From assembly GCF_003018235.1 (NCBI RefSeq), contig NZ_CP027437.1: a DNA stretch of 64,000 nucleotides; one strand, 5' to 3'. The DNA is from Escherichia coli (GTDB lineage: Bacteria > Pseudomonadota > Gammaproteobacteria > Enterobacterales > Enterobacteriaceae). Position numbers and translations under genes: made by a program. The notes under the pieces were generated by a model. That model saw only the letters and a program-made list of their open reading frames with translations, had not been told where the DNA came from and ran no database searches. Below, piece by piece: positions 1 to 64,000 of this stretch (position 1 is its first letter; every line of letters starts with the position of its first letter).

Positions 1-2
1 CT

Positions 3-65
3 GATAAGGCGCTGGAGTATCTGAAGCAGAACGGACTGATAAGCGTGGAGGATATTTTACGATGA
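3..65 (+). CDS. C-terminal end of an upstream prophage ORF (partial, ...DKALEYLKQNGLISVEDILR*)
   Basis: Frame open from window edge to TGA at 63-65; protein-like composition; identity unknown. Confidence 0.3.
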   Translation, partial: DKALEYLKQNGLISVEDILR

Positions 66-149
66 CCTGGCCTGAAGCATTCACCACGGCAGGAATTGCG
101 ATGGCGGTGGCACTGGTTGTGTATTCTATTTGTCGTTGGGGGTAAACAC

Positions 150-401
150 ATGTTCTCTCTGATTCAGCGTGGTCAGCGGTATGTTGATGCAGCTGGTTAT
201 CCTGTGGAGATTTGTTTTTGTTCTGCTGAGAAAGTGGTGTATCGCCGCCAGGACAATCAGACCCGTTCTGCAAGTATTGTTGACTTTAATCAGAATTTTG
301 AACGTCTGGATTATCACGAATATATACGGATTAAATCAGATATGGAGCAGACAGAACATCTGCGGAAATTAAGACGATTACACAAAAGAGGTGGGGAATA
401 A
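150..401 (+). CDS. hypothetical prophage protein (83 aa)
   Basis: ORF-track frame 96..401 (TTG); first ATG at 150; no recognisable motif. Confidence 0.35.
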   Translation: MFSLIQRGQRYVDAAGYPVEICFCSAEKVVYRRQDNQTRSASIVDFNQNFERLDYHEYIRIKSDMEQTEHLRKLRRLHKRGGE

Positions 402-864
402 CCACGGATAAAGAGAACTAAATTTCGTCAGAATTAACAGGAAATAACTGGAACGAAAAATACACCGCTTACGCGGCGGGGTTTCTGCAACCTTAAAACA
501 GGGTAAGAGAAATGGCAGAGATGATGAACAATAAACTCTTCATAACCAGTCTCTTTAAGTTGACTGGCCGGGAGTAACGACCAGTGGCAATACAAAAAAA
601 CCGCTTGCCAGCGTTTGTCTGGTCGGGTTACATTTCCCGTGCACCTCATAAAACGGGTGCCGGGATTCTCAACCCGCAGAAGAACAGAGCGCATAACCGC
701 GCCAGCGGTTTTTTTATGCGTGCCGTATCGTCACACCTTTTTCGCACACGAATTATGGCGGGGCGTACGGGGCCGACTTCGGTCGGGCCGGATCCTCTGT
801 TCTCCGGTGTTGAGAACCCCGTACGTCTCGCCACCCCGAGATTCTCAACTCTGGATGGTGAGTT

Positions 865-1125
865 ATGTCTATCACTGAACAGAGGTTACCCCTTATGGCA
901 AACCGTAAACAACAGCGCGCCCGCACTGAGCGTCGTCACATCCAGACCGAAATCAACCGCAGACTGTACCGGGCTATCACTGTCGCCAGAGTCATGTACT
1001 TCAATATGCTGTGTGATCAGGGATGCCAGATTGCACCTGATTACATTGCCTCCACGTTCAGTTACCTGGCAGACGATCTGCGGGATATGCAACGCCTGGT
1101 TAACGATCAGGCGCATAACCTGTAA
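865..1125 (+). CDS. hypothetical small basic protein upstream of replication gene
   Basis: ATG with GGTGAG RBS; Arg/Lys-rich N-terminus; 86 aa. Confidence 0.4.
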   Translation: MSITEQRLPLMANRKQQRARTERRHIQTEINRRLYRAITVARVMYFNMLCDQGCQIAPDYIASTFSYLADDLRDMQRLVNDQAHNL

Positions 1126-1203
1126 CGCACTTTTTCCTGAAATCATGAAACGGCACTCCGCTATCTGGCGGGGTGTCTGGCTGCCCGTTATCCGGGAGGA
1201 CAT

Positions 1204-3126
1204 ATGACCGTGTATTCAGCGGGAGGTCCGCGCATGCCTGAGCCGGAAGAAGAACAGGCATTCACTGAAGAGGTGAACAGCGCCTTTTCCGGGCTGCCTC
1301 GTTTTGTGTCTGTAAAGCTGGGGCGCAGGATCAGCAGCGCATGGCAGACAAAGGGTTTTGCCGGTGCACGGGAAAAATTTGCGCTGATGGTTCAGAAGGA
1401 TTTGCCGTTCATTACCGGGGTGAATAAACGTTATGCCATTAATCCGGATGAATTACCGGGGTGGCTGTTTGGTGGGCTGGCATCTGATCAGGCATACGGT
1501 GCGGTTCATTCCATGACCTGGCGATTTAATGCCATGGTGGATGGTGACGACGGGGATGCGCATTTACTGGCTCAGGATCTGTCCGTGTTTCTTATTGCTG
1601 AAATGCAGCACCTGAGTGTTCTTCTTGCGGATGAAGATGCGGATGCGGCGGCAGATGCCATTTATGCCATGGTTGCCGGGCTTGTTGAGCATTTCCGGAT
1701 GGAGCCACCGGACTGGAAGCGTTTTATTGGCAGAAAGCTGACACTGGAGCAACTGACTGTTGCCATCAGCCGGATGCTGAGTGTTCGCTGGTGGCAGGGA
1801 AAACTCAGGGCATTCTCCCGTCGCTGGCGTGAACATCTGCTTATAGCTATGGGTGTCGTTCGTCGGCAGTCTTCACCGCACTGCAGTTATGAATGGGTGC
1901 AGAGGTGGCTGGCGGGGCGTAAGCACGGTCGAAGGCTGATGGCGGAAACGGACGTTGAGGATGAAGAAACAGGAGAAAGATTTTCACTTCTCGATTTGGT
2001 TGACAGCAGCATTTCAGATGCGGAGAAACGCCGCGCAGAGCTGATGACCAGGGTTAAGGGGCTGGAAGATTTAGCCCGTTTTGAAGGTGTGGCGCAGGAG
2101 CAGGGGTATATCGGGCTTTTTTTCACGATGACCGCGCCATCAAAATATCATGCCTGGCTGGAGACAGGATATCGCAATCGTCGTTATAACGGCGCAAGCC
2201 CGAAAGACACACAAAATTATTTCTCCGGACTCTGGCGTCAGATCAGTGCAACGCTGAGGCGCAGGGGGATCGGGATTTTTGGATTAAGAAGTGCCGAACC
2301 GCATCATGACGGAACGCCGCACTGGCATGGTGTTCTCTATGTGCATCAGGAGCATGCTGCCGCCTTACAGGACATTCTTGAGTATTACGCCAACCGCGAT
2401 GATGACGCGGGAAAAACGCCCATCCGCAAAGCAGGAAGAAAATCCCACCTGGAAATAAAACCGGTTCTTGATGATCTGGGGAGTGCCTCTGCCTATATCG
2501 CCAAGCATATTGGAATGAATCTTGACGGTTGTGCGCCAGGCGGAATGAATCATGAAACGGGCCATACACTGGTGGTCACTGCCCGCCACGCCTCGGCGTG
2601 GGCGTCATTATGGGGGATCAAGCAGTTTCAGTTTATAGGCAGCACACCGGTAAGTGTATGGCGTGAGCTGCGTCGCTTTAACAATCAGGCTCATGCTGAC
2701 CGGATAAGCCCGGCGCTGGGTGAGTTACACCGTGCAGCCAGTGAGGGTGACTGGAAAACCTATACCAGGCTGCAGGGTGGACCGTTTGTGGCACGAAGAG
2801 ATCTGGTCCTTCGCACATGGTATCAGCGTTCGGAGGAGCCGGATGAGTGTGGGCTACACACCAGTGCGATCAAAGGTGTTTATATGCCGGGGCGTGATAC
2901 GCCACCGGTAGTGACGCGTTCACGTAACTGGAGGATCACCCGGAACGTTACAACAGGCGCTCTCAATGTTAACCGGGGGTCTGCTTTAACGCCCTGGACT
3001 TGTGTCAATAACTGCATTTCGGGCAGAAAACGACCAGATGGTCATCCTCCGGATCCAGGTATAAGGATCCCTGTTCAACTGGAACTGAACTTCGGGGAAG
3101 AGAATAAAGGGAAAAGTGAGCAGTAA
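1204..3126 (+). CDS. phage replication initiation endonuclease, HUH rolling-circle type (P2/186 gpA-like)
   Basis: 640-aa ORF with GGGAGGA RBS; HUH motif set FFTMTAP, PHWHGVLYV and YIAKHIG in canonical order. Confidence 0.7.
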   Translation: MTVYSAGGPRMPEPEEEQAFTEEVNSAFSGLPRFVSVKLGRRISSAWQTKGFAGAREKFALMVQKDLPFITGVNKRYAINPDELPGWLFGGLASDQAYGAVHSMTWRFNAMVDGDDGDAHLLAQDLSVFLIAEMQHLSVLLADEDADAAADAIYAMVAGLVEHFRMEPPDWKRFIGRKLTLEQLTVAISRMLSVRWWQGKLRAFSRRWREHLLIAMGVVRRQSSPHCSYEWVQRWLAGRKHGRRLMAETDVEDEETGERFSLLDLVDSSISDAEKRRAELMTRVKGLEDLARFEGVAQEQGYIGLFFTMTAPSKYHAWLETGYRNRRYNGASPKDTQNYFSGLWRQISATLRRRGIGIFGLRSAEPHHDGTPHWHGVLYVHQEHAAALQDILEYYANRDDDAGKTPIRKAGRKSHLEIKPVLDDLGSASAYIAKHIGMNLDGCAPGGMNHETGHTLVVTARHASAWASLWGIKQFQFIGSTPVSVWRELRRFNNQAHADRISPALGELHRAASEGDWKTYTRLQGGPFVARRDLVLRTWYQRSEEPDECGLHTSAIKGVYMPGRDTPPVVTRSRNWRITRNVTTGALNVNRGSALTPWTCVNNCISGRKRPDGHPPDPGIRIPVQLELNFGEENKGKSEQ

Positions 3127-3253
3127 ATTTTCCGGTTAAGTCAGCGGAAGAAACTGGACTTGTCCGGAGAATAAAAATACCGGTTTTACCTGGGCATGGT
3201 TTTATATACAGTGTCGCTGTATGGCGACAGTTAAGTGAAAAATGAGGTGGAAC

Positions 3254-3523
3254 ATGAGAGGACTGGAGCTTGAACGAATGACGCCGGAAAAAATGCATGC
3301 AATTGGTATGGAGTTCATCAGGAGATCTGAGGCCATGACGCAGGCGGGGATGACAAAAGACGCTGTCAGAAAAAATCTGCTTCCGGCGATACAGCGCCTG
3401 AACCGTGCAAAACATGAGCTTCAGATGGTGGTTGATCAGATGATCGATAAGGCAGCAGAGCTGGAAAAGTATAGCAGTGCGCTTGAAAAAATCATTCAGG
3501 ATATTGTGGGCACTGAGCAGTAA
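3254..3523 (+). CDS. hypothetical helical prophage protein (89 aa)
   Basis: ATG preceded by GAGGTGG RBS; first gene of a tightly spaced three-gene cassette. Confidence 0.4.
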   Translation: MRGLELERMTPEKMHAIGMEFIRRSEAMTQAGMTKDAVRKNLLPAIQRLNRAKHELQMVVDQMIDKAAELEKYSSALEKIIQDIVGTEQ

Positions 3524-3533
3524 GAGGTGGGGT

Positions 3534-4613
3534 ATGCAGGCGATCCTGACGGTATTCCCGCAGCGTAATGCCGGGATAACACTGATGAAAACAGGTAATC
3601 TGACAGCGCGGTTCAGGGACGGGCAGAGAATAATGATAAGGGATGTTCCGTCTGTGATGGCTGGGATGCCATCAGGAGAAATTCCGTCATCAGGACAGAG
3701 GCTGGCGGAAGAGGAAGGACTGACGGCTTTCTTTGCTGACGGAAGGGTAATAAAGCGTGCTGGTGGCAGTGATGCCATGGCGCGTTGGGTGAGCAGGATT
3801 GCAGGCTGCCAGTGTGAGAATGGTGATCACGTGGAGAACATGACAACAGCGCGGACAATGCAGGGAGAGGCGCTTCGGTTATGCCATGCCTGTGATAATC
3901 ATCATTATATGAAAGGATATCGGGCGCTGGCAGATGTGGCAGCCAGAAATCGTGCAGAATGGCTGATGGATTATATCAGGATGAGTCTGGGGCTGGGGGA
4001 AGATCATCAGGTGACCATTCCTGAGTTGTTTTGCTGGGCAGTGCTGAATGATGTGGCAGATGCTGTTCCGGTTATGATCGTAAGGCGTATCAGACAATTG
4101 CCGGAAGAGGAAAAGCTGAGCGGCACGATGAAAGAAGCAGATATTAATCCCTGGCAGACATCAGCAGGCACAGTGGTGAAGAAACTGGCAGATAATGCGA
4201 AGAGCGTTAATGTGTGCAATGTGCGGGTCAGACATGCAGTACGCCAGGAAGAACACAAAGAAATGGAAAAACCGGTGCTGAAACTTGTTGCAGACAGTGA
4301 TCCGGCTGCGGGCTATATGAGGAAGCCCAGAATGCAGCGGCTGTCTCTGCCGGGTTATACCTCGTGGGTGAAGCGTCAGCGATGCTGTGGATGCGGGAAA
4401 CCTGCAGATGATCCGCATCACATCACCGGGCACGGTTTTGGTGGTGCAGGGATAAAAGCCAGTGATTTGTTTGTGATCCCGCTGTGTCGGCAATGTCATC
4501 AGGAATTACACAATGACAGCAAGGCATGGGAGGAGAAAAACGGCAGTCAGTTGCTGTGGGTGATAAGGACGCTGGACAGGGCAGCGGGCATTGGCGCTTT
4601 AGTTGGGGGGTAA
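3534..4613 (+). CDS. Cys/His-rich prophage protein, resembles YdfU/DUF968 family (from memory)
   Basis: ATG with AGAGGTGGGG RBS; C-terminal CCGCGKPADDPHHITGHGFGG...IPLCRQCHQELHN zinc-binding-like cluster and internal CQCENGDH...CHACDNHHY cluster; size about 359 aa. Confidence 0.4.
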   Translation: MQAILTVFPQRNAGITLMKTGNLTARFRDGQRIMIRDVPSVMAGMPSGEIPSSGQRLAEEEGLTAFFADGRVIKRAGGSDAMARWVSRIAGCQCENGDHVENMTTARTMQGEALRLCHACDNHHYMKGYRALADVAARNRAEWLMDYIRMSLGLGEDHQVTIPELFCWAVLNDVADAVPVMIVRRIRQLPEEEKLSGTMKEADINPWQTSAGTVVKKLADNAKSVNVCNVRVRHAVRQEEHKEMEKPVLKLVADSDPAAGYMRKPRMQRLSLPGYTSWVKRQRCCGCGKPADDPHHITGHGFGGAGIKASDLFVIPLCRQCHQELHNDSKAWEEKNGSQLLWVIRTLDRAAGIGALVGG

Positions 4614-4614
4614 C

Positions 4615-5319
4615 ATGACACCGCAACAGATGGTATGGGCGAGAGAGCAGGTTATTTTTGCACTGAATCCACCGGATAAACGTCAGAAGGGGCAACTGGA
4701 GGCATTTGGTGATTTTGCCAGGTCAGACACCAGGCGTTACGGGAGGCAGAGAAACAGGACACTGAACATTGATGGCCGGTGGTATTGTCAGGATGGTGAT
4801 CCGGTACATGCTGCGGCAACAGCCTGTTATGCAATACAACCGGATATGATCACCAGGGAAGCGTTCAGAACGGCACAACTGAGGAGGAGGATTTATTGTC
4901 TGGAGGATTATCATCGGGCCTGGGTGTTATTCAGTTACAGCTTGCAGAAAAAACGAATACACCATCTTCTGGTCAGTGAGTACATCTGGATGAGGATGTT
5001 CGAGCGGTTGCAGGGGAAACGGGTTACGGACAGGATGACAGGAAATCTGATTGAAATAGCGAGGATGGCTGCATGGAATGCTGCAGTGACAGCCGGTGGG
5101 ATTGTTGCAGGTAAGGTTCTGATTGCTCCTTCATGTGCGGCGCAGATTGCAGGTGTAAAACCAAACACATGGAGTCAGCATTACAAGGCTCACTGGTGTT
5201 TTATGCATGAAGTATGCGATGAACTGGATCATGAGGCGCTGGTGACCATTACAGGAATAAAAAATCACCAAAAAAACGGCGAAAAATATAAATTTGCTAA
5301 AGTGAATATTTTAAGGTAG
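4615..5319 (+). CDS. hypothetical protein, candidate Q-type late antiterminator (by position and size only)
   Basis: Start 1 nt after upstream stop; 234 aa; followed immediately by promoter-like hexamers and a strong intrinsic terminator, as for Q/PR-prime/tR-prime. Confidence 0.3.
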   Translation: MTPQQMVWAREQVIFALNPPDKRQKGQLEAFGDFARSDTRRYGRQRNRTLNIDGRWYCQDGDPVHAAATACYAIQPDMITREAFRTAQLRRRIYCLEDYHRAWVLFSYSLQKKRIHHLLVSEYIWMRMFERLQGKRVTDRMTGNLIEIARMAAWNAAVTAGGIVAGKVLIAPSCAAQIAGVKPNTWSQHYKAHWCFMHEVCDELDHEALVTITGIKNHQKNGEKYKFAKVNILR

Positions 5320-5322
5320 ATT
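5294..5322 (+). promoter_or_regulatory. candidate sigma70 promoter (possible PR-prime analogue): TTGCTA, 17-nt spacer, TAGATT
   Basis: Hexamers read directly at 5294-5299 and 5317-5322, at the 3-prime end of the candidate Q gene. Confidence 0.25.
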
Positions 5323-5363
5323 TGAGGCAAATTTGATAGTCTGCCGTATTTGTAAGCAGAGCA

Positions 5364-5390
5364 TAAACCCGCATATTGCGGGTTTTTTTA
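5364..5390 (+). terminator. intrinsic terminator (AACCCGCA-TATT-TGCGGGTT plus T7)
   Basis: Perfect GC-rich hairpin followed by TTTTTTT. Confidence 0.65.
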
Positions 5391-5513
5391 TGCCCGAAAT
5401 TTTCCCTCAGCGCAATAAATACGCTGGTGGTTGTGAGTACCGGTCTTTCAGCTTGCTGGCTTTTTCGACAAGAGTTATTGGTATGCCACGTTAACCGGAC
5501 AGGGGGAAAAGAC

Positions 5514-5711
5514 ATGCTGAAACAGCAGGATATGACAGAAACCGCCAGGGTGGTGTTTAATGAATTAAGCATTACCGAACCGGCGACCGTCGGGGAAATA
5601 GCGCAGAATACCTGCCTTTCACGTGAACGCTGCCAGTTAATACTGACTCAGCTTGTTATGGCGGGTCTGGCTGACTATCAGTTCGGTTGTTACAGACGCC
5701 TTCAGCAATGA
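5514..5711 (+). CDS. small winged-helix-like DNA-binding protein (65 aa)
   Basis: ATG with AGGGGGAAAAG RBS; helix-turn-helix-like segment VGEIAQNTCLSRERCQLILTQLVMAGL. Confidence 0.45.
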   Translation: MLKQQDMTETARVVFNELSITEPATVGEIAQNTCLSRERCQLILTQLVMAGLADYQFGCYRRLQQ

Positions 5712-5862
5712 AGGCATTCTTTTATTGTGAAGATGGGCGACTGGTTAGGTGTTACAGCACCCAACCAGTCATTCGCTCATGCTTGAAGGTCACAAGCGAA
5801 CCCAGGCCCACCGCTTTTGCACAAAAGCCCGGAGAGCCTACCGGAGATGAGTTTGTTGATCT

Positions 5863-6930
5863 ATGACGCATGTTGTAAAAATATCAGAAAGTGAACTGGT
5901 CAATGCTGACTGCCTGGAATTTATACACACGTTGCCAGATGACAGTATTGACCTGATCGTTACCGATCCACCGTACTTTAAAGTGAAACCCAATGGCTGG
6001 GATAACCAGTGGAAGGGTGATGAAGATTACCTGAAGTGGCTGGATCAGTGTCTTGCGCAGTTCTGGCGGGTGCTGAAACCTGCCGGAAGTCTTTACCTGT
6101 TCTGTGGCCATCGCCTGGCATCTGACATCGAAATCATGATGCGTGAACGCTTTAATGTGCTGAACCATATTATCTGGGCGAAGCCGTCCGGACGCTGGAA
6201 CGGATGCAACAAGGAAAGCCTGAGGGCGTATTTCCCGGCCACAGAGCGCATTCTGTTCGCGGAACACTATCTGGAGCCGTATCGCCCGAAAGATGATGGT
6301 TATGAGGCGAAGGGCAGGGCACTGAAACAGCATGTGATGGCACCGCTGATTTCTTACTTTCGTGATGCGCGTGCCGCCCTTGGGATAACGGCAAAACAGA
6401 TTGCTGATGTCACAGGAAAGAAAAACATGGTGTCGCACTGGTTCAGTGCCAGTCAGTGGCAGCTGCCGAACGAAAGCGATTATCTGAAATTACAGGCGCT
6501 GTTTGCCCGGGTGGCAGAAGAGAAGCATCAGCGCGGAGAACTGGAAAAGCCACACCACCAGCTGGTGGTAACGTATACCTCACTGAACCGGCAGTATGCG
6601 GAGTTGCTGAGTGAATACAAAAATCTGCGCCGGTATTTTGGCGTGACGGCGCGGGTCCCGTACACCGATGTGTGGACGCACAAGCCGGTCCAGTTTTACC
6701 CGGGTAAACACCCCTGTGAAAAACCGGCGGAGATGCTGCGGCAGATAATTTGTGCGAGCAGCCGTCCTGGTGACATGGTGGCGGATTTCTTTATGGGGTC
6801 GGGCTCAACCATAAAAGCCGCTATGGCGCTGGGGCGTCGTGCAATTGGTGTTGAACTGGAAGAGGAACGTTTTGCGCAGACCGTGAAAGAGATTAGTCAT
6901 ATCCTGACAGGCTCAATTGATGACGGATAA
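5863..6930 (+). CDS. orphan DNA amino-methyltransferase (N6-adenine/N4-cytosine, beta-class motif order)
   Basis: TDPPYF (motif IV) near N-terminus and FFMGSGST (motif I) near C-terminus; no adjacent restriction endonuclease. Confidence 0.8.
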   Translation: MTHVVKISESELVNADCLEFIHTLPDDSIDLIVTDPPYFKVKPNGWDNQWKGDEDYLKWLDQCLAQFWRVLKPAGSLYLFCGHRLASDIEIMMRERFNVLNHIIWAKPSGRWNGCNKESLRAYFPATERILFAEHYLEPYRPKDDGYEAKGRALKQHVMAPLISYFRDARAALGITAKQIADVTGKKNMVSHWFSASQWQLPNESDYLKLQALFARVAEEKHQRGELEKPHHQLVVTYTSLNRQYAELLSEYKNLRRYFGVTARVPYTDVWTHKPVQFYPGKHPCEKPAEMLRQIICASSRPGDMVADFFMGSGSTIKAAMALGRRAIGVELEEERFAQTVKEISHILTGSIDDG

Positions 6931-7380
6931 GGATGGATAAAGACATGGTCAGTTCAGGATGCGAAGCAAGTAAACAGATAAGGCTATAAAAAAAACTGAC
7001 AGTAGAAAAATAGCTTTTTCCCAGGTATTCATGAACACAATCTCTTAAAAGCGCCCGCTGATACCAGCGGGCAATACATACTGGCATTGATGTTAAGTTT
7101 ACAGGTTTCATTTATCGTATCGTGCGACACGACGTTGTTATGTTAATAAGTGTGATTTTTGATGTGAAATGTTTGTTGCGTGTTTTTTGATGGGTTTCTC
7201 ATTTTTCAGGCATCATCTCGTCACTGATGTGCAGCACAGCGATGAGGTGCTACTACTTCCACGGAGCGGATTTTGTCTTTTTTGTGGGTGGTAAAAATCT
7301 CCTTATAGCAGGATGTGATAATTATTTATCAGTATAATCTTATGAGATTGACGCGATTTCTCCGGATTTGTTAGAAGATC

Positions 7381-7420
7381 ATGCATGGTGAATCCACCTC
7401 AGCGGTGGGTCATAATGACC
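7381..7420 (+). repeat. about 40-bp conserved motif, copy 1 (GCATGGTGAATCC-hairpin-CATAATGAC)
   Basis: 33 of 40 identical to copy 2 at 7940-7979. Confidence 0.5.
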
Positions 7421-7456
7421 GCCTGTTCGCCGGTTCAATCCCTGCGGGGGCCACCA
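7404..7456 (+). pseudogene. degenerate tRNA: ileX/ileZ-like 3-prime half (CAT anticodon, T-arm, GGGGGCC-A-CCA) lacking a pairing 5-prime acceptor strand
   Basis: 3-prime half aligns closely to E. coli ileX recalled from memory; no 5-prime sequence can pair with the acceptor 3-prime strand. Confidence 0.4.
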
Positions 7457-7457
7457 T

Positions 7458-7534
7458 GCGCCGTTAGCTCAGCTGGACAGAGCAATTGCCTTCTAAGCAA
7501 TCGGTCACTGGTTCGAATCCAGTATGGCGCACCA
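7458..7534 (+). tRNA. tRNA-Arg (anticodon TCT, reads AGA)
   Basis: Cloverleaf folded by hand: 7-bp acceptor stem, perfect 5-bp anticodon stem ATTGC/GCAAT, loop CTTCTAA, T-loop TTCGAAT, encoded CCA. Confidence 0.85.
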
Positions 7535-7535
7535 T

Positions 7536-7610
7536 GCGGTCATCGTATAATGGCTATTACCTCGGCCTTCCAGGCTGATGATGCGGGTTCGATTCCAGCT
7601 GGCCGCTCCA
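7536..7610 (+). tRNA. tRNA-Gly (anticodon TCC), glyT-like with one T-stem mismatch
   Basis: 75 nt, near-identical to E. coli glyT recalled from memory; anticodon loop CTTCCAG; acceptor stem with one G-U; T-stem GCGGG/CCAGC has a G-A mismatch. Confidence 0.7.
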
Positions 7611-7630
7611 TAGAGGATTATGGGGACTGT

Positions 7631-7768
7631 ATGTTGAGTATTTTTCTGCGTTACCTTTCATCGGTAAAAATAAACACACAACAACTATTTATGCTGGCAT
7701 TAGCAATGATAGTTATTGGTTTTCTCGGAACTTGTTTATTTATTTACTATATTTTTGTCGATAATTAA
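7631..7768 (+). CDS. small hydrophobic peptide ORF (45 aa, MLSIFLRYLSSVKINTQQLFMLALAMIVIGFLGTCLFIYYIFVDN)
   Basis: ATG ORF in AT-rich spacer after tRNAs; one predicted TM helix; weak RBS. Confidence 0.25.
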   Translation: MLSIFLRYLSSVKINTQQLFMLALAMIVIGFLGTCLFIYYIFVDN

Positions 7769-7939
7769 TATTTTTAGTATTTAGCCAGAGTGGCCCAAAC
7801 AGAAAATAAAGTTACTGTGAAACAGGGGGGCCTAATAAAAATAATCACCACTAAATTCGGGGCTTTAAAAATGCTAAGAACATCACATTTCATTATGCCG
7901 GGTACTGGAGAATAACATGATGTTTTGTTAAAAATGATT

Positions 7940-7979
7940 TTGCATGGTGAATCCCCCTGTGCGGCGGGGCATAATGACA
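7940..7979 (+). repeat. about 40-bp conserved motif, copy 2
   Basis: See copy 1; a partial inverted copy (GGTCATTGCAG...CACCATGCAG) lies at about 8021-8064. Confidence 0.5.
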
Positions 7980-8321
7980 GATGTTTGGTTGCGTATTGTA
8001 TAGGCAAGTTGCGGATTCTGTCTGGTCATTGCAGAATTCACCGGGAGGCACCCGGCACCATGCAGATAATTGTTTTGTGGATGATAATACCAGCCCCTCT
8101 CCGGAGGGGCTTTCTTATGGGCGAAAAAAAGCCCGGGGAGCCGGGCAATAGCATGAGATATACGTTTTTATAGACGTACAGATTTTAATCAGAATTTATG
8201 GGGCTGCGCAACTGCGTGGCCTTTTTTGTTTTGTGGGCTAAGGTTTTCCCCTTTGATTCGCCATGTGGCTGAACCTGTAGCCCGCCACTGTTCAGACGCA
8301 ATCCCGGCAAGGGGAGGAATA

Positions 8322-10349
8322 ATGGCATTTAAACACTACGATCTGGTCTCTGCCAGCAGCGGTGATGAACTGCAAAAGAAACTGACAGAAAAAATAAATG
8401 AAGGGTGGCAGCCATACGGTTCGCCGCTTGTTTCGTATGACGATAACGGGATGAAAATTATTCAGGCCATTGCAGCAGAGGGTGATGTCAGGATCCCGGT
8501 TGAAACGCCTGATGATGGTGGTGATTCACCGGTCACAATGACCTCCGGTGCACCTGATTATTATTATGTTGTTGTGCTTGCCGGACAGTCCAACGGCATG
8601 GCCTACGGTGAGGGGCTTCCGTTACCGGACTCTTATGACCGCCCGGACCCGCGCATTAAACAGCTGGCACGCCGCAGTACAGTGACGCCGGGTGGGGACG
8701 CCTGTGCATACAATGATGTGATTCCGGCTGACCATTGTCTGCATGATGTACAGGATATGAGCGGTGTTAATCATCCGAAAGCGGACCTGAATAAGGGGCA
8801 GTATGGCTGTGTCAGTCAGGGGCTGCATATTGCCAAAAAACTGCTGTCGTATATCCCGCAGAATGCAGGGATACTTCTGGTGCCCTGCTGCCGTGGTGGT
8901 TCTGCATTCACCACCGGGGCTGACGGCACATTCAGTGAGGTCACCGGCGCATCCGCTGACGCTGCACGCTGGGGTGCCGGTAAACCCCTGTATCAGGACA
9001 TGGTCAGCCGGACAAAAGCGGCGCTGGCCAAGAACCCGAAAAACAGGCTGCTGGCGGTGGTATGGATGCAGGGCGAGGCAGACCTTGCGTCAGGCAGTCA
9101 GCAGCATAACGGGTTATTCACGGCCATGGTTCAGCAGTTCCGGACTGACCTGTCCTCACTTGCTGCGCAGTGCGTGAGTGGCAATGCTGCCACGGTGCCG
9201 TGGATTTGTGGTGATACCACGTATTACTGGAAGGCCACTTATGGCACACAGTATGAAGCCATTTATGGAGCCTATAAGAATCTGTCCGCACAGAATATTT
9301 TCTTTGTACCGTTCCTGACAGATGAAAACGGCGCAAACACGCCAACGAACCAGCCAGCGGAAGACCCGGATATTGTGGCTGTGGGGTATTACGGTGCGGC
9401 ATCACGAACACAGGCGAACTGGACGACAGCGCAACGTGACAGCCATTTCAGCACCTGGGCGCGTCGCGGCATCATTTCTGACCGCCTTGCGTCAGCTATT
9501 CTGGTGCACGCGGGACGTACGTCAGGTTTCATTACCGGTGAAGTTTCTTCTCCGGACACTGCATCCGGTGACGGTGGTTCGTCCACTGATGCGGGTACGG
9601 ATGCGGGGACCGGCACTTCCGGAACAGGAAGTGATGACGCTACCGGAACGACACCAGCCACCGCTGCCATTATTCTGAGTGCAGACGGAGGGGATGTTTC
9701 GGCACAGGGCTGGACGGTGGAAGGCACCACGGTGACCACCACGGCAAACACGGTGACTTCATCGGGTGAGGCGCTGGCGCAGAATGTGCTGAGTGTTCCG
9801 AAACAGAGCGGGGCAGCATGGAAGCTTGTTCATACCACCACAGATGAGCCAGCGGAACTGCTGAACAATGGCGGTGAGTTCCTGTGTCGTTTCCGTATCA
9901 CGGATACTGCCATTGCTGAGGGGCGTTATGCCTTTGGTCTTTACTGGCTTCCGGACGCACAGAAGATACCAGCCGGTGCGACATTCAATAAAACAGGAAG
10001 CGGGATGTCCCCGTCCATGCTCAACTTCTATGTCCAGACGGATGGCAGCAACATAAACCTGTTATCACACTGCAGTACGAAGAGTGCAGGGAATCTGAAG
10101 ATTGGCTCATTCGGTGCATTTAACAATGAATGGCATACCTTCCGTCTTCGCTACCATGGTGGCAATACGGCAAGAGCAACGGTGACGCTGGACAGTCAGG
10201 TGGTGGGAGATATAACGCTGTTATGTGCGCCGTCAGCGGCCAGTGCCGGTGACACTCTGTCGATGATAAGTATCACATCGGGTGATACATACAGTATTGA
10301 AGTGGAAAGCCTGAGTGTGACGGTGAACGGGGCTGCGGCAGCGGCGTGA
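8322..10349 (+). CDS. prophage sialate O-acetylesterase-like protein (NanS-p-like) with long C-terminal Thr/Gly-rich domain
   Basis: GGGGAGGAATA RBS then ATG; SASA-type catalytic motif VLAGQSNGMAYGEG; N-terminal region resembling DUF1737; position equivalent to the esterase gene downstream of stx in Stx phages. Confidence 0.6.
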   Translation: MAFKHYDLVSASSGDELQKKLTEKINEGWQPYGSPLVSYDDNGMKIIQAIAAEGDVRIPVETPDDGGDSPVTMTSGAPDYYYVVVLAGQSNGMAYGEGLPLPDSYDRPDPRIKQLARRSTVTPGGDACAYNDVIPADHCLHDVQDMSGVNHPKADLNKGQYGCVSQGLHIAKKLLSYIPQNAGILLVPCCRGGSAFTTGADGTFSEVTGASADAARWGAGKPLYQDMVSRTKAALAKNPKNRLLAVVWMQGEADLASGSQQHNGLFTAMVQQFRTDLSSLAAQCVSGNAATVPWICGDTTYYWKATYGTQYEAIYGAYKNLSAQNIFFVPFLTDENGANTPTNQPAEDPDIVAVGYYGAASRTQANWTTAQRDSHFSTWARRGIISDRLASAILVHAGRTSGFITGEVSSPDTASGDGGSSTDAGTDAGTGTSGTGSDDATGTTPATAAIILSADGGDVSAQGWTVEGTTVTTTANTVTSSGEALAQNVLSVPKQSGAAWKLVHTTTDEPAELLNNGGEFLCRFRITDTAIAEGRYAFGLYWLPDAQKIPAGATFNKTGSGMSPSMLNFYVQTDGSNINLLSHCSTKSAGNLKIGSFGAFNNEWHTFRLRYHGGNTARATVTLDSQVVGDITLLCAPSAASAGDTLSMISITSGDTYSIEVESLSVTVNGAAAAA

Positions 10350-10481
10350 GGATAAAAAAAGCTGCCGTGGAAAGTGTCCTGAACCGGCAGCAAGGTCAAA
10401 TGATGGATATACCAATAAGGTTTAATAGGCGCAGATATTTCTAACCGGAAGGCACTTAACGGTCAATAATGGAGGTTGGTA

Positions 10482-10667
10482 ATGACATTTATACAACTGA
10501 TACTGCTATATTTCTGCACGGTGGTCTGTGCGTTATATCTGGTGAGCGGTGGCTATAAAGCCATCAGAAATTATGTCCGCCGAAAAATTGATGATGCAGC
10601 GGCTGAGAAGCTCAGCAGAACAACACAGGCTGCCTCATCCCCGAACGAACCAACCCTTCCACAGTAA
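10482..10667 (+). CDS. small single-pass membrane protein (61 aa)
   Basis: GGAGG RBS 6 nt upstream of ATG; N-terminal hydrophobic helix. Confidence 0.45.
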   Translation: MTFIQLILLYFCTVVCALYLVSGGYKAIRNYVRRKIDDAAAEKLSRTTQAASSPNEPTLPQ

Positions 10668-10689
10668 CGTCTCTCAGCGGGAAAATACC

Positions 10690-11025
10690 ATGACAGAACT
10701 GAACAAACTGGTCACTGCAGATGCAGTGAAGGCCGCACTGCGCTCTGAAGAAGTGCGGGGAAAACTGAAGGAAACCATCCGCAAAACGTTTGAGGCACAG
10801 ATTGATGCGGATGTGGAAGCGGTGCTGGATGAGCTTATCGGGCCTGCGGAAGCTCAGCCGGGAGCACCGGCCGGAGAGGATGCGCAGGCGGATGACACGT
10901 CAGCGGAAAACGGTGCGGCACAACCGGAACCTGAATCAGGAACCGAAGCTCAACCGGACGCTGCTTCCGGAACAGGAACGCAACCGGAGGGTACCCCGGA
11001 GCCGGAACCGGCGACGTTGCTGTAA
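10690..11025 (+). CDS. acidic low-complexity protein (112 aa)
   Basis: ATG in frame of ORF 10549..11025; C-terminal E/P/A/G/T-rich tail. Confidence 0.4.
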
Positions 11026-11102
11026 CACCTCATACTCAGGCCACCAGCATACAGCGGTGGCCTTTTGTTATCGTGCGCTTCCGGAGAACGGGAGACGGGG
11101 AT

Positions 11103-11318
11103 ATGTACCAGATGGAAAAAATCACAACAGGGGTGTCATACACCACGTCAGCGGCGGGAACGGGATACTGGTTACTGCAGCTGCTGGACAGGGTCTCCCC
11201 GTCCCAGTGGGCGGCGATAGGCGTGCTGGGGAGTCTGCTGTTTGGTCTGCTGACGTACCTGACGAACCTGTATTTTAAAATCAGAGAGGACCGTCGTAAG
11301 GCGGCGCGGGGAGAATAA
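11103..11318 (+). CDS. holin, phage-21 S-type (pinholin-like) with dual-start motif MYQM
   Basis: Near-identity to S21 C-terminal region ([14 protein letters not shown]...[22 protein letters not shown], from memory); two TM segments. Confidence 0.8.
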
Positions 11319-11321
11319 ATA

Positions 11322-11953
11322 ATGAACCATGAAGAAATGAATCAGCGCTTCAGTCGCCTGGAAAATGAAATTGCCGGACTGAATAAAAAACTGTCGGCGC
11401 TGGTGACTTCTGAAGATGAAAAAAAAAACGCCGCGATGAACAGGAGGCGGCGTTTTATGATTATTGCATCAAAGTTGCCCGCAGGACCTTTGCGAATTTT
11501 TTGCAGGAAAAGCTATCACCGACCACATCGTCAGAAAAGTACTCCATTACGGTTGAAAGTGCCGGAGAGGAAGGCAATAAACGTTATTTTATTGCGTCTG
11601 CACCGGATAAAGACGAGGAACCCCGTCGGCCTTTCAGGGTTTCCTATGAAGAGGGGGAGTTCGTCGTTTATGAGAACGGAAAACCTGTCCGGGCATCGCA
11701 TCATCACTGCCTGAAAATTATTGATCTCGCTATTGGATGCCTGAAAGACGAAAACACCAGGGTTATGAAACGCATTGGCCGTTGCATGGGGTATCTGCAG
11801 GTGGCGGCAGAGATTGAAGCACTTGACAGTGGTGCTGACAGGGATACAGCGGTGCGGGAGTTCCTTCTTCGTGATTTCAATACCACGCCCTTTAAAAAAG
11901 TGCCTTATGACTGGATCCAGCCGGGCCTGACTTATCTCAAAGGGCGTATATGA
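11322..11953 (+). CDS. hypothetical gene between holin and endolysin, split into two frames at an A10 tract (11419-11428); fused product about 210 aa if -1 shift
   Basis: Frame 0 ORF 11322.. is protein-like for about 33 codons then junk-like; frame -1 is protein-like from the A-run to 11953 but has no ATG start; A10 tract followed by 7-bp-stem hairpin ACGCCGC...GCGGCGT. Confidence 0.35.
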
Positions 11954-11995
11954 GTTGGCATGTTATCTGTGGCCGATAAATCCTGATAAATATCC

Positions 11996-12529
11996 ATGAA
12001 CGCAAAAATCAGATACGGCCTGTCGGCTGCCGTTCTGGCGCTGATTGCCGCAGGGGCTTCTGCGCCAGAAATCCTTGACCAGTTTCTGAATGAAAAAGAA
12101 GGTAATCACACCACGGCATACCGTGATGGTGCGGGTATCTGGACCATCTGCCGTGGTGCCATTCTGGTGGACGGTAAGCCTGTTGTTCCCGGCATGAAGT
12201 TGTCGAGGGAAAAATGCGACCAGGTTAACGCCATCGAACGTGACAGGGCGCTGGCATGGGTGGAGAAAAACATCAAAGTGCCGCTGACCGAACCGCAGAA
12301 AGCGGGGATTGCGTCATTCTGCCCGTACAACATCGGTCCTTCGAAATGCTTCACCTCAACGTTTTACCGGAGACTGAACGCCGGAGACCGTAAGGGGGCA
12401 TGTGCTGAAATCCGTCGGTGGATATATGACGGTGGCAGGGACTGCCGTATCCGCTCAAACAACTGCTACGGTCAGGTATCCCGGCGTGACCAGGAGAGTG
12501 CGCTGGCGTGCTGGGGTATCGACAGATAA
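11996..12529 (+). CDS. SAR endolysin (lysozyme, phage-21 R-type)
   Basis: N-terminal signal-anchor-release helix LSAAVLALIAAGASA followed by lysozyme catalytic region EGNHTTAYRDGAGIWTICRG. Confidence 0.8.
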   Translation: MNAKIRYGLSAAVLALIAAGASAPEILDQFLNEKEGNHTTAYRDGAGIWTICRGAILVDGKPVVPGMKLSREKCDQVNAIERDRALAWVEKNIKVPLTEPQKAGIASFCPYNIGPSKCFTSTFYRRLNAGDRKGACAEIRRWIYDGGRDCRIRSNNCYGQVSRRDQESALACWGIDR

Positions 12530-12619
12530 GCAGAATATTTTGCTGAAAAATGAGATTTTCCCACGCGTCCGGAAAACACAAAATCCTTCATAAAGGTATT
12601 TCAGTAGTGAATAAAAGTA

Positions 12620-12660
12620 AAAACCCCGATTGCGCTAACAGTCGGGGTTTTGTGTTTCTG
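12620..12660. terminator. bidirectional intrinsic terminator-like hairpin (AAAACCCCGA...TCGGGGTTTT)
   Basis: GC stem flanked by A-run and T-run. Confidence 0.5.
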
Positions 12661-12749
12661 ACCTTGAATAAGGCAAGGGAGAAATTATCAGGTAGGGAGG
12701 TGCTTTCCCTGTGAGGAAGTATAAAAGATTCTTTCTGAGGTTGTCCATT

Positions 12750-12863
12750 ATGAAAGGCATTGAAGTGGAGACGCCAGCCAGTCTGGATTTAACAAGAGCA
12801 GCAGCCTTTGCCATTCGTATTGTGGCAATTGCCATACTGGTCTGGGCAATCCGCTGGTGGTGA
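12750..12863 (+). CDS. small hydrophobic ORF (37 aa) overlapping the Rz start
   Basis: ATG ORF ending TGGTGATATG where Rz starts; one TM-like helix; weak RBS. Confidence 0.2.
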
Positions 12864-12864
12864 T

Positions 12865-13332
12865 ATGAACCGTGTTCTGTATGTGTTGATTATTGTCCTG
12901 CTGGTGGCCTGCGGTGCGCTGTGGCTGGCAACAGACCATTACCGCGATAATGCCATCACTTACAAAGCGCAGCGCGATAAAAAAGTCAGAGAACTGAAGC
13001 TGGCTGACGCCACCATTACTGACATGCAGCAGCGCCAGCGTGATGTTGCTGCACTCGATGCAAAATACACAAAGGAGTTAGCCGATGCGAGAGCTGAAAA
13101 TGAAACTCTGCGCGCTGATGTTGCTGCTGGTCGTAAGCGCCTGCGTGTCAACGCCACCTGTGTGTCCGCCACAGACAAAGCCACCGGCACCGCCCGCGTG
13201 GGTAATGCTGCCCGCCCCAGACTGGCAGACGCCGCTCAACGGTATTATTTCACCCTCAGAGAGCGGCTGATGACGATGCAGAAGCAACTGGAAGGGGCAC
13301 AGGAATATATCAGGACGCAATGCGTGAAATAG
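12865..13332 (+). CDS. i-spanin Rz
   Basis: N-terminal TM helix then coiled-coil periplasmic domain; embedded Rz1 frame. Confidence 0.7.
13100..13270 (+). CDS. o-spanin Rz1 (lipoprotein embedded in Rz in +1 frame)
   Basis: Lipobox LLVVSAC and Pro-rich mature region, fully inside Rz. Confidence 0.65.
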
Positions 13333-13759
13333 GTTTTCTCAGTGCGTTGTATCGTCGCCGTATTCCCGCATTAACAGAGACCGCAGCCCGACGGGGAGAC
13401 TCCTCTGCGCGAGTGTGCGGGAATAATCAGAAACGATGCACACCGGGTTTTGCCGCGTAAACAGGACGCGGACTGCACCCACATGGTCGCCTGTCCGGTG
13501 CGATGGTGGAAGAAACCGGAACACTCAGTACTCACCTGGAATAAAAAAAGCCGCAGGTGGTATGCGGCATAAAATGGCACGAATTAGTGGATGTTTCTTT
13601 TTTCGTTTGTATTTTTATCTGATTTCCTGAGGTGTAATCAATTCGAAAAATACGTGAGAACAGAGCGTGTATTTTCGACCTTTTTTTGCTGGAAGAAACC
13701 TGATGTAAACACAATTGATAATTATTATCATTTGTGGGGTCCTCCTGGCGGGGTTGGCC

Positions 13760-13795
13760 TGTCCACGGGGCGGGTCGGCGCGGAAAAAGGCGCAT
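13760..13795. other. candidate cos site (cosN-like ACGGGGCGGGTCGGCGCGG)
   Basis: Resembles lambda cosN region ACGGGGCGGCGACCTCGCGG recalled from memory; lies between lysis genes and terminase as in lambda. Confidence 0.4.
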
Positions 13796-13970
13796 TTTTG
13801 TGATTTTATCGTCATCATCATCATGTGTTTAACGTATTGATTTTAAGTGAATTCATCCTGAAAAGATGATGATTGTGGTTAATTTTTGTTCGACATCTTT
13901 GTGTGGCGCTGTTTCTTTACAAAAAAAACAGAGTCACTTCTGTTTTGCGGTATTTGTGGAGGAGGAATAA

Positions 13971-14447
13971 ATGGACGGCGAGCTGAAAAATATGAAGTTC
14001 AATATTAATCAACTGGCATTCCTTTCAGGCCTGCACCGGCAGACTGTTGCCGCCAGAATGGCGGATGTTCCTCTTGCGCCAGGCAGTAATGAAAAGAAAA
14101 AACTTTATCTCCTGACGGATTTGATTAGTTCGTTACTGGAAAAACCACCCTCTTCCGAAGATGAGGAGATGGATCCACACGATCGCAAGGCATGGTATCA
14201 GTCCGAGCGCGAGCGCCTTAAATTTCAGCATGAAACTGTTCAGCTTGTGCCCGTCAGTGATGTCAGGCGGTCGTTTTCCGTCGTGGTGAAAGCCATTGTG
14301 CAGATACTGGAAACCTGGCCTGACAGGCTGGAAAGGGACAGGGGGTGGACTGCATCACAACTGAACGAAGTGCAGATCGTTGTTGATGAGATCCGTGACA
14401 CGCTGGAAAAGGCAGTGATTGCCTGCTGTGATGAGGCCGATATGTGA
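13971..14447 (+). CDS. terminase small subunit (Nu1-like)
   Basis: GGAGGAATAA RBS then ATG; N-terminal HTH like lambda Nu1; overlaps large subunit start. Confidence 0.7.
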   Translation: MDGELKNMKFNINQLAFLSGLHRQTVAARMADVPLAPGSNEKKKLYLLTDLISSLLEKPPSSEDEEMDPHDRKAWYQSERERLKFQHETVQLVPVSDVRRSFSVVVKAIVQILETWPDRLERDRGWTASQLNEVQIVVDEIRDTLEKAVIACCDEADM

Positions 14448-16567
14448 ATCAGGTGAACGAGAGCCACAGCCGCGCATCAGATATCTGGCGCGAAGTGGCC
14501 TCACTGTTTCGCCCACCAGGCCGGTTACCTGTGGCGGAAGCCATCAGGCGTTACATGCGGGTACCACGGGGAGCCAATACTTCCGGTCCGTGGGAGTCAT
14601 CGCTGACGCCCTACATGATTGACCCCATTAATACATTATCAGCCCGTGAATATGACGCGGTGGTGTTTGTGGGACCGGCGCGAACCGGGAAAACCGAAGG
14701 GCTGATTGATGGCTGGATTGTGTATGGCATTATCTGCGATCCGGCGGATATGCTGGTGGTGCAGATGACCGAAACAAAGGCGCGGGAGCATTCCAGAACG
14801 CGTCTTTCCAGGACATTTCGTCACAGTCCGGAGGTCAGTAAACGCCTCAGCCCTTCCCGTAATGACAACAACGTCCACGATAAAATGTTTCTTGACGGCT
14901 CCTTTCTGAAAATTGGCTGGCCGTCGATCACCGTATTTTCCTCCTCAGATTACCGCCGGGTGGCGCTGACGGACTATGACCGTTTTCCTGAGAACGTCGA
15001 CGGTGAAGGGGATGCCTTCACGCTGGCATCAAAGCGTACCACCACCTTTATGTCCTCAGGGATGACCCTGGTCGAAAGTTCACCCGGGCGGGATATCACC
15101 GACACCAAATGGCGATGTGGTGGTGCACATGAGGCTCCGCCAACAACGGGGATCCTGTCGCTGTATAACCGGGGAGACCGCCGCCGGTGGTACTGGCCGT
15201 GTCCGCACTGCGGGGAATATTTTCAGCCGGTGATGGATAACATGACCGGTTACCGTAATAACCCAGATTTTGTGGCTGCGGGTCAGGCTGCCCGTCTGAT
15301 GTGTCCGCACTGTCGCGGGCTGATTGCTCCGGAACAGAAACGCGAACTGAATAACAGGGGGATCTGGCTGCGGGAAGGTGAACGGGCGGCGGCGGACGGC
15401 AGCATCACCGGAACGCCACGAAATTCCAGGATTGCGTCATTCTGGATGGAGGGTCCGGCTGCGGCGTTTCAGACCTGGGAACAACTGATTTTTAAGCTGC
15501 TGGCGGCAGAAGAAGAGTATGAGCGAACCGGCAGTGAAGAGACCCTGAAAGCGGTGGTGAATACCGATATCGGACGGCCTTATCTGCCCCGTTCAGCCAC
15601 GGAACAGCGTAAAAGTGAACTGCTTGAACAGCGTGCTGAGCCGGTTCCCCGGCGGTGTGTGCCGGATGGGGTGCGCTTCATTGAGGCAACGGTTGACGTA
15701 CAGGGCGGTAAAAACCGCCGGTTTGTGGTGCAGATCACCGGATATGGAGAGCAGGGGGAACGCTGGATTGTTGATCGCTACAACATCCGGCAATCACTGC
15801 GATGCAGTCCCGGTGGTGAGAGCCTGCCGGTTGATCCGGCGGCCTATCCGGAAGACTGGGAACTGTTGCTGACAGATGTGTTTCACAAAACCTGGCCGCT
15901 GGCGTCTGATCCGGATGTGCATATGCGGCTCATGGCGATGGCCGTGGATACGGGCGGTGAAGCCGGGGTGACGGATAACGCCTATCGTTTCTGGCGGCAG
16001 TGCCGCCGGGAAGGGCTGGGTAACCGGGTGTTTCTGTTCAAGGGGGATGGTCTTCGTCGCGACAGACTGATTAACCGGACATTCCCGGATAACACCGGCA
16101 GAAGCGCCCGCCGGGCCAGGGCGAGCGGTGACGTTGCCCTGTGGCTGGTACAGACCGATGCGTTTAAGGACCGGGTGAATAATGCGCTGTGGCGTGACAC
16201 ACCGGGGCCGAACTATATCCACTTTCCTGACTGGCTGGGACGGTGGTTTTTCGATGAGCTGACCTATGAGGAGCGCGGCAGTGACGGAAAATGGCGAAAA
16301 CCGGGCAGAGGCGCTAACGAAGCGTTTGACCTGCTGGTCTATGCGGATGCGCTTGCCGTTCTGCATGGCTACGAGAAGATACGCTGGCCGTCTGCACCGG
16401 ACTGGGCGCAGCGGGAAACATGGCTTGTCGGTCCGGAGGAGCGTTCAGGGCTGACAACATCACGGGCGCTGCCGGAAAGGAAAGAAAAACGCCGTCGCAG
16501 GCAGGAAAAACTGCGCGCAGAGCGGGCAGAGGATAATCCGTGGATAACATCAGGAGGCTGGTTGTGA
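14444..16567 (+). CDS. terminase large subunit (lambda gpA-like)
   Basis: Walker A VVFVGPARTGKTEG; zinc-binding CPHCGE...CPHCRG as in lambda A; 707 aa; GTG start overlapping upstream stop. Confidence 0.9.
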   Translation: MNQVNESHSRASDIWREVASLFRPPGRLPVAEAIRRYMRVPRGANTSGPWESSLTPYMIDPINTLSAREYDAVVFVGPARTGKTEGLIDGWIVYGIICDPADMLVVQMTETKAREHSRTRLSRTFRHSPEVSKRLSPSRNDNNVHDKMFLDGSFLKIGWPSITVFSSSDYRRVALTDYDRFPENVDGEGDAFTLASKRTTTFMSSGMTLVESSPGRDITDTKWRCGGAHEAPPTTGILSLYNRGDRRRWYWPCPHCGEYFQPVMDNMTGYRNNPDFVAAGQAARLMCPHCRGLIAPEQKRELNNRGIWLREGERAAADGSITGTPRNSRIASFWMEGPAAAFQTWEQLIFKLLAAEEEYERTGSEETLKAVVNTDIGRPYLPRSATEQRKSELLEQRAEPVPRRCVPDGVRFIEATVDVQGGKNRRFVVQITGYGEQGERWIVDRYNIRQSLRCSPGGESLPVDPAAYPEDWELLLTDVFHKTWPLASDPDVHMRLMAMAVDTGGEAGVTDNAYRFWRQCRREGLGNRVFLFKGDGLRRDRLINRTFPDNTGRSARRARASGDVALWLVQTDAFKDRVNNALWRDTPGPNYIHFPDWLGRWFFDELTYEERGSDGKWRKPGRGANEAFDLLVYADALAVLHGYEKIRWPSAPDWAQRETWLVGPEERSGLTTSRALPERKEKRRRRQEKLRAERAEDNPWITSGGWL

Positions 16568-16587
16568 GTATTGATGATGTCAGGAAC

Positions 16588-16776
16588 ATGATACAGCGGT
16601 ACCGCGATGCGGAAATGGCGGTACTGGAAGGAAAATCCGTCACATTTAACGGGCAGCAACTGACGCTGGAAAGTCTGTCCCAGATCCGCGCCGGTCGGCA
16701 GGAGTGGGAGCGAAGACTTACGGCGATGGAGAACCGCAGACGGGGGAGTCCGGGGTTTAAACTGGTGAGGTTCTGA
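16588..16776 (+). CDS. head-tail joining protein (gpW-like)
   Basis: C-terminal RRRGSPGF resembles lambda W end; start uncertain (GTG 16564 or ATG 16588). Confidence 0.55.
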   Translation: MIQRYRDAEMAVLEGKSVTFNGQQLTLESLSQIRAGRQEWERRLTAMENRRRGSPGFKLVRF

Positions 16777-18278
16777 TGGCGATTAGTGATGATGTGATTG
16801 GTTTTTTCTCGCCCGGCTGGAAAGCGGCGCGATTACGCTCAAGGGCGTTAATTATGGCCTATGAGGCCGTGAAACCCACCCGCACGCACAAAGCCCGGCG
16901 GGAAAACCGTTCTGCCGATCAGCTCAGTAAATACGGTGCGGTTTCCCTGCGCGAGCAGGCCCGCTTTCTGGATATCAATCATGACCTGGTGATAGGCGTG
17001 TTTGACAAGCTGGAGGAGCGGGTGATTGGCGCCAGGGGGATCACCGTTGAACCTCATCCGGTGCTGAAAAACGGGAAGATTGCGGCGGAGCTGGCAGCGG
17101 ATATCCGGCGGCTGTGGGCGGAATGGTCTGTCAGTCCGGATGTGACCGGACAGTACACCCGTCCCATGCTTGAACGTCTGCTGCTGCGCACCTGGCTGCG
17201 GGACGGGGAAGTGTTTGCGCAGATGGTCAGTGGTGCGGCAGGCGGTCTTAAGCGGTCTGCCGGTGTGCCTTTCTGGCTTGAGGCGATGGAGCCGGATTTT
17301 GTGCCCATGCGCAGTGATGAATCTGCCGGACTGAATCAGGGCGTTTTTCTGGATGAGTGGGGCAGGCCGAAAAAATATCTGGTTTACAAAAATTATCCGG
17401 TTTCCGGGATACAGAGTGATACCAAAGAGATCGCCGCAGACAATATGGTGCACCTGAAGTTCACCCGTCGCCTGCACCAGACGCGTGGCACATCCATGCT
17501 GTCAGGGGTGCTGATGCGGATCAGTGCGCTTAAGGAATATGAAGACGCCGAGCTGACTTCGGCACGTGTTGCGGCGGCGCTGGGGCTGTATATCCGTAAA
17601 GGGGACGGACAGGACTATGAAGATCCGGGGGTGAAAGACAACGAACGTGAAGTGCATATCACCCCGGGCATTATCTATGACGATTTGCGCAAGGGTGAGG
17701 ATATCGGCATGGTCAAATCAGACCGTCCGAATCCCAATCTTGAGAATTTTCGTAACGGCCAGCTGCGTGCGGTGGCGGCAGGCAGTCGTCTGAGCTTTTC
17801 CAGTGCGGCGCGCAACTACAACGGCACCTACAGTGCCCAGCGGCAGGAGCTGGTGGAGTCCACCGATGGTTATTTTATCCTTCAGGACTGCTTTATTGGC
17901 GCGGTAACCCGTCCGGTATACCGGGCATGGCTGAATATGGCGGTTGCGGCAGGTCTGCTGAAAATCCCGACTGGCCTGGATATGAAGACGTTATATAACG
18001 CGACGTATTCCGGTCCGGTGATGCCGTGGATTGACCCGGTTAAGGAAGCTGAAGCCTGGCGGATACAGATCAGGGGTGGTGCCGCGACGGAATCCGACTG
18101 GATCCGCGCAAGCGGGCGCAACCCGGATGAGGTCAAACGTCGCCGTAAGGCTGAAACTGATGAAAACCGCAGGCTGGGGCTGGTCTTTGATACTGACCCC
18201 GTCAACGACAAAGGAGGCAACAGTGCCGGAACTGAACAACAGCGTCAGCAGGCCACCGACAGCCAGCATGAAGAATAA
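16776..18278 (+). CDS. portal protein (lambda gpB-like)
   Basis: 500-aa ORF directly after W with ATGA overlap; lambda-like head gene order. Confidence 0.8.
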   Translation: MAISDDVIGFFSPGWKAARLRSRALIMAYEAVKPTRTHKARRENRSADQLSKYGAVSLREQARFLDINHDLVIGVFDKLEERVIGARGITVEPHPVLKNGKIAAELAADIRRLWAEWSVSPDVTGQYTRPMLERLLLRTWLRDGEVFAQMVSGAAGGLKRSAGVPFWLEAMEPDFVPMRSDESAGLNQGVFLDEWGRPKKYLVYKNYPVSGIQSDTKEIAADNMVHLKFTRRLHQTRGTSMLSGVLMRISALKEYEDAELTSARVAAALGLYIRKGDGQDYEDPGVKDNEREVHITPGIIYDDLRKGEDIGMVKSDRPNPNLENFRNGQLRAVAAGSRLSFSSAARNYNGTYSAQRQELVESTDGYFILQDCFIGAVTRPVYRAWLNMAVAAGLLKIPTGLDMKTLYNATYSGPVMPWIDPVKEAEAWRIQIRGGAATESDWIRASGRNPDEVKRRRKAETDENRRLGLVFDTDPVNDKGGNSAGTEQQRQQATDSQHEE

Positions 18279-20238
18279 ATCCTGGTTCAGGATGCAGGCG
18301 GGTGGTCAGGGTGAGGCGGATATTTATATTTATGACGAGATTGGTTTCTGGGGGGTTACGGCGAAGCAGTTTATCAGTGATCTGAATGCGCTTGGCGACA
18401 TCACCCACATTAATCTCCATATCAATTCACCGGGTGGCGAGGTCTTTGAAGGCATCGCCATTTTTAATACCCTCAGAAATCACGGTGCAGGCATTACCGT
18501 GTATGTGGACGGGGTTGCCGCGTCGATGGCATCCCTGATTGCGATGGCCGGTGACACGGTCATTATGCCGGAAAATGCCTTCATGATGATCCATAAGCCC
18601 TGGGGGATCAGCGGTGGTGACGCGGAGAAAATGCGCACTTATGCCGATCGCCTCGACAAACTTGAGTCGGTTATGGTGCCGGTATATGCGCAGAAAACCG
18701 GGAAAACCACCGATGAAATTGCTGCCATGCTGGCGGATGAGACCTGGATGTCCGGTGCGGAATGTCTGGCACACGGATTTGCAGACCAGGTGACGCCAGC
18801 CGTTAAGGCAATGGCATGTATTCAGTCAAAACGTACAGAGGAATTTAAAAAGATGCCGGAATCCATCAGAAATATGATCACACAACCGTCTGACCGTACC
18901 CCGCGTGAGGCGACCACCACACAGGCAGTCACAGAACCCGCCCCGGCACCGGCAGCGCCAGATGAGGAGACCATCCGGGCCAGTGTACTGGCGGAGCAGA
19001 AGGCCCGTATGTCAGGCATTAACGATCTGTTTGCCATGTTTGGTGGTCGTTATCAGGCACTTCATGCGCAGTGTGTGGCCGATCCCGGCTGCTCGCTGGA
19101 GATGGCCCGAGAGCGTCTGCTGAATGAAATGGGTAAGGAGTCCTCGCCGACTAACAAAACCACACCGGCACATATTTATGCCGGAAACGGTAATTTTGTG
19201 GGTGACGGGATCCGTCAGGCGCTGATGGCCCGCGCCGGATTTGAGACTACGGAGAAGGATAATGCCTATAACGGGATGACCCTGCGTGAATGCGCCCGCA
19301 TGTCACTGACGGAGCGGGGGATCGGGGTGGCCAGTTACAACCCCATGCAGATGGTGGGGCTGGCGCTGACGCACAGCACCTCGGATTTTGGCAATATCCT
19401 GCTGGATGTGTCGAATAAGGGACTGATTCAGGGCTGGGAGGAATCAGAGGAAACCTTCCAGAAATGGACCCGCAAAGGTCGCCTGTCTGACTTCAAAACG
19501 GCATACCGTGTGGGGATGGGGGGCTTTGGTTCACTGCGTCAGGTGCGCGAAGGGGCAGAGTACAAGTACATCACCACCTCAGACCGCAGGGAAACCATCG
19601 CGCTGGCGACCTACGGGGAAATTTTCTCCATCACCCGTCAGGCCATTATCAATGATGACCTGAATATGCTGGTGGATGTCCCGATGAAGATGGGGCGTGC
19701 CGCGAAGGCAACGATTGGTGACCTGGTGTATGACGTGCTGACAAAAAATCCGAAACTGTCAGACGGCAAGGCGCTGTTCCATGCCGATCACCAGAATATT
19801 GCCACCGGCGGGATCTCCGTTTCCGGTCTGGATGCGGCACGTCAGATGATGCGTCTGCAGAAGGAGGGGAATCGTGCACTGAATATCCGTCCGGCCTTCA
19901 TGCTGGTACCGGTGGCGCTGGAGACGGTGGCAAACCAGACCATCAAATCGGCCAGTGTGAAAGGGGCGGATGCGAATGCCGGTGTCATTAACCCGATTCA
20001 GAACTTTGCCGAAGTGATTGCGGAAGCGCGTCTTGATGCGGCAGATCCGAAAACCTGGTATCTGGCGGCGGCACAGGGGACCGATACGATAGAAGTGGCC
20101 TGGCTGGATGGTGTGGACACGCCGTATATTGATCAGCAGGAAGGCTTCACCACTGACGGTATCGCCACAAAAATCCGTATTGATGCCGGTGTGGCACCGC
20201 TTGACTGGCGCGGACTGGTACGATCATCTGCTGCCTGA
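18268..20238 (+). CDS. prohead protease (ClpP/S14 family) fused to major capsid protein
   Basis: N-terminal ClpP-like region INSPGGEVFEGIAIFNTLRNH...ASMASLIAMAGD; about 450 aa C-terminal extension in capsid position. Confidence 0.7.
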   Translation: MKNKSWFRMQAGGQGEADIYIYDEIGFWGVTAKQFISDLNALGDITHINLHINSPGGEVFEGIAIFNTLRNHGAGITVYVDGVAASMASLIAMAGDTVIMPENAFMMIHKPWGISGGDAEKMRTYADRLDKLESVMVPVYAQKTGKTTDEIAAMLADETWMSGAECLAHGFADQVTPAVKAMACIQSKRTEEFKKMPESIRNMITQPSDRTPREATTTQAVTEPAPAPAAPDEETIRASVLAEQKARMSGINDLFAMFGGRYQALHAQCVADPGCSLEMARERLLNEMGKESSPTNKTTPAHIYAGNGNFVGDGIRQALMARAGFETTEKDNAYNGMTLRECARMSLTERGIGVASYNPMQMVGLALTHSTSDFGNILLDVSNKGLIQGWEESEETFQKWTRKGRLSDFKTAYRVGMGGFGSLRQVREGAEYKYITTSDRRETIALATYGEIFSITRQAIINDDLNMLVDVPMKMGRAAKATIGDLVYDVLTKNPKLSDGKALFHADHQNIATGGISVSGLDAARQMMRLQKEGNRALNIRPAFMLVPVALETVANQTIKSASVKGADANAGVINPIQNFAEVIAEARLDAADPKTWYLAAAQGTDTIEVAWLDGVDTPYIDQQEGFTTDGIATKIRIDAGVAPLDWRGLVRSSAA

Positions 20239-20325
20239 TAACCGGCCCGACACAATCACTGCCCGTAAGGGCTTTTTTTATGCCTGAAAACAGCCCCGCC
20301 GGGGGCTGTCCGGAGATACAGCATT

Positions 20326-20652
20326 ATGGCGAAAAATTTTGTACAGGACGGCACCACCATTGAACTGGTGAATGCCGGGGATCAGACCATTCTGAGCGGT
20401 GCCGCTGTGGTGGTCGGCAGCATGGTGGCGGTGGCCATTACCGATATTCCTGCCGGGGAAACCGGTGACGGGTTCGCAGAAGGCGTGTTCCTGCTGCCAA
20501 AACAGTCAGTTGATGATATTCCGCAGGGGACGGTGGTTTATCTGAAGGATGGCCTTGTGCAGCCTGCGGCGGATGGTGCAGTGGCGGCAGGGGTGGCATG
20601 GGAACATGCGACGGCAGGCAGCGACACAGTGGCGGTCAGAATCAATGCCTGA
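20326..20652 (+). CDS. small head-associated protein (DUF2190-like, from memory)
   Basis: 108 aa Gly/Ala/Val-rich ORF after capsid gene; GGAGA RBS. Confidence 0.45.
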   Translation: MAKNFVQDGTTIELVNAGDQTILSGAAVVVGSMVAVAITDIPAGETGDGFAEGVFLLPKQSVDDIPQGTVVYLKDGLVQPAADGAVAAGVAWEHATAGSDTVAVRINA

Positions 20653-20926
20653 TTTGCTTTCACGGATGTGCCGCCATATGGATCTGGCGACGGTGCGCAT
20701 GATGGGAAAAACGGCGGAGATTAACGGCGTCAGTTATGACGTGATACCGGAGTATGAGTCCGCTGATATGGGGGCGCTTTCCGGCAGTCAGTTGTCACTG
20801 GTGGTGTTTTCAGCGCAGTACCGGCCTGCCCGCGATGATGTGGTTGTGTTTGACGGTCGCTCACTGGTGGTGACCCGTTATGACACTTACAACGGTAAAC
20901 CCCGGATTTTTGTCGAACAGGAGTAA
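20645..20926 (+). CDS. head-tail adaptor/head completion protein (93 aa)
   Basis: Position between capsid and tail genes; ATG in ORF 20549 frame. Confidence 0.4.
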   Translation: MPDLLSRMCRHMDLATVRMMGKTAEINGVSYDVIPEYESADMGALSGSQLSLVVFSAQYRPARDDVVVFDGRSLVVTRYDTYNGKPRIFVEQE

Positions 20927-20928
20927 GT

Positions 20929-21552
20929 ATGGCGATAAAAGGTCTGGCGCAGGCCATGAAAAATCTGGATGCCATTGATCGCCGTGCCGTTCCCCGTGCT
21001 GCTGCCACGACGCTTAACCGTGTGGCGGCGTCCGTTATTGCGAAAACAGCCTCTTCGGTTGCCCGGGAGCTGGCGGTCCCACGACGTCTTATCCGTGAGC
21101 GTATCCGCCTGCAACAGGCCAGCGCAGACAGGGTTTATGCGAAGGTCATCATCAACACCGGTAATCTGCCCGCCATAAAACTGGGGACGGCCAGCGTGCG
21201 GCTTTCCCGCAGAAAGCGGCGAAAGAAAGGCGAGCGATCGGTCACGAAAGGCGGTGGCAGCGTGCTGATTGTCGGGAAACGGCGGATCCCGAATGCCTTT
21301 ATTACCCGGCTGGAAAATGGCCGGTGGCATGTGATGCAGCGTATGCCGTGGGCGTCGTCGTCAACCGGTGTTGACCGTAAGGGCAGGCCTGCGCGTTATC
21401 GTCTGCCGATTGATGTGGTGAAAATCCCGACGGTAAAACCGCTGACAGAAACCTTTGAGCGTGAACGTGAGCGAATGTACCGGGAGAAATTACCGGAACA
21501 GATGATGAAAGCCATGACGCAGCAGTTGCGTCTGGTCATGAAACGAAAATGA
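20929..21552 (+). CDS. tail completion protein (gpZ-like)
   Basis: Position and size; AGGAG RBS. Confidence 0.5.
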   Translation: MAIKGLAQAMKNLDAIDRRAVPRAAATTLNRVAASVIAKTASSVARELAVPRRLIRERIRLQQASADRVYAKVIINTGNLPAIKLGTASVRLSRRKRRKKGERSVTKGGGSVLIVGKRRIPNAFITRLENGRWHVMQRMPWASSSTGVDRKGRPARYRLPIDVVKIPTVKPLTETFERERERMYREKLPEQMMKAMTQQLRLVMKRK

Positions 21553-21563
21553 CAGGGGGTGGC

Positions 21564-21962
21564 ATGAAACACCGTGAGATACGGGCGGCAATACTGTCTG
21601 CCCTGAAGGCAAATATTGCTGAGCGGGTGACCTGGTTTGACGGGCGACCTGTTTTTATTGACGAGCAGGAGCTTCCGGCAGTGGCGGTCTACCTGACTGA
21701 CGCGTCAGCGGCTGACGAGTTTGTGGATGAGGATACCTGGGAGGCGGTACTGCATGTCGAAGTGTTTCTCAGGGCAAAAGAGACGGACTCCGTACTGGAT
21801 ACATGGATGGAAGAAAAAATTTTTCCGGCGCTGGAAGGCGTTCCCGGTCTCAGTGCACTGCTGCTGAAAATGAATCTTCAGGGGTACGACTACAGCCGTG
21901 ATGATGAATTCATGATGTGGGGATCGGCAGATCTCCGGTGGAACATTACCTACGAAATGTGA
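21564..21962 (+). CDS. minor tail protein (gpU-like, tail terminator)
   Basis: Position immediately before major tail gene; 132 aa; AGGGGG RBS. Confidence 0.55.
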
Positions 21963-21969
21963 GGACGAT

Positions 21970-22728
21970 ATGTCAACACCTAATCCTCTTGAGCCGGTAA
22001 AAGGCTCCGGCACCACACTCTGGCTTTATTCCGGAAATGGTGATGCTTATGCAAATCCACTGTCTGATGATGACTGGACGCGACTGGCAAAAATCAAGGA
22101 ACTGACGCCGGGCGATATGACGGCAGAATCCTATGACGATAACTACCTGGATGATGAGGATGCCGACTGGGTTTCCACCGGGCAGGGACAGAAATCGGCG
22201 GGTGATACCAGTTTCACCCTGGCCTGGAAGCCCGGTGAGGCAGGCCAGCAGGCGCTGTTGCGGTGGTTTGATGAGGGCGATACCCGTGCCTATAAAATCC
22301 GTTTTCCCAATGGCACGGTCGATGTGTTCCGTGGCTGGGTGAGCAGTATTGGCAAGGCCGTCACCGCAAAAGAAGTGATCACCCGTACGATAAAAGTCAC
22401 CAATATTGGTCGTCCGTCGCTGGCGGAAGACAGCGGAACCATCACGCCGGTGACGGGGATCACCGTCACACCGGCCACGGCTTCTGTTGAGGCGGGGAAA
22501 ACGGTGGAACTGACGGTGGCCGTTCAGCCGGATACGGCATCGGACAAAACCTTCCGGGTGTCATCTGACCACAACAATGTGGCGACGGTGACCGTGAAGG
22601 ATAACGTCATCACGGTGAAAGGGGTGGCAAAAGGTACCGCGCTTATCCCGGTCATGAGTAATGGTGGCGCTTTCGCTGCCGTGGCCACCGTAACGGTCAC
22701 AACACCTGCAGCACAGCCTGCCACTTAA
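21970..22728 (+). CDS. major tail protein (gpV-like) with C-terminal Ig-like domain
   Basis: 252 aa, lambda V-like; C-terminal Big_2-like segment. Confidence 0.75.
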
Positions 22729-22746
22729 TTTTCCGGGAGTGAATTC

Positions 22747-23163
22747 ATGTTTCTGAAAACGGAACCGTTTGAATATAACGGGCAGACTGTCACGCTCAGC
22801 GAACTGTCCGCCCTGCAGCGCCTCGAGTATCTGGCCTGGGTGAAGGAGAAGGAAGAACAGCGGGGGGAGGGTGTCAGTGAACAGCAGGCGCTCACTGACA
22901 TCATCAGCGAAGGTGCCCTGCTGGTGGCCATGTCGCTCTGGCATCACCATGAGCTGAACGGAGCGTCATCCTCACTGCGTGAAGAGACGGACAGGCTCAT
23001 GCAGGAAGTCCTGACCTCCTGGCCGGTGGAAGCCATCGCCGCAGGCCGGAACGTGGTGGCACGTCTGAGTGGTATGTCGGCTCCGGCAGGTGAAAAATCC
23101 CCCGCTCAGGGGGGTAAAACAGACGAACCGGTAACGGCAAAAAAGCGTACGAAGGGGAGCTGA
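22747..23163 (+). CDS. tail assembly chaperone G
   Basis: 138 aa, lambda G position; ends ...VTAKKRTKGS. Confidence 0.7.
   Translation: MFLKTEPFEYNGQTVTLSELSALQRLEYLAWVKEKEEQRGEGVSEQQALTDIISEGALLVAMSLWHHHELNGASSSLREETDRLMQEVLTSWPVEAIAAGRNVVARLSGMSAPAGEKSPAQGGKTDEPVTAKKRTKGS
23139..23145 (+). other. programmed -1 ribosomal frameshift slippery heptamer A_AAA_AAG giving the G-T fusion
   Basis: Heptamer in G frame 7 codons before stop; -1 frame stays open to 23471. Confidence 0.6.
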
Positions 23164-23460
23164 TTTTTGCCCTGCAACTGGCGCGCGAGATGGGCCGTCC
23201 TGACTGGCGTGCCATGCTGGCCGGGATGTCATCAACCGAGTATTCCGACTGGCGTCATTTTTACCGCACGCATTATTTTCAGGATGCACAACTGGATATG
23301 CATTTTGCCGGGCTGACGTATGCCGTACTCAGCCTGTTTTTTGCCGATCCTGATATGAGTCCGTCTGATTTCAGCCTGCTGAACCGGCGTGGTGCTGAAG
23401 AAGAGCCTGAAGATGATGTGCTGATGTCGGTATCAGAAGGTATAGCAGGAGGTGTCCGCT

Positions 23461-26058
23461 ATGGCGGGTAACTTTGCAGATCTGACAGCAATTCTGACCC
23501 TGGATTCCACCCGCTTTTCTGAAGAAATGGGGCGGGTGAAAAAAGAGCTTGGCGAAACCAGCTCACTGGCAGACACGATGTCAGGCAAGGTCAGCCAGTC
23601 CCTGAATAAATCCGCAGAGGCCATTGAGCAGAGTCTGAGCCGTCAGGCGCTGGCCGCACAGAAAGCGGGGATTTCCGTCGGGCAGTATAAAGCCGCCATG
23701 CGTATGCTGCCTGCACAGTTCACGGATGTCGCCACGCAGCTTGCAGGCGGGCAAAGTCCGTGGCTGATCATGCTGCAACAGGGGGGCCAGGTGAAGGACT
23801 CCTTTGGCGGGATAATCCCTATGTTCAGGAGCCTTGCCGGTGCTGTCACCCTGCCGATGGCCGGGCTCACCTCGCTGGCGGTGGCGACAGGTGCGCTGGT
23901 GTATGCCTGGTACAAGGGTGATACCGTCCTGTCTGAATTTAATAAAACGCTGGTTCTTTCCGGTAATCAGTCGGGACTGACGGCAGATCGTATGTTGTCC
24001 CTGACCAGAGCCGGGCAGGCGGCAGGGCTGACGTTTAACCAGACCAGTGAGGCACTGACGGCGCTGGTGAATGCCGGTGTGCGTGGTGGTGAGCAGTTTG
24101 AAGCCATCAGCCAGAGTGTGGCACGTTTCTCCGCCGCATCGGGTGTGGAGGTGGACAAGGTTGCTGAAGCCTTCGGGAAGCTGACCACCGACCCGACGTC
24201 GGGGCTGACGGCGATGGCGCACCAGTTCCATAACGTGACGGCGGAGCAGATTGCGTATGTTGCTCAGTTGCAGCGTTCCGGCGATGAAGCCGGGGCATTG
24301 CAGGCGGCGAACGAGGCCGCAACGAAAGGGTTTGATGACCAGACCCGCCGCCTGAAAGAAAACATGGGGACACTGGAGACCTGGGCAGACAGGACAGCAC
24401 GGGCATTCAAATCCATGTGGGATGCGGTGCTGGATATTGGTCGTCCTGATACCGCGCAGGAGATGCTGATTAAGGCAGAGGCCGCGTTTAAGAAAGCGGA
24501 CGATATCTGGAATCTGCGCAAGGATGATTATTTTGTTAACGATGAAGCGCGGGCGCGTTACTGGGATGATCGTGAAAAGGCCCGTCTTGCGCTTGAAGCC
24601 GCCAGAAAGAAGGCAGAACAGCAGAGTCAACAGGACAAAAATGCGCAGCAGCAGAGCGATACCGAAGCGTCACGGCTGAAATATACCGAAGAGGCGCAGA
24701 AGGCTTACGAACGGCTGCAGACGCCGCTGGAAAAATACACCGCCCGTCAGGAGGAGCTGAATAAAGCCCTGAAGGCCGGGAAAATCCTGCAGGCGGACTA
24801 CAACACGCTGATGGCGGCGGCGAAAAAGGACTATGAGTCGACGCTGAAAAAGCCGAAACAGTCAGGCGTGAAAGTGTCAGCAGGCGATCGTCAGGAGGAC
24901 AACACCCGTACAGCGCTGCTGGCGCTGCAGACTGAGCTGCGGACACTTCAGGCCCACGCCGGGGCGAATGAAAAAATCAGCCAGCAGCGTCGGGAACTGT
25001 GGAAGGCGGAAAGTCAGTATGCGGTACTGGCGGAGGCGGCACAACGTCGCCAGTTATCCGCACAGGAGAAATCCCTGCTGGCGCATAAAGACGAGACGCT
25101 GGAGTACAGACGCCAGCTGGCTGACCTGGGCGACAAGGTTGAATACCAGAAACGGCTGAACGAGCTGGCAGACCAGGCGGAGAAATTTGCACAGCAGCAG
25201 CGGGCAAAACAGGCTGCCATCAGTGCAAAAGGCAGGGGGCTGACTGACAGGCAGGCGCAGCGGGAGTCAGAAGAGCAGCGGTTGCGCGAGGTGTATGGTG
25301 ATAATCCGCAGGCGCTGGTGAAGGCAACAGGTGCGCTGAAACAGACATGGGCTTCGGAAGACCAGCTGAATGGCAGCTGGATGGCCGGGCTTCAGTCGGG
25401 CTGGAGCCAGTGGGCTGAGAGTGCGATGGACAGTTTTTCGCAGGTGAAAAGTGTGTCCATGCAGACCTTTGACGGGATTGCGCAGAATATGGCAGCAATG
25501 CTGACCGGCAGTGAACAGAACTGGCGCAGCTTCACCCGTTCGGTGTTGTCGATGCTGACAGAAATTCTGCTGAAGCAGGCCATGGCCGGAATGGTCGGAA
25601 GTGCGATCAGTGCCATTGGCAGCGCTTTCGGCGGTGGTGCGTCGGCTTCAGCCGGTACGGCCATTCAGGCTGCGGCGGCGAACTTCCATTTTGCGACCGG
25701 AGGATTTACGGGCACGGGTGGCAAATATGAGCCTGCGGGGATTGTTCACCGCGGGGAGTTTGTCTTCACGAAGGAGGCAACCAGCCGGATTGGTGTCGGT
25801 AACCTGTACCGCCTGATGCGGGGCTATGCGGAAGGTGGTTATGTGGGCGGTGCCGGAAGTCCGGCGCAGATGCGGCGGGCGGAAGGTATCCGGTTTGAGC
25901 AGAACAACAGCGTGGTGATTCAGAACGACGGTACCAACGGGCAGGCGGGACCGCAACTGATGAAGGCGGTGTATGACATGGCCCGCAAAGGGGCGCAGGA
26001 TGAGATTCAGGCGCAGATGCGTGATGGCGGCGTATTTTCCGGAGGAGGTGGACGATGA
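23461..26058 (+). CDS. tail tape measure protein (lambda gpH-like)
   Basis: Near-colinear match to lambda H recalled from memory; AGGAGG RBS. Confidence 0.9.
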   Translation: MAGNFADLTAILTLDSTRFSEEMGRVKKELGETSSLADTMSGKVSQSLNKSAEAIEQSLSRQALAAQKAGISVGQYKAAMRMLPAQFTDVATQLAGGQSPWLIMLQQGGQVKDSFGGIIPMFRSLAGAVTLPMAGLTSLAVATGALVYAWYKGDTVLSEFNKTLVLSGNQSGLTADRMLSLTRAGQAAGLTFNQTSEALTALVNAGVRGGEQFEAISQSVARFSAASGVEVDKVAEAFGKLTTDPTSGLTAMAHQFHNVTAEQIAYVAQLQRSGDEAGALQAANEAATKGFDDQTRRLKENMGTLETWADRTARAFKSMWDAVLDIGRPDTAQEMLIKAEAAFKKADDIWNLRKDDYFVNDEARARYWDDREKARLALEAARKKAEQQSQQDKNAQQQSDTEASRLKYTEEAQKAYERLQTPLEKYTARQEELNKALKAGKILQADYNTLMAAAKKDYESTLKKPKQSGVKVSAGDRQEDNTRTALLALQTELRTLQAHAGANEKISQQRRELWKAESQYAVLAEAAQRRQLSAQEKSLLAHKDETLEYRRQLADLGDKVEYQKRLNELADQAEKFAQQQRAKQAAISAKGRGLTDRQAQRESEEQRLREVYGDNPQALVKATGALKQTWASEDQLNGSWMAGLQSGWSQWAESAMDSFSQVKSVSMQTFDGIAQNMAAMLTGSEQNWRSFTRSVLSMLTEILLKQAMAGMVGSAISAIGSAFGGGASASAGTAIQAAAANFHFATGGFTGTGGKYEPAGIVHRGEFVFTKEATSRIGVGNLYRLMRGYAEGGYVGGAGSPAQMRRAEGIRFEQNNSVVIQNDGTNGQAGPQLMKAVYDMARKGAQDEIQAQMRDGGVFSGGGGR

Positions 26059-26384
26059 AAACCTTCCGCTGGAAAGTGAAGCCGGATATGGAGGTCAGTT
26101 CGCAGCCATCGGTACGGGAGGTGCGCTTTGGTGATGGTTATTCCCAGCGTGCGCCTGCCGGGCTGAATGCCGACCTGAAAACGTACAGCGTGACGCTTTC
26201 TGTCTCCCGGGAGGAGGCCCGGTATCTGGAAGCATTCCTGGCAGAGCACGGAGGCTGGAAGGCGTTTCTGTGGACGCCGCCTTATGGTTACAGGCAGATA
26301 AAGGTGACCTGCGCCAGGTGGTCATCCCGGGTGGGAATGCTGCGAGTGGAATTCAGCGCGGAGTTTAAACAGGTGGTGAACTGA
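26055..26384 (+). CDS. minor tail protein M
   Basis: 109 aa as in lambda M; GGAGGAGG RBS; ATGA overlap with H. Confidence 0.8.
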   Translation: MKTFRWKVKPDMEVSSQPSVREVRFGDGYSQRAPAGLNADLKTYSVTLSVSREEARYLEAFLAEHGGWKAFLWTPPYGYRQIKVTCARWSSRVGMLRVEFSAEFKQVVN

Positions 26385-27082
26385 TGCAGGAAATTCACGA
26401 AGAGAGCCTGAACGAGTCGGTAAAATCAGAGCAGTCAGCCCGCGTGGTGCTGTGGGAAATCGACCTGACAGCGGTCGGTGGTGAACGGTATTTTTTCTGT
26501 AATGAGCTGAATGAAAAAGGGGAGCCTGTGACCTGGCAGGGCAGGGAGTATCAGGCATACCCGATTGACGGCAGCGGTTTTGAGATGAACGGAAAGGGCA
26601 GCAGTGCCCGCCCGTCACTGACGGTGTCCAATCTTTTCGGGCTGGTCACCGGCATGGCGGAGGACCTGCAGAGCCTGGTGGGGGCCACAGTGGTCCGCCG
26701 CCGGGTGTATGCCCGTTTTCTGGATGCGGTGAATTTTGTGGCGGGAAATCCGGAGGCTGACCCGGAGCAGGAGCTGACGGACCGCTGGGTGGTGGAGCAG
26801 ATGTCAGAGCTCACAGCCATGAAGGCCTCGTTTGTGCTGGCGACACCGACGGAGACGGACGGGGCGCTGTTTCCCGGTCGCATCATGCTGGCGAACACCT
26901 GCACCTGGGATTACCGGGGGGAGGAGTGCGGTTATGACGGTCCGGCAGTCGCAGATGAATATGACCAGCCCACATCTGATATCGCGAAGGACAAGTGCAG
27001 TAAATGCCTGCGCGGGTGTGAGCTGCGCGGGAATGTGGCAAACGGCGGTTTTTTCCTTTCCATCAATAAGCTTTCGCAGTGA
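26384..27082 (+). CDS. minor tail protein L
   Basis: 232 aa as in lambda L; C-terminal Cys cluster CTWDYRGEECGY...CSKCLRGC. Confidence 0.8.
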   Translation: MQEIHEESLNESVKSEQSARVVLWEIDLTAVGGERYFFCNELNEKGEPVTWQGREYQAYPIDGSGFEMNGKGSSARPSLTVSNLFGLVTGMAEDLQSLVGATVVRRRVYARFLDAVNFVAGNPEADPEQELTDRWVVEQMSELTAMKASFVLATPTETDGALFPGRIMLANTCTWDYRGEECGYDGPAVADEYDQPTSDIAKDKCSKCLRGCELRGNVANGGFFLSINKLSQ

Positions 27083-27831
27083 TTATCATGAAACAGACAG
27101 AATCAGACATTCTGGCGCATGCCCGGCGGTGTGCGCCAGCGGAGTCGTGCGGCTTCGTGATAACCACGCCGGAGGGTGAACGGTACCAGCCGTGTGTGAA
27201 TATTTCCGCAGAGCCGGAGGCGTATTTTCGTATTGCTCCGGAAGACTGGCTGCGGGCGAAGATGTCGGGGGAGATTGTGGCGCTGGTCCACAGTCATCCC
27301 GGCGGCCTGGCCTGGCTGAGTGAGGCAGACCGGCGTCTGCAGATAAAAAGCGCACTGTCCTGGTGGCTGGTCTGCCGGGGAGACATTCATAAATTCCGCT
27401 GTGTTCCACACCTGACCGGGCGGCGTTTTGAGCACGGGGTGACGGACTGTTACACGCTGTTCCGGGATGCATACCATCTGGCGGGGATTGAGATGCCGGA
27501 TTTTCACCGCGAGGATGAGTGGTGGCGAAACGGTCAGAACCTGTACCTGGACAATATGGAGGCAACGGGCTTTTACCGGGTGCCCCTGTCCTCTGCACAG
27601 GCGGGCGATATTCTGCTGTGCTGCTTTGGTTCATCGGTACCGAACCATGCCGCGGTTTACTGTGGCAACGGCGAGCTGCTTCACCATATACCTGAACAAC
27701 TGAGTAAACGGGAGAGGTATTCCGAAAAATGGCAACGACGAACGCATTCAGTCTGGCGTCACCGCCACTGGCACGCATCTGCCTTCACGGGGATTTACAA
27801 CGATTTGGCCGCCGCATCAGCCTGTATGTGA
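27079..27831 (+). CDS. tail tip assembly protein K (JAB/MPN plus NlpC/P60-like)
   Basis: VALVHSHPGG JAB/MPN motif; overlaps L and I; start GTG 27079 or ATG 27088. Confidence 0.7.
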   Translation: MIIMKQTESDILAHARRCAPAESCGFVITTPEGERYQPCVNISAEPEAYFRIAPEDWLRAKMSGEIVALVHSHPGGLAWLSEADRRLQIKSALSWWLVCRGDIHKFRCVPHLTGRRFEHGVTDCYTLFRDAYHLAGIEMPDFHREDEWWRNGQNLYLDNMEATGFYRVPLSSAQAGDILLCCFGSSVPNHAAVYCGNGELLHHIPEQLSKRERYSEKWQRRTHSVWRHRHWHASAFTGIYNDLAAASACM

Positions 27832-28373
27832 ACACGGCAGCGGAGGCCATCCGTGCCCTGTCGTTACAGGTGCCCGGTTTTCGCCGTCAGATGAACGAAG
27901 GCTGGTACCGGGTGCGTATTGCCGGTGAGGATACCTCGCCGGAACAGATAATGACACGACTGCATGAGCCGTTGAGCCACGGGGATATCATTCATCTGAT
28001 CCCCCGGACCGAAGGTGCCAAAAGCGGTGGTGTTTTTCAGGCGGTGCTGGGAGCTGCACTGGTTGTTGCCTCCATCTGGATGCCGGGTATCGGTATTGCT
28101 GCCAGCAACATTATGTTTTCCATGGGGGCAGCAATGGCGCTGGGGGGTGTCGCACAACTGCTGGCCCCGAAGGCAAAGACGCCGGAGTACAGAAGCACGG
28201 ATAACGGTAAACAGAACACGTATTTCTCCTCACTGGACAACATGATTGCCCAGGGCAACCCGATGCCGGTGCCTTATGGTGAGATGCTGGTGGGTTCACG
28301 ACGGATATCCCAGGACATCAGCACCCGGGATGAAGGCGGTGACGGAAAAGTGGTGGTTATCGGTCGGGGGTGA
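27729..28373 (+). CDS. tail assembly protein I
   Basis: Strong match to lambda I recalled from memory (ARICLHGDLQRFGRRI, GAKSGGVFQ, DNGKQNTYFSSLDNM). Confidence 0.85.
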   Translation: MATTNAFSLASPPLARICLHGDLQRFGRRISLYVNTAAEAIRALSLQVPGFRRQMNEGWYRVRIAGEDTSPEQIMTRLHEPLSHGDIIHLIPRTEGAKSGGVFQAVLGAALVVASIWMPGIGIAASNIMFSMGAAMALGGVAQLLAPKAKTPEYRSTDNGKQNTYFSSLDNMIAQGNPMPVPYGEMLVGSRRISQDISTRDEGGDGKVVVIGRG

Positions 28374-28618
28374 GAATAAAAAAATACCCACAGTGTTGGC
28401 CAGGCTGTGGGGAATACGATGAAAAACCATGTGAAGGAGTTATTTTTATGTACGGTGAAACTGTAACGCTGTGCAATTATCAGCGCCACAGGTATTTTGC
28501 AGAAATGTGAAGAAATTCAGAATTTTTATTCAGTCAGTCAACAGACAGGCACCCCACGGGGTGCCTGTTGTTTTTGGGTATAAACAGATTCAGGCATCAG
28601 GCTGGACAGGGGGACAGA

Positions 28619-31600
28619 GTGGGTAAAGGTGGTGGTAAGGCGCACACGCCGGTTGAGGCGAAAGATAACCTGAAATCCACGCAGATGATGAGCGTGATTG
28701 ACGCGATTGGCGAAGGCCCGGTGGAAGGTCCGGTTAACGGTCTGCAGAGTATTCTGGTGAACAAAACCCCGCTGACGGACACGGACGGCAATCCCGTGAT
28801 ACACGGTGTGACAGCCGTCTGGCGTGCCGGGGAGCAGGAGCAGACACCGCCGGAAGGCTTTGAGTCCTCCGGGGCGGAAACCGCGCTGGGTGTGGAAGTC
28901 ACGAAGGCAAAGCCGGTGACGCGCACCATCACATCAGCGAACATTGACCGTCTGCGGGTGACCTTCGGGGTGCAGTCACTGGTGGAGACCACCTCACAGG
29001 GTGACCGTAATCCTTCTTCAGTCCGCCTGCTGATTCAGGTGCAGCGTAACGGCAACTGGGTGACGGAGAAGGATATCACCATTAACGGCAAGACCACCTC
29101 GCAGTACCTGGCGTCGGTGATAATCGGTAACCTGCCTCCCCGCCCCTTTAACATCCGGATGGTCAGGGAAACGGCGGACAGCACCACGGACCAGCTGCAG
29201 AACAGGACGCTGTGGTCGTCATACACCGAAATCATCGATGTGAAACAGGGTTACCCGAACACGGCCATTGTGGGGCTGCAGGTGGATGCGGAGCAGTTCG
29301 GCGGCCAGCAGATGACGGTGAACTACCATATCCGCGGTCGCATCATCCAGGTGCCGTCAAACTATGACCCGGAAAAACGCACATACAGCGGTATCTGGGA
29401 CGGGAGTCTCAAACCGGCATACAGCAACAACCCGGCCTGGTGCCTGTGGGACATGCTGACGCACCCGCGCTACGGGATGGGAAAACGCCTGGGGGCAGCG
29501 GATGTGGACAAGTGGGCACTGTATGCCATCGGACAGTACTGTGACCAGCGTGTTCCGGACGGCTTCGGAGGGACAGAGCCGCGGATGACGTTTAATGCGT
29601 ACCTGTCACAGCAGCGTAAGGCGTGGGACGTTCTCAGTGATTTCTGCTCGGCAATGCGCTGTATGCCGGTATGGAACGGCCAGACGCTGACGTTCGTTCA
29701 GGACCGCCCGTCGGATGTGGTGTGGCCGTACACCAACAGCGATGTGGTGGCGGATGATAACGGCGTGGGGTTCCGCTACAGCTTCAGCGCCCTGAAGGAC
29801 CGGCACACGGCGGTGGAGGTGAACTGGACCGACCCGCAGAACGGCTGGCAGACCTCCACAGAGCTGGTTGAGGACCCGGAAGCGATACTGCGCTACGGGC
29901 GCAATCTGCTGAAGATGGATGCGTTCGGCTGTACCAGCCGCGGTCAGGCCCACCGTGCCGGACTGTGGGTGATAAAGACCGAACTGCTGGAAACACAGAC
30001 GGTGGATTTCACACTCGGGTCACAGGGGCTGCGCCACACGCCGGGTGACATCATTGAAATCTGTGATAACGACTATGCCGGGACCATGACCGGCGGGCGC
30101 ATTCTGTCCGTTGACGCTGGCAGCCGGACCCTGACGCTGGACCGTGAGGTGACGCTTCCGGAAACCGGCACATCCACGGTGAACCTGATTAACGGCAGCG
30201 GTAAGCCGGTAAGTGTGGACATCACCGCACAACCGGCCCCTGACCGGATACAGGTCAGCGCCCTGCCAGATGGCGTGGAGACATACGGTGTGTGGGGACT
30301 GAAAATACCCGGTCTTCGCCGTCGCCTGTTCCGCTGTGTGTCCATCCGGGAAAACACGGACGGCACCTTTGCCATCACGGCGGTGCAGCATGTGCCGGAG
30401 AAGGAAGCCATTGTGGATAACGGGGCCACCTTTGAGCCGCTGTCCGGTTCGCTGAACAGTGTCACACCTCCTGCCGTGCAGCACCTCACGGTGGCGGTGA
30501 GTGCGTCTGACGGCCAGTATCTGGCGCAGGCGAAATGGGACACGCCACGGGTGGTGAAGGGCGTGCGCTTCAGTCTTCGCCTGACCAGCGGAAGCGGAGA
30601 AGACAGCCGTCTGGTGACCACTGCCATCACCGCAGACACGGAGCACCGTTTCAGTGGCCTGCCGCTCGGGGAATACACCCTGACCGTGAGAGCGATAAAC
30701 AGTTACGGCCAGCAGGGGGAGCCTGCCGGTACCACGTTCCGGATTGACGCCCCGGCAGCGCCTGTAACCATTGAACTGATACCGGGATATTTTCAGATAA
30801 CGGCGGTCCCGAAACTGGCCATTTATGACCCGACGGTGCAGTTTGAGTTCTGGCTCTCGGAAAAGCAGATTGCGGATGTTCGTCAGGTTGAAACCACCGC
30901 CCGTTATCTTGGTACGGCGCTGTACTGGAGTACCGCCAGTAATATCAGGCCGGGGTATGATTATTATTTTTATATCCGCAGCGTCAACCTGGTGGGCAAA
31001 TCGGCATTCGTGGAGGCCGTCGGCCGGGCCAGCGATGATGCGGAAGGTTACCTGGATTTTTACAAAGGGCTGATTAATAAAACACATCTCGGTAAAGAGC
31101 TGCTGGAAAACGCTGAACTGACGGAGGATAACGCCAGTAAGCTGGAGCAGTTCTCGAAAGAGTGGAAGGACGCGAACGATAAATGGAATGCCATGTGGGG
31201 CGTCAGAATTGAGCAGACCGAAGACGGTAAGCATTATGTTGCCGGGCTTGGTCTCAGCATGGAGGATACGGAAGAAGGCAAGCTGAGCCAGTTTCTGGTT
31301 GCCGCCAGCCGTATTGCGTTTATTGACCCGGCAAACGGGAATGAAACGCCGATGTTTGTGGCGCAGGACGGGCAGATATTCATGAACGACGTGTTCCTGA
31401 AACGCCTGACGGCTCCCACCATTACCAGCGGCGGAAATCCACCGGTATTTTCCCTGACACCGGACGGAAAGCTGACTGCCAGAAATGCGGATATCAGCGG
31501 CAGTATCACCGCCAGTTCGGGTACGCTCAACAATGTGACGATAAACCAGGACTGTGTGATTAAGGGCAATTTATCCGCGGCACAGATAACCGGAGATATT

Positions 31601-31915
31601 GCGAAGACGTATGTGCTTAACGGGAACAGTGTGTATATCCCTGCTCAGGTATTTACCATGAATCTGGTGATGCTGGGCGGTGCCGGACACCTGTACTTTA
31701 ACGGTAACGAGCAGACACCGGTTTCCTCTGCGATCCTTTCGAGGATGCAGACAGACAGTGTCTGGAGCGGCGGAAGTCCGGGGCATGGTGGCGGCAGTTA
31801 CAGACCTGTTTACAGCACAATCTGGATCAAGGTGTTCAGGCTTAATGCGGGGACACCCGTGACGGTGTCGGTTTCAGACAATGCCGTGACGGTTATCTGG
31901 ATGTCGAAGGCGTAA
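28619..31915 (+). CDS. central tail fibre / host specificity protein J with divergent C-terminal receptor-binding region
   Basis: GTG start giving [11 protein letters not shown]; near-colinear to lambda J for about 980 aa; last about 110 aa unrelated to lambda J. Confidence 0.9.
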
Positions 31916-32001
31916 ATTTGTTAACTCGTTGAAATATTTATAACCCCGGTACGGGCACCAGAAATGGTGCCTTTTTTATTGCAGAAAAGCGAGAGGTCAT
32001 T

Positions 32002-32601
32002 ATGCGTAAATTATGTGCAGTTATTTTGTCTGCAGCTGTCTGGCTGGTTGCTGCTGTTGTGCCAGCGGGTGCCGCAGAGTATCAGTCCACACTGAGTGCC
32101 GGATATCTTCATGCCCGTTCCGGGATGTCCGGCAGTGATGATTCAGCCGGATTCAATGTGAAATACCGTTATGAATTAACGGACACACTGGGGATGGTGA
32201 CGTCATTCAGCTATGCAGGAGACAGGAATTGCCAGCTGACCCGTTACAGCGATACCCGCTGGCATGAGGATTCCGTGCGTAACCGCTGGTTCAGCGTGAT
32301 GGCGGGGCCGTCTGTGCGCGTGAATGAATGGTTCAGCGCGTATGCGATGGCGGGTGTTGCTTACAGCCGTGTGTCGACCTTCTCCGGGGATTATCTTCGC
32401 GTGACTGACAACAAGGGAAAAACGCACGATGTGCTGACCGGAAGTGATGACGGTCGCCACAGCAACACGTCACCGGCGTGGGGGGCTGGCGTGCAGTTTA
32501 ACCCGACCGAATCCGTGGCCATTGATATTGCTTATGAAGGCTCCGGCAGTGGTGACTGGCGCACTGACGGTTTCATTGTGGGTGTCGGTTATAAATTCTG
32601 A
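32002..32601 (+). CDS. lom: Lom-like outer membrane protein (Ail/Lom/PagC family)
   Basis: Signal peptide and beta-barrel pattern; position after J as in lambda. Confidence 0.8.
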   Translation: MRKLCAVILSAAVWLVAAVVPAGAAEYQSTLSAGYLHARSGMSGSDDSAGFNVKYRYELTDTLGMVTSFSYAGDRNCQLTRYSDTRWHEDSVRNRWFSVMAGPSVRVNEWFSAYAMAGVAYSRVSTFSGDYLRVTDNKGKTHDVLTGSDDGRHSNTSPAWGAGVQFNPTESVAIDIAYEGSGSGDWRTDGFIVGVGYKF

Positions 32602-32665
32602 TTAGCCAGGTGACACAGTGTTATGACAGCCCGCCGGTTCAGGCGGGCTTTTTTGTGGGGGGAAT

Positions 32666-33859
32666 ATGCCAGTACAGATTTCAGGTGTGCTGAAGGATGG
32701 TACAGGAAAACCGGTACCGGAGTGCACCATAGAGCTGAAAGCCGTGAGAACCAGTGAGACGGTGGTGGTCACCACGGTGGCGGAGTGTCAGCCGGGGGAA
32801 ACAGGCAGTTACAGCATGCAGGTTGAGCCGGGGCGTTATCGTGTGACCCTGTGCGTGGAAGGTCGCCAGCCAGCATATGCCGGAGAGATTGATGTCATGG
32901 CAGACGACAAACCGGGTACCCTGAATGCCTTTCTGCTCCGTGAAACGGATGCTGCGTATTACCCTGATGCACTGAAGAAACTGGAAGCGGCGGCGGATGA
33001 GGCTGTGCGCAGGGCGCGGGAAGCTGCTGAGAAAGCGGAAACTGCCGTGGGGCCACAGGGGCCAAAGGGAGATAAAGGCGAGAAGGGGGAGCAGGGGCCA
33101 AAGGGTGATAAGGGAGACACCGGTGCACAGGGGCCGAAGGGAGAAACCGGCGCTAAGGGTGACAAAGGTGATACAGGCCCCGCAGGTCCGAAAGGTGAGC
33201 GGGGCGACCCTGGCGGCCCACAGGGGCCAAAAGGGGATACGGGAGCCGCAGGTCCGGCAGGCCCACAGGGGCCGAAAGGGGATACCGGAGCCACAGGCCC
33301 GGCAGGCCCACAGGGACCAAAAGGAGATACCGGAGCCGCAGGTCCGGCAGGCCCACAGGGACCGAAAGGAGATACAGGAGCCACCGGTCCGGCAGGCCCA
33401 CAGGGACCGAAAGGAGATACGGGGGCCGCAGGCCCGGCAGGCCCACCGGGACCGAAAGGAGATACCGGAGCCACTGGTCCGGCAGGCCCACTGGGACCGA
33501 AAGGGGATACGGGAGCCACCGGTCCGGCAGGTCCGCAGGGGCCGAAAGGCGATACCGGAGCCACCGGTCCGGCAGGTCCGCAGGGTCCGGCGGGAAGTTC
33601 TGACAGCGGGTTGTTTGGCGTCGGTTCTTTTGTTCTTGCAGCGTATTACCCGACGAGTTACTCGGGGGACATGCCACCGGGCACAACTGTTGCCGGGTCA
33701 TCACTGTCTGCATGCTGCCTTTCGAATGGTACTCCCCTGATTGCGTCCGGTAATGTGGGGGAAACCCGTTTACCGGGGACGTGGCGTGCATGTGGTCCGT
33801 TAATATGGACATCTGCTGCGGGTATCAGACAGGCAGGATTATTTCAGCGCATATCATGA
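32666..33859 (+). CDS. side tail fibre protein (Stf-like) with collagen-like Gly-X-Y repeats
   Basis: N-terminus [17 protein letters not shown] matches lambda Stf N-terminus; about 160 aa of GPKGDTGA-type triplets. Confidence 0.75.
33040..33600 (+). repeat. tandem 45-bp (15-aa [15 protein letters not shown]) collagen-like repeats inside stf
   Basis: Repeated nucleotide unit read directly; generates spurious ORFs on both strands. Confidence 0.7.
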
Positions 33860-33869
33860 GGAGGTCAGG

Positions 33870-34475
33870 GTGGATAAGGGAAAAGAGATTCTTGCAGTAC
33901 GAAATGCCGGTTACAACGAATACGGCGGTATAAACTGTGAGGTGCAGTTTGAAGGCGCGGTGAATGAAAAAGGTGAAGCGTTATGGCTGCCATATACGGC
34001 AACGGAAACGGATAATACTGAACACGGAAAAGCATTATGGTCTGGTCTGACAGCAGGAAAGTACGGAGATGTGACCGCCTTTGCTGCCACGGAAGCTGTT
34101 CTTGAGGCGGCAAAATCGGTGAAAAGGGAGGAGATTAATCTCTGGCGGGACGTGCAGGAAAATATGGAATACGTGATGGAATTCAACGGAAGAAAATGGG
34201 ATTACGGCAAGAAGACATTGTCCAGGATAAGCACGACGCGCCTGATGGCGGAAAAAAACAGTCTTCCGGAAGGATTTGCGTGGACGGATGGTGAAAATAA
34301 TGTGGTGCCGGTGACGGCGGCGGAAGTTATCGCGCTGTCGGATGCGATAGAGAAGGCGATGTTTGCGAAGGGGGTGGAGATTAACACCAGACAGTTGCAG
34401 ATGAAAGCAGAGGTTGAGGCGCTGACAGAGCTGAAGTCCATCAGAAGTTATGTTGTTGGCTGGCCTGCCAGTTGA
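33870..34475 (+). CDS. hypothetical protein in tail-fibre-assembly position, not lambda Tfa-like
   Basis: GAGGAGG RBS then GTG; 201 aa; no similarity to lambda Tfa recalled. Confidence 0.4.
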   Translation: MDKGKEILAVRNAGYNEYGGINCEVQFEGAVNEKGEALWLPYTATETDNTEHGKALWSGLTAGKYGDVTAFAATEAVLEAAKSVKREEINLWRDVQENMEYVMEFNGRKWDYGKKTLSRISTTRLMAEKNSLPEGFAWTDGENNVVPVTAAEVIALSDAIEKAMFAKGVEINTRQLQMKAEVEALTELKSIRSYVVGWPAS

Positions 34476-35135
34476 ATAAAAAAAGCGGGGCCACCCCCGG
34501 GCCCCGACATAACGAAGTATCAGATGTTTATAATTATTAGCTTACTAACTGTGCCATATCAGAATACTGCAGGAAGTGATGTTGTTATCATTTTTGCAAG
34601 CAGGGCGTTTCTGGAGGGAATCGATTGGTGATGGAGTGTGCAATGATGAAGGGAATAAGCCTCTGCAAAACAAAAAAAGACTTTAACAAAATCAAGCTCG
34701 CTTAGTGGCGCATCTGCCCGTATCCGCACCAGTCGTCCGGAAAATGATTCAAACACCGGGCGGCAAAAGTATTACCAGTGTAGCAACCTGGAATGCGGCG
34801 TATGCTTCTCAACTCTGGCAGCTTTCCATAAATTCACATCGAAACACGCTTCCGGCGTTCACTCTTCAGAAGGTATCCCGTGGCATGAACTGCCAGCTTC
34901 ACACTGGTGAAACAATCAGATGACTTTTCCTTTACCTCAAATTAACAGGCAGAATTGCCGGAGTAACAAAAAAACGATAGATTACGCGCGGGTGCCTTTC
35001 GGCTGATGGTCGGAGGGAATACCCGAAGGCCAGATGTGGAAAGGCCCCGGAAAACACTTTTGTTTAACCGAGGCCCTAACCGTCTACCCTAAGCAAGTGA
35101 TAGGTTAGCGCCTCCCCGAAAAAGGAGCAAGCGCT

Positions 35136-35276
35136 ATGTCGCAAAAATCGCTGATCGCCATCACGCTCTGCGTGACAGCAACCCTCATCATCTGGATATT
35201 GCACGGTTCGCTGTGTGAGATACGGATGAGTTTCTGGGGAGCGGAGTTTGCGGCGTTCTTACAGTGTAAGCAGTAA
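35136..35276 (+). CDS. Hok/Gef-family type I toxin (46 aa)
   Basis: AAGGAG RBS; TM helix then SLCEIR...EFAAFLQCK matching Hok signature SLCEIRYRDGHREVAAF (from memory); structured flanking RNA. Confidence 0.6.
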   Translation: MSQKSLIAITLCVTATLIIWILHGSLCEIRMSFWGAEFAAFLQCKQ

Positions 35277-35417
35277 GGAGACCGCGACGGGGGAGTAATC
35301 CCCCGTCAATCGGTTGTCAGGGTAAGGTCGAAGTGGCACCCAAATTTAAATAGAGGCCCACCAGTAAGAGTAAGAGCGGTGGGCTTAGCACTTGTTTAAA
35401 TTTGAAAGGAATTCTTT

Positions 35418-35714
35418 ATGAGTGAAATGGTATTTTGTCGCGGCTGCGGCAAGGAAATACATAAAAATGCCATATCTTGCCCCAATTGTGGAGCACCTCA
35501 AAGAACAGCAAGTTCAAAAAGCAGGATTACAGCTGCACTACTGGCTTTCTTTTTTGGTGGTCTCGGTGCACACAAATTTTATTTAGGTAAAGTGGGACAA
35601 GGATTTCTTTATCTTATTTTTTGCTGGACATTCATTCCGGCAATCGTGGCTTTTATTGAGTTTATTATCTATCTATGCACCTCAGATGAAGATTTCGCCC
35701 GCAAATATGGCTGA
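35418..35714 (+). CDS. zinc-ribbon plus TM2-domain membrane protein (98 aa)
   Basis: CRGCG...CPNCG zinc ribbon; TM2-like motif FFFGGLGAHKFYLG and two TM helices. Confidence 0.6.
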   Translation: MSEMVFCRGCGKEIHKNAISCPNCGAPQRTASSKSRITAALLAFFFGGLGAHKFYLGKVGQGFLYLIFCWTFIPAIVAFIEFIIYLCTSDEDFARKYG

Positions 35715-35749
35715 CATCTAGCGGACGAATCAGAATGACAAACCCGCAA

Positions 35750-35780
35750 CCCGCAGCGTAAAAACTGCGGGTTTTCTTTT
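35750..35780 (+). terminator. intrinsic terminator after TM2-domain gene
   Basis: CCCGCAG...CTGCGGG hairpin followed by TTTTCTTTT. Confidence 0.6.
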
Positions 35781-35960
35781 GCTACCCATCACGAATGAGG
35801 GCACCATAAAGAAAGCCCACAGCATAGTGGTTGCGGGCTTTTTACATTCAAAGATGGACGTTTTATGGACATTGAAAGTTTAAATCCTTTAACTTTCAAC
35901 TGGTTGATGCTAATTTTAACGCACCCGAAGGCGCGTTGGCGATACACTCAATATAAAGGA

Positions 35961-36356
<396 letters not shown>

Positions 36357-36572
36357 TCAAAATGTGTGATGGAAATCTCATAATTTTGTCACTTTTTGTC
36401 AACGAATCTTTTTTGTGAGAAATCGCAGGAAGAGGTGTTTTTTTACTTGAGGAATATCTCAAAGCGAGCCATATTTGATGAGATCGATAGTGACTAAATC
36501 GCTTCAGTTTCACAACTAACAGAATAAAAAAACGGCAGCTCAAGGGCTGCCGTTTTGTGTTTCAGGTTTTTG

Positions 36573-37310
36573 TTATGTATTGCTGCTGTTTGCAGCGATG
36601 ATTTTCGCTACTTTTTCAGCTTGCGCATTCATCTGCATCTGACGGTATGCATTTTCCATCAGCGGCAGCGCATCACGCGTCGCCTGGGTATCCGGGTAGT
36701 CGCGCAACATGCCTTCTACGCGGTTAACGACGGCAACCCATGCACCACGTTCTGTATAGTACTCGGCAACGGAGTATTCATATTTCGCCAGACGATCTTT
36801 CAGGAATACCAGACGTTTGGTGGCATCGGTGGTGTACTGACTGTTCGGATAGCCGCGCACCAGTTTGGAAAAGTCACTAAACGCAGCTCGTGCATGTTGA
36901 GGATCGCGATCGCTACGGTCAACGCCAAAGAACCCTTGCAGCGCACTGTCATCGAGCGCCATATTGGTCAGGCCACGCATGTACATGACATAATCGATAT
37001 TCGGATGGGTCGGGTTAAGGCGAATAAAACGATCGATGGCAGCCTGTGCTAACGGCAAATCGGCGTTTTTATAGTAGGCGTAGATGAGATCCAGCTGCAC
37101 CTGCTGCGAATATGGACCAAACGGATAGCGATTATCTAACGCTTCCAGTTGCGTTATTGCCTGTCTCCAGTTACCGTCCTGCAGCTTTTGTTGTGCAGTC
37201 GCGTAAATTTCATTTGGCGGATTATCAGGTACTTCTTCCTTTGACCCCGAGCAACCCGCCAAAAACAGGCTTAGTGTGGCGGCTGCCACCAGATATTTCA
37301 TGCGCGTCAT
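36573..37310 (-). CDS. bamD: outer membrane protein assembly factor BamD
   Basis: 245 aa, lipoprotein signal LAGCSG, TPR-like; K-12 synteny. Confidence 0.95.
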
Positions 37311-37444
37311 GACGTTTTGACTTTCCTCAAAATGTAATACGGGAGATTCTCTGTTCCTGCTCCCGGTTAAGACCAGCTACAATAGCACACTATATTAAAC
37401 GGCAAAGCCGTAAAACCCCAACGATAAACGAAGAAGCAGTATAT

Positions 37445-38425
37445 ATGGCACAACGAGTACAGCTCACTGCAACGGTGTCCGAAAACCAACTCGGTCAACG
37501 CTTAGATCAGGCTTTGGCCGAAATGTTCCCGGATTATTCACGTTCGCGGATAAAAGAATGGATCCTCGACCAGCGCGTGCTGGTTAACGGCAAAGTTTGT
37601 GATAAGCCGAAAGAAAAAGTATTGGGTGGCGAGCAGGTTGCCATCAACGCAGAGATTGAAGAAGAAGCGCGTTTTGAACCGCAGGATATCCCGCTGGATA
37701 TCGTCTATGAAGATGAAGACATCATCGTCATTAATAAACCGCGCGACCTGGTGGTTCATCCTGGCGCGGGTAACCCGGATGGCACGGTACTGAATGCGTT
37801 GCTTCATTACTATCCGCCCATTGCCGATGTACCGCGTGCGGGCATCGTCCATCGTCTGGATAAAGACACCACTGGCCTGATGGTTGTGGCAAAAACCGTT
37901 CCGGCTCAGACGCGTTTAGTCGAATCTTTGCAACGGCGTGAAATTACTCGTGAGTATGAAGCGGTGGCAATTGGTCATATGACCGCTGGCGGTACAGTAG
38001 ATGAACCAATCAGCCGCCACCCGACCAAACGTACTCACATGGCGGTACATCCCATGGGCAAACCGGCGGTCACTCACTATCGCATCATGGAACACTTCCG
38101 TGTGCACACGCGTCTGCGGTTGCGTCTGGAAACCGGACGTACGCACCAGATCCGCGTGCATATGGCCCATATCACTCATCCGCTGGTGGGCGATCCGGTT
38201 TATGGTGGCCGTCCGCGTCCGCCAAAAGGTGCTTCGGAAGCGTTTATCTCCACGCTGCGTAAGTTTGACCGCCAGGCGCTTCATGCAACCATGTTGCGTC
38301 TTTATCACCCAATCTCCGGCATCGAAATGGAATGGCATGCGCCTATTCCACAAGATATGGTGGAGCTGATTGAGGTGATGCGCGCCGATTTCGAAGAGCA
38401 TAAGGATGAAGTGGACTGGTTATGA
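37445..38425 (+). CDS. rluD: 23S rRNA pseudouridine synthase RluD
   Basis: 326 aa; S4 domain and RluA-family catalytic motif HRLDKDTTGL. Confidence 0.95.
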   Translation: MAQRVQLTATVSENQLGQRLDQALAEMFPDYSRSRIKEWILDQRVLVNGKVCDKPKEKVLGGEQVAINAEIEEEARFEPQDIPLDIVYEDEDIIVINKPRDLVVHPGAGNPDGTVLNALLHYYPPIADVPRAGIVHRLDKDTTGLMVVAKTVPAQTRLVESLQRREITREYEAVAIGHMTAGGTVDEPISRHPTKRTHMAVHPMGKPAVTHYRIMEHFRVHTRLRLRLETGRTHQIRVHMAHITHPLVGDPVYGGRPRPPKGASEAFISTLRKFDRQALHATMLRLYHPISGIEMEWHAPIPQDMVELIEVMRADFEEHKDEVDWL

Positions 38426-39153
38426 GTAAGCTGATTGTCCCGCAGTGGCCGCTGCCAAAAGGTGTTGCGGCCTGTAGCTCCACTCGTATCGGCGGCGTGA
38501 GCTTGCCCCCGTATGACTCGCTCAACCTCGGTGCTCATTGTGGCGATAACCCGGATCACGTTGAGGAGAATCGTAAGCGACTTTTTGCTGCGGGCAATTT
38601 GCCTTCAAAACCGGTCTGGCTTGAGCAGGTACACGGCAAAGATGTGCTTAAGCTTACTGGCGAACCTTATGCCTCAAAACGAGCAGATGCCTCTTATAGC
38701 AACACGCCGGGCACGGTTTGCGCAGTGATGACTGCCGACTGCCTCCCCGTGCTGTTTTGCAATCGAGCGGGAACGGAAGTCGCCGCCGCTCATGCTGGCT
38801 GGCGTGGACTGTGCTCAGGCGTGCTGGAAGAGACGGTTTCCTGTTTTGCTGATAATCCGGAAAATATTCTCGCCTGGTTAGGGCCGGCAATTGGTCCACG
38901 CGCGTTTGAAGTGGGGGCGGAGGTTCGCGAGGCGTTTATGGCAGTAGACGCCAAAGCGAGTACAGCTTTCATTCAGCATGGTGATAAGTATCTGGCGGAT
39001 ATTTATCTCCTTGCCCGGCAGCGTCTGGCGAACGTCGGTGTCGAACAAATTTTCGGCGGTGACCGTTGTACATATACGGAAAATGAGACTTTCTTCTCTT
39101 ATCGTCGCGACAAGACCACCGGTCGTATGGCAAGTTTCATTTGGCTGATATAA
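38422..39153 (+). CDS. yfiH: YfiH/PgeF family protein
   Basis: 243 aa; synteny between rluD and clpB. Confidence 0.9.
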   Translation: MSKLIVPQWPLPKGVAACSSTRIGGVSLPPYDSLNLGAHCGDNPDHVEENRKRLFAAGNLPSKPVWLEQVHGKDVLKLTGEPYASKRADASYSNTPGTVCAVMTADCLPVLFCNRAGTEVAAAHAGWRGLCSGVLEETVSCFADNPENILAWLGPAIGPRAFEVGAEVREAFMAVDAKASTAFIQHGDKYLADIYLLARQRLANVGVEQIFGGDRCTYTENETFFSYRRDKTTGRMASFIWLI

Positions 39154-39214
39154 CCTAAAGAATCAAGACGATCCGGTACGCGTGATTTTCTTTTCACATT
39201 AATCTGGTCAATAA

Positions 39215-39243
39215 CCTTGAATAATTGAGGGATGACCTCATTT
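39215..39243 (+). promoter_or_regulatory. sigma32 heat-shock promoter of clpB (CCTTGAA, 14-nt spacer, CCTCATTT)
   Basis: Match to sigma32 consensus CTTGAAA / CCCCATNT. Confidence 0.6.
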
Positions 39244-39282
39244 AATCTCCAGTAGCAACTTTGATCCGTTATGGGAGGAGTT

Positions 39283-41856
39283 ATGCGTCTGGATCGTCTT
39301 ACTAATAAATTCCAGCTTGCTCTTGCCGATGCCCAATCACTTGCACTCGGGCACGACAACCAATTCATCGAACCACTTCATTTAATGAGCGCCCTGCTGA
39401 ATCAGGAAGGGGGTTCGGTTAGTCCTTTATTAACATCCGCTGGCATAAATGCTGGCCAGTTGCGCACAGATATCAATCAGGCATTAAATCGTTTACCGCA
39501 GGTTGAAGGTACTGGTGGTGATGTCCAGCCATCACAGGATCTGGTGCGCGTTCTTAATCTTTGCGACAAGCTGGCGCAAAAACGTGGTGATAACTTTATC
39601 TCGTCAGAACTGTTCGTTCTGGCGGCACTTGAGTCTCGCGGCACGCTGGCCGACATCCTGAAAGCAGCAGGGGCGACCACCGCCAACATTACTCAAGCGA
39701 TTGAACAAATGCGTGGAGGTGAAAGCGTGAACGATCAAGGTGCTGAAGACCAACGTCAGGCTTTGAAAAAATATACCATCGACCTTACCGAACGAGCCGA
39801 ACAGGGCAAACTCGATCCGGTGATTGGTCGTGATGAAGAAATTCGCCGTACCATTCAGGTGCTGCAACGTCGTACTAAAAATAACCCAGTACTGATTGGT
39901 GAACCCGGCGTCGGTAAAACTGCCATCGTTGAAGGTCTGGCGCAGCGTATTATCAACGGCGAAGTGCCGGAAGGGTTGAAAGGCCGCCGCGTACTGGCGC
40001 TGGATATGGGCGCGCTGGTGGCTGGGGCGAAATATCGCGGTGAGTTTGAAGAACGTTTAAAAGGCGTGCTTAACGATCTTGCCAAACAGGAAGGCAACGT
40101 CATCCTGTTTATCGACGAATTACATACCATGGTCGGCGCGGGTAAAGCCGATGGCGCAATGGACGCCGGAAACATGCTGAAACCGGCGCTGGCGCGTGGT
40201 GAATTGCACTGCGTAGGTGCCACGACGCTTGACGAATATCGCCAGTACATCGAAAAAGATGCTGCGCTGGAACGTCGTTTCCAGAAAGTGTTTGTTGCCG
40301 AGCCTTCTGTTGAAGATACCATTGCGATTCTGCGTGGCCTGAAAGAACGTTACGAATTGCACCACCATGTGCAAATTACTGACCCGGCAATTGTTGCAGC
40401 GGCGACGTTGTCTCATCGCTACATTGCTGACCGTCAGCTGCCGGATAAAGCCATCGACCTGATCGATGAAGCAGCATCCAGCATTCGTATGCAGATCGAC
40501 TCAAAACCAGAAGAACTCGACCGACTCGATCGTCGTATCATCCAGCTTAAACTGGAACAACAGGCGTTAATGAAAGAGTCTGATGAAGCCAGTAAAAAAC
40601 GCCTGGATATGCTCAACGAAGAACTGAGCGACAAAGAACGTCAGTACTCCGAGTTAGAAGAAGAGTGGAAAGCAGAGAAAGCATCGCTTTCTGGTACACA
40701 GACCATTAAAGCGGAACTGGAACAGGCGAAAATCGCTATTGAACAGGCTCGCCGTGTGGGTGACCTGGCGCGGATGTCTGAACTGCAATACGGCAAAATC
40801 CCGGAACTGGAAAAGCAACTGGAAGCCGCAACGCAGCTCGAAGGCAAAACTATGCGTCTGTTGCGTAATAAAGTGACCGATGCCGAAATTGCTGAAGTGC
40901 TGGCGCGTTGGACGGGGATTCCGGTTTCTCGCATGATGGAAAGCGAGCGCGAAAAACTGCTGCGTATGGAGCAAGAGCTGCACCATCGCGTTATTGGTCA
41001 GAACGAAGCGGTTGATGCGGTATCTAACGCTATTCGTCGTAGCCGTGCGGGGCTGGCGGATCCAAATCGCCCGATTGGTTCATTCCTGTTCCTCGGCCCA
41101 ACGGGTGTGGGGAAAACTGAGCTTTGTAAGGCGCTGGCGAACTTTATGTTTGATAGCGACGAGGCGATGGTCCGTATCGATATGTCCGAGTTTATGGAGA
41201 AACACTCGGTGTCTCGTCTGGTTGGTGCGCCTCCGGGATATGTCGGTTATGAAGAAGGTGGCTACCTGACCGAAGCGGTGCGTCGTCGTCCGTATTCCGT
41301 CATCCTGCTGGATGAAGTGGAAAAAGCGCATCCGGATGTCTTCAACATTCTGTTGCAGGTACTGGATGATGGGCGTCTGACTGACGGGCAGGGGAGAACG
41401 GTCGACTTCCGTAATACGGTTGTCATTATGACCTCTAACCTCGGTTCCGATTTGATTCAGGAACGCTTCGGTGAACTGGATTATGCGCACATGAAAGAGC
41501 TGGTGCTCGGTGTGGTAAGCCATAACTTCCGTCCGGAATTCATTAACCGTATCGATGAAGTGGTGGTCTTCCATCCGCTGGGTGAACAGCACATTGCGTC
41601 GATTGCGCAGATTCAGTTGAAACGTCTGTACAAACGTCTGGAAGAACGTGGTTATGAAATCCACATTTCTGACGAGGCGCTGAAACTGCTGAGCGAGAAC
41701 GGTTACGATCCGGTCTATGGTGCACGTCCTCTGAAACGTGCTATCCAGCAGCAGATCGAAAACCCGCTGGCACAGCAAATACTGTCTGGTGAATTGGTTC
41801 CGGGTAAAGTTATTCGCCTGGAAGTTAATGAAGACCGGATTGTCGCCGTCCAGTAA
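39283..41856 (+). CDS. clpB: chaperone ClpB; internal GTG at 39727 for the short isoform
   Basis: 857 aa with two AAA+ modules ([16 protein letters not shown]); internal GTG with GGAGGTGA RBS. Confidence 0.97.
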
Positions 41857-41862
41857 TGATAA

Positions 41863-41890
41863 AACGAGCCCTTCGGGGCTCGTTTTTGTC
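41863..41890 (+). terminator. intrinsic terminator after clpB
   Basis: ACGAGCCC-TTCG-GGGCTCGT hairpin plus TTTTT. Confidence 0.7.
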
Positions 41891-41970
41891 TATAAATTAG
41901 ACGGAAAAGACTATGCTTAAGATGTTTTGCCTGAAAAATGAGCGAACGATAAAGTTTTTATATTTTTTGC

Positions 41971-41998
41971 TTGTCAGGCCGGAATAACTCCCTATAAT
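41971..41998 (+). promoter_or_regulatory. rRNA operon promoter P1 (TTGTCA, 16 nt, TATAAT) with upstream AT-rich UP element
   Basis: Hexamers read directly; classical rrn P1. Confidence 0.8.
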
Positions 41999-42088
41999 GC
42001 GCCACCACTGACACGGAACAACGGCAAACACGCCGCCGGGTCAGCGGGGTTCTCCTGAGAATCTCAACAGAGTCAAGCAAGAAAATGC

Positions 42089-42116
42089 TTGACTCTGTAG
42101 CGGGAAAGCGTATTAT
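42089..42116 (+). promoter_or_regulatory. rRNA operon promoter P2 (TTGACT, 16 nt, TATTAT)
   Basis: Hexamers read directly. Confidence 0.8.
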
Positions 42117-42153
42117 GCACACCCCGCGCCGCTGAGAAAAAGCGAGGCGGCAC

Positions 42154-42166
42154 TGCTCTTTAACAA
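42154..42166 (+). promoter_or_regulatory. rrn leader boxA antitermination element (TGCTCTTTAACAA)
   Basis: Exact boxA consensus; second boxA-like TGCTCTTTAAAAA in 16S-23S spacer near 44076. Confidence 0.75.
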
Positions 42167-42297
42167 TTTATCAGACAATCTGTGTGGGCACTCGAAGATA
42201 CGGATTCTTAACGTCGCAAGACGAAAAATGAATACCAAGTCTCAAGAGTGAACACGTAATTCATTACGAAGTTTAATTCTTTGAGCATCAAACTTTT

Positions 42298-43839
<1,542 letters not shown>

Positions 43840-43924
43840 CCTTAAAGAACTGTGCTTTGCAGTGCTCACACAGATTGTCTGATGAAAAGTGAAAAGCAAG
43901 GCGTCTTGCGAAGCAGACTGATAC

Positions 43925-44000
43925 GTCCCCTTCGTCTAGAGGCCCAGGACACCGCCCTTTCACGGCGGTAACAGGGGTTCGAATCCCCTAGGGGACGCCA
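43925..44000 (+). tRNA. gltW: tRNA-Glu (anticodon TTC) in 16S-23S spacer
   Basis: Exact E. coli tRNA-Glu sequence GTCCCCTTCGTCTAGAGGCCCAGGACACCGCCCTTTCACGGCGGTAACAGGGGTTCGAATCCCCTAGGGGACGCCA. Confidence 0.98.
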
Positions 44001-44203
44001 CTTGCTGGTTTGTGAGTGAAAGTCACCTGCCTTAATATCTCAAAACTCATCTTCGGGTGACGTTTGAGATATTTGCTCTTTAAAAATCTGGATCAAGCTG
44101 AAAATTGAAACACTGAACAACGAAAGTTGTTCGTGAGTCTCTCAAATTTTCGCAACACGATGATGAATCGAAAGAAACATCTTCGGGTTGTGAGGTTAAG
44201 CGA

Positions 44204-47097
<2,894 letters not shown>

Positions 47098-47189
47098 ACA
47101 ACGCCGAAGCTGTTTTGGCGGATGAGAGAAGATTTTCAGCCTGATACAGATTAAATCAGAACGCAGAAGCGGTCTGATGAAACAGAATT

Positions 47190-47309
47190 TGCCTGGCGGC
47201 CTTAGCGCGGTGGTCCCACCTGACCCCATGCCGAACTCAGAAGTGAAACGCCGTAGCGCCGATGGTAGTGTGGGGTCTCCCCATGCGAGAGTAGGGAACT
47301 GCCAGGCAT
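47190..47309 (+). rRNA. rrfG: 5S ribosomal RNA
   Basis: 120 nt TGCCTGGCGGC...GCCAGGCAT. Confidence 0.97.
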
Positions 47310-47323
47310 CAAATTAAGCAGAA

Positions 47324-47350
47324 GGCCATCCTGACGGATGGCTTTTTTGC
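47324..47350 (+). terminator. rRNA operon terminator
   Basis: GGCCATC-CTGACG-GATGGCC hairpin plus TTTTT. Confidence 0.75.
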
Positions 47351-47631
47351 ATTGGCGCAGAAAAAATGCCGGATGCGACGCTGGCGCGTCTTATACTCCC
47401 ACATAAGCTAGATTCAGCAGCGAATACGGCTTCCCAAACTTGCCCACCTCCATACGTGTCCTCCTTACCAGAAATTTATCCTTAAGCTCCTCAATAACCA
47501 TTTTCCTGCTAACTAAATTCATGGTTAAGGTTGCATAATGATGCGCAACAAATGTATAACATTTTCTTTACCAAAAAAATAAACAACAGCGACCGACAAA
47601 AGCATCGGATTACGGCAGGAGATATAATGGC

Positions 47632-48930
47632 ATGGCTGAAAGTACTGTAACGGCAGACAGCAAACTGACAAGTAGTGATACTCGTCGCCGCATTTGGGCA
47701 ATTGTGGGGGCCTCTTCAGGTAATCTGGTCGAGTGGTTCGATTTCTATGTCTACTCGTTCTGTTCACTCTACTTCGCCCACATCTTCTTCCCTTCCGGGA
47801 ACACGACGACTCAACTACTGCAAACAGCAGGTGTTTTTGCTGCGGGATTTCTGATGCGCCCGATAGGCGGTTGGCTATTTGGCCGCATAGCCGATAAACA
47901 TGGTCGCAAAAAATCGATGCTGTTATCGGTGTGTATGATGTGTTTCGGCTCACTGGTTATCGCCTGTTTGCCAGGCTACGAAACAATCGGTACCTGGGCT
48001 CCGGCATTATTGCTTCTTGCTCGTTTATTCCAGGGATTATCCGTTGGCGGAGAATATGGCACCAGCGCCACCTATATGAGTGAAGTTGCCGTTGAAGGGC
48101 GCAAAGGTTTTTACGCATCATTTCAGTATGTGACGTTGATCGGCGGGCAATTGCTAGCTCTACTGGTTGTCGTGGTTTTACAACACACCATGGAAGACGC
48201 TGCACTCAGAGAGTGGGGATGGCGTATTCCTTTCGCGTTAGGAGCTGTGTTAGCTGTTGTGGCGTTGTGGTTACGTCGTCAGTTAGATGAAACTTCACAA
48301 CAAGAAACACGCGCTTTAAAAGAAGCTGGATCTCTGAAAGGATTATGGCGCAATCGCCGTGCATTCATCATGGTTCTCGGTTTTACCGCTGCGGGCTCCC
48401 TTTGTTTCTATACCTTCACCACTTATATGCAGAAGTATCTGGTAAATACTGCGGGAATGCATGCCAACGTGGCGAGTGGCATTATGACTGCCGCATTGTT
48501 TGTATTCATGCTTATTCAACCACTTATTGGCGCGCTGTCGGATAAGATTGGTCGTCGTACCTCAATGTTATGTTTCGGTTCGCTGGCAACCATTTTTACC
48601 GTTCCTATTCTCTCAGCATTGCAGAACGTTTCTTCGCCTTATGCCGCTTTTGGTCTGGTGATGTGCGCCCTGCTGATAGTGAGTTTTTATACTTCAATCA
48701 GTGGAATACTGAAGGCTGAGATGTTCCCGGCACAGGTTCGCGCATTAGGCGTTGGTCTGTCATATGCGGTCGCCAATGCTATATTTGGTGGCTCAGCAGA
48801 GTATGTAGCGTTGTCGCTGAAATCAATAGGAATGGAAACAGCCTTCTTCTGGTATGTGACCTTGATGGCCGTGGTGGCGTTTCTGGTTTCTTTGATGCTA
48901 CATCGCAAAGGGAAGGGGATGCGCCTTTAA
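47632..48930 (+). CDS. kgtP: alpha-ketoglutarate permease (MFS)
   Basis: 432 aa matching E. coli KgtP ([39 protein letters not shown]...). Confidence 0.95.
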
Positions 48931-49271
48931 TTATGCGCCAACTGCCAGACGGTATAGCCAGTAGTTGCACCGGCGACATCCCAGGTAAAATCTTTCCAGC
49001 TCCAGCCGCTCCCCTCGGGGCGGCTATCCCAAAGTTCTTTTGACGCGCCCAGCCCAACAGAGAACATCAGCCCGAAAGTGGCACTGCGATCTCGACTCAT
49101 CCCCTGATGCTGTGCATATTCATTTCCGGCGGCGGAAAGCATCGCCGAGGCGATAAAGTGTTGAGCTTTATCCTGCCCGCTCCAGCTATCGTTAGCCATA
49201 TGGCTGCATCCAGAAAGTAACAATAGCGAACAGACAAAAAGAATACGCAAAACGTGGCCTCCAAAAAACAA
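48927..49271 (-). CDS. yfiM: lipoprotein YfiM
   Basis: Lipobox LLLSGCS; synteny; start codon uncertain (TTG in ORF track). Confidence 0.8.
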
Positions 49272-49295
49272 ACCCCGTACAGGACGGGGTTGTGA

Positions 49296-50651
49296 TTACA
49301 GGATGCGGCTAATTAATCGGTCGATGCGGATACGGCGCAAACGACGGATGAGTTTACGAACCTTCACCGGATAATCGGCAATACTTTGCAGATCGCGATA
49401 GTGCTTAACGATGGTGGTATGCTCGCGGATCAGCTCCAGTTCTTTCTCTCGCTGTGGCGCAAGCTCCAGTTGCGGATCGTGGATCAAAATGGCGTTTTCC
49501 AGATCCAGACGCCAGGCGCGCGGGTTCAGGTTATTACCAGTGATCAACATCCACTTATCATCAACCCACATCCCTTTCAGGTGATAGGTGTTGTCGTCAT
49601 CTTTCCATAACCGAACCACTAACTGGTCAGTGTTGACGTAATACTGTAAACGGCTCAGGAAACGACGCAGATTGATCTCATAGAGATAAGGCAATGCGCC
49701 AATTATCTTGAAAGGTTCATCTTCCGGAATGTAGAAGTCATTCGCGGTTTTATCACCAACAATAATTTCGACCTTTTTCCCTTCGCGCAGCAACTGGATG
49801 ATATTGCGCACAAGGATTGCTGGCAGGTTGAAGTATGGCGTACAGATGGTTAGTTTCTGCTCGGCACAAGGCATAAGGTGGAAAATGGTCTTGTTTAACA
49901 GACTCGATTTCCCCAGTCCCACTAGCGGCGTTACGGAAAGCTGATCGTTGTCGGCATCGCCCTGGAAATGATAAGCGGCATCACGCAGCTCCTGGCGGAA
50001 CAGACGAATATCGTTCTTGATTTCCGGGCTTTTTGGCCGATTAACATCATCCAGACGATTAACGCCGCGGCCATTCATAATATTCTGTGTAACCCATTCA
50101 AACATAATGTCTGACATCTTACGGTTACGGATCAGATGATAACGGTCGTAGCGATATTTATCGTGCTGATGCAGGTAAACATCGTTCAGGCTGGCACCGC
50201 TATAAAGTACGCTATCGTCGATGATAAAGCCTTTAAAGTGCAGAACACCAAGGGCTTCACGGGTATTGATTGGAACGCCATAAACCGGAACATCTACGCC
50301 CGGATTTTCCTGCGCCATGCGGCAGTACCAGTCAGCGTTAGTGTTAGATGCCGCAGCGCCAATGCGTCCACGTTGTGCACGATGCCAGTCGACCAGCACC
50401 CGCACATCCAGTTCCGGACGCTGCCTTTTAGCCTCATACAACGCGTTCAGAATGCCTTTGCCACCGTCATCCTGTTCGAGATACAGGGCGACAATGCAAA
50501 TGCGCTGCTTCGCGCTGGCTATTTTTTCCAGCAGCGTCTCCCGGAAGTCGGCGGGAGCGTAAAAGAAATCGACATCATCAACTGATTGAGAAATCTTGGG
50601 TAGTTGGGCAAGGTGTTGTTGATGTTTATTACGCTTAAATTTTGACAACAT
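49296..50651 (-). CDS. pssA: CDP-diacylglycerol-serine O-phosphatidyltransferase
   Basis: 451 aa matching E. coli PssA (MLSKFKRNKHQQHLAQLPKISQSVDDVDFFYAPADF...). Confidence 0.95.
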   Translation of the reverse strand: MLSKFKRNKHQQHLAQLPKISQSVDDVDFFYAPADFRETLLEKIASAKQRICIVALYLEQDDGGKGILNALYEAKRQRPELDVRVLVDWHRAQRGRIGAAASNTNADWYCRMAQENPGVDVPVYGVPINTREALGVLHFKGFIIDDSVLYSGASLNDVYLHQHDKYRYDRYHLIRNRKMSDIMFEWVTQNIMNGRGVNRLDDVNRPKSPEIKNDIRLFRQELRDAAYHFQGDADNDQLSVTPLVGLGKSSLLNKTIFHLMPCAEQKLTICTPYFNLPAILVRNIIQLLREGKKVEIIVGDKTANDFYIPEDEPFKIIGALPYLYEINLRRFLSRLQYYVNTDQLVVRLWKDDDNTYHLKGMWVDDKWMLITGNNLNPRAWRLDLENAILIHDPQLELAPQREKELELIREHTTIVKHYRDLQSIADYPVKVRKLIRRLRRIRIDRLISRIL

Positions 50652-50764
50652 CACAGTGCATTTCTTCTCTGTTCATTGAAGGGTCCTCTGTGCAATGCAG
50701 ACGACATAAGCGGGCAATAATAACACCAGTCCCGATTAAGTGGTCAACATTTCCAGTACCTTAC

Positions 50765-53425
50765 TCATGATTCCTCGCGCTGGGCAAGATTTAGCGTAAG
50801 CCCAACGATCCCCTCTTCGAGCTGGATATCAACGTTAAACCCGAGCTTGCGGGCCAGCGCCACCATGCCACGATTGTTTGGCATCGTAATACCATTCAGA
50901 CGTTGTAGTCCGTGATCTCGCGTATAGGTAATCAACTTTTCCATTAAGCGTCGACCTAAGCCTAACCCTTTGAGATCCGAGCGAACCAGCACGGCAAATT
51001 CGGCATCGATGTTATCAGGGTCGGAGATCGCACGCGTGACGCCGAGGATCTCTTCCGTTTGTTCAATACGTCGTACTGCTACAAACGCCATTTCCCGATC
51101 GTAGTCGATCTGCGTCATGTTGGCTAAATCTTCATGGGTAAATTCGTTGATCTCGCTAAAGTAGCGGTAATAAAGATCTTCTTTGGTGACTCGCGAAATG
51201 AATTGCTGAAGTTGTGGCTCATCTTCTGGCAAAATCGGGCGGAACAAGCAGCGTTCACCGTTTTTCAATTCTACCCATTCTTCCAGCTGATGCGGATAAG
51301 GGCGCACTGCCAGCCGACTCTCGTTATCGCCTTCAAACGGCGCGATATCCAGCGTGACATCCAGCGCGGTAAATTCACTGCCAGAAGCCAGCAAAGGATG
51401 AATATCCAGACGCTGAATTTCCGGGCAATCGACAATCAAGTTAGAAACCTGCACCAGAAGCTGGCTCAAGCCTGCAACATCTAATGGGCGTAGCGCACTG
51501 CGCGCACGAATCTTTTTACTTTTGATCCCCTGAATAACCAGATAGCGGGCCAGGTTCATGTTCAGCGGCGGTAGTGCGACGACGGCTTGATCTTCAGGAC
51601 GCCACTCCACACCGCCTTCGCCCAGCATGATCAACGGCCCGAAAACCGGATCGTGCTCAACCACAACCCGCAACTCCTGAGCGCCAGCACGGTTAGCCAT
51701 ACTTTGCACCAACAGGCCGTGGATCCGCGCCTGCGGCCAGGCCATTTTTACGCGATCGAAAATAGCGTTTGCCGCTTGCTGGACTTCATTAGCTGTACGC
51801 AGGTAGAGCATTACGCCCTGAACTTCCGATTTATGTGGAATATCCGGCGAACGCAATTTCAGCGCCACCGGATAACCAATCTGTTCGGCAATATGCACCG
51901 CTTCGGTGCTATCGCTGGCAATCCAGGTGGGGAGCGTGTTCATGCCATACGCTTGCAGGATGGGCTGAACTTCATGGGTATCGAGCGACGTAGCCCCTTC
52001 GGCAATCGCCTGTTGCAACAGAAGATGTGCTTCTGCGGTATTGGAGGTCAGATTGCTGGGCAACGCCGGCGTTTCGCGTAGTTGCTTCTGATTACGTCGG
52101 TACTCCACCATATGCATAAAAGCAGTGATGGTTCCTTCCGGCGTGCGATAGGTCGGCAGCCCGGCTTCACTGAATAATCGTCGTGCCTCTTGAGAGGAGT
52201 GCTCGCCGCACCAGTTCGTCAGCAGAGAAACATACTTGCTGCGGGGATGATGCTTTACCGCTTCAATTAATACTTGCGCGCTTTCTGTTGCGGGAGCAGC
52301 GGCGCTGGGCGAATGAATAACCATCAGCGCATCAAAATCCTGGCTGTGGAGCAGAATGTCCAGCGTTTTGACATAATGCTCGCTGCTGGCGTCATCGCGT
52401 AGATCGAGCGGGTTAGAGACTGCCACATGTTCTGGCAGTGCATCGCGCAGTTTCTGGCAGGTTTCTTCGCTTAGTGTTGCCAGCTTGCCATTGCGTGACC
52501 ATAAGGCATCCAGCGCCAGCGCGGCAGGCGCAGCACCGTTGCTGATAATCATCAACCGGTCGCCACGCAGCGGGCGCATATGGCTAAGGGTTTCTACCGC
52601 CGAAAACAGTTCGTGGGTGTCCTGTACCCGCAACAAACCGGCACGCTGAATAGCCGCATCCCACGCCGGATCCATTCCTGCCGTGGTGTTCAACAGACGT
52701 TGAGCCGCCGGGCTACGTCCGCTTTTAATCACCAGAATCGGTTTATTGCGAGAGGCACTACGGGCCGCCGAAACAAAGCGTCGCGCGTCGCTTAACTGTT
52801 CGAGATAGAGCAGGATGGCGCTGGTTTTACTGTCGCGCGCCAGATAGTCGAGCAATTCATCAACGTCGATATCCAGGCTGTCGCCGAGCGCAATAAAGTA
52901 GGAAAAGCCCATCTCACGCTGTTGCGCCCAGTCGAGGATGGTATTGGAGACGGCAGCCGATTGCGAAATAAACGCCAGCTTGCCGCGTTTAATCGGCACA
53001 GGTGAAAAGCTGGCATTTAGACCTTGCCAGGGAGCCAGTAAACCCAGACTGTTTGGTCCTAGCAGGCGCATGTTATGGCGCAGGGCGCAGGCGCGGAGAT
53101 CTTCGTGTTGCGATGCCGGGGCGGAAAGAATAATGCAGGTTTTACAGCCTTTCTCGCCGAGCTCTTCCAGAAGAGCAAGATTACGGCTGGCATTGGTACA
53201 TAAAACCGCAAGGTCGGGTGTAAAGGGCAAGCTGGCAATATCCGGCCAGGCCAACACACCCAACACCGCTTTCCAGGCAGGCGTCACCGGGAGTACCGGT
53301 CCGTTAAAGCCTCCCGCCAGCAGGTTACGCATCATCAGGTAACCTGCGCGATTGGGTTTCATCGATGCGCCAATTACCGCAATCGATTTTGGTCGCAGTA
53401 GTGCTTCCAGTCCTCGCTGACTCAT
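50765..53425 (-). CDS. patZ: protein lysine acetyltransferase PatZ/Pka
   Basis: 886 aa; N-terminal CoA-binding/acyl-CoA synthetase-like region and C-terminal GNAT domain. Confidence 0.95.
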   Translation of the reverse strand: MSQRGLEALLRPKSIAVIGASMKPNRAGYLMMRNLLAGGFNGPVLPVTPAWKAVLGVLAWPDIASLPFTPDLAVLCTNASRNLALLEELGEKGCKTCIILSAPASQHEDLRACALRHNMRLLGPNSLGLLAPWQGLNASFSPVPIKRGKLAFISQSAAVSNTILDWAQQREMGFSYFIALGDSLDIDVDELLDYLARDSKTSAILLYLEQLSDARRFVSAARSASRNKPILVIKSGRSPAAQRLLNTTAGMDPAWDAAIQRAGLLRVQDTHELFSAVETLSHMRPLRGDRLMIISNGAAPAALALDALWSRNGKLATLSEETCQKLRDALPEHVAVSNPLDLRDDASSEHYVKTLDILLHSQDFDALMVIHSPSAAAPATESAQVLIEAVKHHPRSKYVSLLTNWCGEHSSQEARRLFSEAGLPTYRTPEGTITAFMHMVEYRRNQKQLRETPALPSNLTSNTAEAHLLLQQAIAEGATSLDTHEVQPILQAYGMNTLPTWIASDSTEAVHIAEQIGYPVALKLRSPDIPHKSEVQGVMLYLRTANEVQQAANAIFDRVKMAWPQARIHGLLVQSMANRAGAQELRVVVEHDPVFGPLIMLGEGGVEWRPEDQAVVALPPLNMNLARYLVIQGIKSKKIRARSALRPLDVAGLSQLLVQVSNLIVDCPEIQRLDIHPLLASGSEFTALDVTLDIAPFEGDNESRLAVRPYPHQLEEWVELKNGERCLFRPILPEDEPQLQQFISRVTKEDLYYRYFSEINEFTHEDLANMTQIDYDREMAFVAVRRIEQTEEILGVTRAISDPDNIDAEFAVLVRSDLKGLGLGRRLMEKLITYTRDHGLQRLNGITMPNNRGMVALARKLGFNVDIQLEEGIVGLTLNLAQREES

Positions 53426-53456
53426 ACCGGTCTCCCGCAGAAGTGACCGAATGATT

Positions 53457-54155
53457 TTAAACGCTTTCTAACTGTTCTGCTGTGATGCTACCCAGATGTT
53501 GCGTTTTTCCTGCCAGATAGCGTGTTTTAAAGCGGGTAAAATGCTCGCCTAACCCTGCCGCCGCCCCGGTATCGCCGGCCATATCTAACAGTGCGATGGC
53601 TACCTCGGCAGTACAATATTGGCCTTCAGCCTGGGCTTCACGCAGGCGATAGGCAGAAAGCCGGGAAAGATCGACGGAAATGACGGGAAGATTATCCAGA
53701 TACGGACTTTTACGAAACATCTTGCGAGCTTCAGGCCAGGTACCATCGAGCATGATAAATAGCGGAGGCTTACCGGCAGGTGGTGTGAAGATCACTTCCC
53801 GTTGCTCATCAGCATATGAGGCGGGAAAGACCACCATTGGCTGATAGTCCGGGTTTTGTACCAGATCCAGCAAATCTAGCGAGGGTTCGGTACGCGACCA
53901 TTGAAACGCAACGGTATCAGGCAAAATATCAGCAATCAGACGCCCGGTATTACTGGGCTTCATTGGCTCGGTGTCGAACATCAGCAAACAGAAGCGACTT
54001 TTTGCTTGTGCTGGGGTAATTGTCGAACAGAGACATAATTTCTCTGGCAAAAGACAGCGTTGGCAGCGACGAACGCGATTACCGCGGGCAAGAAAAGGAC
54101 GTGTTGCGCGCGCAATACGCTCGGCGCGTAACTGGAGAACAGCGTTTTCGGTCAT
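53457..54155 (-). CDS. yfiP: DTW-domain tRNA-uridine aminocarboxypropyltransferase YfiP
   Basis: 232 aa from MTENAVLQLRAE; Cys cluster and DTW-like motif FIMLDGTWPEA. Confidence 0.9.
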   Translation of the reverse strand: MTENAVLQLRAERIARATRPFLARGNRVRRCQRCLLPEKLCLCSTITPAQAKSRFCLLMFDTEPMKPSNTGRLIADILPDTVAFQWSRTEPSLDLLDLVQNPDYQPMVVFPASYADEQREVIFTPPAGKPPLFIMLDGTWPEARKMFRKSPYLDNLPVISVDLSRLSAYRLREAQAEGQYCTAEVAIALLDMAGDTGAAAGLGEHFTRFKTRYLAGKTQHLGSITAEQLESV

Positions 54156-54223
54156 AAGAGAGCGTCGAAAAAACGCCATTGTCGCAGAGGAGAAAACGGG
54201 GCACAAGATGCGCCCCGGTAAGA

Positions 54224-54643
54224 TTAAAGAGATTCGTTCAGCCAGCTATCAAACGGCGCTTTCGGTACTGCGCCATTAAGCATGTCGACAACCTGACCGT
54301 TTTTGAAAATCATGATCGTCGGTATACTACGAATTCCAAAGCGACTGCTCAATTCACGTTCAGCTTCGGTATTCACTTTCACAAAGCGCACTTTACCGCT
54401 ACGCTCTTGCGCGACATCTTCAAAAATTGGTGCGAAATTACGGCAGGGGCCGCACCACGGTGCCCAGAAGTCGATCACCACAGGTAGATCATCTTTCAGC
54501 AATTTGTCGAGCGTTTCACCGGTCGCATTAATCACCTCTCCGTCAAACAAGTCGTGACCGCAGCGTCCGCATTTTGCCGCATCTTCGATCCGATCGTCGG
54601 GAATGCGATTGATGGCCTGACAATGGGTACAAACGGTATTCAT
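54224..54643 (-). CDS. trxC: thioredoxin 2
   Basis: 139 aa; N-terminal zinc-binding CxxC pairs and WCGPC active site. Confidence 0.97.
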
Positions 54644-54849
54644 AACTAACCTCGGGATGAGTAAGGAGACTTATCGGCAACGACGCCGGTATGTTTCTAA
54701 TATGTTACATATTATCGGGGACATTGTTCCAGACAACAATCTGTTTTATTCAATAGGTATGATAGTCGCAGGCTTTGGTACGAAATCATGGCGAACCGCG
54801 CGGACTTCGGGTAATCTGCGCGCTTCGCGCAGCGCTGGTGGAGAAAAGC

Positions 54850-55887
54850 ATGAACGATGAAATGAAAGGTAAAAGCGGCAAGGTCAAAGTGATGTATGTC
54901 CGCAGTGATGATGATTCTGATAAACGTACCCACAACCCGCGTACCGGGAAAGGGGGCGGGCGTCCAGGAAAATCTCGTGCTGACGGTGGCCGTCGCCCCG
55001 CCCGCGATGACAAACAGAGTCACCCCCGTGACCGCAAGTGGGAAGATTCGCCGTGGCGCACGGTTTCCCGCGCGCCGGGTGATGAGACGCCGGAAAAGGC
55101 CGATCACGGTGGCATCAGTGGTAAAAGTTTTATTGATCCGGAAGTTTTGCGTCGTCAACGTGCGGAAGAAACCCGCGTCTACGGCGAAAACGCCTGTCAG
55201 GCACTGTTCCAGAGCCGTCCGGAAGCGATTGTTCGCGCCTGGTTTATCCAGAGTGTAACGCCGCGTTTTAAAGAAGCCTTGCGCTGGATGGCAGCAAACC
55301 GCAAAGCGTACCATGTGGTAGATGAAGCGGAACTGACAAAAGCGTCAGGCACGGAACATCACGGCGGCGTTTGCTTCCTGATCAAAAAGCGTAATGGTAC
55401 AACCGTGCAGCAGTGGGTAAGCCAGGCAGGCGCGCAGGATTGTGTACTGGCGCTGGAAAACGAATCTAACCCGCATAACCTGGGCGGCATGATGCGTAGC
55501 TGTGCGCACTTCGGCGTGAAAGGTGTTGTGGTGCAGGATGCAGCACTGCTGGAGTCTGGGGCGGCTATCCGTACCGCAGAAGGCGGCGCAGAGCACGTTC
55601 AGCCGATTACTGGCGACAACATTGTTAACGTGCTGGATGATTTCCGTCAGGCGGGTTACACCGTAGTGACAACTTCCAGCGAGCAGGGGAAACCGCTGTT
55701 CAAAACCAGCCTGCCAGCGAAAATGGTACTGGTGCTGGGTCAGGAATATGAAGGGTTACCGGATGCCGCACGCGATCCGAACGATCTGCGCGTGAAGATT
55801 GACGGTACGGGCAACGTTGCCGGGCTGAATATCTCTGTTGCAACCGGCGTTTTGCTTGGTGAATGGTGGCGTCAGAATAAAGCCTGA
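54850..55887 (+). CDS. yfiF: SpoU-family RNA methyltransferase YfiF
   Basis: 345 aa from [12 protein letters not shown]; basic N-terminus, SpoU/TrmH-like C-terminus. Confidence 0.9.
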
Positions 55888-55934
55888 TAAATCAGCCGGG
55901 TGGCAACTCTGCCATCCGGCATTTTCCCGCAAAT

Positions 55935-56624
55935 TTACTCACTCTCTGCCGGTAATACTGGCATCCAGTCAATCGGCGTCTCGCCATGTTGTTCCAGCCA
56001 CTGATTTGCCAGCACAAAATGGTTACAGCCAAAGAATCCACGATGCGCAGAAAGCGGTGACGGATGCGGTGCTTTCAGTACGTGATGGCGTTGCTTATCT
56101 ATAATCGCCCCTTTCTTTTGCGCATGCGATCCCCACAACAAAAACACCACGCCTTCGCGATGCTGGTTAATCAGGCTGATGACTTTATCAGTAAACGTCT
56201 CCCAACCGAGGCTGGCATGGGAATGCGCCTGACCTGCGCGAACCGTCAACACAGTATTGAGTAGCAGAACGCCCTGACGCGCCCAGCTTTCAAGATAACC
56301 ATGATTAGGGCGGGTGAAACCGGGAATAGTATTTTCCAGCTCTTTATACATATTCAGCAGTGACGGCGGTGTCGCAATGCCGGGGCGAACGGAAAATGCC
56401 AGACCATGCGCCTGTCCCGGTCCGTGATAAGGATCCTGGCCGAGAATCACCACTTTAACGTCACCCAACTCGGTAAAGCGGAACGCGTTAAAGACATCTT
56501 TTTGTGGTGGATAGATAGTGACGCCGGACTGCCGCTCGCTGGCGACGGTCTGTAGGGTATTAAGAAAATAGGGTTGTTGCTTCTCTTCAGCCAGCACGTC
56601 ATGCCAGGTTAATTCGTTTGCCAT
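55935..56624 (-). CDS. ung: uracil-DNA glycosylase
   Basis: 229 aa; motifs GQDPYH and HPSPLS. Confidence 0.97.
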
Positions 56625-56927
56625 CTCGCTCTCCCGCGAATCTTCAATCCGCCTAGCTTAACTGCTTCTTTCTACAGAACAAAATCATGCTCATTTTTTA
56701 GACTTAAACGAGTGCAAAAAATGTAAATTGGTAAAATTTCACACCTGCATAAGTTGATGTAAAACAATAAAATCCATTTGCGACCATGCTTGATGTGTGG
56801 TTTTTATTGATTTAAATCAAAGATTCAAGGGTGTTTGAGGAGTATATATACACTCAAGCAACAATGGTTTTACCAATTGGCCGCGACAGGCTGAACAAAT
56901 CAAATAATTTTGCCGGGGAGGCATCAC

Positions 56928-57311
56928 ATGATTACAGGTATCCAGATTACTAAAGCCGCTAACGACGATCTGCTGAACTCTTTCTGGCTGCTGGACAGCG
57001 AAAAAGGCGAAGCGCGTTGCATCGTTGCGAAAGCAGGTTTTGCAGAAGACGAAGTGGTTGCAGTAAGCAAACTGGGTGACATTGAGTACCGTGAAGTTCC
57101 AGTAGAAGTGAAACCAGAAGTTCGCGTTGAAGGTGGTCAACACCTGAACGTAAACGTTCTGCGTCGTGAAACTCTGGAAGATGCAGTTAAGCATCCGGAA
57201 AAATATCCGCAGCTGACCATCCGTGTATCCGGTTATGCAGTTCGCTTTAACTCTCTGACTCCGGAACAGCAGCGCGACGTTATCGCTCGTACCTTTACTG
57301 AAAGCCTGTAA
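56928..57311 (+). CDS. grcA: autonomous glycyl radical cofactor GrcA
   Basis: 127 aa; C-terminal glycyl-radical motif RVSGYAV. Confidence 0.97.
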
Positions 57312-57365
57312 GGCTTAAGTAGCAAGTTACTAAGCGGAAGAGGGCGACCTCTTCCGCTTTTTTCA

Positions 57366-57953
57366 TTAATAGAAAATGCGTACCGCGCAATAGACCAGCA
57401 GCAGCGCGAGCACGATATTTAACTGGCGACCATACTGGCGAAACAATCGCTGAAACAGGTGCCCCGCCAGCGCCCAGCACACATTGCCAAACGTCCCAAT
57501 CATCGCCAGCAAAACGCTGACGCCAATTACCCAGCTTAGCGCCTGCGTTTGCGGCAGGACAAACGTCGACAGTGCTGTAATGCCATACAAAATGATTTTG
57601 ACGTTCACAAACTGCAAAGCAAAGCTGGCCCAAAAACTGATTGGTTTTGTCTGAAGCCCATCTTCCTTTGTTGGACTGGTAGCGATTTTCCACGCCAGCC
57701 AGACAATATATGCCGCCCCCGCCCAACTCAACAGATGCACTGCTACCGGGTCGATAACAGCCAGTGAAAACGAAATGCCCGCGCATAGCAACATGACGAT
57801 TAAAAATCCCAGACTCATCCCTGCCAGCACGCGAGTACTCTGACGAAATCCGTGCGTTGTGGCTGAGCTAAGGGCGAGAATATTGTTCGGTCCTGGCGTC
57901 ATGGCGGTAATCAGGGTGTAAGTCCAAAAAGCACTTAAAAGGGTCGGTGTCAC
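57366..57953 (-). CDS. eamB: cysteine/O-acetylserine exporter EamB (LysE family)
   Basis: 195 aa, multi-TM; synteny. Confidence 0.93.
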   Translation of the reverse strand: MTPTLLSAFWTYTLITAMTPGPNNILALSSATTHGFRQSTRVLAGMSLGFLIVMLLCAGISFSLAVIDPVAVHLLSWAGAAYIVWLAWKIATSPTKEDGLQTKPISFWASFALQFVNVKIILYGITALSTFVLPQTQALSWVIGVSVLLAMIGTFGNVCWALAGHLFQRLFRQYGRQLNIVLALLLVYCAVRIFY

Positions 57954-58055
57954 TTGTTATCTCCTCTGTTTTGGTAGACAGTACCCGACACGGAATATTT
58001 AAAAAAATGAATGTTTTTACATTCTAAATTCGATATTTTCGATAGGTTTGGGGTT

Positions 58056-58937
58056 ATGGATCTGCGCCGTTTTATTACGCTTAAAACCGTGGTGGAAGAG
58101 GGTTCCTTTTTGCGAGCTTCGCAAAAATTGTGCTGCACACAATCGACGGTGACTTTTCATATTCAGCAGCTTGAGCAGGAGTTCTCAGTACAGTTATTTG
58201 AGAAAATTGGTCGACGAATGTGCCTTACCCGCGAAGGAAAAAAGCTGCTGCCGCACATTTATGAACTTACCCGAGTGATGGATACCCTTCGTGAGGCTGC
58301 CAAAAAAGAGTCGGATCCGGACGGGGAACTACGCGTTGTTTCAGGCGAAACGTTGCTTTCTTACCGAATGCCGCAGGTGTTGCAGCGTTTTCGGCAACGC
58401 GCACCAAAAGTGCGTTTATCGTTGCAGTCTCTGAACTGTTACGTGATCCGTGATGCGCTACTGAATGATGAGGCTGATGTCGGCGTCTTTTACCGCGTAG
58501 GGAATGATGATGCTCTAAACCGACGAGAATTGGGTGAGCAATCGCTGGTGCTGGTAGCTTCACCGCAAATTGCAGATGTCGATTTTACTGAGCCGGGAAG
58601 ACATAACGCCTGTAGCTTTATTATCAACGAACCGCAATGTGTATTCCGGCAGATATTTGAGAGCACGCTGCGCCAGCGGCGGATCACGGTGGAAAACACC
58701 ATTGAGCTGTTAAGCATTGAAAGTATCAAACGTTGTGTCGCGGCGAATATCGGGGTCAGCTACCTGCCGCGCTTTGCGGTAGCAAAAGAATTGGCGAGCG
58801 GCGAGTTAATCGAATTGCCTTTTGGCGAACAGTCGCAGACGATTACAGCAATGTGCGCACACCATGCTGGAAAAGCGGTTAGCCCGGCGATGCACACTTT
58901 TATTCAGTGTGTTGAAGAGTGTTTTTTGCCGGGATAA
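58056..58937 (+). CDS. yfiE: LysR-family transcriptional regulator YfiE
   Basis: 293 aa from MDLRRFITLKTVVEEGSFLRAS (LysR HTH). Confidence 0.92.
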   Translation: MDLRRFITLKTVVEEGSFLRASQKLCCTQSTVTFHIQQLEQEFSVQLFEKIGRRMCLTREGKKLLPHIYELTRVMDTLREAAKKESDPDGELRVVSGETLLSYRMPQVLQRFRQRAPKVRLSLQSLNCYVIRDALLNDEADVGVFYRVGNDDALNRRELGEQSLVLVASPQIADVDFTEPGRHNACSFIINEPQCVFRQIFESTLRQRRITVENTIELLSIESIKRCVAANIGVSYLPRFAVAKELASGELIELPFGEQSQTITAMCAHHAGKAVSPAMHTFIQCVEECFLPG

Positions 58938-58969
58938 AAATAATGCCGGGCTTAAACCCGGCATTGAGA

Positions 58970-60304
58970 TTACTCTTCTGTCGTTTGCGGTGGCACGCCC
59001 GTTCCGCTCGGTTTACGGCGCTTACCAATATTTTTGGTGTCGCGATGGCGTTTTTTCACCCGCGGCTTCTCTTTCTCTTTAGCTTTTTTCTTCTCGGCGC
59101 GTTTTGCCAGTACTTTCTTCGATGGCTTGCCGGTTTGCTTCTCGCTTGGCGCACGCGTTTTCGGGCGTAACTCATCAATTACACGAGCTTTAATTGGCTC
59201 TTCAATATAGCGACCAACTTTGCCCAGCAGCAGATGGTCATGGGCTTCTACCAGCGAAATTGCGGTGCCTTTACGACCGGCGCGCGCGGTACGTCCGATA
59301 CGGTGCAAATAAGTATCACCACTGCGCGGCATATCGAAGTTAAAGACGTGGCTGACATCAGGAATGTCGATACCGCGTGCAGCAACATCGGTGGCAACCA
59401 GTACGTTTACGCGGCCTTCGGTCAAACGCTTGATCGCTTCGTTACGCTTGCCTTGTACCATCTCACCTTCGAGATAGCAGTTGTTGATGCCCGCTTCGCG
59501 CAGCCAGTTTGCCAGCTCATGCACACGCTCACGCTTACGCACAAACACAATTGAGCGGGTCGCTTCCGGCTGTTTTAACAGATGCACCAGCAATGCGGTT
59601 TTATGTTCCAGGTCATCGGCGCGGTAATACCACTGATGAATTTTTTTGCGCTCACGGGTGGACGGATTGGCAGAAACCTCCACCGGATCTTCCAGCAGAC
59701 GCTCGGCAAAGTCTTGAATCGCATCGCCTTCCAGAGTTGCCGAAAAGAGCAGGGTCTGTTTACGCCAGCGCGTTTCGCCAGCAATATGTTCGATATCCTG
59801 AGCGAAGCCCATATCCAGCATACGGTCTGCTTCGTCGAGGATCAGCGTTTCAACCGCGCGGCAATCGAAGTTCTCTTCTTTTATGTATTGCAGCAGACGT
59901 CCGGTCGTGGCGACCACGATGTCCTGATTTTCGCTGAACACTTCCGCGTGGTTCATATAGGCTACGCCGCCGGTGATGGTGGCAATATCCAGATGCGTAT
60001 GTTTCGCCAGTTCGCGGGCATGATCGGCTACCTGCATCGCCAGCTCGCGAGTTGGGGTGAGGATCAAAATACGCGGCGGACCGGATTTCTTACGTGGGAA
60101 ATCGAGCAGGTGCTGCAACGCTGGCAGCAGATACGCCGCCGTTTTACCGGTGCCTGTCGGCGCAGAACCGAGTACATCACGGCCATCGAGCGCAGGCGGA
60201 ATGGCGGCAGCCTGAATGGCGGTCGGGCGAGTGAAACCTTTATCCTGGAGGGCTTCCAGCAGGCTTTCGTCGAGTTCAAGTTCGGAAAAAGTCGTTACAG
60301 TCAT
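58970..60304 (-). CDS. srmB: ATP-dependent RNA helicase SrmB (DEAD-box)
   Basis: 444 aa; motifs [25 protein letters not shown]. Confidence 0.97.
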
Positions 60305-60435
60305 GTTCTACCTCTGTGTGGGGCGCTGATTATAGACGTTACGGCTGCAATCTTCATCTGTTTGTATGGATATCGCTTCTCGGGTATTGTTCTCACCCGG
60401 TGCTATCGCCGTTTTTCCTGCAAGGTTTTATTTTC

Positions 60436-62789
<2,354 letters not shown>

Positions 62790-63077
62790 TTAATTTACTA
62801 AACACGGTTTGGTCAGCATAGCATCATGTTGTGCGATTAAACACCTGCTATTTTAATATTTGTTACAGTGGCTAAACACGCTGACGCAGGGCGGCGAGAA
62901 AAAGAGAAGTTACTGGCTGGTGGAGGATTAGGTGGTGAAATAAAAAGGCCGTTGGGTTACTCTTCAGGCAGTTAAATGGGCATTTCTACACAGATAATGC
63001 GATGTTCAGATTCTGTAGACTTATAATGATAGATAATGATCCGTCTACAGCATGACAAACAAAAACAGATGCGTTAC

Positions 63078-63105
63078 GGAACTTTACAAAAACGAGACAC
63101 TCTAA
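63078..63105 (+). promoter_or_regulatory. sigmaE-dependent rpoE promoter (GGAACTT, 16 nt, TCTAA)
   Basis: Exact match to sigmaE consensus hexamers and spacing. Confidence 0.8.
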
Positions 63106-63187
63106 CCCTTTGCTTGCTCAAATTGCAGCTAATGGAGTGGCGTTTCGATAGCGCGTGGAAATTTGGTTTGGGGAGACTTTACCTCGG

Positions 63188-63763
63188 ATGAGCGAGCAGT
63201 TAACGGACCAGGTCCTGGTTGAACGGGTCCAGAAGGGAGATCAGAAAGCCTTTAACTTACTGGTAGTGCGCTATCAGCATAAAGTGGCGAGTCTGGTTTC
63301 CCGCTATGTGCCGTCGGGTGATGTTCCCGATGTGGTACAAGAAGCTTTTATTAAAGCCTATCGTGCGCTGGATTCGTTCCGGGGAGATAGCGCTTTTTAT
63401 ACATGGCTGTATCGGATTGCTGTAAATACAGCGAAAAATTACCTGGTTGCTCAGGGGCGTCGTCCACCTTCCAGTGATGTGGATGCCATTGAAGCTGAAA
63501 ACTTCGAAAGTGGCGGCGCGTTGAAAGAAATTTCGAACCCTGAGAACTTAATGTTGTCAGAAGAACTGAGACAGATAGTTTTCCGAACTATTGAGTCCCT
63601 CCCGGAAGATTTACGCATGGCAATAACCTTGCGGGAGCTGGATGGCCTGAGCTATGAAGAGATAGCCGCTATCATGGATTGTCCGGTAGGTACGGTGCGT
63701 TCACGTATCTTCCGAGCGAGGGAAGCTATTGATAACAAAGTTCAACCGCTTATCAGGCGTTGA
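63188..63763 (+). CDS. rpoE: RNA polymerase sigma factor sigmaE
   Basis: 191 aa from MSEQLTDQVLVERVQKGDQKAFNLLV. Confidence 0.98.
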   Translation: MSEQLTDQVLVERVQKGDQKAFNLLVVRYQHKVASLVSRYVPSGDVPDVVQEAFIKAYRALDSFRGDSAFYTWLYRIAVNTAKNYLVAQGRRPPSSDVDAIEAENFESGGALKEISNPENLMLSEELRQIVFRTIESLPEDLRMAITLRELDGLSYEEIAAIMDCPVGTVRSRIFRAREAIDNKVQPLIRR

Positions 63764-63795
63764 CGATAGCGGGATACTGGATAAGGGTATTAGGC

Positions 63796-64000
63796 ATGCA
63801 GAAAGAACAACTTTCCGCTTTAATGGATGGCGAAACGCTGGATAGTGAGCTGCTTAACGAACTGGCTCATAACCCAGAAATGCAGAAAACCTGGGAAAGC
63901 TATCACTTAATCCGTGACTCAATGCGGGGTGATACTCCCGAGGTGCTCCATTTCGATATCTCTTCACGCGTGATGGCCGCCATTGAAGAAGAGCCAGTAC
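63796..64000 (+). CDS. rseA: anti-sigmaE factor RseA (5-prime partial, runs off window)
   Basis: MQKEQLSALMDGETLDSELLNELAHNPEMQKTWESYHLIRDSMRGD matches RseA N-terminus. Confidence 0.95.
   Translation, partial: MQKEQLSALMDGETLDSELLNELAHNPEMQKTWESYHLIRDSMRGDTPEVLHFDISSRVMAAIEEEPV

Follow-up and report, generated by a model that had tools for sequence, protein, structure and literature searches.

A probable hok/sok-type module without mok, encoding a 46-residue Hok, in a P2-like prophage remnant of Escherichia coli

A 64,000-nucleotide stretch of Escherichia coli DNA (hereafter the window) carries what is probably, with a likelihood that we put at about 0.6, an intact type I toxin-antitoxin module of the hok/sok kind, whose toxin belongs to a distinct Hok subfamily of 46 aa that works without mok. 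Both the hok/sok paradigm and recent mutational studies of R1 treat mok translation as mandatory. [quoted passage not shown] An ATG, GTG or TTG placed 4–12 nt after the GAGG of the former mok SD occurs in 0 of 49 relatives. An earlier note on this DNA, made from the sequence alone, had reported finding no intact mok frame, and with a scan that is positive for both known mok genes this observation stands. Judged from the aligned relatives, the loss of mok is a property of the whole 46-aa subfamily, not damage to the window copy.

The self-contained module covers ~390 bp (34955–35341) and comprises the hok promoter, leader, fold-back, alternative 5' pairing, 3' stem-loop, and a putative antisense RNA. 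The interval of 34980–35300 proposed previously was too narrow, as the promoter begins at ~34955 and fbi ends at 35341. The locus as such is already known: it is annotated in RefSeq, its peptide belongs to a catalogued cluster, and a near-identical member has been tested for toxicity. We regard it as ordinary, with the regulatory variant (no mok) as its modestly interesting part. Its features, by position and strand, are:

34699–35821, + strand: P2-like prophage remnant with a 5'-truncated ogr, hok/sok and TM2 (blastn against the P2-like prophage L005 and phages P88 and Chuche; RefSeq)
34955–34983, + strand: predicted hok mRNA promoter, -35 TTGCCG (34955–34960), 17-nt spacer, -10 TAGATT (34978–34983), read from the sequence
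34990–35004, + strand: tac-like mRNA 5' end, GGGUGCCUUUCGGCU, with fbi (35326–35341) or the ucb-like box at 35036–35048 as predicted partner (MFE folds, full-length and 3'-truncated)
35034–35094, - strand: putative Sok-like antisense RNA of ~61 nt, with a single-stranded 5' tail (35094–35078), a hairpin (35077–35041), then UUUCC
35070–35074, + strand: former mok SD, GAGGC, aligned via the Rfam model with that of hokC and of R1-type hok
35102–35130, - strand: predicted Sok promoter, -35 TTGCTC (35130–35125), 17-nt spacer, -10 TAACCT (35107–35102)
35109–35135, + strand: predicted hok-SD-sequestering hairpin, anti-SD CCUCC (35111–35115) with SD GGAG (35124–35127), closed by GCGC/GCGC
35136–35276, + strand: hok CDS, with an N-terminal TM helix, an L-C-E motif and C-terminal EFAAFLQCKQ (Pfam, PHROG, RefSeq)
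35286–35307, + strand: 3' stem-loop, GACGGGGGA/UCCCCCGUC, presumed 3' end protector of the processed mRNA (MFE folds)
35309–35341, + strand: 3' inhibitory region, in which 35309–35324 is predicted to pair with the Sok target (35085–35101) and fbi (35326–35341, …GGCACCC) with the 5' end
35342–35782, + strand: downstream context outside the core module, namely a hairpin without a T-run (35355–35385), a TM2-domain/zinc-ribbon gene (35418–35714) and an intrinsic terminator (35748–35782)

The Hok peptide and its catalogued relatives

The ORF at 35136..35276 (+) encodes a 46-aa Hok/Gef peptide (MSQKSLIAITLCVTATLIIWILHGSLCEIRMSFWGAEFAAFLQCKQ) with SLCEIR at residues 25–30 and EFAAF at residues 37–41, and its SD (AAGGAG, 35122–35127) lies 8 nt 5' of the hok ATG. 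A good ribosome-binding site (RBS), a TM helix and these two motifs had led the earlier note to call the peptide a Hok, and profile searches agree: Pfam HOK_GEF (PF01848) aligns across model positions 4–42 of 42 (E 2.1e-6), PHROG 251 ('MokW-like host killing') matches at positions 2–49 of 50 (E 6.5e-21), and RefSeq labels the peptide a Hok/Gef family protein (WP_097749594.1). With a dN/dS of 0.15–0.44 against relatives, the ORF is by this measure under purifying selection, a real gene and not a chance ORF. The residues conserved in Hok/Gef proteins, a set comprising M1, a C-x-T in the helix, L-C-E and a distal E (bioRxiv 10.1101/2025.08.07.668861), are present in the window peptide as M1, C12-V-T14, L26-C27-E28 and E37.

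At 46 aa, the peptide falls at the short end of the Hok/Gef size range (~50 aa), compared with 50–52 aa for R1 and K-12 Hok. HokA is its nearest named paralogue by NCBIfam. However, because its scores are below the curated cut-offs (29.2 bits vs 89 for the HokA equivalog NF007290; 22.1 vs 73 for the Hok subfamily NF007279), we consider it a separate subfamily and not HokA itself. Members of this subfamily are 46 aa long and share the N-terminus MSQK; longer Hok proteins in the databases (59–81 aa) are singletons and represent C-terminal read-throughs. The conserved MSQK start, together with an invariant in-frame TAG at 35106–35108, excludes both an N-terminally extended Hok and a Mok that shares the hok frame, as mokC does.

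The same subfamily has been catalogued as Hok 'cluster 72' in a 2025–26 preprint by Escalera-Maurer et al. (bioRxiv 10.1101/2025.08.07.668861), and cluster-72-type genes are annotated in phages P88, Chuche and 500465-2, Stx phages, and IncI plasmids. Peptides 72_1621 and 72_1589 were in the toxicity-tested set, the former appearing in Table S2, and neither is among the three sequences that the preprint's text names as non-toxic (bioRxiv 10.1101/2025.08.07.668861); by that text, 72_1621 would be toxic. The window peptide is 91% identical to 72_1621, with four differences, all at TM-helix positions. The cluster 72, PHROG 251 and WP_097749594.1 entries describe the peptide only, and the preprint left Mok, Sok and the mRNA elements unanalysed on the grounds that Mok is hard to call (bioRxiv 10.1101/2025.08.07.668861).

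Promoters, mRNA fold and a Sok-like RNA

Homology shared with phages P88 and Chuche, Stx and lambdoid prophages, IncI plasmids, and chromosomal copies spans ~34969–35341. Its 5' limit with Stx-phage and plasmid copies lies at 34954–34969, and its 3' limit, common to all other copies, lies exactly at 35341. The predicted hok promoter matches the consensus at 8 of 12 positions, which is under the promoter-scan threshold; the TTG of its -35 box and the TA..(A/T)T of its -10 box are conserved in 18 diverse relatives, and the register of the Rfam model would place the transcription start at ~34990. The scan's sole match (35172–35200, +) and a '-' strand 'terminator' (35183–35153) lie inside the CDS and were taken as chance, as were Rfam matches to mir-1788, Arrc14, sraA, MicC, sraL and MicX, which fall on terminator hairpins far under their gathering scores. 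Rfam RF01794 matches at 34990–35149 over the full model (1–157; E 2.4e-8); in K-12 hokC this model covers the sense-strand leader, beginning at the mRNA 5' end and reaching the hok AUG. Unlike K-12 hokC, which scores 118.3 bits, the window at 45.7 bits falls under the gathering score of 59.

The 403-nt transcript has a predicted minimum free energy of -173.6 kcal/mol (z -5.98), a stability matched by 0 of 100 shuffled sequences. A 15-bp closure of the 5' and 3' ends (tac/fbi) is present in the full-length MFE fold and is retained in the RNAalifold consensus, in line with the earlier description of the flanks as highly structured with a hok-type fold-back. Across 49 distinct relatives, many of them close to one another, the full-length structure is 93.6% paired vs ~42% when partners are slid, a control that is inflated because the structure scored on the alignment had itself been derived from the window sequence; 30 pairs are changed on both sides vs 14.3 in shuffles, a number reached by 0 of 500. 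The stem joining tac to the internal box (35036–35048) is 99.1% paired with two pairs changed on both sides, and tac/fbi is 92–95% paired with changes almost exclusively from G-C to G-U, all of the fbi variants seen (GGCAUCC, GGCACUC, GGUACCC) retaining G-U pairs. Covariation evidence for the tac/fbi closure and the alternative stem is therefore moderate, as most changes are one-sided G-U changes. The 3' stem-loop is 99.3% paired with four of nine pairs changed on both sides, and the helix between 35309–35324 and the Sok target has seven such pairs.

The ends of the Sok-like RNA were set by aligning the window and K-12 hokC to one Rfam model and transferring the annotated ends of sokC. The RNA has a predicted fold of -24.5 kcal/mol, and in 49/49 relatives its terminator-like hairpin is more stable in the antisense than in the sense strand (-8.25 kcal/mol on average), with a covarying stem. 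The earlier note could not identify a sok antisense promoter; a candidate is in fact present, in the same position as the promoter upstream of annotated sokC, with its -35 box overlapping the hok SD and its -10 box TAACCT (AGGTTAG at 35102–35108 on the + strand) invariant in all 49 relatives. It was missed because both hexamers are weak (3/6 each), and the promoter scan does not report it either.

These elements are those of the R1 (parB) hok/mok/sok and K-12 hokA–E loci, which like the window have a Hok/Gef peptide, a stable and strongly folded mRNA closed by tac/fbi, an alternative 5' stem, a 3' stem-loop, and a cis-antisense Sok (putative in the window) against the leader, whose promoter overlaps the region of the hok SD. 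Their order and spacing are also the same, as shown by the Rfam leader model matching over its full length, with a leader of ~146 nt in the window vs 168 nt in the R1-type copy L104 (hok AUG at +169).

The sigma-70 promoter would give rise to a stable mRNA of ~350 nt or more from near 34990, the 5' end of which (tac) would pair with the 3' end (fbi). If the R1 paradigm applies, this full-length RNA would be inert until slow 3' trimming to the stem-loop at 35286–35307 removes fbi, upon which the 5' end would re-pair with 35036–35048 and the RNA would become active. Pairing of Sok with the leader would lead to RNase III decay; when Sok synthesis stops, because the element is lost or transcription is shut off, translation of the stable mRNA pool would begin and Hok would depolarise the inner membrane. 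The real 3' end of the hok mRNA, and hence the processing step, is uncertain in the window because the TM2 cassette separates fbi from the sole canonical terminator. In P88-type phages the equivalent terminator directly follows hok, and with TM2 inserted hok may be the first of two genes on one transcript.

Prophage context, distribution and role

The P2-like remnant is 1.1 kb long and is joined on its left to the tail-fibre genes of a lambdoid prophage and on its right to host raiA, a junction that recurs in strain SCU-111. The position at a prophage end noted earlier is confirmed, since P2-like homology stops at 35821 and raiA starts at ~35961. The placement is not notable: at least 1184 of 5426 complete E. 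coli genomes have this ogr-hok-TM2 end, and the enrichment of hok in prophages is published (bioRxiv 10.1101/2025.08.07.668861). Among complete E. coli genomes, ~1/3 have the module itself, which is found in P2-like, lambdoid and Stx prophages (in Stx phages after lom), on IncI plasmids, and at chromosomal sites without phage genes. A search of genome contigs with the alignment as query found seven loci, three of which, on contigs labelled Collinsella, Planococcaceae and Xanthomonas pisi, we take to be contamination.

In our view, addiction or stabilisation of a mobile element is the most likely role, and abortive infection or help in lysis may be alternatives. The same parts could serve as a phage accessory that aids lysis and release on induction, or that aborts infection when a phage shuts off host transcription. 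A reported precedent is hokW-sokW of Sakai prophage 5 and phage 933W, which like the window locus is prophage-borne and is an experimentally established type I system, with an antitoxin RNA complementary to the 5' UTR and contributions from RNase III and Hfq; it raises Sp5 release after mitomycin C (PMC8621323). The 46-aa module recurs at late or cargo positions in prophages of P2-like, lambdoid and Stx type, which is consistent with such a role, as is the published prophage enrichment. However, with 51 aa and 44% identity to R1 Hok, HokW is a distinct paralogue at another prophage position, and its length rules out that the window peptide is HokW. Moreover, the presence of the same module on conjugative IncI plasmids and at phage-gene-free chromosomal sites fits a generic selfish stabilisation cassette, and a PADLOC search for defence systems gave no match for the Hok or TM2 protein, on which ground we reject membership in a defence system. 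We consider a phage-accessory or abortive-infection role of this kind unlikely.

The missing mok and predicted gating of hok

How hok might be controlled without mok is suggested by two alternative folds of the leader. The hairpin at 35109–35135 (local fold -13.0 kcal/mol, z -3.62; 96–99% paired across 49 relatives) occurs in both the full-length and the 'Sok-bound' fold, and is replaced in the truncated fold, where a stem between 35070–35084 and 35099–35114 forms (~90% paired across relatives). Opening the hok RBS is predicted to cost 10.6 kcal/mol in the full-length RNA, 7.3 in the truncated RNA, and 11.1 in the truncated RNA with the Sok site blocked, the gating model resting on thermodynamic predictions that are 3–4 kcal/mol apart. 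The pattern is repeated in 14 of 17 diverse relatives (L014, L099 and L100 show no switch, and L012 a weak one). In the R1-type control, by contrast, opening the hok RBS costs 18–20 kcal/mol whatever the state, and the switch occurs at the mok RBS (13.6 to 7.2); the window's hok RBS is thus predicted to be ~8–12 kcal/mol easier to open and to switch by itself. The hok start codon stays paired with 35247–35256 in both predicted folds.

Inferred from folding only, this pattern suggests that hok's own ribosome site is gated directly, without upstream coupling to mok. In the full-length or Sok-occupied RNA, GCCUCC (35110–35115) would pair with the hok SD (35124–35127) and close the RBS, while in the processed RNA GCCUC (35110–35114) would pair instead with GAGGC (35070–35074), acting as an anti-anti-SD, and leave the RBS open. 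Because of this anti-SD swap, Sok would block translation directly, in addition to promoting decay. R1-type hok has a mok at this point, whereas the window keeps the GAGG with no start codon behind it. We put forward, tentatively and at slightly less than even odds, a mok-free hok/sok lineage, present in ~1/3 of complete E. coli genomes, in which GAGGC competes with the hok SD for the shared anti-SD GCCUCC, 3' processing opens the RBS, and Sok closes it directly. Such a three-state, riboswitch-like gate would replace translational coupling, and in the commonest form of the lineage a TM2 gene would lie between fbi and the terminator.

If true, the coupling step through mok is dispensable, in that a common, natural and apparently functional subfamily has all of the RNA elements and no mok, and the locus would offer a simple test case for an antisense RNA that gates a toxin RBS through an anti-SD swap. 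No relevant description of mok-less hok systems was found in the literature searched. For annotation, the 46-aa subfamily is missed by Rfam RF01794 and the NCBIfam Hok models at curated thresholds, and for phage biology the module is a further cargo gene of the ogr-att end in P2-like prophages.

The same absence of mok could instead mark an ordinary hok/mok/sok locus whose mok has been destroyed, a silent, decaying relic like the inactivated K-12 chromosomal hok loci, from which Hok is never made. In R1, translation of mok up to the hok SD is mandatory (PMC9841398), the window has no ORF crossing that SD, its surroundings are a 1.1-kb prophage remnant with a truncated ogr, and its Rfam and NCBIfam scores are below curated cut-offs. 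Against decay, a mok start is missing from all 49 distinct relatives, including isolated phages and conjugative plasmids, the leader and Sok region are identical to those of Chuche, an isolated phage, purifying selection acts on the Hok ORF, and the promoters, tac, fbi and Sok hairpin are all conserved. The hok RBS is also predicted to be far more accessible than in R1 (7–11 vs 18–20 kcal/mol). A relic therefore seems improbable, and a functional module without mok remains the better account.

We give equally little credence to replacement of mok by a short leader ORF, either the 24-codon ORF from ATG 35034 to TAG 35108 in the hok frame or a mini-ORF from GTG 35097 to the same TAG, whose termination 14 nt before the hok SD would melt the anti-SD hairpin and couple hok, with Sok blocking the leader: 47/49 relatives have ATG 35034, with an AAGG 4 nt before it, the TAG at 35106–35108 is invariant and abuts the anti-SD, and the ORF is covered by the Sok target, but there is no conserved leader ORF among the 49 relatives. 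From ATG 35034 the reading frame has 1, 6, 8, 10, 15, 17, 19, 21, 24, 29, 61, 78 or 79 codons depending on the relative, stopping at once in four and lacking the ATG in two, GTG 35097 is absent in Stx-phage and E. albertii copies, and neither candidate was retained as a conserved leader peptide. The AAGG lies within a conserved hairpin, and the invariance of the TAG and the ATG is explained by the Sok -10 box and the tac-partner box, respectively.

In 25 of 49 relatives the hok SD is crossed by a -1 frame ORF, and an occasional Mok-like frame is possible there. As a general Mok, starting from TTG (-46) or ATG (-130), it was rejected as incidental, since it has no SD, is absent in the window and all divergent lineages, and varies in its end. 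The label 'MokW-like' attached to relatives of the window is a PHROG family name only.

The hok module and its peptide

We put the probability that this locus is a hok/sok-type module at about 95%. This supports the earlier note's reading. Elements of this kind are known and very common, and this one is already annotated; segment 34900-35420 matches E. coli O158:H23 strain CFIAFB20140388 (NZ_CP076709.1) at 100% on the reverse strand.

Features of the locus and its surroundings
34699-35821: P2-like prophage remnant with the hok/sok unit, 1.1 kb
34955-60 and 34978-83 (+): candidate hok promoter, -35 TTGCCG, 17 nt spacer, -10 TAGATT
34990-35004 with 35326-35341: predicted tac/fbi closure (mRNA 5' end with 3' segment) in the 403-nt fold
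35085-35101 with 35309-35324: predicted helix adjoining tac/fbi in the same fold
~35094 to 35034 (-): putative Sok-like antisense RNA, ends transferred from annotated sokC through the shared Rfam register
35130-25 and 35107-02 (-): candidate Sok promoter, -35 TTGCTC, 17 nt spacer, -10 TAACCT
35136..35276 (+): hok ORF, 46 aa, MSQKSLIAITLCVTATLIIWILHGSLCEIRMSFWGAEFAAFLQCKQ
35342-35782: interval after fbi, holding the 406-bp TM2 cassette and then the intrinsic terminator (35748-35782)
35418-35714: TM2-domain/zinc-ribbon gene, 98 aa, PHROG 10292 (function unknown)

The 46-aa frame with a good ribosome binding site (RBS) that the earlier note described is present, with AAGGAG 8 nt ahead of its ATG, and its Hok/Gef signature is confirmed by Pfam HOK_GEF (E 2.1e-6), PHROG 251 'MokW-like host killing' (E 6.5e-21) and the RefSeq label, Hok/Gef family protein. 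The peptide falls below both the curated NCBIfam HokA cut-off (29 vs 89 bits) and that of the NCBIfam Hok subfamily model (22 vs 73 bits), which places it in the protein family and outside all named paralogues. Protein searches recovered a coherent 46-aa subfamily across E. coli, Shigella, Salmonella and Klebsiella, every member of which begins MSQK (or MSQKP), the few longer database entries being C-terminal read-throughs. Relative to the subfamily consensus, the window peptide has four substitutions, all in the transmembrane segment, and hok dN/dS is 0.15-0.44. The hokW-sokW locus of prophage Sp5 is a different paralogue, HokW having 51 aa rather than 46.

A 2025-26 preprint surveyed 1264 Hok peptides in 61-79 clusters, found them enriched in prophages, and tested 45 representatives; by the authors' statement, Mok, Sok, and mRNA elements were left unanalysed (bioRxiv 10.1101/2025.08.07.668861). 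Its Table S2 includes 72_1621 (MSQKSLTAITFCVTAILIIWMLHGSLCEIRMSFWGAEFAAFLQCKQ) and 72_1589, and its text names only three sequences as non-toxic, none from cluster 72 (bioRxiv 10.1101/2025.08.07.668861). From this absence we infer that the cluster-72 representatives were toxic. Sequence 72_1621 is identical to the window peptide at 42/46 positions.

The hok mRNA and a putative Sok-like antisense RNA

The Rfam model RF01794 ('sok') matches the window over its full length at 34990-35149 (+) with E 2.4e-8, scoring 45.7 bits, under its gathering score of 59. At the control locus, K-12 hokC (L006), the model scores 118 bits on the sense strand, where its match begins at the mRNA 5' end and reaches the hok AUG; it does not match the strand of the annotated sokC. 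Thus, this 'sok antitoxin' model describes the hok leader, hits to the family mark the hok strand, and the window mRNA is expected to start at ~34990 (GGGUGCC). The candidate hok promoter lies at the right distance from this start, and its key bases are kept in 18 diverse relatives.

The flanking RNA had been described as highly structured and consistent with fold-back elements, and this description is borne out: the 403-nt hok RNA has a predicted fold of -173.6 kcal/mol (z -5.98) that includes the tac/fbi closure. We aligned 49 distinct relatives, and an RNAalifold consensus on this alignment retained the 5'-3' closure. The full-length structure is paired in 93.6% of alignment cells vs ~42% for slid partners, and 30 pairs are changed on both sides vs 14.3 in shuffles (reached by 0/500), figures to be read knowing that the structures tested derive from the window sequence itself and that the alignment includes many close relatives. 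Covariation is clearest in the 3' stem-loop (35286-35307) and in the helix that joins the Sok-target region to the 3' UTR. Changes in the tac/fbi helix are mostly G-C to G-U, and pairing is retained in all of the natural fbi variants GGCAUCC, GGCACUC, and GGUACCC. An alternative 5' stem (34990-35003 with 35036-35048) is 99.1% paired.

The earlier note had found no sok antisense promoter, and a consensus promoter scan did not report one either; both missed the minus-strand candidate because its two hexamers are weak. The sense-strand AGGTTAG, which spans its -10 box, is invariant in 49/49 relatives. In the predicted Sok fold, 13-17 nt at the 5' end are free, followed by a long hairpin and UUUCC. 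Folding favours the antisense over the sense strand in 49/49 relatives (mean 8.25 kcal/mol), since C·A mismatches in the sense turn into G·U pairs in its complement, and the Sok stem covaries between lineages. These sequence patterns make a functional antisense RNA at this locus likely. Although the module is otherwise conserved, the predicted Sok 5' tail and its target (35078-35096) vary more than any other part of it, and this stretch covaries with the 3' UTR segment 35309-35324, with 7 pairs changed on both sides; in the predicted full-length fold that segment masks the target. With up to nine places per genome, it looks as though Sok specificity has diversified between co-resident copies of the module.

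Absence of mok and a proposed direct gate

We scanned for any ATG-, GTG- or TTG-led ORF crossing the hok Shine-Dalgarno (SD) sequence as a candidate for mok, the overlapping frame that couples hok translation in R1. In the positive controls, R1-type hok and hokC, the scan recovered mok, with its ATG at -57 preceded by GAGG at a distance of 8 nt. No such ORF was found in the window, in agreement with the earlier note, and none of 49 subfamily members has a start codon 4-12 nt after the conserved GAGG, so the defining feature of mok is missing throughout the subfamily. This subfamily-wide lack is genuine, and we consider it highly probable that the 46-aa subfamily has no functional mok.

Two other frames were rejected. 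An ORF crossing the SD in the -1 frame (25/49 relatives) starts without an SD, is absent in divergent lineages, and has variable ends, and the length of the upstream ORF at ATG 35034 varies between 1 and 79 codons, unlike a conserved leader frame. In the R1-type control (L104, IncFII plasmid pMTY1886) the mok start codon precedes that of hok by 57 nt, so Mok is read in the Hok frame and ends at the same stop codon, as does K-12 mokC. In the published R1 numbering 58 nt separate the two start codons, which puts them in different frames (PMC9841398); close relatives thus differ in how the mok frame is set against hok.

The hok SD (35124-27) is predicted to form a local hairpin with GCCUCC at 35110-15 (-13.0 kcal/mol, z -3.62), for which GAGGC (35070-74) is an alternative partner. 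In the predicted folds, GCCUCC would hold the SD in full-length RNA, would pair with GAGGC instead in 3'-truncated RNA, and would return to the SD when the Sok target is made unavailable.

Predicted cost of opening the RBS (kcal/mol)
Window hok: full-length 10.6; 3'-truncated 7.3; truncated with Sok site blocked 11.1
R1-type control hok: full-length 19.9; 3'-truncated 19.2; truncated with Sok site blocked 18.1
R1-type control mok: full-length 13.6; 3'-truncated 7.2

This high-low-high pattern recurs in 14 of 17 diverse relatives; among the 17, the switch is absent from loci L014, L099, and L100 and weak in L012. For the R1-type control, every predicted state has a closed hok RBS and it is the mok RBS that switches, so in this subfamily the hok RBS is predicted to behave like the R1 mok RBS. 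Both predicted states, however, leave the hok AUG paired with 35247-35256. We tentatively propose, at a little under even odds, that the anti-SD swap could gate hok translation directly, without mok. The lack of mok and such a predicted gate would together constitute a regulatory variant of hok/sok, a description of which was not found in the literature searched.

Genomic setting and the TM2 cassette

The hok/sok DNA module occurs in 1749 of 5426 complete E. coli genomes, at up to nine places per genome, and at least 1184 of the 5426 have the arrangement ogr-hok-TM2. It is also carried by the isolated P2-like phages P88, Chuche, 500465-2, and P884B11, by many Stx phages, and by IncI and other plasmids. 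Homology common to all carriers runs from ~34954-34969 to 35341, a stretch we take to delimit a mobile unit of ~390 bp. Its contexts include P2-like prophages, where it follows ogr, and lambdoid prophages, where it either follows lom or lies between J and the tail fibre; it is also found close to ykgM (type B L31 protein gene) and in tandem beside serS. At the last site, in E. coli JNEC-KY174 (L102), two 46-aa hok modules stand ~475 bp apart, the upstream copy being a divergent paralogue (MPQKTIIV...).

The placement at a prophage end reported in the earlier note stands: the P2-like remnant contains only ogr, hok/sok and TM2, is joined on its left to lambdoid prophage tail-fibre genes, and ends ~140 nt short of the host gene raiA. 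That this placement is notable does not, as it is the cassette's usual place. The remnant ogr lacks its first 12 nt and is called as 62 rather than 86 aa, and strain SCU-111 has the identical lambdoid/P2-remnant junction. In the RefSeq annotation, the lambdoid prophage has two tRNA genes, a replication endonuclease resembling P2 gpA, and several pseudogenes (J, T).

The window leader and Sok region are identical to those of phage Chuche. In Chuche and P88 the intrinsic terminator lies directly 3' of hok; the TM2 cassette is common to most E. coli copies of the module. Here it separates fbi from that terminator (35748-35782), the sole canonical plus-strand one downstream of hok, making the hok mRNA 3' end uncertain. 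Since the intervening hairpin at 35355-35385 lacks a T-run, hok and TM2 may be co-transcribed.

An Rfam mir-1788 match at 35760-35827 (-), with 30 bits vs a gathering score of 57 (E 7e-4), falls on the TM2-raiA terminator hairpins and was taken as chance. Short contigs in assemblies labelled Collinsella sp., Planococcaceae bacterium, and Xanthomonas pisi (L007, L008, L011) have near-identical copies of the module, for which contamination by enterobacterial DNA or mis-binning is the likeliest explanation.

Follow-up and report, generated by a model that had tools for sequence, protein, structure and literature searches.

Results

raiA and its host flank

The segment analysed here, positions 34476 to 35960, lies within a 64,000-nucleotide stretch of an Escherichia coli chromosome (hereafter, the window) and directly adjoins raiA, the gene for ribosome-associated inhibitor A (35961..36302, minus strand). 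The raiA assignment comes from an NCBIfam equivalog match (NF007654; score 255.7 bits, cut-off 158) and from the RefSeq annotation of matching genomes. To the right of raiA the gene order of K-12 is kept (bamD, rluD, yfiH, clpB and an rrn operon). To its left, the host raiA 3' untranslated region, which is the proximal part of the RNA RaiZ (35935..35960, minus strand), is identical to that of K-12, and homology between the window and K-12 then ends at 35918, with phage DNA further to the left.

An earlier note on this DNA, made from the sequence of the window, had placed the right junction of a prophage beside raiA, where K-12 has pheL and pheA. Both parts of this claim are borne out: K-12 homology stops as described, and in K-12 the pheL start lies 103 bp past the raiA stop. 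Comparison with K-12 revealed no pheL-pheA sequence anywhere in the window. The same note proposed that the element occupies the raiA-pheA interval; this is indeed what is seen in NZ_CP076709 and NZ_CP051727, where the other end of the element adjoins pheL. The interruption is therefore genuine and uncommon: raiA and pheL are contiguous in 5,273 of 5,425 complete E. coli genomes.

A mosaic segment between the tail genes and raiA

The last lambdoid structural gene is a DUF4376 tail-fibre assembly gene (33870..34475, plus strand; Pfam PF14301, E 7.5e-15; annotated in the same way in NZ_CP076709). It is followed by non-coding lambdoid right-end DNA (34476..34698), which contains a GC-rich hairpin at 34486-34506 that was found in a scan of the minus strand. 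For ~130 bp past DUF4376 the DNA is still homologous to lambdoid prophages, and at 34625-34695 it shares 81% identity with PPompW-type prophages at their right ends. In ECOR29 a related prophage stops at a tRNA-Ser gene, ~300 bp past DUF4376.

Alignment with an intact P2-like D-ogr region locates a recombination joint between lambdoid and P2-like DNA at 34694..34705, in codons 5-7 of ogr. Identity with the D-ogr region begins at CGCTT / GTGGCGCATC, and BLAST homology to P88-like prophages begins at 34699. From this point to 35806 the window is 92.5% identical to the P88-like P2-type prophage of NZ_CP182378, and phage P88 itself shows 92.9% identity over 34699-35341. Thus, the description of raiA in the earlier note as followed by prophage cargo and tail genes needs amending: both are present, but the last 1.2 kb is P2-family DNA that is joined to the rest inside ogr.

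The ogr/delta late-activator gene is a remnant truncated at its 5' end (34699..34910, plus strand), matching only positions 6-45 of its Pfam profile (PF04606, 34.6 bits) and sharing 94% amino acid identity with residues 6-73 of the 86-aa Ogr of NZ_CP182378. Cys4 is lost, Cys7 is changed to Ser and the first CxxC is gone, which leaves the set of four cysteines in two CxxC motifs incomplete, and there is no in-frame ATG, GTG or TTG upstream that could serve as a start codon. Ogr activates the late promoters of P2. Its loss fits the hybrid design of the element (see below), because the late genes are Q-dependent and would leave Ogr without targets.

Downstream of the remnant, a putative hok mRNA leader with a sok-like regulatory region (34990..35149, plus strand; Rfam RF01794 (sok) at 45.7 bits and E 3e-8, less than the gathering score of 59) leads into an intact gene for a 46-aa Hok/Gef type I toxin (35136..35276, plus strand; Pfam PF01848 at 27.8 bits, cut-off 22). 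The Hok protein matches PHROG 251 ('MokW-like host killing', E 6.5e-21) and is 91% identical in amino acid sequence to its counterpart in the NZ_CP182378 P2-like prophage. The next gene, also intact, encodes a 98-aa membrane protein with a zinc ribbon and a TM2 domain (35418..35714, plus strand; Pfam PF05154, 69 bits) that is 95% identical at the amino acid level to the copy in the same prophage and has no NCBIfam match. A PADLOC defence search gave no match for the TM2 protein, Hok, the Ogr remnant, Lom or the DUF4376 protein. If expressed, the intact hok and TM2 genes would act as lysogen cargo.

A hairpin scan detected a terminator-like hairpin with a T-run after the TM2 gene (35748..35773, plus strand). 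Rfam matches to mir-1788 (35760-35827) and sraL (36526-36612) scored far below the respective gathering scores and were taken as chance-matched terminator hairpins. Beyond 35806, an integrase arm and the attachment core complete the interval.

The attachment core and the region of strand exchange

To define the attachment core, attR, attL and the empty attB were compared in four lysogens and K-12. The sequences compared were those of the window, K-12, NZ_CP076709 (O158:H23), NZ_CP051727 (SCU-111), NZ_CP149565 and NZ_CP182378, with the window contributing attR alone. The empty site in K-12 reads ...caacaaaaAACGCGCCCGAAGGCGCgttggcg, or in wider form ...caacaaaaAACGCGCCCGAAGGCGCgttggcgatac... In the window, NZ_CP076709 and NZ_CP051727, attR consists of the phage left flank, AACGCACCCGAAGGCGC and host DNA, and in the latter two genomes attL consists of host DNA, AACGCGCCCGAAGGTGC and phage DNA. 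The att junctions of NZ_CP149565 and NZ_CP182378 agree with this pattern. The core thus occurs as a single copy in the empty site and again at each end of the prophage in the lysogens compared, and in the window it lies at 35918..35934. Within it, the exchange region CCCGAAGG occupies 35924-35931, the A at 35923 being phage-derived and the C at 35932 host-derived. Since a phage-specific A (35923) and a phage-specific T flank CCCGAAGG, strand exchange can be placed within these 8 bp.

The earlier note had found neither an integrase nor an att core in the window and had held that the identity of the site could not be seen. The integrase is indeed outside the window, but the attR core is present together with integrase arm sites, and these identify the site as the raiA/RaiZ terminator hairpin. 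It was the alignment of the junction to an empty raiA-pheL site, which that note had recommended, that defined the core and the exchange region.

A degenerate form of the 17-mer core has one match in the window, with 0 expected by chance. No second or internal core was found in the window, including at the lambdoid/P2 joint, and relaxed matches were at chance level (8 against 7.1 expected). A 10-nt repeat of ACCCGAAGGC at 35021 was considered as a possible att copy; it lies in the hok leader hairpin and was judged coincidental.

On the phage side, ~50-65 bp from the core, the sequence contains two direct ATGGAC repeats that are 11 bp apart (35854..35870, plus strand). We read these as P2-type integrase arm-binding sites in the ogr-side att arm. 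[quoted passage not shown] A matching ATGGAC pair is present in the int-side arm of NZ_CP076709, where it overlaps the 3' end of int, and a pair is also found in the attR arm of NZ_CP149565. The att arm as a whole (35849-35917) is the lineage's own: it is common to a sister element in NZ_CP149565 (see below) and unlike the arm of the P88-like occupants of the site. Phage P88 was rejected as the source of the att module, as the P88 attP (…TTTTCGTGCCACCCGAAGGTGACATG…) has no more than the CCCGAAGG loop region in common with it and the integrases are 50% identical.

For the element as a circle, the predicted attP is ...GCTAATTTTAACGCACCCGAAGGTGCTTTAATGAGG..., and the attB predicted to be restored is AACGCGCCCGAAGGCGC. 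The left junction of the window's own element is predicted to read ...GTCAACAAAAAACGCGCCCGAAGGTGCTTTAATGAGG..., followed by pheL-pheA. Searches for an attP junction (phage arm-core-phage arm) returned 0 matches for two patterns in IMG/VR and for one pattern in JGI metagenome contigs.

As a check on the boundary we used SNP density, which gave 0 differences from NZ_CP076709 up to 36191 and 42 beyond. This is consistent with the boundary and cannot refine its position, because the first 257 bp of host DNA are invariant among the genomes compared. A full-text literature search found no description of raiA/yfiA-pheL as a phage attachment site, and the text of the P2 integrase review PMC3448106 mentions neither pheA nor yfiA.

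The whole element and its relatives

Collinearity with NZ_CP076709 indicates that the window starts inside the prophage. About 9.4 kb of the left part is outside the window, with the integrase gene ~8-9 kb past the left edge, and the att-to-att length in NZ_CP076709 is ~45.3 kb. Identity to NZ_CP076709 is 96% over 1-9502, 98.96% over 13007-57496 and 100% over 33600-36191. The integrase, Cox and attL of the window's own element are presumed from two genomes (NZ_CP076709 and NZ_CP051727) that are 96-100% identical to the window over the common part. Both carry a Cox-family gene (PF10743, 28.7 bits against a cut-off of 27.5), a gene for a C-like HTH repressor and a gene for a 329-aa tyrosine integrase that reads towards pheL. 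The integrase of these near-identical elements has the domains PF24624 and PF00589. Its identity is 58% with the enzyme of a P2-like prophage occupying this site and 50% with that of P88; its best match in the phage collection is at 72%, and the top matches are all Peduoviridae.

Inside the window, the early part of the element includes a gene for a GpA-type replication endonuclease (1204-3126; PF05840, E 5.5e-77), whose product has at most 37.5% identity to any GpA in 50,697 phage records. The early region of the element is covered by no phage record in this collection. By these comparisons, the element belongs to a lineage without a close relative in the searched collection of sequenced phages.

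From ~3.4 kb onwards the genes are lambdoid: DUF968, a Q antiterminator, a methylase, two tRNAs, lysis genes, terminase and portal are followed by a ClpP-capsid fusion, a lambda-like tail, J, lom and a collagen-like tail fibre. The late operon is recognizable as lambdoid by Q (PF06323), the GpJ domains, Ail/Lom and the tail-fibre N-terminal domain, in the order annotated in NZ_CP076709. J in the window is a full ORF of 1,115 aa with all GpJ domains. In the near-identical elements no lambda-type int/xis with an att of its own is annotated; the bounding DNA and the integrase are P2-type. As a whole genome the element is outside the Peduoviridae genus Xuanwuvirus, with lambdoid structural genes and a truncated ogr, and its DNA-level matches to P88-like genomes are confined to 34699-35806 and a short stretch at 592-1085. 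The annotated pseudogenes in the relatives are a RecE fragment, a frameshifted gene for a DNA-binding protein and a J labelled 'missing C-terminus'.

NZ_CP149565 and two further genomes have a sister element with the same site and layout, with 90% identity in the int-C-cox region and with HK97-like head genes. In NZ_CP149565 the sister element has no ogr-hok-TM2 block and carries lom and IS200C there instead. There are two possibilities for this difference: the block was gained from a P88-like phage, or it was lost by the sister. The former is plausible because both phage types compete for one site.

Occupancy of the site in complete E. coli genomes

The raiA-pheL site is split in 152 of the 5,425 complete genomes (~2.8%). 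At 125 of these 152 split sites (~2.3% of complete genomes) the attR junction is P88-like, of the type found in NZ_CP182378, and the int module of the sister hybrid is present in 3 of the 152 occupied genomes. Some 22 occupied genomes have junctions of neither the P88-like nor the hybrid kind. The joint and the attR arm of the window occur together in only two complete genomes of ~5,425, NZ_CP076709 and NZ_CP051727; the collection searched leaves out the window's own genome. As these junctions indicate, P2-family integrases have used the raiA/RaiZ terminator of E. coli repeatedly for attachment.

Relative to the two carriers, the host flank of the window diverges by 1.1% and 1.6%, whereas identity in the prophage end is 100% and 99.2%. 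Because the prophage end is near-identical while the host flanks differ, horizontal acquisition is favoured over recent common descent.

The raiA/RaiZ terminator at attR

RaiZ is annotated in K-12 as an ncRNA at 2737381-2737542, and its 3' end falls at the raiA terminator. It comprises the last third of raiA plus the 3' UTR, ends in a typical intrinsic terminator and in Salmonella is a ProQ-dependent repressor of hupA (PMC5391140). RNA folding shows that the core, read on the raiA strand, is this intrinsic terminator hairpin, AACGCGCC-UUCG-GGCGCGUU.

In K-12, UUUU directly follows the hairpin (the longer tail is UUUUGUUG). At attR, host DNA makes up the half of the hairpin nearer to raiA, and the phage arm supplies the distal half. 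The hairpin is kept in the window with one G-U pair and is then followed by AAAAUU, so that the GC-rich hairpin has no immediate U-tract. The tail after the hairpin is UUAAAAUU in the window versus UUUUUUGUUG in K-12 and UUUUUUGUAA in a P88-like lysogen. A similar tail results in the sister prophage of NZ_CP149565 (…GGGUGCUUUAAAAAAGG). In the P88-like occupants, by contrast, attP carries ACAAAAAACGCG..., and the raiA terminator is rebuilt exactly.

Further along the raiA strand, beyond attR, the next terminator-like hairpin lies at ~35800-35837. It was identified as an inverted repeat and in an RNA fold of 35785-35930, and consists of a GC-rich hairpin followed by UUUCUUUAU (35800..35837, minus strand), which makes it a candidate substitute terminator for raiA read-through. 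With the U-tract lost at attR, the 3' ends of raiA and RaiZ may change in the lysogen, the transcripts being extended or destabilized. Judging from sequence and folding, raiA/RaiZ transcripts would end further inside the prophage, possibly at this hairpin.

Discussion

A probable single composite prophage in the raiA terminator

We consider it highly probable that 34476-35960 is the right end and attR of a single composite prophage (~45 kb in its closest relatives), which was integrated in the manner of the P2 family into the raiA terminator hairpin, that is, into the 3' end of RaiZ. In the mechanism that we propose, a P2-family tyrosine integrase would insert the element in the hairpin and thereby split raiA from pheL-pheA, with strand exchange within CCCGAAGG falling in the loop and upper stem. 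The element is a mosaic: the genes for integration, immunity and replication (int, C-like repressor, Cox and GpA) are of P2 type and the late genes are lambdoid (Q, lysis, head and tail, J, lom and tail fibre), and a 1.1-kb P88-like block (truncated ogr, hok and TM2) lies between the end of the lambdoid tail region and the integrase arm. We infer that Int and Cox would remain able to integrate and excise the element. Given the pseudogenes flagged in the relatives, it could be defective.

This last point leads to a different view of how the element spreads, namely as an immobile, decaying prophage that moves solely by homologous recombination of chromosomal segments, which would make the junction a fossil on which Int and Cox have ceased to act. 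Such a history bears on the activity of the element and not on the identity of the junction, and we regard it as possible, if rather unlikely. In its favour, several genes of the relatives are annotated automatically as pseudogenes, searches of the viral and metagenome collections (IMG/VR and JGI) gave no attP form, and the element is very rare (2/5,426 complete genomes). However, all lysogens retain intact arm repeats and an intact imperfect core at either end, the relatives have full-length ORFs for int, C and Cox, and J is full-length in the window (1,115 aa). In addition, the presence at the same site of a diverged sister, 90% identical in int-C-cox and with other head genes, suggests a phage lineage that exchanges modules.

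The joint at ~34699 could also be the contact between two elements, a decayed P2-like remnant at raiA (the ogr fragment, hok, TM2 and the att arm) and a separate lambdoid prophage beside or inside it. This would account for an ogr that is cut exactly where the lambdoid DNA stops, for a block with 92.5% identity to P88-like prophages that are common at the site and for the resemblance of the lambdoid DNA before the joint to the natural right end of related lambdoid prophages. It is nevertheless very improbable: the window has a single copy of the core and no att-core-like sequence at or near the joint, and the sole integrase annotated in near-identical elements is the P2-type enzyme beside pheL, with none of lambda type. 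Furthermore, the att arm at 35849-35917 matches that of the hybrid lacking the ogr-hok-TM2 block rather than that of the P88-like occupants, and the joint is conserved across host backgrounds that differ by 1.1-1.6%. A conventional lambdoid prophage, for which an integrase of lambda type would have used an att site between raiA and pheL, is scarcely credible, since despite the lambda-like tail, lom and tail-fibre genes near the junction, the terminal 1.2 kb is P2-family DNA, the arm repeats are P2-type and the integrase at the far end of the relatives is P2-type and accompanied by Cox and a C-like repressor.

Taken as the attR of one composite prophage, the junction is ordinary in kind: it results from standard P2-family integration in a dyad-symmetric intergenic target, with the usual moron cargo beside att. 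What is new is (i) the target site, the raiA/RaiZ terminator, which was not found in the searched literature, (ii) the hybrid genome that uses it and (iii) the fact that the terminator is not restored. The prophage boundary is fixed to within 8 bp, which is useful for prophage annotation and for strain comparison. The junction is also a clear case of module exchange between P2-like and lambdoid phages, in which the position of the joint in ogr removes a regulator that is unneeded under Q control.

A more far-reaching proposal concerns the host. Lysogeny could lengthen or destabilize the ProQ-dependent RaiZ and the raiA mRNA and so alter the regulation of hupA (HU-alpha), and in parallel the element may represent a viable type of phage that pairs P2-style integration, immunity and rolling-circle replication with a late region of lambda style under Q control. 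We consider this combined proposal improbable. If true, it would be a case of lysogenic conversion through the rewired 3' end of a host small RNA. Two phage lineages share this one site, and one rebuilds the small-RNA terminator whereas the other does not, which provides a natural pair for the question of RaiZ/ProQ regulation.

Comparison with known systems

The toxin locus resembles the hok/sok phage morons of the HokW/MokW-like type in its 46-aa Hok/Gef ORF with an SLCEIR motif and in a leader that resembles the sok model; the match of the leader to sok is below the Rfam gathering score.

For integration, the closest parallel is the P2 family (Peduoviridae), which uses P2 Int, Cox and IHF acting at a core with arm repeats. 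As in that family, the relatives carry a P2-type integrase N-terminal domain, Cox and a C-like repressor, an imperfect core is flanked on either side by two direct TGGAC-type repeats, and ogr is at the prophage end opposite int. P2-type integrases have intergenic targets rather than tRNA genes (PMC3448106), and the raiA site is likewise intergenic. Unlike in the P2 family, the target is the raiA/RaiZ terminator, the integrase is 50-72% identical to those of sequenced phages, the morphogenesis genes are lambdoid and ogr is a remnant.

The P88-like prophages (genus Xuanwuvirus; for example, that of NZ_CP182378) share with the element the same attB, the exchange region and the ogr-hok-TM2 block. 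Unlike the element, they are complete myoviruses of P2 type; their ogr is intact, and an additional com/methyltransferase pair precedes attR.

The late region, from Q on, and the right end with its order J-lom-tail fibre-DUF4376 resemble those of lambdoid prophages in STEC and commensal strains (ECOR29 and PPompW), and the tail region at 27335-33589 is 96% identical to the ECOR29 prophage. The lambdoid prophages of the ECOR29 and PPompW type end at an att of their own (tRNA-Ser and ompW, respectively), whereas here the lambdoid DNA ends inside a P2 ogr.

Early region and late-gene cargo

In the window, Rfam matches above threshold to isrK RNA (641-715; 65.4 bits) and to a P1/P7 immunity-type C4 antisense RNA (751-838; 77 bits) lie just upstream of both a "derepression protein" gene and a GpA-type replication gene. 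Within the early region, DNA similarity to P88-like phages (~80%) is confined to 592-1085. The replication gene itself (1204-3126) encodes a 640-aa GpA-type rolling-circle endonuclease and is adjoined by DUF968 and a lambdoid Q antiterminator gene. Its product shares no more than 37.5% identity with the GpA proteins of the phage collection, where the P2-early/lambda-late hybrid lineage thus lacks a close relative.

Downstream of Q, the position at which Stx phages carry their toxin genes, is a stretch (5863-8122) holding a DNA methyltransferase gene, tRNA-Arg(UCU) (7458-7534), tRNA-Gly(UCC) (7536-7610) and STnc100 RNA (7912-8122; 145.6 bits). Further along, the side tail fibre gene (32666-33859; four Pfam Collagen matches) encodes a long collagen-like Gly-X-Y array. 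The repeat region (~33050-33590) differs in length among otherwise near-identical prophages, and the prophages of SCU-111 and ECOR29 differ there.

The gene adjoining attR (35418-35714) encodes a TM2-domain protein that bears a zinc ribbon at its N terminus and is 95% identical in amino acid sequence between the hybrid and P88-like prophages. The protein had no match in PADLOC or NCBIfam, and its PHROG families are of unknown function. It is the product of a well-conserved, uncharacterised lysogen gene. The sister hybrid prophage occupying the same raiA-pheL site in NZ_CP149565 carries IS200C between lom and attR (locus L010, 25580-26038) and ISCro1, of the IS66 family, upstream of J; this copy of the sister prophage, at least, is probably defective.

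Attachment sites

On the pheL side, the first base of a TTGACA hexamer lies 5 nt past the terminator hairpin (attL of the near-identical element in NZ_CP076709, locus L002, 26440-26660; empty K-12 site, locus L004, 2040-2100). The hexamer is likely the pheL-pheA -35 element. Given this spacing, what lies directly upstream of the likely -35 element at attL is no longer the original DNA but the 3' end of phage int, a gene transcribed towards pheL.

Arms 80-84% identical to window 35748-35935 occur in ~320 E. coli genomes at other chromosomal positions. The P2-type integrases concerned may have UUCG-loop terminator hairpins as their general target. The raiA core and the attP of phage P88 (…TTTTCGTGCCACCCGAAGGTGACATG…; locus L006, 35790-35814 and 1-30) have the hairpin-loop motif CCCGAAGG in common, whereas the P88 flanks differ.
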